A DNA stretch of 25,936 nt from the IMG/VR virus record IMGVR_UViG_2778261639_000014, positions 1 to 25,936 of that record; one strand, given 5' to 3'. The translations under genes and the position numbers were made by a program. The notes beneath the pieces were generated by a model, which was not told the DNA's origin, did no database searches, and worked only from the letters and a program-made list of their open reading frames with translations. Shown here one piece after another: positions 1-25,936 of the stretch; within the stretch, counting starts at the first letter, position 1; each line of letters begins with the position of its first letter. Source of the DNA: a virus. Lineage: Duplodnaviria > Heunggongvirae > Uroviricota > Caudoviricetes.

Positions 1-30
1 CACTGCAAACAGATCCATAGCACAGCTCTT

Positions 31-936
31 TCACTGCTTAGCCTCTCCACCAAGGGCATTTACCAGAGCATCAACCAGGCACGAAATTTCACTGGTCAAC
101 AGGAAGAAATCTACGTCCAGTCGCTGCGCAACATCTTCACTATCAATATCAGAGTTCTGCTCAAGCAATTCATCCGCAAATTTGACGCTGGTAAGGCTGA
201 AGTTATGGTCCAGTGTAAATTTAATGCGGTTCTGCCAGTCGAGTGCCAACTTAGTGACGAGCTTGCCAGCTTCCAGGTGTGTGGAAATTTCATCGCTTCC
301 CAAATCCTGCTTTTTCACTCGGGCAATACCGCCACCCTCAAGCACTGCCTTAAGTTCTGCCGCATCCCCCATTTGAAATCCCTGTGGAGCACTACCATCA
401 CGTACCCAGTTGGTCAGCGTTAATTCAATGGGATTTTCAACACTCAGGGGAACAACAGGAAGAGAACCCAGAGACTTACGCATAAGCGCGAGCATATCCT
501 CTGCCTGCCGCGCGCTGGCATTGATATAGATACGTTTAGTTGAACCGTCGTAGATCGCCTGGATAACAGAAAACTTTGAAAAAGCCCGTGGCAGAAGAGA
601 ATGCAGAACTTCGTCTTTCAGGGAGTCCTTCTCTGTTTTCTTCAGTTTACGCGCTTGTTCTTGCTCAAGTTTTTCAATTTTTTCTTGAATAGCTCGCTGG
701 ATAACCGGCGGGTGAAGAATTTTTGTTTCGCGCTTTGCTTCAACAAGGATAAAACCATTTCCATGCATAGCGATAACTTCGGAATTATCACCAAATGGCG
801 ATACAAAACCGAACTTGGCCATATCCTGACTACCGCATGGCGTGAAAAGGATCATTTTCTTTTTATCTTCTAAGTCGGTCAGATCCGCCTCACGAGAAAG
901 TTTATAAATAGTAATGTTTTTCCAGTGCTTAAACAT
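31..936 (-). CDS. rdgC: RdgC-family recombination-associated protein (P1 hrdC-like)
   Basis: Track ORF 31..957 (TTG). Full-length similarity to RdgC as recalled from E. coli (blocks [52 protein letters not shown]). First ATG is at 936 ([16 protein letters not shown]). P1 carries an RdgC homolog (hrdC). Confidence 0.85.
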
Positions 937-1213
937 GTTGTAACCCTTGAATATCAACCACAGAAAGCTCGTCTTTGTAGAAAAAGGCTAGGTTGTGGCA
1001 CCCCCTCGTTTGAGCGTATGAGCTGGGACCAATTTCGTTCTTCCAGACAAATGGCTTCAAATCCGTACGGCGAAGCATAAAAACGCGATTTGTTCCGCTC
1101 TGATTCCCAATGAGGCAAAAGCCTTCTTTCACCTTGATAGCCTGCAAGTTGTCGAGTTCACCGCTGGTTACACGGCTATCGAACTCTTTGCGGCTTATTA
1201 GCTCCATCTGCAT
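929..1213 (-). CDS. Hypothetical small protein co-transcribed upstream of rdgC (position of P1 cra)
   Basis: Track ORF 929..1285. Start placed at ATG 1213 (GGAG 9 nt upstream) because the track start abuts the operator at 1285-1301. Stop overlaps the rdgC start by 8 nt. No recognisable domain. Confidence 0.4.
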
Positions 1214-1284
1214 CTGACGACTCCAAACAAATGCCCATCGAAGGGCGATAGCTGAATGGTACCGAAAACACGACATAAAAAACA

Positions 1285-1301
1285 ATATTTATTAGAGCAA
1301 T
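1285..1301. promoter_or_regulatory. C1 repressor operator-like site
   Basis: ATATTTATTAGAGCAAT on the + strand is the reverse complement of the asymmetric P1 C1 operator consensus ATTGCTCTAATAAATTT with one mismatch. Lies in the divergent region between the rdgC operon and the + strand genes. Confidence 0.6.
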
Positions 1302-1381
1302 TATGCAATGGTTGACGCCATGTAGACCACAAGTAACCTAAGTTAAAATAAAGAAAACCAGAGCAAATTATTGGTGATGCC

Positions 1382-1666
1382 GTGGCAAGTATTGCAACAA
1401 AAGACAGCATTTGTTCGGGGCACGGAGGATTCCCATCCAGGCCTCCTGTAGAGAGTGAACCACTACTTAAAGTCAACGGAGTCGAAGTGTTAGTTGATGG
1501 TAAGCAATATGCACAGCATACCGATGGAAACAGTACGCACGGTGGGCAAGCTATATCAACCAGGGCATGGTTTACCGTCAATAGTAAAGGGATCGTATGC
1601 GTTGGTGACCCTGTTTCATGCGGATCTACCGTAGCGTCCGGAGACGGCCTGGTTCAGGTAAGTTAG
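1382..1666 (+). CDS. PAAR-like small protein (possible spike-tip protein)
   Basis: 94-aa ORF with GTG start. Repeated elements SGHGG, VNGVEV, THGG, VNSKGIVCVGDPVSCG resemble PAAR or gp5.4-type repeats. Stop is followed 8 nt later by the next gene with an AGGAG SD. Confidence 0.4.
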   Translation: MASIATKDSICSGHGGFPSRPPVESEPLLKVNGVEVLVDGKQYAQHTDGNSTHGGQAISTRAWFTVNSKGIVCVGDPVSCGSTVASGDGLVQVS

Positions 1667-1674
1667 GAGATATC

Positions 1675-2463
1675 ATGCTGGAAAAAGACTACCAGTTATC
1701 CGCATATAAAAAATTGGCCGCCGCCGGTGGGATGAAAACACCTGGTGCCATAACATCGGCACGAAACTGTGCTAACACAGCAAAACTGCTTGCAGAAGAA
1801 TTGACCGGATTAATTCTGGATACAATTGTCTATCCCGACACTATTACCTGCTATGTTTCAACGATAAGAACAACCACAACCGGCTTAACGAACATTGGAG
1901 AACTGGCAACTAAGCACGCGGACCTGTTGGCTGGTTATGCAGATCTGTCAATGCTGCTTCAACTCGATATTGGTTGGGATGTTTACTGCCGTGCTAATGA
2001 GCGAGAAGTTTCAGAACTGCCGATCTCTATTGCCATTGGTGATGTGAATATTACTAAATCGCTTGAGGACGCTGTTAACGCGCTTAATACATCAAGTTTA
2101 GTCGCTGCTATGGGGGAGATTAACCAGACCCTTAACACTGGCTCAGTAAGCTCGTCAGGCTCTGGTTCAGGCGGCGGCACTGCCACTCCCCCACCAACAC
2201 TAACAGAAGAGCAAATTGAATCTCTGAAAGTAGCAACTGAACAGTTTGGGGTTGTTTTCAACCAGACAACAGCGCCCACAACTGCGTTACAACAGCAGTA
2301 TGAACGAGCGAATGAAAGCGCCAACGTAGCCATAACTGCTTATGGACATGCTATCGGTACCGCGCTTGCGGAAGCATCAGCAAATAAGGCCAGCACAGCC
2401 AGCGCAGTTGCTGCTTTGGTTCCTGATTCTGTTCTTGATGAATTAAACAAAGCGGCACAGTAA
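1675..2463 (+). CDS. Hypothetical protein with low-complexity linker
   Basis: Track ORF 1618..2463; ATG 1675 is preceded by AGGAG. 262 aa with Ser/Gly/Thr/Pro-rich linker (SSSGSGSGGGTATPPPT) and Ala-rich C terminus. No catalytic motif recognised. Confidence 0.55.
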   Translation: MLEKDYQLSAYKKLAAAGGMKTPGAITSARNCANTAKLLAEELTGLILDTIVYPDTITCYVSTIRTTTTGLTNIGELATKHADLLAGYADLSMLLQLDIGWDVYCRANEREVSELPISIAIGDVNITKSLEDAVNALNTSSLVAAMGEINQTLNTGSVSSSGSGSGGGTATPPPTLTEEQIESLKVATEQFGVVFNQTTAPTTALQQQYERANESANVAITAYGHAIGTALAEASANKASTASAVAALVPDSVLDELNKAAQ

Positions 2464-2502
2464 CAAAGGACTTCATTGATAATTTTTCTTCAGGAGGAAG
2501 AC

Positions 2503-2919
2503 ATGTCATTCTTTTCTACGTTAAAAACAGCTTTGTCTTTGAAGGAGAAACTTGCTGCTACTGGTGTTCTTGTTCTGATTTGCGCACTTGTTGGTGCTGG
2601 GTTTGCATGGGAACGTCATCAGCTAAAGCAAGCCATAGAGAAAATTGGCAGTCTTGATCAGGCTGTTAAGGAACGTGATAAGTCAATAATGGATCTTAAC
2701 CAGACCATTGAGACGATGAACAAAGCAGAGCAACATTTTCACAGCCAGGAAGTGAAAAATGAATCAGAGCAAGCCAAGTATGCTGACAGGCAAATGGAAC
2801 GAAAAGCTGAAGTTCAGAAACAACTGGTTGCGGCGGGTAATGTTCGCCAGCGCATTCCTGCTGACACTCAGCGGTTGCTCCGGGAGTCGATCAGCGAATT
2901 TAACGCCGACAAAGGTTAA
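2503..2919 (+). CDS. i-spanin-like membrane protein (position of P1 ppfA)
   Basis: Track ORF 2476..2919; ATG 2503 preceded by AGGAGG. N-terminal transmembrane helix (LAATGVLVLICALVGAGFAW) followed by about 100 aa of charged coiled-coil-like sequence. Confidence 0.5.
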   Translation: MSFFSTLKTALSLKEKLAATGVLVLICALVGAGFAWERHQLKQAIEKIGSLDQAVKERDKSIMDLNQTIETMNKAEQHFHSQEVKNESEQAKYADRQMERKAEVQKQLVAAGNVRQRIPADTQRLLRESISEFNADKG

Positions 2920-3085
2920 CCACCCTGCCCCCAAAAGTGCATTTATGTGCAGGATGCCGGAGTTTAGCAGTGAATATTTTGATGATCTGCCAGCGTATAT
3001 CCTCGATACAGAAACGATGCTGATGGGGATTAACAGGAAGAATCGCAATGTTAATGATTACAACCGCGCTATCAGCGGTAACTAA
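2759..3085 (+). CDS. Lipoprotein overlapping the preceding gene, o-spanin-like (position of P1 mlp)
   Basis: ORF in another frame overlapping the last ~160 nt of the upstream gene. Lipobox L-S-G-C after a hydrophobic stretch (FASAFLLTLSGC). Start uncertain: 2759 has an AGGAAG SD, internal ATGs at 2780 and 2840. Confidence 0.5.
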   Translation: MNQSKPSMLTGKWNEKLKFRNNWLRRVMFASAFLLTLSGCSGSRSANLTPTKVNHPAPKSAFMCRMPEFSSEYFDDLPAYILDTETMLMGINRKNRNVNDYNRAISGN

Positions 3086-3096
3086 AAGGGATTTTT

Positions 3097-3489
3097 ATGT
3101 CTGATAAAGTAACAGTTAAGCAAACTATCAACAAAGCGACTTCAATCTACAAAATTGAGCACATCACTGTTGGCAAGCCAGGATCTGAACAATACCGTCA
3201 TGCTTTCGAGCTTGCCGCTCAGCTTGGTTTAAAACACCCGGATTGCATTGAGCATGTATTTCCGACCTATGCTGATGAGCAATGTACTCATGTTCTTACC
3301 GAAGAGGATTTTTTCAGCACTGAAGAACGAGAAGGCGTTGATCGCTGCATTGGTGTGATTTGCTCTTCAGTGAGTTATGAGTTATTCCCTAATGTCCATG
3401 AAAATGGTGGTATTGGATACCAATTCCTGTACGAAGGCGATGAGCTTAAATGTTATGAACATGGTCTTCTTATCGAAAGCGTAGAATAA
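3097..3489 (+). CDS. Hypothetical protein (position of P1 upfA)
   Basis: 130-aa ORF with AAGGGA SD. Acidic, Cys/His-containing, no recognised domain. Lies immediately upstream of the plasmid origin. Confidence 0.55.
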   Translation: MSDKVTVKQTINKATSIYKIEHITVGKPGSEQYRHAFELAAQLGLKHPDCIEHVFPTYADEQCTHVLTEEDFFSTEEREGVDRCIGVICSSVSYELFPNVHENGGIGYQFLYEGDELKCYEHGLLIESVE

Positions 3490-3502
3490 TACCCTTCCTT
3501 CC

Positions 3503-3528
3503 AACCGGCTATGTTGGCCGGTTTATTC
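3503..3528 (+). terminator. Intrinsic terminator-like hairpin
   Basis: Inverted repeat AACCGGC / GCCGGTT with 7-nt loop followed by TTTATT, starting 14 nt after the upstream stop codon. Confidence 0.45.
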
Positions 3529-3529
3529 A

Positions 3530-3760
3530 ACTTATCCACAGCATAGATCCAATAAACAGATCCCAAAGAGAACCTAGGAAGATCCAAAGAAGATCCCGGA
3601 TCGCTGTAAGCCGCGCCGTTCATGGCCTGAAACGGGATCAACATTGACTATACGCGATTTTATGTTGACTGTGTGCGATTTTATGTTGACTGCACGCGAT
3701 TTATTGTTGACTATACGCGACAGAAACGTTGACTGTACGCGATTTTAGAGCCTGAATATT
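3530..3760. other. Plasmid replication origin (P1 oriR-like)
   Basis: DnaA box TTATCCACA (3532-3540), five GATC sites in AGATCC heptamer-like repeats (3546-3602), then five direct iterons. Same layout as P1 oriR. Confidence 0.8.
3644..3747 (+). repeat. incC-like iteron array (5 direct repeats)
   Basis: Five copies of TTGACT-N4-GCGAT(TT) starting at 3644, 3665, 3686, 3707 and 3729 (21-22 bp period), immediately upstream of repA. Confidence 0.85.
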
Positions 3761-3823
3761 CACAGCTGTTGATAACAGTCATCTAAATTAACGCCAGGCC
3801 GCGCCACACATGGAGAAACCACG

Positions 3824-4708
3824 ATGCCGGAAGAAAGTAAAGGCTTCCTTAGCGTTGAAGAAGTTGCAGGAAATACAGGAGAAATCCACAGCCTGAAGCC
3901 CAATAACAACAGCACTATACAACCTATCGCTTTGTTGCGCTTAGGTGTGTTTGTGCCAACCTTAAAATCTACCAATGTGGCACTACGTCGCGGATCGTCA
4001 GTTACTACAAACACAACGAACGCAACCGAAGAACTATCAAGCCTTAAAATTGTTGAGCAGGAAGGCTATGAGGGAATTGAAATTCATGGCCCACGCCTGG
4101 ATATGGATACTGATTTTAAGGTGTGGGTGGGCATAACCTCCGCGTTGTTTGACTACGCACCTGATGATGACGGCATAATCACCCTGCCATTCTCCGAGTT
4201 TGCCGATCGATGCGGCTATCCACGTAAGCGCCTTTCAAAGGCGTTCCGTAAAAGTATTGATGACTCTCTGACACGCATTCAGCAGACAGTTGTCAAATTC
4301 CGCTTCCCGGCGGCAAAAGGTCATCTCAATAACATTAACGTCAACTTGTTGGCATATAGCAGCCTGAATACCGAGCTTGATGTTATCGAGATCCAGCCGC
4401 AGAAACAGCTATCTGAACTTTACTATGTTGACTATAAGCGAATCCTGAAGCTGAAGATGCTGGATAAGCTCGGGCGCAAAGAGACGGCCAAGGTGCTGTA
4501 TACATTCTTTGAGGCTCTACCCGCCAACCCGGCACCTGTCAGCATTGAGCGCCTTAGAGCAAGGCTTAATCTCAAATCATCCGTTAGCGTGCAAAATAGC
4601 GTTATCAGAAAAGCCATGAAAGATTTGGAAGCTATTGAATATCTTAAATTTTCAGAGATAAAAAACGGCAGGAAAATCGGCTTCCAGATTCATAAGCGCA
4701 ATCCATAA
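3824..4708 (+). CDS. repA: Iteron-binding replication initiator RepA (diverged P1 type)
   Basis: 294-aa ORF with GGAGAAA SD. Homologous to P1 RepA as recalled (VQP.AL.RLGVFVP, GPRLDMDTDFK.W.G, YTF.E.LP.NP.P.S, C-terminal HSRNP-like) but only about half the positions conserved. Flanked by iteron arrays. Confidence 0.85.
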   Translation: MPEESKGFLSVEEVAGNTGEIHSLKPNNNSTIQPIALLRLGVFVPTLKSTNVALRRGSSVTTNTTNATEELSSLKIVEQEGYEGIEIHGPRLDMDTDFKVWVGITSALFDYAPDDDGIITLPFSEFADRCGYPRKRLSKAFRKSIDDSLTRIQQTVVKFRFPAAKGHLNNINVNLLAYSSLNTELDVIEIQPQKQLSELYYVDYKRILKLKMLDKLGRKETAKVLYTFFEALPANPAPVSIERLRARLNLKSSVSVQNSVIRKAMKDLEAIEYLKFSEIKNGRKIGFQIHKRNP

Positions 4709-4710
4709 TA

Positions 4711-4965
4711 TTGACTATATGCGATAGCGAGAAGTTGACTATAGGCGACATTCGTTGACGCTGGTGGATTTTTGCTGGCGTCAATATTCTGCAAGTCGCT
4801 ATTGAGATGGCTTTTAGGGTCATTTCATCGCGTATAGTCAACGTTTCTCCCGACAATATCTTACATAGTCGATCTTTGGTGGAGTTAAATCGACTACAGT
4901 CAACTTTTGACTGTAGTCACATCGCGCATAGTCAACTATTCACATTAACCTTCGCGCATAGTCAA
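4711..4965. repeat. incA-like copy-control iteron array
   Basis: At least eight copies of the 14-bp iteron core (TTGACTATATGCGA, TTGACTATAGGCGA, TCGCGTATAGTCAA, TCGACTACAGTCAA, TTGACTGTAGTCAC, TCGCGCATAGTCAA x2) in both orientations downstream of repA. Confidence 0.8.
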
Positions 4966-5000
4966 CATTTGCGCGGTTCTCATCAAGCAGTGGTATTGAT

Positions 5001-5810
5001 ATGCAAGAAGAGAAACAACACTACCTCTACGTTCTGGTGCCGGAGAACGGAGATACTTTTAAAATCGGTATTTCATGTGGTCCATTGGCACGGTTTAAAG
5101 GGCTACAAGTGAGTCCCGATTTTGCGCTTTCACGGGTCTATCGTGGTACGCGTTTGGCAATGGTTAATCTTGAGCGGGCTTTACACGCAACCTTTTTCCC
5201 CTGGAATGCGCCGTGGGAGAAAAGCGCCGGTGGCGGGCATACTGAATGGTTTACACGAGAGTGTCTTGATAAGGTTTTGGCTCATATCGAATATCTAAAT
5301 GATATGTGGGGAGGGATTCTCGAGCGCATTAAGTCGAATGATTTACTTCAGCGTCCAGTAGATGCTGCTCGCTCTTTCGAAAAAGAGTTGGATGTTACTT
5401 CTATCGTGACTTTCAAAGATGACGCAGGAATGAGGGACGTGGCTTATGTCTCCATATCTGGCTATGAACCGGACGCGATCCGCGCTCAATGTGAATTGCT
5501 GAAAGCAGTGTTTATGCTTCGGACTAAATATCCCTGGGAGACAGGGCGGGTGTGCTTCCCTATGGAAGAGTTAACCGCCACCATTGATTCCCAGCTTTAC
5601 CACGATAATCCAGAGAAGTTTTTTAGCCTTTTAGCCGGTAATGGGCTTAACTGTGTGTCCGGGCTGGGGCGAAGTAGAATCCAACATGCCTCGCTCTTCG
5701 GTCCCTTCTTTTACGATCGACACGGGTACTTTGAGACTGAACTTCCGGCGCTTACGCGTGCTATAGATACTATCGATTTCGAACGATTATTCGCTGCTCT
5801 TAGCAAATAA
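5001..5810 (+). CDS. GIY-YIG-like (T5orf172/MUG113-type) domain protein
   Basis: 269 aa. N-terminal pattern YLYVLVPENGDTFKIGIS...R...GGGHTEWF fits the GIY-YIG-like T5orf172 fold. C-terminal ~170 aa unassigned. Has its own terminator. Confidence 0.6.
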   Translation: MQEEKQHYLYVLVPENGDTFKIGISCGPLARFKGLQVSPDFALSRVYRGTRLAMVNLERALHATFFPWNAPWEKSAGGGHTEWFTRECLDKVLAHIEYLNDMWGGILERIKSNDLLQRPVDAARSFEKELDVTSIVTFKDDAGMRDVAYVSISGYEPDAIRAQCELLKAVFMLRTKYPWETGRVCFPMEELTATIDSQLYHDNPEKFFSLLAGNGLNCVSGLGRSRIQHASLFGPFFYDRHGYFETELPALTRAIDTIDFERLFAALSK

Positions 5811-5817
5811 CACTGAT

Positions 5818-5838
5818 GCCCCTGAACGGGGCTTTTTT
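5818..5838 (+). terminator. Rho-independent terminator
   Basis: GCCCC-TGAAC-GGGGC hairpin followed by TTTTTT, 8 nt after the stop of the 5001..5810 gene. Confidence 0.7.
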
Positions 5839-5884
5839 GTGTCCTCCTTGTAACTCTCAATCGTGCAAAATGAACCAAACATGC

Positions 5885-5935
5885 AGAGAATGCTATGTAC
5901 AAGCATCTGTGCATACATTATTATTTTATGCAGCA
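5885..5935 (+). promoter_or_regulatory. par promoter/operator region
   Basis: AT-rich region 40-90 bp upstream of parA with two inverted repeats: ATGCT-N7-AGCAT (~5890-5906) and TGCATA-N11-TATGCA (~5910-5932). Consistent with an autoregulated par operator. Confidence 0.5.
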
Positions 5936-5978
5936 TTTTTAAGTAAATTCAAAAATACAGCATAAAGGATGACTTTCG

Positions 5979-7175
5979 ATGAGTGATTCCAGCCAGCTTC
6001 ACAAGGTTGCTCAAAGAGCAAACAGAATGCTCAATGTTCTGACTGAACAAGTACAGTTGCAAAAGGATGAGCTACACGCGAACGAGTTTTACCAGGTCTA
6101 TGCGAAAGCGGCACTGGCAAAATTGCCTCTACTGACTCGAGCGAACGTTGACTATGCCGTAAGTGAAATGGAAGAAAAGGGTTATGTTTTCGATAAACGC
6201 CCTGCTGGCTCTTCAATGAAATATGCGATGTCAATTCAGAACATCATTGACATATATGAACATCGCGGAGTGCCAAAATACCGGGATCGCTACAGCGAAG
6301 CGTATGTGATTTTCATCTCCAATCTTAAAGGCGGTGTGTCAAAAACTGTATCGACGGTTTCTCTGGCGCATGCAATGCGTGCCCACCCTCATCTTCTGAT
6401 GGAAGATTTAAGAATTCTGGTTATTGACCTTGATCCGCAATCTTCAGCAACGATGTTTTTAAGCCATAAACACTCTATTGGTATCGTAAACGCAACATCT
6501 GCACAGGCTATGTTGCAGAATGTAAGCCGTGAAGAGCTGTTAGAGGAGTTTATTGTTCCTTCTGTTGTACCTGGGGTTGACGTTATGCCTGCGTCGATTG
6601 ACGATGCCTTTATTGCATCCGATTGGAGAGAGCTGTGCAATGAGCATCTACCGGGTCAGAACATCCATGCTGTCCTGAAAGAAAATGTGATTGATAAGCT
6701 GAAGAGCGATTATGACTTTATCCTCGTTGATAGTGGTCCTCACCTTGACGCCTTCCTGAAAAATGCTTTGGCCTCGGCCAATATACTGTTTACACCTCTG
6801 CCGCCAGCAACTGTCGATTTCCACTCATCGCTTAAATACGTTGCCCGCCTTCCTGAGTTGGTAAAACTCATTTCGGATGAAGGCTGCGAGTGCCAGCTTG
6901 CGACTAACATTGGTTTTATGTCCAAGTTGAGTAACAAGGCAGATCATAAGTATTGCCATAGCCTGGCTAAAGAAGTGTTCGGTGGAGATATGCTCGATGT
7001 CGTCCTCCCTCGCCTTGACGGTTTTGAACGTTGCGGCGAGTCTTTTGACACTGTTATTTCAGCTAACCCGGCAACGTATGTTGGTAGTGCTGATGCATTG
7101 AAGAACGCGCGAATTGCCGCGGAAGATTTTGCTAAAGCAGTTTTTGACCGTATTGAATTTATCAGATCTAACTGA
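5979..7175 (+). CDS. parA: Partition ATPase ParA (type Ia, P1 type)
   Basis: 398 aa. Deviant Walker A KGGVSKT and ~100-aa N-terminal extension typical of P1 ParA / F SopA. Length and sequence match P1 ParA as recalled. Confidence 0.95.
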   Translation: MSDSSQLHKVAQRANRMLNVLTEQVQLQKDELHANEFYQVYAKAALAKLPLLTRANVDYAVSEMEEKGYVFDKRPAGSSMKYAMSIQNIIDIYEHRGVPKYRDRYSEAYVIFISNLKGGVSKTVSTVSLAHAMRAHPHLLMEDLRILVIDLDPQSSATMFLSHKHSIGIVNATSAQAMLQNVSREELLEEFIVPSVVPGVDVMPASIDDAFIASDWRELCNEHLPGQNIHAVLKENVIDKLKSDYDFILVDSGPHLDAFLKNALASANILFTPLPPATVDFHSSLKYVARLPELVKLISDEGCECQLATNIGFMSKLSNKADHKYCHSLAKEVFGGDMLDVVLPRLDGFERCGESFDTVISANPATYVGSADALKNARIAAEDFAKAVFDRIEFIRSN

Positions 7176-7191
7176 GGAGTAAGAAACCCCC

Positions 7192-8193
7192 ATGTCAAAG
7201 AAAAACAGACCAACAATTGGGCGAACCCTTAATCCTTCAATATTAAGCGGATTTGATAGTTCTTCAGCCTCTGGCGATCGAGTCGAGCAGGTATTCAAGT
7301 TATCAACTGGTCGCCAGGCCACATTTATTGAAGAGGTAATACCTCCGAACCAGGTAGAAAGCGATACCTTTGTTGATCAGCATAACAACGGGCGTGACCA
7401 GGCATCTCTTACGCCAAAATCATTAAAAAGTATCCGAAGCACTATTAAGCATCAGCAATTTTACCCTGCAATAGGTGTTAGACGGGCTACAGGGAAAATT
7501 GAAATTTTGGATGGTTCCCGGCGTCGAGCTTCTGCCATCTTAGAGAACGTAGGGTTGCGGGTTTTAGTCACGGACCAGGAGATCAGCGTTCAGGAAGCGC
7601 AAAATTTAGCGAAAGACGTTCAGACAGCATTGCAGCACAGCATTCGAGAAATAGGTCTGCGTTTGATGCGAATGAAAAATGATGGGATGAGTCAGAAGGA
7701 TATTGCAGCCAAAGAAGGGCTGTCTCAGGCGAAGGTCACGCGTGCTCTCCAGGCAGCGAGTGCTCCGGAAGAATTAGTCGCCCTTTTCCCTGTGCAGTCG
7801 GAATTAACCTTTTCGGACTACAAAACGCTTTGTGCTGTTGGCGACGAAATGGGGAACAAGAATTTAGAGTTTGATCAGCTTATTCAAAACATATCCCCGG
7901 AAATAAACGACATCTTATCCATTGAAGAAATGGCCGAAGATGAAGTTAAAAATAAAATCCTGCGCTTGATAACAAAGGAAGCCTCACTACTCACGGATAA
8001 AGGTTCTAAAGATAAGTCCGTAGTTACTGAATTATGGAAATTTGAGGACAAGGATCGCTTTGCAAGGAAGCGCGTGAAAGGCCGGGCATTTTCTTATGAG
8101 TTTAATCGACTTTCAAAAGAGCTACAGGAAGAACTCGACAGGATGATTGGGCATATCCTTAGAAAGAGCCTCGATAAAAAGCCGAAGCCTTAA
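7192..8193 (+). CDS. parB: Centromere-binding protein ParB (P1 type)
   Basis: 333 aa with GAGGAG SD. N terminus MSKKNRPTIGRTLNPS and length match P1 ParB as recalled. Directly followed by parS. Confidence 0.95.
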   Translation: MSKKNRPTIGRTLNPSILSGFDSSSASGDRVEQVFKLSTGRQATFIEEVIPPNQVESDTFVDQHNNGRDQASLTPKSLKSIRSTIKHQQFYPAIGVRRATGKIEILDGSRRRASAILENVGLRVLVTDQEISVQEAQNLAKDVQTALQHSIREIGLRLMRMKNDGMSQKDIAAKEGLSQAKVTRALQAASAPEELVALFPVQSELTFSDYKTLCAVGDEMGNKNLEFDQLIQNISPEINDILSIEEMAEDEVKNKILRLITKEASLLTDKGSKDKSVVTELWKFEDKDRFARKRVKGRAFSYEFNRLSKELQEELDRMIGHILRKSLDKKPKP

Positions 8194-8197
8194 ACTT

Positions 8198-8285
8198 TCG
8201 CCATTCAAATTTCACTATTAACATACTGTTTTTAAAGTAAATCCATCTAAAATTTCAAGGTGAAATCGCCACGATTTCACCTTGG
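8198..8285. other. parS: Partition site parS (P1 type)
   Basis: Box B TCGCCA (8198-8203), box A ATTTCAC (8209-8215), AT-rich ~45 bp spacer (IHF-bend-like), inverted box A GTGAAAT (8260-8266), box B TCGCCA (8266-8271), box A ATTTCAC (8274-8280). Confidence 0.85.
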
Positions 8286-8337
8286 ATTTTACCTTCCGCC
8301 CCTACTCCCGAAAAAAATAAAAAAATTGCTTGTCACG

Positions 8338-8368
8338 AGAAAGTCAACAAGTGACTTTCAATAAAATC
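8338..8368 (+). promoter_or_regulatory. Late (Lpa-dependent-type) promoter upstream of the gene-23-like operon
   Basis: Inverted repeat AAAGTCA-N5-TGACTTT followed 3 nt later by a -10 TAAAAT and no -35. Fits the organisation recalled for P1 late promoters. Confidence 0.5.
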
Positions 8369-8397
8369 TCTTCCGAAAAGGGATTCACACAAGTGCC

Positions 8398-10125
8398 TTG
8401 TGTTTAAGGAAGAGTAAATTGAGTAACTTACGCGAATACCAGAATCGTATTGCAGATATCGCAAAACGCTCTAAAGCTGTGCTTGGCTGGGCAAGCACTG
8501 CGCAGTTCGGTACTGATAACCAATTCATTAAAGATGATGCCGCGCGTGCCGCATCTATCCTTGAAGCTGCACGTAAAGACCCGGTTTTTGCGGGTATCTC
8601 TGATAATGCCACCGCTCAAATCGCTACAGCGTGGGCAAGTGCACTGGCTGACTACGCCGCAGCACATAAATCTATGCCGCGTCCGGAAATTCTGGCCTCC
8701 TGCCACCAGACGCTGGAAAACTGCCTGATTGAGTCCACCCGCAACAGCATGGATGCCACTAATAAAGCGATGCTGGAATCCGTCGCAGCAGAGATGATGA
8801 GCGTTTCTGACGGTGTTATGCGTCTGCCTTTATTCCTCGCGATGATCCTGCCTGTTCAGTTGGGGGCAGCTACCGCTGATGCGTGTACCTTCATTCCGGT
8901 TACGCGTGACCAGTCCGACATCTATGAAGTCTTTAACGTGGCAGGTTCCTCTTTTGGTTCTTATGCTGCTGGTGATGTTCTGGACATGCAATCCGTCGGT
9001 GTGTACAGCCAGTTACGCCGCCGCTATGTGCTGGTGGCAAGCTCCGATGGCACCAGCAAAACCGCAACCTTCAAGATGGAAGACTTCGAAGGCCAGAATG
9101 TACCAATCCGAAAAGGTCGCACTAACATCTACGTTAACCGTATTAAGTCTGTTGTTGATAACGGTTCCGGCAGCCTACTTCACTCGTTTACTAATGCTGC
9201 TGGTGAGCAAATCACTGTTACTTGCTCTCTGAACTACAACATTGGTCAGATTGCCCTGTCGTTCTCCAAAGCGCCGGATAAAGGCACTGAGATCGCAATT
9301 GAGACGGAAATCAATATTGAAGCCGCTCCTGAGCTGATCCCGCTGATCAACCACGAAATGAAGAAATACACCCTGTTCCCAAGCCAGTTCGTTATCGCGG
9401 CTGAGCACACGGTACAGGCGGCGTATGAAGCACAGCGTGAATTTGGTCTGGACCTGGGTTCCCTACAGTTCCGCACCCTGAAAGAATACCTGTCCCATGA
9501 ACAGGATATGTTGCGTCTCCGCATCATGATCTGGCGTACTCTTGCGACCGACACCTTTGACATCGCTCTGCCGGTTAACCAGTCCTTTGATGTATGGGCA
9601 ACCATCATTCGTGGCAAATTCCAGACTGTATATCGCGACATTATTGAGCGCGTTAAATCTTCTGGTGCGATGGGGATGTTTGCTGGTGCTGATGCAGCAT
9701 CTTTCTTCAAACAGTTGCCGAAGGATTTCTTCCAGCCAGCCGAAGACTATATCCAGACTCCGTATGTTCACTACATCGGTACCCTGTTCGGTAACGTGAA
9801 AGTGTACGAAGTACCTGCTGGTATTTGTAAGAACTTAACGACAGAGAACATTCAGTTCAGCTCGATGGATGTGCTGTGCTACGTCCGTGATGAAAATCCG
9901 GGTAAAGCAGGCTTCGTGACTGGTGATGCTGTCCCGGCCATCCCGTTCCAGCATCCGACCACTCCGGCGCTGGTCAACCGTACCACGCTGTGGGGTTCGG
10001 CTATCAACGATATGCACCCACGCAACGGCGCTGATTACTTCACTCGTGTAACGCTGACAATGGCCAAAAAAGGCGGGCTTAACTTTATAAGCGGCGACAC
10101 GATTGATGCCGGTGACTCTGAGTAA
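8398..10125 (+). CDS. Structural protein in the position of P1 gene 23 (putative major head protein)
   Basis: Track start TTG 8398; better start TTG 8419 with AAGGAAG SD. ~568 aa with strong codon bias. First gene after parS behind a late promoter. Assigned by position and expression signature, not by a verified motif. Confidence 0.6.
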   Translation: MCLRKSKLSNLREYQNRIADIAKRSKAVLGWASTAQFGTDNQFIKDDAARAASILEAARKDPVFAGISDNATAQIATAWASALADYAAAHKSMPRPEILASCHQTLENCLIESTRNSMDATNKAMLESVAAEMMSVSDGVMRLPLFLAMILPVQLGAATADACTFIPVTRDQSDIYEVFNVAGSSFGSYAAGDVLDMQSVGVYSQLRRRYVLVASSDGTSKTATFKMEDFEGQNVPIRKGRTNIYVNRIKSVVDNGSGSLLHSFTNAAGEQITVTCSLNYNIGQIALSFSKAPDKGTEIAIETEINIEAAPELIPLINHEMKKYTLFPSQFVIAAEHTVQAAYEAQREFGLDLGSLQFRTLKEYLSHEQDMLRLRIMIWRTLATDTFDIALPVNQSFDVWATIIRGKFQTVYRDIIERVKSSGAMGMFAGADAASFFKQLPKDFFQPAEDYIQTPYVHYIGTLFGNVKVYEVPAGICKNLTTENIQFSSMDVLCYVRDENPGKAGFVTGDAVPAIPFQHPTTPALVNRTTLWGSAINDMHPRNGADYFTRVTLTMAKKGGLNFISGDTIDAGDSE

Positions 10126-10151
10126 TCAGGGGAAGTTCTCCGTTTAACATA

Positions 10152-10170
10152 GCGCCCCCGTGCGGGGCGC
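10152..10170 (+). other. Intercistronic GC-rich hairpin without U-tract
   Basis: GCGCCCC-CGTGC-GGGGCGC between the gene-23-like and sheath genes. No T-run follows, so probably an RNA processing or stability element rather than a terminator. Confidence 0.4.
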
Positions 10171-10185
10171 ATAACAGGGAAAGTT

Positions 10186-11775
10186 ATGTCTCAATATTCA
10201 ATTCAACAGTCATTAGGTAATGCATCCGGCGTCGCTGTTAGCCCGATCAATGCCGATGCGACGTTATCTACCGGTGTTGCATTAAATAGCAGCTTGTGGG
10301 CTGGTATTGGCGTATTTGCGCGTGGCAAGCCGTTTACTGTTCTTGCGGTTACTGAGTCCAATTACGAAGATGTTCTCGGCGAACCGCTGAAGCCGTCTTC
10401 CGGCTCACAGTTCGAACCAATTCGCCATGTGTACGAAGCTATTCAGCAAACGTCTGGTTATGTTGTCCGTGCTGTTCCGGATGATGCGAAGTTCCCGATT
10501 ATTATGTTCGATGAATCAGGCGAACCGGCTTACAGTGCGTTGCCATACGGTTCTGAAATTGAACTTGATAGCGGCGAAGCCTTTGCTATCTACGTTGATG
10601 ATGGTGATCCGTGTATTTCACCTACCCGTGAGTTAACCATCGAAACGGCAACAGCGGACAGCGCAGGTAATGAACGCTTCCTCCTGAAACTGACCCAGAC
10701 GACTTCGCTCGGCGTGGTAACGACCCTGGAGACACACACTGTGTCTTTGGCGGAAGAAGCAAAAGATGACATGGGCCGCTTGTGTTATCTGCCTACGGCT
10801 CTGGAAGCCCGTTCTAAATATCTGCGCGCGGTTGTTAATGAAGAGCTGATTTCGACGGCGAAAGTAACAAATAAAAAATCGCTGGCGTTCACTGGCGGTA
10901 CCAACGGCGATCAGTCGAACATTTCCACTGCTGCTTACCTGCGCGCGGTGAAAGTGCTGAACAATGCGCCGTACATGTACACCGCTGTTCTCGGCCTGGG
11001 TTGCTATGACAATGCGGCGATCACTGCGTTAGGTAATATCTGTTCTGATCGCTTGATTGATGGCTTCTTTGATGTCAAACCGACATTGACGTACACGGAA
11101 GCGATCTCTGCTGTTGAAGATACCGGTTTACTTGGTACCGATTATGTAAGCTGTGCTGTCTATCATTTCCCGTTCTCCTGCAAAGACAAATGGACCCAAT
11201 CCCGCGTGGTCTTCGGTCTGTCTGGCGCGGCGTATGCGGCGAAAGCTCGTGGCGTCAAGAAAAACTCCGATGTCGGCGGTTGGCATTACTCACCGGCTGG
11301 TGAAGAACGTGCCGTCATTGCTCGTGCATCACTTCAACCGCTGTATCCGGAAGACACCCCGGACGAAGAAGCTATGGTCAAGGGCCGACTCAATAAAGTA
11401 TCTGTAGGTACTTCGGGCCAGATGATCATCGATGATGCTTTAACTTGCTGCACGCAGGACAACTATCTGCATTTCCAGCACGTCCCATCCCTGATGAATG
11501 CAATCAGCCGTTTCTTTGTCCAGTTAGCCCGACAGATGAAGCATAACCCGGACGGCATTACTGAGTCTGGCCTGACTAAAGGGATGACCAAACTTTTGGA
11601 TCGCTTTGTCGCCTCCGGCGCTCTGGTGGCTCCTCGTGATCCTGATGCTGACGGTACAGAACCGTATGTGCTGAAAGTTACGCAGGCGGAATTCGATAAA
11701 TGGGAAGTAGTCTGGGCCTGCTGCCCGACTGGCGTAGCCCGTCGTATCCAGGGCGTACCGCTGCTTATTAAGTAA
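10186..11775 (+). CDS. Contractile tail sheath protein (putative, P1 gene 22-like)
   Basis: 529 aa. Contains GGWHYSPAG, resembling the G-x-W-x-x-P-A-G motif I associate with sheath proteins. Size fits a ~57 kDa sheath. Confidence 0.65.
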   Translation: MSQYSIQQSLGNASGVAVSPINADATLSTGVALNSSLWAGIGVFARGKPFTVLAVTESNYEDVLGEPLKPSSGSQFEPIRHVYEAIQQTSGYVVRAVPDDAKFPIIMFDESGEPAYSALPYGSEIELDSGEAFAIYVDDGDPCISPTRELTIETATADSAGNERFLLKLTQTTSLGVVTTLETHTVSLAEEAKDDMGRLCYLPTALEARSKYLRAVVNEELISTAKVTNKKSLAFTGGTNGDQSNISTAAYLRAVKVLNNAPYMYTAVLGLGCYDNAAITALGNICSDRLIDGFFDVKPTLTYTEAISAVEDTGLLGTDYVSCAVYHFPFSCKDKWTQSRVVFGLSGAAYAAKARGVKKNSDVGGWHYSPAGEERAVIARASLQPLYPEDTPDEEAMVKGRLNKVSVGTSGQMIIDDALTCCTQDNYLHFQHVPSLMNAISRFFVQLARQMKHNPDGITESGLTKGMTKLLDRFVASGALVAPRDPDADGTEPYVLKVTQAEFDKWEVVWACCPTGVARRIQGVPLLIK

Positions 11776-11784
11776 GGAAATACA

Positions 11785-12600
11785 ATGAGCAAAAACTTTT
11801 TTCAATCCGGGGCATTTTTGGGGAATGGACTGTCCCGTTTCGCTTTGAACTCTGATCCTGTGCAGCTGATGGAGTCTGCCCGAGCAAGCGCTGAACCGCC
11901 AACAGATCCGGTTATTAATAATAATCCGGAACCGGCGGCACAGACTAACGATAACGTTCCATCTGCCCCGGCTCCTGAGCAAATCCTGGAAGGGAAAGAC
12001 GGTAAAGAATGGACCGTCGAACAGGCGCACCAGATGATTCTGGAAGCTGCAAATCGAAGTGCTATGCAGAATGCGTTGAGTGATGCGGCCGACGCCGTTT
12101 TCGCCTGGGCTGATAGCGGTGATCTGACTTTCGACTCCCTTGATGGTTTCGTTCAGGCTATCGCTGGTATCTCTGATGACGACGACTCCGAAGTTACAGA
12201 AGAACAGGACGATGCCTATAACGAAGCATGGGCAAATGTTGCTGACTTCCTCGCAGCATGCGGTGTAGATGATGACCTGATCGAAGCACTGGCTGACGAT
12301 GAAGACGACGACGCAGCTGCTGATGTTGGTGCCTCTATCGCTGGTTTAGATAGCGACGACCGCGACGAACTGGAAGCGGCGTTTGTTGTTGCTGGCACTT
12401 CTGATGAAATGCTGACTGAAGCATTTAAGAAGGTTGTTCGTAATGGTGAGATCAAACTCATCCGTAAACGCCTGCGTAAAAAACGTCTGACTGCGGCTCA
12501 AAAATCGGCGCTGAAAAAAGCGCGTCGAAAAGCCCAGACCGGCGCGGCAAAACTTGCCCGCAAAAAGTCAATGAAACTGCGCCGTAAGCGCCTTGGCTAA
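11785..12600 (+). CDS. Charge-segregated protein (acidic body, basic C-terminal tail)
   Basis: 271 aa with AAGGAAA SD. Long D/E-rich stretches (DDDDSEVTEEQDD, DDEDDDAAADV) and a K/R-rich final ~50 aa (KRLRKKRLTAAQKSALKKARRKAQTGAAKLARKKSMKLRRKRLG). No enzymatic motif. Confidence 0.6.
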   Translation: MSKNFFQSGAFLGNGLSRFALNSDPVQLMESARASAEPPTDPVINNNPEPAAQTNDNVPSAPAPEQILEGKDGKEWTVEQAHQMILEAANRSAMQNALSDAADAVFAWADSGDLTFDSLDGFVQAIAGISDDDDSEVTEEQDDAYNEAWANVADFLAACGVDDDLIEALADDEDDDAAADVGASIAGLDSDDRDELEAAFVVAGTSDEMLTEAFKKVVRNGEIKLIRKRLRKKRLTAAQKSALKKARRKAQTGAAKLARKKSMKLRRKRLG

Positions 12601-12635
12601 AGGAGGAGGCCGGAGAACTCCGGCCTTTAACTTGA

Positions 12636-13217
12636 ATGGCACCTATACCTTATGGGGTTTACAGCCAGGCTGACGGTGTATCGCCATTTCTGAAAGTTAC
12701 TTTAACGAACTCTCAGTACCAGGTTACCGGATATATCAGCCAGGGGGCAGCAATGAACATGGCCCAGAATTGGGAAGCGCCGTTTACCGGTATGTCCATG
12801 GGGTCTGTTGCTGGTGCTTTCAGTGGTTTTGCGCAGGTTGGTACTGAAACAACGTCGGTGGCCCGTTGGAACAGCTTAATGGTTTGGGAAGGGGGGACAC
12901 CGCCGACGTTCACGCTGCCCGTAACTTTCATTGCTTTGAACAATCCATTCATTGAAGTTTCAGGCGCTATCGCCGCGTTGACAGCCATGATTAGCCCGGA
13001 ACTAAAAGCGGCCAATGTTGGTGGTCGAATCCCGGAACGTGTGACGCTAAACATTGGTCGCCGGATCAACATCACCGATGTCGCTATCCAGGACTTAAGT
13101 TTTGATCTCGATGCGCCAAGGGACAGTAATGGATATTTCCTGAAAAACACCGTCAACCTCCAGTTGACCGGTTCTTCGATATATAACAGCTCCGATATTG
13201 TTCGGGCGTTCCAGTAA
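12636..13217 (+). CDS. Hypothetical late-operon protein (tail component candidate)
   Basis: 193-aa ORF preceded by a GGCCGGAG/CTCCGGCC hairpin. Gly/Ala/Thr-rich. No diagnostic motif. Confidence 0.5.
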   Translation: MAPIPYGVYSQADGVSPFLKVTLTNSQYQVTGYISQGAAMNMAQNWEAPFTGMSMGSVAGAFSGFAQVGTETTSVARWNSLMVWEGGTPPTFTLPVTFIALNNPFIEVSGAIAALTAMISPELKAANVGGRIPERVTLNIGRRINITDVAIQDLSFDLDAPRDSNGYFLKNTVNLQLTGSSIYNSSDIVRAFQ

Positions 13218-13228
13218 AAGGATTTTAT

Positions 13229-13738
13229 ATGGGGCACAATAACACTAAGGGAAACCGTAAATTTATTAAGGGCCGCTATACTGCCAACGCGGCCAAAGGC
13301 GAACGACTGGTATCTTCTGAATTCCAGCTCACTTTTGCAGGCCATGAAGATATCAGCGTACTGGTTCGCACGTCGCAAATTCCTGAAATGACCCGCGAGG
13401 ATGTGGAGGACTATGGTCCGAATGGTGTGAAGTTCAACCAGCACGGTCCAATTCGAAACTCTGGGGAAATCCAGGTCCAGTGCGTGGAGACTATCGAAGG
13501 CGATATTCTTCAGTTCATTAAGGATCGCATTGCGGCGAAGGACTATGTTGATATCACGATGGCTGCGACCCCTGAATCCAAATCTTCCGGGGTTAACGCT
13601 GTGACTAAAGCTGCTACAACAATTGAAATGTTGGACTGCAAAATCTACAGTGATGCAATCGACTTTAGTACCGAAGATGTGACTGCCGCTGTGCGCCCGT
13701 CACTTCGTATCGTCTACAACTGGATTGATTGGGATTAA
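13229..13738 (+). CDS. Tail tube protein candidate
   Basis: 169 aa with AAAGGA SD. Last gene of the sheath-containing operon, followed by a strong terminator. Size fits a myovirus tube protein; assigned by size and position only. Confidence 0.45.
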   Translation: MGHNNTKGNRKFIKGRYTANAAKGERLVSSEFQLTFAGHEDISVLVRTSQIPEMTREDVEDYGPNGVKFNQHGPIRNSGEIQVQCVETIEGDILQFIKDRIAAKDYVDITMAATPESKSSGVNAVTKAATTIEMLDCKIYSDAIDFSTEDVTAAVRPSLRIVYNWIDWD

Positions 13739-13757
13739 GAGCCATCCCTTGTATTTT

Positions 13758-13782
13758 AAAGCTCCTTCGGGAGCTTTTTTTA
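13758..13782 (+). terminator. Rho-independent terminator of the late structural operon
   Basis: AAAGCTCC-TTCG-GGAGCTTT hairpin followed by T7, 20 nt after the stop codon. Confidence 0.85.
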
Positions 13783-13909
13783 TAACTATTTTATATAAAA
13801 ATGCATCGATAACATTGTCTGGAGTTTTATGTTAGATTATTAATGTTCTAATAAACTACAATTATTGCGGTAGATGTTTGTGCCTGTACTGTTAAAGGGG
13901 GACTCTAAA

Positions 13910-14506
13910 ATGGCTGTGATTCCAATGTCGTACTCCCCGGGTACTGTCGCTCGTCGATTTTCGATCCTGGACGGAGTTACCATCCAGGGTGTGCTTTACC
14001 AGGTTATATGGGATTCCAAAACCCCATTTGCAGCTGTAATAGAGGCTGCGCCTTCTGTTATCGATGGTGATATGCGGCATAAGGTTGTCGCTACTCTTGA
14101 ACTTCAACGTCGCCCGCAGCTTGAAGGCGTACTGGTAAGGAAGTTCTGGGAGGATAGCGATGTTGGCCAGATTGAAGGTATCGTGGTTGATGGAACTGTC
14201 CGGGATGTCGGTTTAGCTACTTTTGTTTACGAAACCGTAGCCTCAAAAGCTGGTGTTGTTTTGCTCAGTGATAATGAGCAATACGAAGGTGGAAAAGCTC
14301 TTTGGCAACATATCGCCCGTCGCTCTTCCGAGCTAAAAGTGTTTATCCTCGACACCGATGCTGCTCAGTATTACCCGTTTGACGGCGAACGTGTTTGCTA
14401 TGACGGGAAAAGTATTCCTGAATCCGAGATATGGAGTGAACATCCGGATCGAAGTAAGCATGGGGTTGTTCTTGTCGCAGAATCCATAACTGGAAAGGCG
14501 GCATAG
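13910..14506 (+). CDS. Hypothetical protein (orphan gene with its own promoter)
   Basis: Track ORF 13874..14506; ATG 13910 preceded by AAAGGGGGA. 198 aa. Preceded by a ~100-bp AT-rich promoter-like region. No recognisable domain. Confidence 0.55.
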   Translation: MAVIPMSYSPGTVARRFSILDGVTIQGVLYQVIWDSKTPFAAVIEAAPSVIDGDMRHKVVATLELQRRPQLEGVLVRKFWEDSDVGQIEGIVVDGTVRDVGLATFVYETVASKAGVVLLSDNEQYEGGKALWQHIARRSSELKVFILDTDAAQYYPFDGERVCYDGKSIPESEIWSEHPDRSKHGVVLVAESITGKAA

Positions 14507-14688
14507 CAGTAAAAAATTCCTTGCTCCTTAAAAGGGGAGAGGGTTAATCTACGTATGCTAAGCATAGGTATGGCCCCGGTTAATGTTAAGCGTTGTGCGG
14601 GACGCATAATGTTTACTGGGGCTTTCTTCTATCTGCTTTTCGGGGAATGCCTGAAGCAGATAGCCTCAAGCACACCGCAGCGGGTGTA

Positions 14689-14934
14689 TCAATGTCTGGC
14701 TTTTTTTCTATAGAAATCACCTGGAAGGGTGAATATCCACATCAGAAGAAATGTTGCAGCAAACATGATCCCTAATGGCCAGACCGCGCCAAAGAAAATC
14801 CATACTAAGATCTCCTCTGCTCGTTCTTTGCGGTCGATATCGACAAGCATTTTTCGGCTGATCATGTATACACAGAAGCCAATACAAACATATCCTGCAA
14901 AAGCGATCGCTAACTGTAAAAAATCAGATTGCAT
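14689..14934 (-). CDS. Small two-helix membrane protein
   Basis: Track ORF 14689..15015; ATG at 14934 preceded by GAGG. 81 aa with two hydrophobic helices (LQLAIAFAGYVCIGFCVYMI; ILVWIFFGAVWPLGIMFAATFLLMWIF) and a basic C terminus. Confidence 0.5.
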   Translation of the reverse strand: MQSDFLQLAIAFAGYVCIGFCVYMISRKMLVDIDRKERAEEILVWIFFGAVWPLGIMFAATFLLMWIFTLPGDFYRKKARH

Positions 14935-14964
14935 CTCCGACCTCAAACTGAAAACGCCAGGTGA

Positions 14965-14981
14965 CTCCAGATTAGAGCAAT
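14965..14981. promoter_or_regulatory. C1 operator-like site between repL and the small membrane-protein gene
   Basis: Core ATTAGAGCAAT (14971-14981) matches the conserved half of the C1 operator; the upstream half is degenerate. Lies 4 bp below the repL stop and ~35 bp upstream of the membrane-protein start. Confidence 0.45.
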
Positions 14982-14984
14982 CTA

Positions 14985-15830
14985 TCACCCTCTGAATCCT
15001 GCCGGTATACCCCATTGTTCGTTATCTTTATTTTTGGCTAAAACCGCATTAAGAGCTTCGTTTACCGTCATGCAATGCGGCAGATTATCGAAGTTTGATA
15101 CCCCGCCAATATCAGGAGAACGCTTGTTCTTCAGGTAAGCATATTTCCGCGCTGCCGCCTCTACTTTCTGCTTGAACTCATGTTTTTGAGCGCGTTTTTT
15201 GGATAACCGCAGATTGTCAGCCTTTGCTTTTGCCTCAGCGATCCATGAAGTCAATTTTTTGAGTCTGGTCGTTCCGGCACCGCCGGAAACTGATCTTTTT
15301 GTTTTTTTAACTTGTGACTTCTTATTCTTTATTGCCACGTCATCCTGACAGGGGGAGGGGGTATCATTTTGACATGGGGGTGTGGATAAAAAATTAAATA
15401 AAGCCAATGTCTTAGCGAGAACAGCTTTAACCTTGGTTGCCGCTGAAGAGATCTTTAATTTGCTTTCAATCAGCGCATTTTTGGCTTGTTGTGCGAAGGC
15501 CAAAAAGGATGGTGTAAACCGGTACAGGTTAGCGCGACGTTCATGGTGATCGCCGATAACAATCTCTACAGACAGAATTCCTTTGTTTACAGCTTCACGG
15601 AATGCACGAACGACGGTTGATTGGCTATAACCAGTTTCTGCCGCGATCAGGCGGTGAGGCTTGTGAATGAAGTATTCACTAGTTGTTGCCGCGAGATTTG
15701 CACATTGCGACAGGATATGCCCGGCGCTACGGGATAGACCGGAGTGTGTTACAAAGCAGGCCAATTCATAGCCAGAAAAAGTAAAATCGCTCATCGTTAT
15801 ACAGCTCAGGAAAGTGACTTTAGCCAGCAT
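14985..15830 (-). CDS. repL: Lytic replication protein RepL
   Basis: 281 aa from the track start; internal ATG at 15794 is an alternative. Matches P1 RepL as recalled (MSDFTFSGYELACFVTHSGLSRSAGHILSQ). Directly downstream of kilA as in the P1 kilA-repL operon. Confidence 0.8.
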   Translation of the reverse strand: MLAKVTFLSCITMSDFTFSGYELACFVTHSGLSRSAGHILSQCANLAATTSEYFIHKPHRLIAAETGYSQSTVVRAFREAVNKGILSVEIVIGDHHERRANLYRFTPSFLAFAQQAKNALIESKLKISSAATKVKAVLAKTLALFNFLSTPPCQNDTPSPCQDDVAIKNKKSQVKKTKRSVSGGAGTTRLKKLTSWIAEAKAKADNLRLSKKRAQKHEFKQKVEAAARKYAYLKNKRSPDIGGVSNFDNLPHCMTVNEALNAVLAKNKDNEQWGIPAGFRG

Positions 15831-15859
15831 TACAATGCTGGTGGTTCTTACTACGTCTG

Positions 15860-16660
15860 TTAGCGCGTTGCCGCGACAGGTACCAGCACACCAGCATCAA
15901 GCAATCGCTTCATCAGCCACTGCTGACCTTTGCCGGTTATACGAGTCGTGAAAGAAATCCTGCTTCCATTGCTTGTATCGATCACGGTTTCTTTAAGGGT
16001 GAAATACCCACGGGATATGTATTCTTGTTTGGGGACGTTCCTGCGTTCACCGGTTGCGATCAGAATTCCGTTATCACGCAACCAGGTGAAGAGATAGTTT
16101 TGGCCCAGGCCGAGCACTTTGGCATAGTTGCCGATTAGAACTCCGCTGGCGGTAGCAACGCGTTCGGCGAATTCGACTTTAGGTGCATCCATAAGCATTT
16201 TTTGCTCCAGCCGTTGCTTTTGCTCTGCCAGGTCGGCAGCCAAACGGAGAGCTTCAGGGAGACTCTGCGGAATAGCAGGTTGTAATCTTCCGGCTCGATA
16301 GTCGATAAATGTCTGGTTTACCTTCAGCCGAAACGCGGGAGAAATCCAGCCTGCGTACTCCACAGCGAGCAATTCATGGGCAAAAGTGCCGCCGCCACGG
16401 CCTTCGAAAGAAACTATGCAATTCTGCATAGTTTCTTTTTCAAGCTCTTCGATGAGCTGTTTGGCTGACAGCGTTCTTAGCCATTGAGCTGGCGCTTTAT
16501 GGGCACCGAGTCCGCTCGCTCTGTGTAGAGCATTAAGGTTGTAACGGCCAGCGCGGTCGGTCGTAATTTCAACACCACAAATAACAGGCAGAGTGGTTGA
16601 AGGATCGACATTTTGATGAAGGTTTGATATATTCATATCCGCATTGAATGTTTGTTGCAT
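15860..16660 (-). CDS. kilA: KilA (KilA-N DNA-binding domain plus antirepressor-type C-terminal domain)
   Basis: 266 aa with GGAGAAAAA SD. C-terminal half (IPQSLPEALRLAADLAEQK ... TGKGQQWL) is clearly paralogous to the C terminus of the upstream ant-like protein. Preceded by a C1 operator. Confidence 0.85.
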   Translation of the reverse strand: MQQTFNADMNISNLHQNVDPSTTLPVICGVEITTDRAGRYNLNALHRASGLGAHKAPAQWLRTLSAKQLIEELEKETMQNCIVSFEGRGGGTFAHELLAVEYAGWISPAFRLKVNQTFIDYRAGRLQPAIPQSLPEALRLAADLAEQKQRLEQKMLMDAPKVEFAERVATASGVLIGNYAKVLGLGQNYLFTWLRDNGILIATGERRNVPKQEYISRGYFTLKETVIDTSNGSRISFTTRITGKGQQWLMKRLLDAGVLVPVAATR

Positions 16661-16729
16661 TTTTTCTCCAAATTTGCATCAACCTTCAATCACCAGCTCG
16701 AAATGGTGATTCTTTGCACTTAGAAAACG

Positions 16730-16746
16730 AAATTTATTAGAGCAAA
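16730..16746. promoter_or_regulatory. C1 operator (P1 Op53-like) controlling kilA-repL
   Basis: AAATTTATTAGAGCAAA is the reverse complement of the C1 operator consensus with one mismatch, ~70 bp upstream of the kilA start. Confidence 0.75.
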
Positions 16747-16789
16747 TTTTTCTGGCCCGATCCAGATCGGGTTGGTCGATCTGCTCAGA

Positions 16790-16818
16790 AACCTGCCAGT
16801 TTGCTGGCAGGTTTTTTC
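16790..16818. terminator. Hairpin terminator between ant and kilA
   Basis: CCTGCCAG-TTTG-CTGGCAGG flanked by an A-run on one side and T6 on the other. Strong in the + direction, weaker (short U-tract) for the minus-strand ant transcript. Confidence 0.5.
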
Positions 16819-16823
16819 TTTTG

Positions 16824-17867
16824 TTAACCTATTGCTACTGGTTTTAACAAACCAGCATCAAGTAGCTTGCGAGTTAACCACTGCTGGCCTTTACCCGTTA
16901 ATTGGGGCGTCAGCCGTATCTGGTAGCCATTTTCATCATCCAGCACCACTTCTTTCACCGTGAAATATCCGGCGTTGATGTACTGCTGGCGCGGTACGTT
17001 TTTGCGCGCACCAAAAGCCATGAGAATGCCGTTCTGGCGCAACCATGAGAAAAGGGCGTTTTGCTTAAGTCCAACGACCTTTGCAAAGTTCCCGATCAGG
17101 ATTCCATTAGCCGCTGATACCCGGTCGGCAAAATCGACTTTAGGGGCTGCGGCCACCAGCTGTTGTTCCAACTGCATTTTCTGTTCTGCCAACTCGGCAG
17201 CCAGGCGTAGAGCTTCTGGTAATGTTTGGGGGATCGATGGGGTAGGTGAGTTTGCCTGCTGCAATTCTTCCAGTTTGTCGATCAGCGAACGGCGGACCGC
17301 TTTCGATTCGCGCGCGGCGACTCGCAGGGCTTGTTTGTAGGTCATGGTTATGACCTCAAAAGAGCGCCCGGCCCTTGTGCCATGGGATTTTACGAAAGTT
17401 TCGTAAAATTCCCCATCAAGTTCATCCTTAATTCTATTGAGAAAATCGTTATTGCGGATCTCATTTTCCCTACATAGCTTGCGCGCATCATTAACCATCT
17501 TTAACAGCGTCTGGCTGTCGATTGTGTCTCCAGTGTTGGAGATAACATTCACAGCTGGTGATGGCGTAGCTGAAGCAACAGATGCTGGTTTTTTAACATT
17601 CAAATTATTACTGGTCATTCTATGTGCCTCCTTTCTCATTTCTGCTGCCACCGTTGCGTAACGTAGACGTCCTTGTTCAATCAAATAATCCCTGATCTCG
17701 GCTATCAGTAGCCTGTTGATCACAGCCTTATCTGTTCGGGTATAAAAACGCCTGGTTATCATGAAATAGTTGGCAATTGCGCCGGGGATCTCCCGTGTCG
17801 GCATACAGGCAGTATGCAGGGCGATCGCTTCGGCTATTTCATTACGGGTGACGAGAGGTTTTTTCAT
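16824..17867 (-). CDS. ant: Antirepressor (P1 Ant-like)
   Basis: 347 aa. Central Rha/AntA-like region and C-terminal antirepressor domain shared with KilA. Preceded by an overlapping 73-aa ORF and a C1 operator, as in the P1 immI operon. Confidence 0.8.
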   Translation of the reverse strand: MKKPLVTRNEIAEAIALHTACMPTREIPGAIANYFMITRRFYTRTDKAVINRLLIAEIRDYLIEQGRLRYATVAAEMRKEAHRMTSNNLNVKKPASVASATPSPAVNVISNTGDTIDSQTLLKMVNDARKLCRENEIRNNDFLNRIKDELDGEFYETFVKSHGTRAGRSFEVITMTYKQALRVAARESKAVRRSLIDKLEELQQANSPTPSIPQTLPEALRLAAELAEQKMQLEQQLVAAAPKVDFADRVSAANGILIGNFAKVVGLKQNALFSWLRQNGILMAFGARKNVPRQQYINAGYFTVKEVVLDDENGYQIRLTPQLTGKGQQWLTRKLLDAGLLKPVAIG

Positions 17868-18085
17868 AAAACCCCCTGAACGTCAGCAGAGAAGGGGAGG
17901 TTCCAGTAACTAAGTGAATTGCGCGAGTTAGTAGAAAAACGGGCAGTAAAAATGCAGGGGCCATCAGGCAATTGAGAGCGTGCTTCGTCTTCAGTTGCTG
18001 CGATAACGAAGTGATAGTGGTGTTTTTGGCAGGAGTAAAAGCGCCAGATAAATTCAGGATGAGTAGGGGTAGGGATAGTAGCCAC
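17864..18085 (-). CDS. icd: Icd-like small protein overlapping the ant start
   Basis: 73-aa ORF with GTG start and AGGAGG SD 9 nt upstream; its stop overlaps the ant start. Same size and arrangement as P1 icd as recalled. An alternative 81-aa frame (17842..18087) is also open. Confidence 0.5.
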   Translation of the reverse strand: MATIPTPTHPEFIWRFYSCQKHHYHFVIAATEDEARSQLPDGPCIFTARFSTNSRNSLSYWNLPFSADVQGVL

Positions 18086-18270
18086 AATGGCAGCCTCCTT
18101 TTGCTAATTTAAGGAGCTACCGCGTGAGGTTCCAATCTCAATGGCGGTAGCACTGACTGGGTTGGAACTACCGGCGCAAAAGGGAACCGGCCTGCCTTTC
18201 GGCAGCCCAGCCAGCACTACCATTGATCTCGGAGCTATGTGCTACGTATGGCTGTGCGATGGCATGACAC

Positions 18271-18410
18271 AAAAAAAGACGCTTTTGGCGTCTGTGTCGC
18301 CTTTTGCATTATCCGGGGTCTCAATCCCGGCACCCGTTTTAATGAGGTGCCTGATAAGCATAAACCGAAAATGCCTCAAGGCGCAAGAGGTCAGGCTCAA
18401 TGTAACATCG
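18271..18410 (-). ncRNA. c4-like antisense regulatory RNA region (immI leader)
   Basis: Between the operator/promoter at ~18415-18441 and icd: a T-arm-like stem-loop CCGGG-ATTGAGA-CCCGG (~18311-18336) and a GACGC-TTTTG-GCGTC hairpin followed by U7 on the minus strand (~18271-18292). Fits the position of P1 c4. Boundaries not determined. Confidence 0.3.
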
Positions 18411-18424
18411 GTAGTTAAAAAACA

Positions 18425-18441
18425 CAATTCATTAGAGCAAA
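18425..18441. promoter_or_regulatory. C1 operator-like site (P1 Op51-like) upstream of the immI-like module
   Basis: Core ATTAGAGCAA at 18431-18440 within a 17-mer with ~3 mismatches to the consensus. Lies 4 bp from the pacB stop codon. Confidence 0.6.
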
Positions 18442-18444
18442 TAT

Positions 18445-19929
18445 TCATTCATTAAGCCATGCCAGAGCTTCATCAACCTGCGCTTCGTCTTCGACGCTAA
18501 GCACTTCATCCTGGGGAACATAATCCGCCAGCATAGCGAAACAATATGTATCCCAATGGTCTGGTGAGTGCAGGTTGAGTTTTTTCTTCATATCCTCCTT
18601 ACTCATCACCTTCCATTGACCTGCGGAGTTAATCCCTACAGGGATTTTCGACGCTTCCTCAATAGTTTCATTACCCTTATCCAGTCTCATACGACCAGAT
18701 TTTACGGCCTCTGCGGCTTGAACATTGGCATAAGCACGTTTATCAAAGTACAGGCTCTTATCTTCACGGCTATGCATCTTTTTACCCCAGCGTATACGCT
18801 GTACGGTAATACCATAATACTCGTACATCAGATCCGCCGTTGCTTTACCCAGGCCATCGCCGTCTATCGCTATGGTGATATTGGGGAATCGCTCAGGATT
18901 ACATTCTGCGAAAATTTTGGCGGCAAGCTGCGTTTCTGTAACGTCTGTGTATTCCAGCATTCGATAGTTGATTACACGGCGTTTATTTCGCTGGCCGGAC
19001 ACCATCATGATATTGATAACGGACTTATCCCGTCCCGTACCACCAGCAACGTCCACACATGCAAGCCAGCCCCATCCTTTGGCAATCTTGACTTTCCGCC
19101 GCGTTGCACGTTCAACCTCATCACGTCCAAGAAGGAAGCCATCCTGTGATTTAGGGAATAGGCCGCGTACCTTAATCATGTACATAGGGTTATCACGCCC
19201 GCCGTACTCCGCCAGCTTCATTTTGATAAATGCTGGCGTTACCAACGGTGATTCCTCACTGTTAAGCGTGATCGCCGTATAAACGCCATCAGGGTTACCA
19301 GGACGCTTGGCCAGTTTATGGTGTGTATCGTAGAAATAGCCGCTTGGGCGTGTAGGCTGTGACAGCAATAAGATGCGGTTATCCTGTCCGGTAAGAGCAC
19401 CGGTGATGATACCGAAAGCTCTATCACTGACACCGGAGGCTTCATCGATAATATACAGAAGATGATCTGCGTGTTCACCGGCGAGAGCTTCTTCACTTCC
19501 CAGACGAAAGCCCTTCGGTACTACAGTCCATACACCTTTACCAGTAACCTCATAGAAAGCGGTTTCTGTCAGAACAAAATAATCAGCAAGCCATGGAAAA
19601 CGGCTGGTGGCAGTAGCCCAGTTTATCTTGATGTACTTGAATATACCGGTCATTACCTGCTGAATTTTGTTCGCAACGATAATGGCTCGGGCACCGGGAT
19701 ACATGATTATGAACAACATGATCATGATAGAAGTCATGTCTGATTTCCCGGTACCGTGACCAGACGAAACAGATGTCTTGCTACCCTGTTCCTGCACAGA
19801 CTCAATAATCAGATCCTGCTGCCAGGTAGGTGTTTTGCCGAACAAAACATCAGCGGCAGCAATCCAGTCATAACGATATAGCGCCACCAGCTCGCGCCAA
19901 CGTGGATCCGTTACGCAACTTCTGGCCAT
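18445..19929 (-). CDS. pacB: Terminase large subunit PacB
   Basis: 494 aa. Walker A GHGTGKS, Walker B-like [12 protein letters not shown]-terminal nuclease-like acidic region. Start overlaps the pacA stop. Confidence 0.9.
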
Positions 19930-21122
19930 TAATCATCATCCCCGTATAGCTTGCGGGTAACTTCTTCGTCTTCCTCCTCGTCTTCGTCCAAGTCTTGTTC
20001 CAGCCATGGGTCGTTTGATACACCTTCAGTATCAACATCTCCATAACCGCCTGTATCAACGATATCGGCGATTTCTTCCCTACGCTGCTCAATCCACAAT
20101 GCGGCATCGGCGCGGCGGTTGGCGGCCCGTTCTCGCGCAACTTTGTCCAGATCTTCAAGAGAAGGGCCACCGACGGCTGTTTGCCTTTCCTCATCATCGG
20201 TATTGGTCTTAGGAGCACGCAGATCGGCTTTGATTTGCTCCAGCATCAGGGGCGGCACTTTTCCGCCATGCGCCTCGATGAATTCAGCTGCTTCCAGCAC
20301 TGACCAGTTATTTTCACGCTTTCGTTCGTATGCCAGCTTAACAATGCCAGCTTGCCCCATAGACAAAGCGTGCTTTTCCGCCTCCCGGCTTTCTTTTCGA
20401 TAGTTATTCCGGATGCTGTAAATGGTGTTGATCAGGCTGCTTATCTGCGCGGAACAGCTGTTTAGCATGCTCGCGATACGATATTCAGGCGGAGTCCCTT
20501 CATCATCGTCTTTTTGCTGATCGCGCATTTCCTGCACCAGACGAATACACGTATCCCTGGCGTTCTCCAGCATAAGGAGATGAGAGAGAGACTTTTCCAG
20601 AAGAGTGGTTTCCAGAACATCAGCCCCGGACCGACGCAACATAGCGCGCGCGGCCTTCCGCGCTTCAACGTTATCTATCAGGTAATCGCCAGCTTCGAAT
20701 TCAAAGCGTTCACCATCATCATCCAGGGTGTCGCGTTCCAGGCGATCACGTAAGGTCCGGTGGGCGCGGGTGATCACGTCATGATCATCAGAACGATCAT
20801 TTATGCGCTTATTCTGGCGCTTCGCGTTCTCGACTGCGGCACTGACAACAGCATTAACTCTTTGTTTTTCAGCCATTTCAGCCGCAATGTGATCACCTGC
20901 ATGTTGATCATTAGAGTGATCAATGATCATGCTTTTTAGTGGCTTCCTGACTGGCTTATTTGGCTTGCGGCTGTCCGCTGTCCTGGTGTCTTCTTTGAAG
21001 GCACGGAGATAACGACGTGCGGTATTAGGGTTAAGATTAAACTCGGCGGCATACTGTGCGATGGTGTAACCACCATCTCGCGCCAGGCGAGCAAAATTCT
21101 TCTTGTGATCGTCCCAGGTCAC
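19929..21122 (-). CDS. pacA: Terminase small subunit / pac-recognition protein PacA
   Basis: 397 aa with GTG start. Immediately upstream of pacB and contains the pac hexamer clusters. Acidic C terminus. Confidence 0.85.
20742..20930 (-). other. pac: Packaging site pac (TGATCA/G hexamer clusters)
   Basis: Two clusters of GATC-containing hexamers inside pacA: ~20742-20798 (CGATCA, TGATCA x2, CGATCA) and ~20889-20928 (TGATCA x4), separated by ~90 bp. Matches the described P1 pac architecture of 4 + 3 hexamers flanking the cut region. Confidence 0.75.
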
Positions 21123-21207
21123 TTATGCTTCCTTTCGTAAAAACTCTTTTTGACGCGAGGGTAACGAAAGTCACATGTCAAAAGGCCCGGAACGGGCAAG
21201 CAATCAA

Positions 21208-21660
21208 TCAGATACGTGCGGATGTGGCATTACCGTAATGACGGTGCTGACGGGCCACCTTATTGAAAAGTTGACGCGCCATTACCCAAGGCTGGTGCTC
21301 CCGGCGTTCCTTTTCGTCCTGCGTCATATAGAGTTCGTTCTGGAGTTTTTCATCAAACCGGCGCGGCGCGCGGCTGCGGCGAAAGAATTCAGGATTCAGA
21401 GAGTGGATCTGAAATCTACGTGGGCGTGTACTGTCATCAATCAAAACAGACGAATACTTAGACACAGCGATAGCCTTTAAGCGCAGATAAACGTCGCGCT
21501 TATCGACATCCAGATGCGGGTATTCCTTTTCAAGGATTGCTGCGAGTTCTTTCGCTGATAGAAGAGATTTAGTGCGGATCATGTAATCCGCAATCTCGTA
21601 CGATGTTATTCGTGAGTGATTTATTTCCATGAAGTGGCGTCCCTGCCAGTTAAGTAACAT
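21208..21660 (-). CDS. lpa: Late promoter activator Lpa (putative)
   Basis: 150-aa basic protein ~70 bp downstream of a C1 operator and immediately upstream of pacA. Position and size fit P1 lpa. Alternative start at ATG 21630. Confidence 0.55.
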   Translation of the reverse strand: MLLNWQGRHFMEINHSRITSYEIADYMIRTKSLLSAKELAAILEKEYPHLDVDKRDVYLRLKAIAVSKYSSVLIDDSTRPRRFQIHSLNPEFFRRSRAPRRFDEKLQNELYMTQDEKERREHQPWVMARQLFNKVARQHRHYGNATSARI

Positions 21661-21730
21661 CCTGTCACCTACTGATTAGCCCATGTCAACTAATCAACGT
21701 GGAATATAATACCCTAGATTAAAGAAGTAG

Positions 21731-21747
21731 CAATACATTAGAGCAAT
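21731..21747. promoter_or_regulatory. C1 operator-like site upstream of lpa
   Basis: 17-mer with core TTAGAGCAAT (21738-21747). Adjacent to the stop codon of the upstream gene and ~70-85 bp from the lpa start. Confidence 0.55.
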
Positions 21748-21748
21748 T

Positions 21749-22792
21749 TTACCTAACGCTCGACGAGTGATTTGTGATAGCGCCGACTCCAAGCGCGTAA
21801 TCAAAGAACAATCGTTGATGCATCGCCAGCCTACCGTGCGTCTTCTCCCAATTATCGCGGTCACGCTCAATATCACGCTGGCATGACTGGCACAGAGGAA
21901 TTGCGTAAATGTCATGCGCGCATAATCGACTATGACGAACGATATAAGGCGTAATGTGAGCGCCAGCTCCCGCCGCTCCACACCCACAGCATGGACGGGA
22001 AGCAACAAAGTCCATGTACTCAGGTAATTTTAGCGATTGCAGTTTTGGTATTTTGAAATGCGCCATGCCAGGGTCGGAGTCAACATCCACAGGGCATACT
22101 TTTGCACGCATCGGCGCGGCGCGTTCTTCCATCATCTGGACATATGCTGTAGCGCGATCGTCATACGGGCGAATATCCGCCTCTTTCAGAGGTCCGCTAT
22201 CCTGCGTTGCGGCTTTCATCTTATTTATTGATATACGGTAAACTTCTTCCGGCATCAGGTGCATCATGTTGCGCATGAAAGCCCACCAGCACAGTTCCTG
22301 AATACTTAAATCATGGCCATCTGAAAGCCCCATTTCCTGACGGGCGACATCCAGTATCCAGTTAACGCGATTATTATGCAGCGTTTCTTTCAGCTCATTA
22401 AAACCACGCATCCGGTAATGGTTATCGTGATGCCAGCACAACAACACCGCGCTCTTGTCTCGTTCAGCGTGGACAATATGGTTGTCACACCAACTACGAT
22501 CTGCGGCCTGGCATTGCCCCTCTTTCCTGCGCAACCACGCCACCAGCGCGTCAATTCCACCAATACGGCGAAACAGTTCATCGCTATTAAAAAACGGCTG
22601 CAACGCCTCATTTGTTGCCATAGTTTGCTCGGAAACAACGAGGCCGTCGTCCATGTGCTCGATTAACTCACGCGGCACCGGCTCCATAATAAATTTACGG
22701 CCAGCCTCCACCAGCTTTCTGACTTCCTGATCCACTTTGAATGTGGCGACGCCAAGCTCTTTTTGTACAAAGGGAGTAATTACGGCTTTCAC
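21749..22792 (-). CDS. Cys-rich protein of unknown function (position of P1 pdcB)
   Basis: 347 aa. C-terminal cluster CCGCG...H...C.HD...PLCQSCQ suggests a zinc-binding or HNH-like element. No other motif recognised. Confidence 0.5.
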
Positions 22793-22819
22793 ATCACACC
22801 TTTCATCACTGATTGGGCT

Positions 22820-22999
22820 TTATCTGCTGCCCGGCATTCTCTGTTTAAGCACAACCATTTCCTGACGGCATAACACAGCAATAGCGGTCCTGACACCAAC
22901 TTGCTTACCAACCAGGTATTGCTTTACCTCGCGGCGACTCACGCCATCAAGAAGCATCTTTAACGCTTCACGGGACAATTTGTTGTATTTGCGTGCCAT
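22820..22999 (-). CDS. Small basic protein, possible HTH regulator
   Basis: Track ORF 22820..23020; ATG at 22999 avoids overlap with doc. ~60 aa with a helix-turn-helix-like segment (LSREALKMLLDGVSRREVKQYL). Confidence 0.4.
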   Translation of the reverse strand: MARKYNKLSREALKMLLDGVSRREVKQYLVGKQVGVRTAIAVLCRQEMVVLKQRMPGSR

Positions 23000-23003
23000 T
23001 AAT

Positions 23004-23384
23004 CTACTCCGCAGAACCATACAATCTACGTAACGTGTCGGCGACAGAAGATACAGATATCTCGCCAGTCGCAGCGCCTACAGTAAGGTCTGCCAGTTCA
23101 GGTGAATCAAATACCTGCACCCCGTTACGGCGTAGAAATAGCAGCGCACTGTTTAGCGCGGTACGCTTATTGGCATCATTGAATATATGCCCTCTCGCTG
23201 TAGCCACCAGGTAGGTGGCGGAGACTTCGAAAAGGTCGGTGATCTCTTCGTAGGCAACTCTGGCCTGAACTCTCCCGATAATGGCCTCTGCCCTACCCGG
23301 ATCTGACATGCCAGGCAGGCCGCCGTAGCGGCTTATATTCGCATCATGAAGCGCAACAAGTTCTTCCGGTGATATATGTCTCAT
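23004..23384 (-). CDS. doc: Doc toxin (Fic/Doc family)
   Basis: 126 aa. Matches P1 Doc as recalled ([25 protein letters not shown]). Its ATG overlaps the phd stop as TAATG. Confidence 0.95.
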
Positions 23385-23605
23385 TATCGGTTAACCAGTT
23401 CCTTGTTGGTGGAGTCCAGGGTGTCAAACAGGGATGCAAATTCAGCATCCAGCGCCGCTTTTTTGTAGGCTTCGAAAGTAGCCTTGCTGACAATTACTGC
23501 TGGCTCACGGCCTCTGCGGGTGATTTCAACCTCTTCCCCGGCTTCAACATTGTTGAGCACTTCAGAAAGGTTGCCACGCGCGGTACGGAAGTTAATGGAT
23601 TGCAT
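23384..23605 (-). CDS. phd: Phd antitoxin
   Basis: 73 aa from ATG 23605 (track gives an upstream GTG at 23611). Matches P1 Phd as recalled ([39 protein letters not shown]). Confidence 0.95.
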
Positions 23606-23610
23606 AAACA

Positions 23611-23640
23611 CCTCGTGTACTCGTTATGTGTACACAATTA
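23611..23640 (-). promoter_or_regulatory. phd-doc operator/promoter with GTGTAC-centred palindromes
   Basis: Perfect 10-bp palindrome TGTGTACACA (~23627-23636) and a second GTGTAC half-site (~23615-23620) just upstream of phd, next to a TATAAT-like -10 on the minus strand. Confidence 0.5.
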
Positions 23641-23677
23641 TAAACTTCACAGGCATAAAGCACCAGCACTTTGCAGC

Positions 23678-24067
23678 TTAAATAACCGGACAATCATCAA
23701 ATTCCCCACTTCGGGCATCATTGATGACATGAGTGATCACACCAAAAACAGCATTACTGCCCGTGTATCCATCGTCATCTACTGGTAACGCCTCTTTCTT
23801 CCCGGTGCTTAAGTCCTCCAGGTGCTGGCGCGGATACTTCCTGTATCTCTTTATGCGATATTCACCCTCCATAGCGCACACAAGCAGAGAACCATCAACC
23901 GGAGTAAGCGAGGAATCAACCACCAGCAAAGCACCCTGCAATATTCCCTCACGGTGATGGCTATCAGCTGCCCGCATGAAGTAGGTCGCTGAAGGATGTC
24001 TAATTATCTGCTGATCAAGAGAAATTCGGCTTTCAACATAATCCGCCGCAGGAGAAGGGAAGCCCAT
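23678..24067 (-). CDS. humD: HumD (UmuD'-like S24 peptidase-fold protein)
   Basis: 129 aa. Resembles UmuD lacking the N-terminal arm (GFPSPAADY...). Preceded by a LexA box. Confidence 0.85.
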   Translation of the reverse strand: MGFPSPAADYVESRISLDQQIIRHPSATYFMRAADSHHREGILQGALLVVDSSLTPVDGSLLVCAMEGEYRIKRYRKYPRQHLEDLSTGKKEALPVDDDGYTGSNAVFGVITHVINDARSGEFDDCPVI

Positions 24068-24085
24068 AGCGTTTTACCTCAATGA

Positions 24086-24105
24086 TACTGTTTATTCATA
24101 CAGTA
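24086..24105. promoter_or_regulatory. LexA (SOS) box upstream of humD
   Basis: TACTGTTTATTCATACAGTA is a perfect CTGT-N8-ACAG SOS box, 19-38 nt upstream of the humD start codon. Confidence 0.8.
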
Positions 24106-24190
24106 TACATTGAAAAGGCATAGTTTGTGAAAGCGGGGTTTGTAGGCGCGCCACGCTGGGGGCTAATCACATTTCTCCCCCATCTTGCCG

Positions 24191-24442
24191 TTATTTTTTT
24201 GGTGCATCCTCGTTCTGATACACCGGATCGCTCCCTTTTGGCAACTGGAGGCTTAACTGCCGGTAGTGCCGTAGCCGTTCCATGAAATAGGCGCGCAGGT
24301 TTTCCGGTTGCTCACGGGCCACCTGCTCTGCAATCACAGGTATATTCAGCCGTTCTTTGTAAGCAACGCCGCTGGCGGCAAGGTCTACGTTCACCTTGTC
24401 TCGCTCTTCCTGGCTTTTAGCTGCTATATTTCGATCTGACAC
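24191..24442 (-). CDS. hot: Hot (homolog of Pol III theta subunit HolE)
   Basis: 83 aa, GTG start with GGAGG SD. Similar to E. coli HolE as recalled ([33 protein letters not shown]). Confidence 0.85.
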
Positions 24443-24474
24443 AAGAAACCTCCAGGAGTTAGTGGATCAGGCAC

Positions 24475-24825
24475 ATGCACAATAACGTTCTCAATGTTAG
24501 CCGTTCAATTCAGACAATCAGAGACTGCACCAGTGTGGTGGCATCAATCCCATTGCGGAACAGCATAGACGAACTGCAAATTCGTGTATTGAATCCGAAT
24601 CAGGCTAATAAGCAATTGCGCTTTATTTTGACGCTGAAAAGTGAAACAGAGGGGATAAAGCACAGCGTAAAAGTGTTTTCTGAGGCCATTCTGCTTAATG
24701 GGAAGCTCCGGCATCTGGTAAGGCCAGAACGTCAATATCCTGACGTCCTGGCGCGTGAAAAAGACCTTCTTTCTGAAGTTCAGGATAGGGTGATCGATTT
24801 CGTCAAATGCTATCCCCTGCATTGA
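24475..24825 (+). CDS. Hypothetical protein divergent from hot (position of P1 uhr)
   Basis: 116-aa ORF 32 bp from the hot start on the opposite strand. No recognisable domain. Confidence 0.45.
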   Translation: MHNNVLNVSRSIQTIRDCTSVVASIPLRNSIDELQIRVLNPNQANKQLRFILTLKSETEGIKHSVKVFSEAILLNGKLRHLVRPERQYPDVLAREKDLLSEVQDRVIDFVKCYPLH

Positions 24826-25094
24826 GGGCAGGTGTTCCCTTCCGCAAAGTAGGGAAAATTGCTATCAAGTTCATCACACCATCTGCGATGGTCGTAGCAC
24901 CAAAACGCCTCCCACGGTGCACGGAAATACTTCATCCACCAGGACACTCGATCAGGTATATCTTCTGGTGGCAGTTCTTCTGGCAATAATTTGCCTGATA
25001 ATTCCCTTTCCGCCCGCGACAGCATTTTTTTGAGGCTCGCGTTCTCTTTTTCAAGCTCATCTACGCGCACCTGTAATTCAGCTTTCGTTGGCAT
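24810..25094 (-). CDS. Hypothetical coiled-coil protein with C-terminal Cys/His cluster
   Basis: Track ORF 24810..25175; ATG 25094 preceded by GAGGTGG, giving ~94 aa. Coiled-coil-like N terminus and C-terminal W.YDHRRWC...CPQC. Start lies 13 nt after the stop of the upstream gene. Confidence 0.4.
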   Translation of the reverse strand: MPTKAELQVRVDELEKENASLKKMLSRAERELSGKLLPEELPPEDIPDRVSWWMKYFRAPWEAFWCYDHRRWCDELDSNFPYFAEGNTCPQCRG

Positions 25095-25761
25095 GGTCCA
25101 CCTCATGCTTTTCAGCCACCAGCGGCAATAAAGCCCTGGCCATCTTATGAACCAATAGTGCATCAATAATGCCAAGCGTATGCCCCGGCTTAATGTTTAA
25201 TGCCGCCTCAAGGTGACACCTTTCCAAGCCACTTTTCTCGGCTTGTTTATGATGATCTGGTGTAATAACGTCGCCCAAAACACGGCTAATTCTTTCTCGT
25301 AATTGCTGGGTGCCAGCACACTTGATCGCTGTATCGTGGAGACGGTTAACCAGTTCGCGATAAACATGCGGCTTAATGCGGATACGTTCACCGGTGACGC
25401 CCTTTCCTGGCGCTGGCACCGAACTATCCGGATAGTTGCCAGCCTCGTAAGCTACCCGCAGCCAGTGCATGAATGTTTCAGTGGACACACAACCACAGTC
25501 CACATCGATTTTTCCGCGTTGCTGTTCCAGCCATTGCCCAAAATCCAACCTGTAAGTCTTACTTTCAAGTTCATCACCATTGAACTCGACTTTCTGCGAC
25601 GCTATGAGAGCTGATTCGTATTGTTCGCGAGTGACAACTGACTGGTATTCATCGCTATCAAGGTCACCAATTGGAAGCTCAATCTCACAACAAAAATTGC
25701 GCCCAAAGAAAGTGTCTTTTTTGTGGTCTGAGCCAAAAGCAAAAGTCGCGCATGGTGCCAT
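25078..25761 (-). CDS. Hypothetical protein
   Basis: 227-aa ORF convergent with the uhr-like gene. Contains several Cys/His pairs (CGC, HHKQAEKSGLERCH). No domain recognised. Its upstream region runs to the window edge. Confidence 0.5.
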   Translation of the reverse strand: MAPCATFAFGSDHKKDTFFGRNFCCEIELPIGDLDSDEYQSVVTREQYESALIASQKVEFNGDELESKTYRLDFGQWLEQQRGKIDVDCGCVSTETFMHWLRVAYEAGNYPDSSVPAPGKGVTGERIRIKPHVYRELVNRLHDTAIKCAGTQQLRERISRVLGDVITPDHHKQAEKSGLERCHLEAALNIKPGHTLGIIDALLVHKMARALLPLVAEKHEVDHANES

Positions 25762-25936
25762 TAAATTGACACTGGGTACTGAGAGATCCCCTCATAATTT
25801 CCCCAAAGCGTAACCATGTGTGAATAAATTTTGAGCTAGTAGGGTTGCAGCCACGAGTAAGTCTTCCCTTGTTATTGTGTAGCCAGAATGCCGCAAAACT
25901 TCCATGCCTAAGCGAACTGTTGAGAGTACGTTTCGA

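Follow-up and report, generated by a model that had tools for sequence, protein, structure and literature searches.

In this phage-plasmid DNA, the pacB stop codon abuts a C1-operator-like sequence. This junction is the native left boundary of a second c4-icd-ant cassette of ~1.7 kb, already known, that is situated between pacB and c1. The adjacency thus belongs to a documented accessory cassette of P1-like phage-plasmids and has been reported before. The only unusual part is the continuation of the cassette into kilA-repL, which rests on one draft contig. That contig, NLVG01000060.1 (25,936 bp; assembly GCA_002510355.1), is in its entirety the stretch of DNA analyzed here (the window) and is the only sequence examined in which the fusion occurs. 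Haplotype comparison places the unique joint at positions 18241-18319, 125-200 bp inside the cassette and not at the operator. The fusion is probably either an assembly error or a rare recombinant.

The initial annotation described the pacB stop codon as lying 4 bp from an operator-like 17-mer. The adjacency was confirmed; the spacing was corrected to 3 nt. pacB (18445-19929, minus strand, from the ORF list), encoding the 494-aa terminase large subunit, ends with a TGA at 18447-18445, and the 17-mer, TTTGCTCTAATGAATTG, occupies 18441-18425 on the same strand. This pacB shares 99.5% nucleotide identity with the pacB genes of SJ46 and phiW39, its exact protein occurs in 20,408 blocks of the collection, and it adjoins pacA (19929-21122, minus strand), which encodes the 397-aa small subunit. 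The 17-mer matches the C1 consensus, ATTGCTCTAATAAATTT, at 14 of 17 positions (3 mismatches). Four sites with three or fewer mismatches to the consensus were observed in the window, compared with 0.11 expected from shuffles. When scored with a position weight matrix (PWM) built from 16 annotated P1 operators, which themselves score 7.0 to 27.0 bits, the site reached 16.3 bits, ranking third among the 51,840 17-mers of the window and falling inside the range of real operators. Of the other candidate sites in the window, a single one (21731-21747) also has the G that this 17-mer carries at position 12. As the positional homolog of P1 Op51 (Oc4), the 17-mer aligns with the operators of both P1-type and variant canonical immI loci, and 198 nt separate it from the C4 gene downstream; for Oc4 in P1 the distance is 187 nt.

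A putative sigma-70 promoter equivalent to P51a (18399-18427, minus strand) was read by eye, with a geometry like that of the P1 annotation. Its -35 element, TTGTGT (18427-18422), covers the final 3 nt of the operator and is separated by a 17-nt spacer from an extended -10 element, TGTTACATT (18407-18399). The same overlap is found in P1, where the -35 element of P2c4 overlaps Oc4 by 3 nt. A strict consensus promoter scan made no call at 18399-18427; the promoter comes from alignment with P1 Op51/P51a. An immI-type operon has its regulatory head in the segment from 18400 to 18450, with C1 binding and promoter activity predicted from homology.

The proposal that this operator heads an immI-like module was borne out: leader, C4, icd, and ant1, followed by kilA and repL, all lie on the minus strand. 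The leader is an isrK-like RNA element (18272-18350; Rfam RF01394, 59 bits against a gathering score of 50) in which a terminator scan found an intrinsic-terminator-like hairpin (18293-18277) and a complementarity search found a b1-type copy of the C4 target, GCAAAAGG, at 18307-18300. The C4 antisense RNA gene (18140-18227; RF01695, 76.7 bits against a gathering score of 45) is full length. Its recognition sequences, a' (GTTCCAA, 18168-18162) and b' (CCTTTTGC, 18183-18176), identified by complementarity search, give it what we call A-type specificity. The corresponding target sites (18097-18135) are a2, TTGGAAC at 18135-18129, which pairs with GTTCCAA, and b2, GCAAAAGG at 18104-18097, which pairs with CCTTTTGC. 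b2 overlaps the icd Shine-Dalgarno sequence AAGGAGG, and the a2/b2 layout is that of the annotated P1 sites.

Downstream, icd (17864-18085; 73 aa, from the ORF list) has a stop codon that overlaps the ant1 start by 4 nt. The exact Icd protein was found in 93 blocks and occupied the canonical sim-side position in 24 of 24 contigs among the matches listed. ant1 (16824-17867), within which ant2 is nested, encodes a 347-aa P1-type antirepressor (Pfam ANT, 4.5e-31) and is 96.7% identical in nucleotide sequence to P1 immI; the exact protein occurs in 111 blocks, and all 25 contigs among the matches listed have the canonical arrangement. The C1 operator Op53 (OrepL) follows at 16730-16746 (minus strand; one consensus mismatch, PWM score of 23.7 bits), with the same sequence as P1 OrepL. 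It lies upstream of an intact kilA (15860-16660; 266 aa, Pfam KilA-N and ANT), whose exact product is found on at least 1,000 contigs. repL (14985-15830; 281 aa), the lytic replicon initiator gene with oriL, is collinear with P1 50726-51571, and the domain PF26868 (Phage_P1_RepL) was found in related loci. In the proposed mechanism, C1 bound at the operator would shut the leftward promoter. When C1 is absent, a transcript would run through the isrK-like leader, the C4 RNA, icd, and ant, and pairing of C4 with a2 and with b2, the latter lying over the icd ribosome-binding site, would hold back synthesis of Icd and Ant.

The initial annotation stated that pacB in P1 is followed by c1, coi, and lox, with immI far away, and the P1 record (NC_005856) agrees: pacB (91722-93206) is followed by 24 nt, a convergent c1, coi, and lox, and immI lies at 48.1 to 49.7 kb. 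Relative to P1 itself, in which pacB adjoins c1, synteny is therefore broken at the stop codon of pacB. The adjacency of stop codon and operator is nevertheless not peculiar to this sequence, as it is common to RCS47, JL22, vB_EcoM-673R5, and 250 PLSDB plasmids. The same junction was found on contigs with an identical PacB or PacA. After an identical PacB comes either c1 itself or the series ash/icd'/ant'/c1, and the order in RCS47 (NC_042128) is pacB, ant, c1, coi. An insertion between pacB and c1 has already been noted (Venturini et al., 2019; PMC6906374).

In many P1-like plasmids, the cassette takes the place of the 24-nt pacB-c1 spacer. The occupied site departs from the empty site (P1 and locus L013) at base 2 of the stop codon of pacB, which marks the boundary of the insertion. 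The left-junction sequence differs from that of locus L015 at a single position, within the operator. At the right boundary of the insertion there is no operator or direct repeat, only a hairpin beside the c1 stop codon. Three records with full-length, low-identity matches over the junction (NZ_CP074805, NZ_CP053046, and NZ_CP104510) were considered as candidates for the window's arrangement and rejected; they carry pacB, icd, ant, and c1 and no kilA-repL.

To locate the joint, we mapped the window onto two haplotypes, A (canonical immI) and B (pacB proximal). Haplotype A (loci L057 and L058) matches positions 3910-18319 with one single nucleotide polymorphism (SNP), at 13868, and first diverges at 18320; the compared loci begin at 3910, so the match extends from at least there. 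Haplotype B (locus L052) has no mismatches to the window over 18241-25778, the last mismatch being at 18240. Both haplotypes are thus identical to the window over a 79-nt crossover interval, 18241-18319, also in a three-way alignment. On one side, the cassette of NLIO01000060.1 is 100% identical to the window from 18241, across pacB, to 25778. On the other, the variant canonical immI loci (DBBFAP010000044.1, DAJLVX010000063.1, and pP136-6, NZ_CP080229) carry the isrK-like leader, C4, icd, ant1, kilA, and repL and match the window over 3910-18319 except for one SNP; upstream of the leader they have their own operator, sim-replacement genes, pmgC, tub, and sit and not pacB. Our first model, a crossover between a P1-type parent and a pacB-proximal parent (7-nt gap, 18021-18029), was dropped because, to judge from variant canonical loci (L003, L021-L030, L057, and L058), the variant leader was already present in the canonical parent.

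These coordinates bear on the proposal that both breaks relative to P1 fall at C1 operators, which needs correcting on two points: the unique joint is at 18241-18319, and 1285-1301, read initially as a second synteny break, is no break at all. The site at 1285-1301 (minus strand; PWM score of 25.6 bits) is the C1 operator Odmt/Op68, in the surroundings native to P1. Window positions 1-3617 are collinear with P1 66445-62816, and the site maps to the annotated Odmt at P1 65161-65145. The arrangement had been said to fit a permuted genome, an operator-mediated rearrangement, or a misassembly. Of these, misassembly survives, with the joint lying in a repeat, and the haplotype mapping speaks against the other two.

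A genuinely permuted P1 lineage, or the use of the 17-bp C1 operators as microhomology or recombination sites, could draw support from one regularity. In each of the three contexts that were compared (the sim side of P1, the variant canonical locus, and the pacB side), homology between immI-type modules ends at the operator or directly beside it, which makes the operator the outer edge of an exchangeable module. The unique joint, however, lies away from the operator, the right boundary of the pacB-c1 insertion lacks one, and there is no break at 1285-1301. Normal gene order in the closest relatives of each half of the window argues against a permuted lineage, as does the fact that no complete genome examined is permuted. 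Because the joint falls inside a stretch that is perfectly identical between A and B, it points to homology-dependent joining, whether in a cell or in an assembler, and not to operator-mediated rearrangement. We consider the permuted or operator-mediated reading very unlikely, and the haplotype mapping has largely refuted it.

The fusion was then sought in other sequences. The order repL-kilA-ant1-icd-pacB was absent from all 803 matching PLSDB records, leaving no sign there that other phage-plasmids share it, a check that the initial annotation had proposed; it was also absent from phage records. None of 706 matching complete Escherichia coli genome records had the ant1-icd-pacB junction. Among the matches listed, the fusion was absent from the other contigs with identical Ant1, Icd, PacB, PacA, or 198-aa neighbor, and look-ups of the exact Ant1, PacB, Icd, and RepA proteins, covering the 24 blocks with the longest contigs, gave normal arrangements throughout; the source contig was reached through the rarer PacA and 198-aa proteins. 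A search for a hybrid pattern, defined as an A-type icd anchor, a gap of 430 to 458 nt, and a pacB-end anchor, gave no hits in the genome_contigs, viral_contigs, or metagenome_contigs collections, a result with little bearing on E. coli isolates, as the source assembly lies outside these collections. No publication was found for the accessions of that assembly.

The reading we consider moderately likely is that the fusion is a chimeric short-read assembly path through the 79-bp repeat in NLVG01000060.1. The true order on the plasmid would then be pacB, the cassette, and c1, with the sim-side genes, immI, kilA, and repL elsewhere along the same molecule. This reading is favored because the contig is a draft, its breakpoint lies in sequence common to A and B, and each flank matches a normal locus. 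The right end of the contig is the terminal 158 nt of an IS4-family element (25779-25936; ISVsa5/IS10-like), 100% identical to locus L042 4109-4266, beside an annotated ISVsa5-family transposase. This ending within an insertion sequence marks the window as a contig of the short-read type, broken off at a repeat. In another assembly, a contig (L060) ends in the same c4 region, at window position 18164, suggesting that this region is a trouble spot for assemblers. Finally, a literal fusion deletes c1 and keeps intact kilA and repL under bare C1 operators, which should not be tolerated; the P1 annotation of kilA (NC_005856) reads "product can kill host." Against a chimera, the 79-nt repeat together with its diagnostic SNPs (18231-18240 and 18320-18333) would be spanned by any read of at least 100 nt, a de Bruijn link arises only at k of 79 or less, and a careful assembler should have resolved the repeat. 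In addition, A alleles give way to B alleles cleanly, with no patchwork, just as they would after a true single crossover.

A rival reading, which we regard as possible though unlikely, is a real molecule produced by RecA-type homologous recombination between two directly repeated immI-type cassettes. The two cassettes, which stand in direct orientation, have ~350 bp in common that are ~95% identical and include a perfectly identical core of 79 bp. An intramolecular exchange between them would yield a ~45-kb circle with repA-par, phd/doc, kilA-repL, pacAB, and the head and sheath genes and without c1, cre-lox, and the lysis and tail-fiber genes; an unequal exchange between plasmid copies would instead give a partial duplication in which c1 is kept and the hybrid joint occurs once. 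The single clean haplotype switch in a perfectly identical stretch is what one crossover predicts, and the ease with which reads of at least 100 nt span a 79-bp repeat makes an assembler error less likely. The hybrid is, moreover, functionally coherent, with C4, a2, and b2 all coming from the A side. Other rearrangements at the cassette exist in public sequences: in locus L017, pacB occurs with an ANT fragment and darB-side genes, and c1 is missing; in locus L012, the cassette is fused to genes of a lambdoid prophage. At the end of the contig, the insertion sequence cuts a pmgT-like gene short, which suggests that the element was already in decay as a phage.

A recombinant is made doubtful by the occurrence of the joint in one draft contig only and its absence from the 803 PLSDB and 706 complete E. 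coli records. The deletion product would have no C1 but would still have kilA, repL, and lpa intact, together with the operators of these genes; without a source of C1 in trans, it is predicted to kill the cell. A duplication product, for its part, would be unstable in recA+ cells. An improbable version of this scenario is that the contig is real and represents a ~45-kb defective, helper-dependent, possibly packageable P1 "satellite" that survives only on C1 provided in trans by another P1-like element. Such a satellite would have lost c1, cre-lox, and the lysis and tail genes and kept the replicon, partition genes, phd/doc, kilA-repL, pacAB, and lpa. If real, the fusion would be a natural example of a phage-plasmid shedding its phage half. 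The homology between the cassettes (~350 bp with the 79-bp exact core) is sufficient to support a deletion of ~50 kb that takes out c1. Resting on one draft contig, the fusion is mainly a warning about synteny breaks inferred where short-read contigs run through regulatory cassettes that are repeated.

The cassettes of the RCS47 type (RCS47, JL22, and pTZ20_1P) share with the window the TGA, the 3-nt spacing, the operator-like 17-mer, the isrK-like leader, and C4. They run on, however, as icd' and ant' (351 to 372 aa, usually ORF6N plus ANT) and then a convergent c1, whereas in the window C4 is followed by the canonical icd, ant1, kilA, and repL, and no c1 ORF is present in the contig. P1 immI (NC_005856 48140-49731), with Op51/Oc4, P51a/b, c4, icd, and ant1/ant2, has C4 ~190 to 200 nt past the operator, as in the window. 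In both, the a2/b2 sites are placed between c4 and icd, b2 covers the ribosome-binding site of icd, and the 73-aa icd overlaps ant. The window's ant1, kilA, and repL are 96 to 97% identical to those of P1, and the kilA-repL side is as in P1; from 18058 outward, in contrast, the window has no nucleotide homology to P1, and the upstream neighbor of the operon is pacB in the window and simA in P1. The leaders belong to different families (isrK-like RF01394 in the window, c4-a1b1 RF03163 in P1). The target sites a2/b2 are TTGGAAC/GCAAAAGG in the window and TTGACAG/GTTAGTGA in P1, and the a'/b' sequences of C4 differ as well, which implies a different immunity specificity.

The known heteroimmunity of P1 and P7 at c4 has this form: the C4 recognition sequences and their targets differ between the two phages. 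The A and B cassettes show paired compensatory changes of the same kind, with a' GTTCCAA and a2 TTGGAAC in A and a' GTCTCAA and a2 TTGAGAC in B. Because these differences in C4 recognition sequence are compensatory, the two immI-type cassettes, which coexist in many P1-like plasmids, are probably independent, hetero-specific antirepressor switches. To judge from sequence, two specificities that in P1 and P7 reside in two separate phages may thus occupy two loci of one plasmid lineage.

The initial annotation had placed a C1-operator-like 17-mer beside the end of pacB, and this adjacency was borne out. The pacB gene (494 aa; 18445-19929, minus strand) ends with a TGA at 18447-18445, and three bases past it lies TTTGCTCTAATGAATTG (18441-18425, minus strand), which departs from the C1 operator consensus at three positions. 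Four sites in the window have three or fewer mismatches to this consensus, compared with 0.11 expected by chance. Scored with a weight matrix derived from the 16 annotated operators of the P1 reference (NC_005856), TTTGCTCTAATGAATTG reached 16.3 bits, within the 7.0 to 27.0 bits spanned by real P1 operators, and ranked third among the 51,840 17-mers of the window, behind Odmt/Op68 (1285-1301) and Op53 (16730-16746). It lies 198 nt from the C4 gene, compared with 187 nt for Op51/Oc4, the C1 operator at the head of the P1 immI operon, and the TGT.TTTTTAA directly after it aligns to the region of the P1 promoter P51a. The most fitting interpretation of TTTGCTCTAATGAATTG is an Op51-type operator that, with its promoter, heads an operon of the immI type, C1 binding and promoter activity being predicted by homology. 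The fourth operator-like site, ATTGCTCTAATGTATTG (21731-21747, minus strand; weight matrix score, 14.7 bits), is located shortly upstream of lpa and is presumably a C1 operator controlling this late-promoter activator; it has an unusual G at position 12 in common with the pacB-proximal operator.

On the minus strand, the operator is followed by an isrK-like element with a terminator-like hairpin (18350-18272; RF01394, 59 bits), a full-length C4 antisense RNA gene (18227-18140; RF01695, 76.7 bits), icd (18085-17864), ant1 (17867-16824; ANT domain), and, past ant1, kilA (KilA-N and ANT domains) and then repL. One 7-nt and one 8-nt complement of C4 are positioned as in P1: a2 (TTGGAAC, 18135-18129, minus strand) and b2 (GCAAAAGG, 18104-18097, minus strand), the latter over the icd Shine-Dalgarno sequence. 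A b1-type C4 target is also found inside the isrK-like leader upstream of C4. P1 immI differs in having a c4-a1b1 element (RF03163; 3217-3269 of the P1 locus, L002) in place of this leader, which occurs again at 11500-11578 of NLIO01000060.1 (L052). immI-type operons have two alternative leader types, isrK-like and c4-a1b1. Annotations of relatives include a 39-aa “ash family protein” (18104-18223, minus strand; weak PF10554 match) whose coding sequence falls almost completely on the C4 RNA gene and its a2 site, and which probably reflects an RNA gene annotated as a protein.

Alignment to P1 gave four blocks: 1-3617 (P1 66445-62816, hrdC to oriR), 5880-13780 (P1 61312-53412, parA to bplB), 14971-18058 (P1 51585-48497, repL to the start of icd), and 18447-24115 (P1 93204-87536, pacB to humD). 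The intervals between them had no match in P1. The gene order given for P1 in the initial annotation is correct: a 24-nt spacer separates P1 pacB (91722-93206) from the convergent c1, beyond which come coi, imcB/A, and lox, and P1 immI is located at 48.1-49.7 kb, adjoining kilA-repL. A second synteny break, proposed at 1285-1301, is not real: Op68/Odmt sits there between upfC and uhr, exactly its placement in P1. Beside repL (13780-14971), the place of P1 rlfA/rlfB/pmgF is taken by a hok/sok-type locus (14502-14675, minus strand; Rfam sok RF01794, 72.9 bits) together with a functionally uncharacterized 198-aa gene; HOK_GEF genes occur in related loci. The replicon region (3617-5880) is also unlike that of P1. 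Its RepA (294 aa, weak Rep3_C match) is found in 28,212 collection blocks, and where P1 has incA iterons between repA and parA, the window has a GIY-YIG nuclease family gene (5001-5810).

Matches across the pacB/operator junction were found in phages RCS47, JL22, and vB_EcoM-673R5 and in 250 PLSDB plasmids (query, window 17753-19200). In RCS47, a short intergenic region separates pacB from ant (371 aa), after which come convergent c1 and coi. Contigs with an identical PacB occur in two states, one P1-like with c1 directly after pacB (contigs L013, L016, and L020) and the other with “ash,” icd', and ant' (370-372 aa; ORF6N and ANT domains) between pacB and c1 (contigs L011, L014, L015, and L019). 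Comparison of empty and occupied sites revealed that this second cassette takes the place of the 24-nt pacB-c1 spacer. On the left, the sequence changes from base 2 of the pacB stop codon onward (TAA to TGA); on the right, where the comparison detected no operator, the cassette ends just past a hairpin beside the c1 stop. The pacB-proximal cassette was already noted by Venturini et al., with RCS47 named (PMC6906374), and the pacB/operator junction is a common, previously described cassette boundary. The complete plasmid p88_1577-1 (NZ_CP074805.1) has three icd-ant cassettes (1524-2854, 6525-7777, and 8205-9115) and a simA fragment directly beside pacB, which suggests that the pacB-proximal cassette originated by copying of the canonical sim-immI region. 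Positions 11482-13680 of the 654-kb contig SQNQ01000132.1 hold pacB, ANT fragments, and darB-side genes without c1 or cre, and in CP050217.1 (11845-21485) lambdoid prophage genes (DicB, Cro, and P-like) are fused to the cassette. Both loci are further rearrangements at the pacB-proximal cassette, which looks like a hot spot of recombination.

The window is unusual in what follows the cassette: instead of ant' and c1, there are the canonical ant1-kilA-repL genes and, after them, the remainder of the region at P1 53-66 kb. The order repL-kilA-ant1-cassette-pacB occurred in none of 803 matching PLSDB records, in none of the phage records searched, and in no other examined contig with an identical Ant1, Icd, PacB, PacA, or 198-aa protein, and the fusion junction was in no complete E. 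coli genome record searched. Exact matches to the rarer proteins provided the key haplotype comparisons. Haplotype A, the canonical immI locus beside kilA-repL, is represented by L057 and L058, loci from other isolates that equal the window over 3910-18319, except for a private SNP at 13868, and part from it starting at 18320. Their order is the 198-aa gene, repL, kilA, ant1, icd, C4, leader, sim-replacement genes, pmgC, tub, and sit. Haplotype B, the second, pacB-proximal c4-icd-ant cassette, is represented by NLIO01000060.1, which has the ordinary pacB, cassette, c1, cre arrangement and has 100% identity with the window from 18241 through 25778, with the last mismatch at 18240. Because the match to A extends to 18319 and the match to B begins at 18241, the window passes from haplotype A to haplotype B somewhere in 79 identical bases (18241-18319). 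This joint is in the isrK-like leader, and around it the two haplotypes are roughly 95% similar over about 350 bp. Rearrangement mediated by the operator, or a permuted lineage, is very improbable; the joint is homology-based and 125-200 bp away from the operator. The initial annotation was right about a break relative to P1 and in considering misassembly, but the junction that it singled out is the known cassette boundary, and the unique joint is elsewhere.

Through an exact PacA match, the window was identified as the whole of NLVG01000060.1, a 25,936-bp contig in draft assembly GCA_002510355.1. Its last 158 nt (25779-25936) are the terminus of an IS4-family (ISVsa5/IS10-like) element, and short-read contigs usually end at such elements. 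The element truncates a pmgT-like gene (25078-25761) to 227 aa; in NLIO01000060.1, identical apart from this, the product has 309 aa. In another assembly (L060), the contig is broken inside the same C4 region. We lean toward an assembly chimera, in which the assembler would have joined the A and B loci in the shared 79-nt stretch, because no finished plasmid or genome among those examined has the fusion, a draft contig provides its only instance, and lethality is predicted for the deletion product. A real recombinant molecule or subpopulation is a possible but rather doubtful alternative. In its favor over assembler error, the repeat is short enough to be spanned by reads of at least 100 nt, a de Bruijn link requires a k of 79 or less, and the A-to-B allele switch is clean. 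Taken literally, however, the fusion deletes P1 93.3 through 0 to 48.3 kb, removing c1, coi, cre-lox, and the restriction-modification, lysis, tail-fibre, and tail-tube genes. With kilA intact (“product can kill host” in the P1 annotation) and repL and lpa behind C1 operators without C1, such a deletion should not be tolerated unless C1 came from elsewhere. Unequal exchange between two plasmid copies would keep c1 but leave an unstable partial duplication.

Whether chimeric, as we favor, or real, the hybrid joins cassettes that differ in C4 recognition sequence. The A cassette (window 18129-18168) pairs C4 a' GTTCCAA with a2 TTGGAAC, and the B cassette (NLIO01000060.1, about 11680-11720) pairs GTCTCAA with TTGAGAC. 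The hybrid takes C4 as well as the C4 targets from A, which would make its operon functional. The differences are paired and compensatory, which suggests that the two cassettes are independent switches; plasmids with both probably have two hetero-specific C4/antirepressor switches. The heteroimmunity of P1 and P7 at c4 reflects hetero-specific switches between phages. The paired C4 changes of A and B echo that system, except that the P1 and P7 switches sit in separate phages.

Follow-up and report, generated by a model that had tools for sequence, protein, structure and literature searches.

The post-doc locus of a P1-like phage-plasmid and the predicted HNH-type fold of PdcB

Two open reading frames and a C1 operator lie between the addiction gene doc and the late promoter activator gene lpa of a P1-like phage-plasmid, which raises the question of what the two genes encode, whether they belong together, and what the operator controls. 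The stretch of DNA analysed here (the window, 25,936 nucleotides) was 99% identical to RCS47, its closest relative at 99.2%, and 97% identical to P1. Every element that the original prediction had placed within 21731-22999 was found there, and its interpretation was supported in part. This region was 97-99% identical at the DNA level to P1, P7, and RCS47, in which it is annotated as pdcA, pdcB, Olpa, and Plpa. P1 (GenBank AF234172, NC_005856, and M95666) has these genes and this regulatory site too, with only allelic differences from the window, and the P7 counterparts of pdcA and pdcB are fdc and upf95.7. The two genes are already known, uncharacterised P1 genes, and the operator and promoter of lpa are likewise known. 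Together they form the 'post-doc' region of a P1-like phage-plasmid, in which two pieces with separate evolutionary histories precede the known regulatory site. Its genes and signals are listed below.

23384-23611, minus strand: phd (Pfam PhdYeFM_antitox match; P1 annotation)
23004-23384, minus strand: doc (Pfam Fic/DOC match; P1 annotation)
23004-23611, minus strand: phd-doc addiction operon, directly upstream of pdcA; the P1 annotation has Pphd upstream
22820-22999, minus strand: pdcA coding sequence, 59-aa form (PHROG 3345, Shine-Dalgarno, database lengths)
21749-22792, minus strand: pdcB coding sequence, 347 aa, GTG start, full-length YdfU/DUF968-family protein (ORF list, homology)
21731-21747, minus strand: C1 repressor operator Olpa (formerly Op94), ATTGCTCTAATGTATTG (consensus search; identity to P1 records)
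21706-21733, minus strand: sigma-70 promoter Plpa (formerly P94; promoter scan, P1 annotation)
21208-21660, minus strand: lpa, late promoter activator under Olpa/Plpa control (Pfam BPP1_LPA, E 3e-57; P1 annotation)

No Rfam match was obtained inside 21731-22999, the repeats in this region were only short chance ones, and a Foldseek search of the PDB gave a best E of 0.075 with no significant match. Both pdcA and pdcB have been reported to be non-essential, pdcB in PMC10067587, PMC10695390, and PMC10999674.

PdcB and its relatives

The predicted cysteine-rich 347-aa reading frame between doc and lpa was confirmed at 21749-22792 on the minus strand, with cysteine at 11 of its 347 residues, AAGGTG in front of the GTG start, and a TAA stop at 21749-21751. 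Its product was 96-99% identical to PdcB of P1, P7, and RCS47 and differed from the P1 protein at 14 internal residues. The comparison with P1 gave 26 synonymous and 14 non-synonymous differences (pN/pS = 0.15), and this low ratio indicates that pdcB is under purifying selection.

A profile search of the protein, as had been proposed with the original prediction, placed it in a family. Residues 161-337 corresponded to positions 1-171 of DUF968 (PF06147) with 169.3 bits against a cut-off of 27.8 (E 1e-49), and PHROG 96 covered the full length (E 9e-128). A library-wide HMMER search collected 131 representative YdfU/DUF968 relatives, most of them 320-350 aa long and collinear with PdcB from residue 1 to about 340. 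Library-wide phmmer and tblastn searches also aligned PdcB from residue 1 to about 340, including the N-terminal module, with proteins of 320-350 aa. The relatives include lambdoid-phage proteins annotated as YdfU family. YdfU of the E. coli Qin prophage, SfV Orf45, and mEp390 gp45 were collinear with PdcB over their full length, at about 25-30% identity over 98% of the query, and the Pfam architecture of this family is an unnamed N-terminal domain followed by DUF968. PdcB and the YdfU family have in common the N-terminal CQ...LCWHHDN module, the C-terminal zinc knuckles, and D294. They also share a position directly upstream of a late-gene regulator, which is Q for YdfU in lambdoid phages and Lpa for PdcB in P1-like elements; the lambdoid YdfU-type gene adjoins RusA, immediately upstream of Q. 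Apparent fusions in which the YdfU N-terminus precedes a tail-tip, collar, portal, capsid, or Q protein were regarded as chimeras produced by assembly or deletion, not as true domain architectures, because a single near-identical N-terminus recurs in all of them in front of unrelated phage proteins. PDB sequence searches with PdcB alone and with a 43-sequence family profile returned nothing at E up to 10, and PADLOC and NCBIfam gave no meaningful matches. No biochemistry of PdcB or of any YdfU protein was found in the literature.

The AF2 model of PdcB (mean pLDDT 84.3), read together with residue conservation, predicts two zinc-stabilised beta-beta-alpha modules.

22403-22513, minus strand: N-terminal zinc-knuckle beta-beta-alpha module, PdcB residues 94-130 (conservation, AF2)
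21860-21994, minus strand: C-terminal His-Me (HNH) finger core, PdcB residues 267-311, zinc cysteines kept and histidines replaced

The motif of the N-terminal module, C94-Q ... C/H102 ... L-C119-W-H-H/C122-D-N, was kept family-wide. C94, C119, W120, and D123 were invariant or nearly so, and positions 102 and 122 switched between cysteine and histidine. In the model, strands at 106-111 and 114-119 are followed by a helix at 120-129. Position 108, on strand 1, varied in both the P1 clade and the canonical clade. No Pfam family spans this module, and no homology was detectable to the C module, NinB, NinG, Ref, or Gp16. The two modules of PdcB have an analogous layout of zinc knuckle plus beta-beta-alpha fold. 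A diverged copy of the C-terminal HNH module was considered as the origin of the N module and was unsupported (hhalign probability 1.4%). A NinB/Orf-like domain, as described by Curtis et al. in Gram-positive DUF968 proteins, was also rejected for PdcB, as its N and middle regions showed no such similarity.

The cysteine- and histidine-containing cluster CC-G-C...H...C.HD...C..SC was present as described, at residues 267-309, and the C module has the beta-beta-alpha-metal fold of His-Me fingers. For its residues, 14 P1-clade representatives (64-99% identical) were compared with 34 canonical relatives. The zinc cysteines C268-x2-C271 and C301-x2-C304 were invariant and D294 was kept in all 14 P1-clade sequences. 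Among the canonical relatives, histidine occupied position 284 in 34/34 and positions 283, 305, and 309 in 33/34 each. These positions held Y/F (283), L/M/I (284, 14/14), Q (305, 14/14), and A/E/S/R/V (309) in the P1 clade, and Y283, I284, Q305, and E309 in the window. The P1 clade has neither a general-base histidine at the end of strand 1 (position 284), the feature that defines the His-Me finger superfamily (PMC5714182), nor a His/Asn/Asp metal ligand on the helix (305 and 309). Q305 or E309 could in principle bind metal; position 309 is not conserved. At the level of motifs, canonical YdfU proteins show DDPHH, a GHGxGGMGxK loop, and CxxC/H-H...LH, whereas P1-clade PdcB shows ITPY(I/L), a deleted loop, and CQxCQ..I(E/A). 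In the lambdoid relatives the C module is a canonical HNH finger (CxxC...DPHH...CxxC/H-H...H). P1-clade proteins keep its zinc ligands and the structural aspartate, but the general-base histidine, its neighbour, and both helix histidines are replaced. The C module was 76% identical within the P1 clade, similar to the rest of PdcB, and the module is still under constraint. Pfam HNHc_6 did not match the window PdcB and did match 20 of the 43 aligned family members.

The original prediction had read the cluster as suggestive of a nuclease element, and this part was unsupported or went too far: the residues Y, I, Q, and E occupy near-invariant histidine positions, and the histidine in the predicted motif is H279, which varies within the P1 clade (R/Q/H/N). 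H279 had also been considered as a catalytic histidine on a hint from the YbcO alignment; it was rejected since it is R, Q, or N in close relatives and lies before strand 1.

The HNH core of the YdfU/DUF968 family is related to two characterised RecA-dependent nucleases, P1 Ref and phiNM1 Gp16. The likeness of PdcB to both is one of fold and of profile similarity of the HNH core. Ref (PDB 3PLW; Pfam RecA_dep_nuc) is an HNH endonuclease that cuts RecA-bound DNA (PMC4330346). It is a 186-aa protein whose N-terminus is basic and disordered and whose HH pair is intact, whereas PdcB has 347 aa, a structured N-terminal zinc module, and none of the catalytic histidines. RecA_dep_nuc matched one YdfU/DUF968-family member weakly (E 0.015). 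The nearest experimentally studied relative of the HNH core was Gp16 of the Staphylococcus phage phiNM1, a RecA-dependent nickase with an HNHc_6 domain (hhalign 93%, E 3e-7; 29.1 bits on DUF968 against the cut-off of 27.8, which is marginal). Gp16 and PdcB share CxxC and CxxH zinc knuckles, and the gene for Gp16 is an early accessory gene beside recombination and replication genes. PdcB C271, C301, and C304 aligned to the Gp16 zinc ligands C148, C181, and H184, and the nuclease-centre residues H157, H185, and H189 of Gp16 (PMC12817073) corresponded to I284, Q305, and E309. Gp16 has a NinB-like N-terminal domain (PMC12817073), whereas PdcB showed no NinB similarity. Among Gp16 mutants, H157A kept growth inhibition, H185A and H189A relieved it partly, and zinc-finger mutants abolished it (PMC12817073); the biological effect of this HNH fold therefore does not depend strictly on the histidines. 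YbcO of the DLP12 prophage (DUF1364; PDB 3G27; His-Me group 7 of Jablonska et al. 2017) differs from PdcB as a single 96-aa domain that keeps the strand-1 histidine (AHI) and CSACH.

This partial dependence of Gp16 on its canonical histidines leaves room for the idea that PdcB is still an active nuclease that works through non-canonical residues, namely H293/D294, the clade-specific C291, or the N-module residues H121-H122-D123-N124. The fold and zinc ligands of PdcB are intact, the protein is under purifying selection, and both PHROG 96 and the RefSeq name call it an HNH endonuclease. Furthermore, H293-D294 and H121, H122, D123, and N124 are conserved family-wide and could form an active site of an unrecognised kind. 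However, all four near-invariant histidines are replaced, including the strand-1 histidine that defines the superfamily, and position 309 itself is variable. H293 and D294 are not substitutes, because canonical members have them alongside the HH pair, and the N module varies at its strand-1 position 108 in both clades. We consider an active PdcB nuclease unlikely. Our preferred reading is that P1-type PdcB has an HNH fold from which the histidines that such nucleases use to cut DNA have been lost, which is the only new point of this analysis. Judged from these residue replacements, the P1-type protein would not cut DNA by the HNH mechanism and is probably a non-cutting DNA-binding derivative. 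It may act as a non-essential accessory protein that binds DNA or recombination intermediates.

PdcA, a narrowly distributed three-helix protein

The small reading frame predicted between doc and pdcB was present, and 22999, where the predicted region ended, is the ATG of its 59-aa form. The ORF list gives pdcA as 66 aa (22820-23020), overlapping doc and with the same start as the P1 record. The ATG at 22999 lies 4 nt past the doc stop and 7 nt past GGAG, so that the Shine-Dalgarno sequence is inside doc. The PHROG 3345 alignment starts at Met8 of the 66-aa form, which is the first Met of the 59-aa form, and database PdcA entries are mostly of 59 aa and named PdcA. The 59-aa form is most likely the true pdcA, in preference to the 66 aa of the P1 record. 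Translation of pdcA is probably coupled to that of doc.

The suggestion of an HTH protein went further than the results. AF2 modelled three helices (2-17, 22-31, and 36-54; pLDDT 82.6, shallow alignment), but the model is a generic three-helix bundle with non-specific fold matches, and no HTH family matched. Searches with PdcA gave no Pfam match at E up to 1, none in PADLOC, and in NCBIfam only a 14-bit match to a transposase N-terminal domain (E 0.034), far below the cut-off. The HTH assignment is unproven.

The homologues found among 5.8 billion clusters were all at least about 70% identical, several of them truncated or frameshifted, and PdcA is confined to a narrow group of enterobacterial elements. 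Compared with P1, pdcA had 0 synonymous and 3 non-synonymous differences, too few to judge selection. Such a narrow family, with its broken variants, a pN/pS not below 1, and no family annotation, could be expected of a fortuitous reading frame in the doc-pdcB spacer that is kept by linkage and is not a functional coding gene. Against this stand the good Shine-Dalgarno sequence with a start 4 nt past doc, an ORF intact in more than 1100 plasmids, residues 12-33 nearly invariant across the variants, and a compact three-helix model that was confident even from a shallow alignment. A fortuitous pdcA is on this evidence improbable, and we favour a coding gene that travels with the phd-doc cassette.

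Olpa and the promoter of lpa

The C1 operator predicted at the 3' end of pdcB was borne out. ATTGCTCTAATGTATTG matched the asymmetric 17-bp P1 C1 consensus ATTGCTCTAATAAATTT at 14/17 positions and was base-for-base the annotated Olpa/Op94 of AF234172 and M95666. In GenBank M95666 the identical stretch of P1 is labelled as a site bound by the c1 repressor and regulating gene 10. Sites with at most three mismatches to the consensus numbered four in the window against 0.11 expected, and 0/100 shuffles reached four. Olpa begins 1 nt past the TAA stop of pdcB and overlaps the -35 element of Plpa. The promoter scan placed this -35 element (TTGCTA) at 21733-21728 and the -10 element (TATTAT) at 21711-21706, with a 16-nt spacer. 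Operator, -35, and -10 were identical in the P1 alignment. The lpa start site, transferred from the mapped site in M95666, falls at window position 21698, about 33 nt downstream of Olpa.

The established, primary role of Olpa is the repression of lpa's own promoter, because it overlaps the -35 element of a promoter with a mapped start site. Bof helps C1. In lysogens C1, together with Bof, would occlude Plpa, and induction would free lpa.

In lysogens, pdcB may be transcribed together with phd-doc-pdcA at a low level, as suggested by the gene spacing and by a simple scan that returned no consensus promoters or terminators. That scan also detected no terminator in the interval from the pdcB stop to lpa, so a C1 roadblock to read-through from Pphd is conceivable. 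The original prediction had suggested such gating, and a rival reading would make the gating of read-through into lpa the main purpose of Olpa. Like other autoregulated TA operon promoters, Pphd is active in lysogens, and its leakage into lpa has to be prevented; Olpa does lie downstream of the entire phd-doc-pdcAB unit. The stop-operator-promoter layout recurs in the Cronobacter phage JK004 and in a metagenomic locus (L005), which shows that the junction is kept. However, both keep it without phd-doc immediately upstream, so the arrangement cannot have evolved to gate the addiction operon. Furthermore, an operator over the -35 element with the start site about 33 nt downstream has the geometry of classical occlusion. 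Gating as the main purpose is very doubtful; a roadblock could be a secondary effect of promoter repression by C1.

Synteny of the two genes and its meaning

Synteny splits the pair: pdcA goes with phd-doc, and pdcB goes with lpa-pacAB. D6 keeps phd-doc-pdcA together, with its pdcB homologue about 5 kb away. JK004 has pdcB-operator-lpa-pacAB, with phd, doc, and pdcA absent immediately upstream, and in L005 pdcB is followed by an operator-like site and lpa and preceded by a C1 operator of its own. On one IncF plasmid phd-doc-pdcA is present, but what is left of pdcB aligns only as far as nt 278, and IS1 and IS5 lie downstream. Of 1216 matching plasmids, 1085, among them conjugative IncF plasmids, had the 3' end of doc, pdcA, and the 5' end of pdcB in one contiguous stretch.

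This contiguity, the D6 arrangement, and the tight spacing (4 nt from doc to pdcA with the Shine-Dalgarno sequence within doc, 27 nt from pdcA to pdcB) would suit pdcA, with or without pdcB, as an extra addiction component that modulates Doc, Phd, or expression of the operon. But the plasmid co-occurrence looks like the hitch-hiking of one nearly identical (>95%) DNA block, pdcB is broken after 278 nt in the one plasmid examined, a conjugative plasmid in the P1 record shares phd-doc only up to the doc stop, PdcA has no PADLOC, Pfam, or NCBIfam match and no clear constraint visible against P1, and Lehnherr et al. in 1993 reportedly obtained addiction from phd and doc alone, which together make an added addiction role highly improbable.

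The reading we prefer for the whole, a post-doc locus in which PdcB would no longer be an HNH nuclease and Olpa represses Plpa, is in our judgement reasonably probable. Few phages have been used in genetics as much as P1, and resistance genes are spread by P1-like phage-plasmids, yet pdcA and pdcB are still listed as 'function unknown'. On the regulatory side there is nothing new, since Olpa was already known as the operator of lpa. What the analysis offers in practice is a correction. The RefSeq label 'HNH endonuclease' is doubtful because four near-invariant histidines are replaced while the zinc cysteines are kept. Since the zinc scaffold is conserved but the catalytic histidines are gone, this name, given to PdcB of P1, P7, SJ46, and D6, is probably wrong for P1-clade proteins. 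The analysis further ties the entire uncharacterised YdfU/DUF968 family, which is frequent in lambdoid prophages including those of Stx phages, to the two RecA-dependent nucleases already known from phages, and this link suggests a concrete assay.

As a speculation that we rate as quite unlikely to be right in full, PdcB might be a naturally nuclease-dead descendant of a Ref/Gp16-like RecA-dependent HNH lineage; selection would have kept it in P1-like phage-plasmids, and it would still bind branched DNA or RecA filaments by means of its two zinc modules. It might be made in lysogens from the tail of the addiction operon and serve as a modulator that does not cleave, for instance by keeping Ref or host recombination in check on the plasmid prophage. 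If true, a nuclease-dead PdcB would be the first 'pseudo-nuclease' regulator described in the YdfU/DUF968 family.

Gene order of the locus

By its sequence, the window belongs to a P1-like phage-plasmid. Across 21600-23100, identity was 99.2% to RCS47 and 96.9-97.2% to P1 and P7, and the matching stretch in these records is annotated as doc, pdcA (fdc in P7), pdcB (upf95.7 in P7), and lpa.

Genes at the locus, all on the minus strand
23384-23611, minus, phd (ORF list; Pfam Phd/YefM)
23004-23384, minus, doc (ORF list; Pfam Fic/Doc)
22820-23020, minus, small ORF, pdcA (ORF list and sequence)
21749-22792, minus, 347-aa ORF, pdcB (ORF list and sequence)
21208-21660, minus, lpa (ORF list; Pfam BPP1_LPA)
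19929-21122, minus, pacA (ORF list and sequence)

The elements that the original prediction placed between doc and lpa were present; its coordinates coincide exactly with the operator's left boundary (21731) and, at the other end, with the start codon (ATG, 22999) of the small ORF in its shorter form. The features of this region are already known from phage P1.

At ~18055-18445, the gene order was unlike that of reference P1: the pacB 3' end (18445) abuts a c4-icd-ant module, not c1, and window positions 1-18055 match an RCS47 region ~30 kb from the pacB side. The same pacB-to-c4/icd/ant junction was found in ~260 plasmids at ~92% identity, and in pE148-2 c1 lies after the ant gene. Three minus-strand RNAs scored above the Rfam gathering score: the C4 antisense RNA (18140-18227, 76.7 bits), an isrK-like sRNA just upstream of it (18272-18350, 59 bits), and the sok antitoxin RNA (14502-14675, 72.9 bits). 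These matches suggest that the window carries an immI-type c4-icd-ant module together with a hok/sok locus.

Family and synteny of pdcA and pdcB

PdcB residues 161-337 matched Pfam DUF968 (E = 1e-49), and PHROG 96 ('HNH endonuclease') matched the protein across its full length; PADLOC, NCBIfam, and PDB sequence searches gave no match. Only 131 relatives were found in a HMMER scan of 1.84 billion representatives, most of them 320-350 aa long and collinear from residue 1 to ~340. By tblastn, relatives sit in lambdoid phages and prophages, some annotated as 'YdfU family'. The literature searches turned up no functional work on YdfU or PdcB, and pdcB is reported as non-essential or of unknown function (PMC10067587, PMC10695390, PMC10999674). 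In the representative library, a single near-identical YdfU N-terminus appeared joined to phage proteins, namely portal, capsid, tail-tip J, tail-collar, and Q antiterminator (P0038, P0046, P0048, P0050, P0053, P0055, P0057, P0078, P0080, P0133). These were rejected as real domain fusions; chimeras produced by assembly or by prophage deletion are the likeliest explanation.

Synteny separated pdcA and pdcB into two modules. In phage D6, phd-doc-pdcA stay together and the pdcB homolog lies ~5 kb off, beside ppp. pdcA was found in 1161 plasmids (297 conjugative). Of the 1216 plasmids matching the junction, 1085 had one unbroken block at ~98% identity, running from the 3' end of doc through pdcA and into pdcB as far as nt 93. 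In the conjugative IncF plasmid pDA33137-178 (L007, NZ_CP029580.1, 3395-4180), phd-doc-pdcA lies beside a type I restriction-modification hsd operon; its pdcB match is confined to the first 278 nt, with IS1 and IS5 copies downstream, and no DUF968 gene is among its annotations. The 'post-doc' DNA of P1 has entered many plasmids that are not phages, carried along with the addiction cassette.

pdcB accompanies lpa-pacA-pacB in Cronobacter phage JK004 and the metagenomic locus L005. The lambdoid YdfU-type gene is flanked by the replication genes on one side and by Q on the other; mEp390, for instance, has RusA, then the YdfU homolog, then Q, and the stop and start codons overlap. Because this gene type directly precedes the late-gene regulator in both phage types (Lpa in P1-like, Q in lambdoid), its position fits a delayed-early DNA-metabolism gene.

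The 59-aa version of pdcA is favoured over the 66-aa one annotated in P1, which starts inside doc. The preference rests on the Shine-Dalgarno position (the ATG at 22999 is 4 nt past the doc stop and 7 nt past GGAG), on the PHROG 3345 alignment, which begins at the Met of the 59-aa form, and on database entries, which are mostly 59 aa. The family is very narrow, all homologs among 5.8 billion clusters being at least ~70% identical. Between the pdcA genes of the window and P1, 0 synonymous and 3 non-synonymous changes were counted, a number too small to reveal constraint.

The C1 operator and the lpa promoter

The site ATTGCTCTAATGTATTG (21731-21747, minus strand) shares 14 of its 17 bases with the C1 operator consensus and begins 1 base past the pdcB TAA stop. 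The window held 4 consensus matches against 0.11 expected, a number never reached in shuffles. The sequence is identical to the annotated monovalent operator Olpa (formerly Op94) of P1, described in GenBank M95666 as 'c1 repressor binding site, regulation of gene 10 expression'. In a promoter scan, the -35 TTGCTA (21733-21728) overlapped the operator and the -10 TATTAT (21711-21706) followed after a 16-nt spacer; the mapped Plpa/P94 start (M95666) transfers to position 21698. Olpa is therefore the ordinary, already known occlusion of lpa's own promoter, and not a special gate on read-through from the addiction operon, as had been proposed.

Two more distant elements have kept this layout, in which the stop codon is followed by the operator and TTGCTA: JK004 (PdcB 66% identical; operator ATTGTTCTAATAGATTG) and L005 (PdcB 37% identical), the latter with an operator-like site at the corresponding place. 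phd-doc was absent immediately upstream in both, so the arrangement did not evolve for gating the addiction operon. As a secondary effect of Olpa, C1 may still roadblock read-through from Pphd; a simple scan gave no terminator between pdcB and lpa.

L005 (ena:ERZ27285404:k141_1583) is a divergent P1-like element. A separate C1 operator close to consensus, ATTGCTCTAATAAATTG, serves its pdcB homolog, with a TATTAT -10 on one side and the start codon on the other; the homolog is followed by the operator-like site and then an lpa homolog (L005 coordinates 350-366 and 1365-1400). In this lineage, the pdcB homolog would be C1-repressed and hence an early lytic gene.

The further C1 operator matches in the window, all on the minus strand, were at 1285-1301 and 16730-16746 (1 mismatch each) and at 18425-18441 (3 mismatches), just past the pacB stop and beside the c4 region. 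A 7-bp inverted repeat (TGATTAG / CTAATCA, 10-nt loop; 21673-21696), identical in P1, covers ~+3 to +26 of the lpa mRNA and is a possible 5'-terminal stem-loop. On the plus strand, 21683-21710 is promoter-like (ATGTCA, 16 nt, TATAAT; 10/12 positions), reads antisense into the pdcB 3' end, and uses the same AT-rich -10 region as Plpa. It is probably due to chance, since the region held 3 such sites against 3.5 expected from shuffles.

Fold and active site of PdcB

An AlphaFold2 model of PdcB from a 43-sequence alignment (mean pLDDT 84.3) contained two beta-beta-alpha units.

Residues 106-111 and 114-119 (strands), 120-129 (helix): unit 1
Residues 281-284 and 297-300 (strands), 302-310 (helix): unit 2

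Residues 1-160 matched no known family, and the N-terminal half had no detectable homology to the C module, NinB/Orf, NinG/Rap, Ref, or Gp16. A family-wide motif that includes P1 was found (C94-Q, C/H at 102, L-C119-W-H-(H/C)122-D-N), and the switching between C and H at residues 102 and 122 suggests that unit 1 has a second zinc site. H121, D123, and N124 may have a functional role. With its variable strand-1 position (108), this unit seems not to be a second active site.

In profile comparison, the C-terminal unit resembled Ref of P1 (85%), YbcO (72%), and Gp16 of Staphylococcus phage phiNM1 (93%), a recently characterised RecA-dependent nickase (PMC12817073). DUF968 is grouped with DUF1364 (YbcO) in group 7 of the His-Me finger classification (PMC5714182). 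Gp16 has a strong Pfam HNHc_6 match and a marginal DUF968 match; HNHc_6 was matched by 20/43 aligned family members, and the window PdcB was not among them.

The main new result was the degeneration of the PdcB active site, seen when 34 canonical members of the YdfU/DUF968 family were compared with 14 P1-clade representatives, 64-99% identical to the window protein.

Active-site positions in canonical members and the P1 clade
283: canonical H in 33/34; P1 clade Y or F
284: canonical H in 34/34; P1 clade L, M, or I
305: canonical H in 33/34; P1 clade Q
309: canonical H in 33/34; P1 clade A, E, S, R, or V
291: canonical K in 33/34; P1 clade C in 14/14
C268, C271, C301, C304, D294: canonical conserved to varying degrees; P1 clade 14/14

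The GHGxGGMGxK loop was deleted in the P1 clade, and the two intermediate sequences (D6-type, 37-39% identical) were likewise degenerate. In the alignment, the Gp16 nuclease-centre residues H157, H185, and H189 (PMC12817073) correspond to I284, Q305, and E309, and its zinc ligands align with C271, C301, and C304. H279, the His of the originally predicted motif, is R, Q, or N in close relatives. The proposed nuclease element thus held as a zinc-binding HNH-like fold and failed in its catalytic residues.

The degenerate module is still under constraint: the C module was 76% identical within the P1 clade, similar to the remainder of the protein, and the whole gene had a pN/pS of 0.15 against P1. 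Most probably, P1-type PdcB has kept a zinc-stabilised HNH scaffold and lost HNH catalysis. The main rival, a still-active non-canonical nuclease, appears unlikely. Growth inhibition by Gp16 was abolished by zinc-finger mutants, and His mutants had partial or no effect (PMC12817073), so loss of cutting need not stop a protein of this fold from acting on DNA. With moderate confidence, we regard PdcB as a DNA-binding protein derived from a recombination-associated HNH family, which is non-essential and probably does not cleave. We conclude that the RefSeq name 'HNH endonuclease' is probably an over-annotation for P1-type PdcB. The analysis adds an annotation correction and a testable link of the YdfU family to RecA-dependent nucleases.

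Follow-up and report, generated by a model that had tools for sequence, protein, structure and literature searches.

Introduction

The segment pmgT-pmgU-pmgV-upfMNO-hot-lxr-humD is one of eight hypervariable regions (region 8) described for P1-like phage-plasmids (PMC9603915). In P1 the genes pmgT, pmgU and pmgV were scored as non-essential in a genome-wide CRISPRi screen, and earlier work tabulated in the same study also found them non-essential for plaque formation (PMC10695390). The P1 annotation places the C1 operator Op88 upstream of pmgT. A further group of genes that has to be considered are the Ead/Ea22-like genes of lambdoid phages (PF13935), among which Ea22 of lambda has been described as pro-lysogenic (PMC7093339, PMC10834534).

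In this study we analysed a stretch of 25,936 nucleotides from a virus of the Caudoviricetes (IMG/VR record IMGVR_UViG_2778261639_000014, positions 1 to 25,936), in the following called the window. An original prediction, made from the sequence letters alone, had interpreted two minus-strand ORFs at the right edge as a translationally coupled pair and a candidate accessory module, located where upfC and upfB would follow uhr in P1. We concluded instead, with a probability of roughly 85%, that this is where the early accessory operon of a P1-like phage-plasmid ends, in the pmgT-pmgU-pmgV segment between pap and hot, and that IS10 interrupts it.

Map position of the locus

The following features were identified at the right end of the window.

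23678-24067, humD, to the left of hot
24191-24442, minus strand, hot, a homologue of the DNA polymerase III theta subunit
24475-24825, plus strand, 116-aa ORF, convergent with the 94-aa gene (16-nt overlap)
24810-25094, minus strand, intact 94-aa gene in the place of P1 pmgV, phrog_3797
25078-25761, minus strand, 227-aa ORF starting at an internal Met of a 312-aa frame
25078-25778, minus strand, 3' remnant, codons 77-312, from a mosaic gene of the PmgT/PmgU family that encodes 312 aa when intact
25779-25936, minus strand, IS10 inside end and 3' end of the transposase gene, running on past the window edge

Three further genes are found at the opposite (left) end of the window.

932-1213, uhr, 100% identical to P1 Uhr
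1382-1663, upfC, matching P1 UpfC
1618-2460, upfB, matching P1 UpfB

The landmark that fixes the true position on the P1 map is hot (Pfam DNA_pol3_theta, 2.8e-33; 89% identity to P1 Hot), which is located downstream of the 94-aa gene at a distance of 368 bp from its 3' end. To its left follow humD and also phd and doc. The gene order pacA-lpa-pdcB-pdcA-doc-phd-humD-hot was common to RCS47, P1, SJ46 and several plasmids, as seen by megablast and from annotations, and in all of these the other side of hot is the pmgT/pmgU/pmgV region. The genes of the window thus share the map position of P1 pmgT, pmgU and pmgV (P1_gp095-097) between pap/Op88 and hot. When the P1 proteins were compared with the window, no counterpart of pmgV, upfM/N/O or lxr was found anywhere in it. 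A palindrome resembling a LexA box was read from the sequence near 24085, by humD.

Both predicted minus-strand ORFs (25078-25761 and 24810-25094) were present, and both converge on the plus-strand 116-aa ORF as had been described. Their placement on the P1 map did not hold, since the real uhr, upfC and upfB genes are located at 932-2460. The 116-aa ORF, which had been called uhr-like, gave a BLASTP E value of 3.4 against P1 Uhr, and the 94-aa and 227-aa proteins, expected to be the UpfC and UpfB counterparts, were unrelated to these (BLASTP E values of 0.19 and 4.5).

IS10 at the right edge

The last 158 bases of the window are IS10, identical at 158 of 158 positions to the IS10 of Tn10 in plasmid R100 and 99.3% identical to the annotated 'IS10 transposase' of phage CL707. 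This IS10 copy (IS4 family; ISVsa5 in RefSeq naming) carries the shared terminal CTGAGAGATCCCC and the transposase C-terminus ending in THGYALGKL, which is read on the minus strand at 25792-25905 with its stop codon at 25792-25794. Up to 25778 the window DNA was identical to two uninterrupted alleles, and the homology broke exactly at 25778/25779.

The same IS10 end adjoins tetD in the Tn10 of R100, and because of this the end at 25779 was identified as the inside end. In the window the inside end abuts phage DNA, and a solitary IS10 is therefore likelier than a canonical Tn10. The arrangement indicates a solitary IS10 or a non-canonical arrangement, judged from this one junction, and not a canonical Tn10 insertion. 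A simple IS10 insertion would leave a 9-bp target duplication, CACTGGGTA. The window ends inside IS10 and only one junction falls within it, so the junction may also have arisen from a rearrangement other than a simple insertion. The same IS10-phage junction was absent from the phages, PLSDB plasmids and complete E. coli genomes that were searched.

The 227-aa ORF is the remnant of a longer gene

For comparison we used the intact alleles of SJ46 (J46_0087), RCS47 (p0099) and RefSeq (WP_077767319.1). The 227-aa ORF was 96% identical to J46_0087 (310 aa) and 98% identical to the 312-aa plasmid protein WP_077767319.1 (P0032 in our set), but its alignment to the intact proteins of 310 to 312 aa began at their residue 77-83. 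By tblastn, residues 77-312 of P0032 matched the window at 25779-25081 with 97.9% identity over 236 aa; across SJ46 and the plasmid proteins the identity over residues 77-312 was 96-98%. P1 PmgU matched at 25419-25117 with 95% identity over 101 aa (tblastn), corresponding to the C-terminal approx. 100 aa of the window protein. The ORF is thus homologous to the PmgT/PmgU family (phrog_21459 / phrog_60; the intact homologue matched phrog_21459 at 1.5e-84), and it is not a complete ORF. From the alignments and the junction together, IS10 appears to have inserted after codon 76 of the 312-aa gene, leaving a 5'-truncated stump. The ORF had been described as a 227-aa protein, and the IS10 from 25779 onwards had been missed.

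The stump would lack the N-terminal module and half of the only domain that folds confidently in the model of the intact protein, and we consider it most likely a pseudogene. It is improbable, although not to the point of being negligible, that the C-terminal modules (residues ~145-312) are still active and are translated from the internal Met through read-through from IS10. All widely shared C-terminal modules are kept in the stump, and natural family members of 202-221 aa consist of a short N-terminal piece and these modules, with little more. The IS10 transposase is moreover transcribed towards the stump, and its stop codon lies in the frame of the stump ATG, 10 codons upstream, which makes some reinitiation at this ATG after the transposase stop conceivable. 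Against this, a Shine-Dalgarno sequence was absent before the stump ATG (TACCCAGTGTCAATTTA-ATG, as read from the sequence), and no promoter-like site was found ahead of the stump. The IS10 transposase is made at a very low level, with pIN and antisense RNA control. Translation would also start in the middle of the predicted alpha/beta domain, adding some 60 residues that are expected to be misfolded. A pseudogene remained the preferred reading.

The intact PmgT/PmgU family

The family to which the remnant belongs is a mosaic one and comprises 626 clusters when grouped at 90% identity, with 581 representatives at 50%. Its member in the operon of intact relatives is 290-312 aa long. The most widely shared piece covers residues ~140-205 (F-x-Q-W-L-x-Q-Q-x-G-x-I-D-V-D-C-G-C-V...H-W-L-R-V-A-Y-E-A-G-N) and is followed by PmgU-like helical modules. 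These C-terminal modules are joined to differing N-terminal heads, namely a HAD_PNKP phosphatase, Ead/Ea22-like, DUF551 and the P1 PmgT N-terminus. Compared with P1, the gene in the window is cut by IS10 after codon 76 and its N-terminal and middle modules are unlike those of P1 PmgT. In P1 itself the pmgT/pmgU pair has the appearance of a scar left by a frameshift or a deletion.

In the AlphaFold2 model of the intact 312-aa protein only the alpha/beta domain at residues ~50-140 was confident (pLDDT 70-90), and it is this modelled domain that IS10 splits after residue 76. Foldseek gave no PDB match for the intact model; against BFVD the middle domain matched only uncharacterised phage proteins, e.g. 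of Arya and SETP13. The modules of the window allele had no match in Pfam, NCBIfam, PADLOC or among solved structures. PDB sequence searches with a profile (A5) and with P0032 returned nothing meaningful. Matches to polyubiquitin PDB sequences (E ~0.002) were rejected as compositional, since no stretch passed on its own.

The Ead/Ea22-like proteins (PF13935) represent the same kind of gene: early, dispensable and highly mosaic, with module swapping and a coiled coil. An Ead_Ea22 N-terminal domain is found in some proteins (P0151, P0160) that share their C-terminal modules with the window gene, and Ea22-like genes are present in the same operon in relatives of the window. PF13935 was not matched in Pfam by the stump or by the intact P0032-type protein, and when the window protein and its intact homologue were compared by sequence with solved structures, the deposited C-terminal domain of Ea22 among them, neither gave a match.

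The 94-aa gene

The minus-strand reading frame 24810-25175 has an ATG at 25094 that gives a protein of 94 aa. It consists of an N-terminal coiled-coil helix, a Pro-rich linker and a C-x2-H-x19-C-x2-C motif. Along its full length the protein matched phrog_3797 (7e-59). In relatives the protein is RefSeq WP_001142394.1, and 1 residue sets the window copy apart from the common allele; no substantive difference was seen from the phrog_3797/WP_001142394.1 proteins of P1-like plasmids, RCS47 and D6. The family is small: 31 homologue clusters were found, mostly on contigs of ~90-100 kb.

In 11 intact relatives C66, H69, C89 and C92 were invariant, providing four potential metal ligands with CxxH...CxxC spacing, as would be expected of a small zinc-knuckle or zinc-ribbon protein. 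AlphaFold2 modelled the N-terminal helix over ~30 residues (mean pLDDT 81), followed by the Pro-rich linker and short helices; the C-terminal part with the Cys/His residues was poorly defined (pLDDT 56-68), and Foldseek found nothing in the PDB with E<1, nor did sequence searches of the PDB yield a similar protein. A coiled coil with a C-terminal Cys/His cluster, as first predicted, was thus borne out by the modelled helix and the four invariant residues. Compared with homologues of 58-65% identity, 50-58 substitutions fell on codon position 3 and 23-36 on positions 1 and 2. From the clear excess of third-position changes over those at the first two codon positions we concluded that the 94-aa gene is really coding. 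Frameshifts were found in the C-terminal third of the 94-aa homologues in several relatives.

The protein occupies the place of PmgV in P1 but has no similarity to it. Some database entries label it 'antitoxin PHD', a name that has no sequence support. An identity as a Phd/YefM antitoxin was rejected: BLASTP against the Phd of the window itself gave E=0.25 and no Pfam or NCBIfam match was obtained. When the 94-aa protein, the 116-aa protein, the stump and the intact homologue were searched against Pfam, NCBIfam, PHROGs and PADLOC, the only matches were to PHROGs of unknown function, next to sub-threshold coiled-coil noise (bZIP).

Operon, operator and expression

The upstream part of the operon falls outside the window and was seen in relatives only. 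In pFORC64.1 a C1 operator, ATTGCTCTAATAAATAT, with one mismatch to the consensus is located directly downstream of a 507-bp gene that has the position and size of P1 pap. This operator, which corresponds to Op88/OpmgT of P1, heads ~7 kb of small genes on the same strand, among them two Ead/Ea22-like genes, DUF4014 and DUF4752. At the end of this string stand a PmgT/U-like gene and, last, the 94-aa gene. The genes of the window belong by position to this C1-controlled operon between pap and hot: hot is present in the window itself, and the full synteny and the operator come from pFORC64.1 and P1.

By analogy to P1, C1 would keep an intact operon off in the lysogen, and transcription would start once this repression is lifted. 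In this element at least 1.3 kb of IS10 would separate the operon promoter from both genes in the window. A promoter and terminator scan of 24000-25936 found a promoter-like site for humD alone, and none between IS10 and the two genes. The 94-aa gene would here most likely be silent, or weakly expressed by read-through from the IS10 transposase transcript, which has the same direction. Its transcription could still come from IS10 read-through, or else from an internal or late promoter that escaped recognition. Both the timing of operon expression and the loss of expression in this element are inferred. The unit had been predicted as possibly incomplete, with a promoter at or beyond the window edge. 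It is indeed cut off from its promoter, but the reason is the IS10 inside the larger gene and not the edge of the window.

Pairing of the two genes

The 227-aa and 94-aa ORFs share 17 nt (25078-25094), and a GAGGTGG sequence is found just upstream of the ATG of the 94-aa gene. Judged from this arrangement a translational coupling of the two is plausible, as originally suggested, but the larger partner is a stump. In two more distant phage-plasmids (L008 and L010) a long string of genes on one strand ends with the 94-aa homologue, located upstream of an Lpa homologue. This 94-aa homologue has no PmgU-like neighbour in L008, and in L010 only a weak similarity, 65 aa long, lies downstream of it. 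In P1 and SJ46, conversely, the gene after the PmgU domain is the unrelated pmgV and not the 94-aa gene that follows this domain in the window, from which upfM/N/O and lxr are absent as well. In one plasmid (P0034) both proteins form an in-frame fusion. We regarded this as a deletion accident in a single derivative, with little weight as a Rosetta-stone link. The gene orders indicate that the PmgU-like gene and the 94-aa gene form neither a conserved pair nor an autonomous module.

This bears on whether the two ORFs constitute a self-contained accessory module, for example for anti-phage defence, anti-defence or as toxin-antitoxin. Such a module is suggested by the overlap with its possible coupling, by the location in a variable and non-essential region where phage-plasmids carry cargo, by the 'antitoxin PHD' naming and by the fusion in the one relative. 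We nevertheless considered it very improbable. The larger ORF is truncated by IS10, the 94-aa protein is unlike Phd, and with a cutoff of E<=0.1 neither the 312-aa homologue nor the 94-aa or 116-aa protein matched PADLOC. Also the pairing is not conserved in L008 and L010, the unrelated pmgV follows the PmgU domain in P1 and SJ46, and both genes come last in an operon that has more than 10 genes. What stands of the predicted module is that these are accessory genes in a hypervariable, non-essential region; as the last two cistrons of an operon, with a pairing that is not conserved and no PADLOC match, they do not make a module. The original prediction had itself named orthologues of known function in P1, and pseudogenisation, as signs against its proposal. 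For the C-terminal half of the 227-aa ORF P1 has a clear orthologue, PmgU (95% over 101 aa), but it has no known function. Pseudogenisation was seen in the window, caused by IS10, and in the frameshifted 94-aa homologues of several relatives.

Possible function

For neither protein was a functional match obtained in Pfam, NCBIfam, PADLOC, PDB-sequence or Foldseek-PDB searches. This agrees with the predicted lack of recognisable domains, as Pfam gave no significant domain for any of the three ORFs. The profile and structure searches that had been proposed at that stage matched PHROG families, but none of the matches carries a function.

A role of pmgT/pmgU/pmgV-type genes in the morphogenesis of the virion is what their names imply: 'putative morphogenetic function' in the annotations of P1 and RCS47, and 'Morphogenetic protein' for some UniRef entries. 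These names are the evidence for such a role, which we hold to be highly unlikely. The three genes are dispensable for P1 plaques (PMC10695390), and the region is swapped wholesale among P1-like elements (PMC9603915). The control of the P1 operon by the C1 operator Op88 suggests early and not late expression, the pmgT/pmgU of P1 resembles a scar, and modules are shared with Ea22-like early proteins. We concluded that the unit is neither a defence module nor a virion morphogenesis function.

The anatomy of the region, i.e. its genes, the junction and its place on the map, is held with high confidence. Beyond the observed gene identities, IS10 junction, synteny, operator in a relative and non-conserved pairing, we infer a role with moderate to low confidence: by analogy, it would most likely be a dispensable early function of the Ea22-like class that tunes the host or the lysis-lysogeny decision. 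A more specific proposal, resting on architecture and position, is that the 94-aa CHCC protein and the PmgT/PmgU mosaics are C1-controlled early effectors for anti-defence, host takeover or lysis-lysogeny tuning, in which the common C-terminal module would dock diverse heads onto one target. This is a speculative idea that we consider unlikely to be correct. If it were true, P1-like phage-plasmids would carry, in the hypervariable pmgT-hot region, a set of counter-defence genes that can be exchanged.

What we describe is an ordinary, IS-disrupted copy of catalogued, uncharacterised genes in a hypervariable region that has been described; it is already known and not a new module. The analysis corrects the misplacement on the map and identifies the '227-aa protein' as a stump made by IS10, which makes it unsuitable for cloning and for assays of a module. 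Some modest value remains in the 94-aa CHCC protein and the modular PmgT/PmgU family, which are real, conserved and wholly uncharacterised early genes in P1-like ESBL carriers, phage-plasmids of medical relevance. The intact alleles in RCS47, D6 and pFORC64.1 are the right material for functional work.

The convergent 116-aa ORF and distribution of the segment

The 116-aa ORF on the plus strand matched phrog_2594 at 1.1e-46 and corresponds to WP_000551789.1 in relatives. Its homologues formed 21 clusters, all at least 88% identical, and by this distribution it appears to be an uncharacterised gene restricted to P1-like plasmids. The segment 24475-25094, comprising the 116-aa ORF and the 94-aa gene, matched 143 PLSDB plasmids, 94 of them at a coverage of at least 80%. 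All but two of the matching plasmids (141/143) were typed as non-mobilizable, and the examples listed were plasmids of 90-102 kb from E. coli and Salmonella. RCS47 and D6 are phages in which the segment is likewise intact and nearly identical.

Left end of the window

The original prediction took the gene pair at the right edge of the window to occupy the position expected for P1 upfC and upfB after uhr. This placement did not hold, as the genuine uhr, upfC and upfB were found at the left end (34-2460), together with hrdC. Across these four genes the identity to P1 was 88-100%. The features were as follows:

34-936, minus strand, hrdC
932-1213, minus strand, uhr
1285-1301, C1 operator-like site with one mismatch
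1382-1663, plus strand, upfC
1618-2460, plus strand, upfB

By its position the operator-like site matches P1 Op68/Odmt.

The right-edge pair and its relatives

The 227-aa stump ORF is the remnant of a PmgT/PmgU-family gene cut by IS10. The stop codon of the IS10 transposase (TGA, 25794-25792) shares its frame with the stump ORF and lies 10 codons upstream of the stump ATG (region 25762-25794). Termination-reinitiation from the transposase stop to this ATG is conceivable; the shared frame is probably a coincidence. In P0034, a 381-aa homologue encoded on plasmid NZ_CP083587.1 (hit H27), the 312-aa protein is joined in frame to the 94-aa coiled-coil protein, with the fusion point at ...LPLVAEK|ENASLKK.... 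Apparently a short deletion where the two genes overlap gave rise to this fusion.

P1 pmgT/pmgU (L002, the P1 locus, 3969-5038) has the look of a scar left by deletion and frameshift. At the C-terminus of P1 PmgT, the final 77 aa are the PmgU domain read out of frame, and proteins such as the 392-aa homologue P0059 carry a PmgT-type head and a PmgU-like domain in a single frame. In pFORC64.1 (L011, 12604-19523) a first gene of its own, right after the Op88-like C1 operator, encodes the PmgT-type head (MKGEVKERG...), and the PmgU-like domain is found in the penultimate gene, approx. 7 kb downstream.

The hot-humD region

Between hot and the 94-aa gene one further ORF was found:

24475-24825, plus strand, 116-aa ORF

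Its ATG is separated by 32 bp from the start codon of hot on the opposite strand. Only near-identical homologues were found (21 clusters, all with at least 88% identity), many of them truncated to 69 aa, and the contigs bearing them were all sized like P1-like plasmids. The region could either be a real gene or serve as the hot promoter.

In P1, lxr separates hot and humD, whereas in the window humD directly follows hot after a 124-bp spacer (24067-24191) and lxr was absent from the whole window, including this spacer. The spacer contains a promoter-like site at 24131-24102 and the palindrome TACTGTTTATTCATACAGTA, which reads like a candidate LexA box.

Recombination joint between immI and pacB

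A recombination joint was located near 18050-18100 (region 17600-18450). On the left side of the joint, repL-kilA-ant1-icd shares 97.7% identity with the canonical immI region of P1/RCS47. To its right, from approx. 18100, the window shows 99-100% identity to a second ant-icd-ash module of the E. fergusonii plasmid p18B233LT1, which sits there between c1 and pacB; further left, p18B233LT1 and the window share only 64-68% identity. As a result of the joint, immI adjoins the 3' end of pacB and the c1, cre, tail and lysis genes, which in P1 occupy approx. 45 kb between immI and pacB, are absent there. The source is a deletion derivative or else an assembly chimera formed across the repeat.
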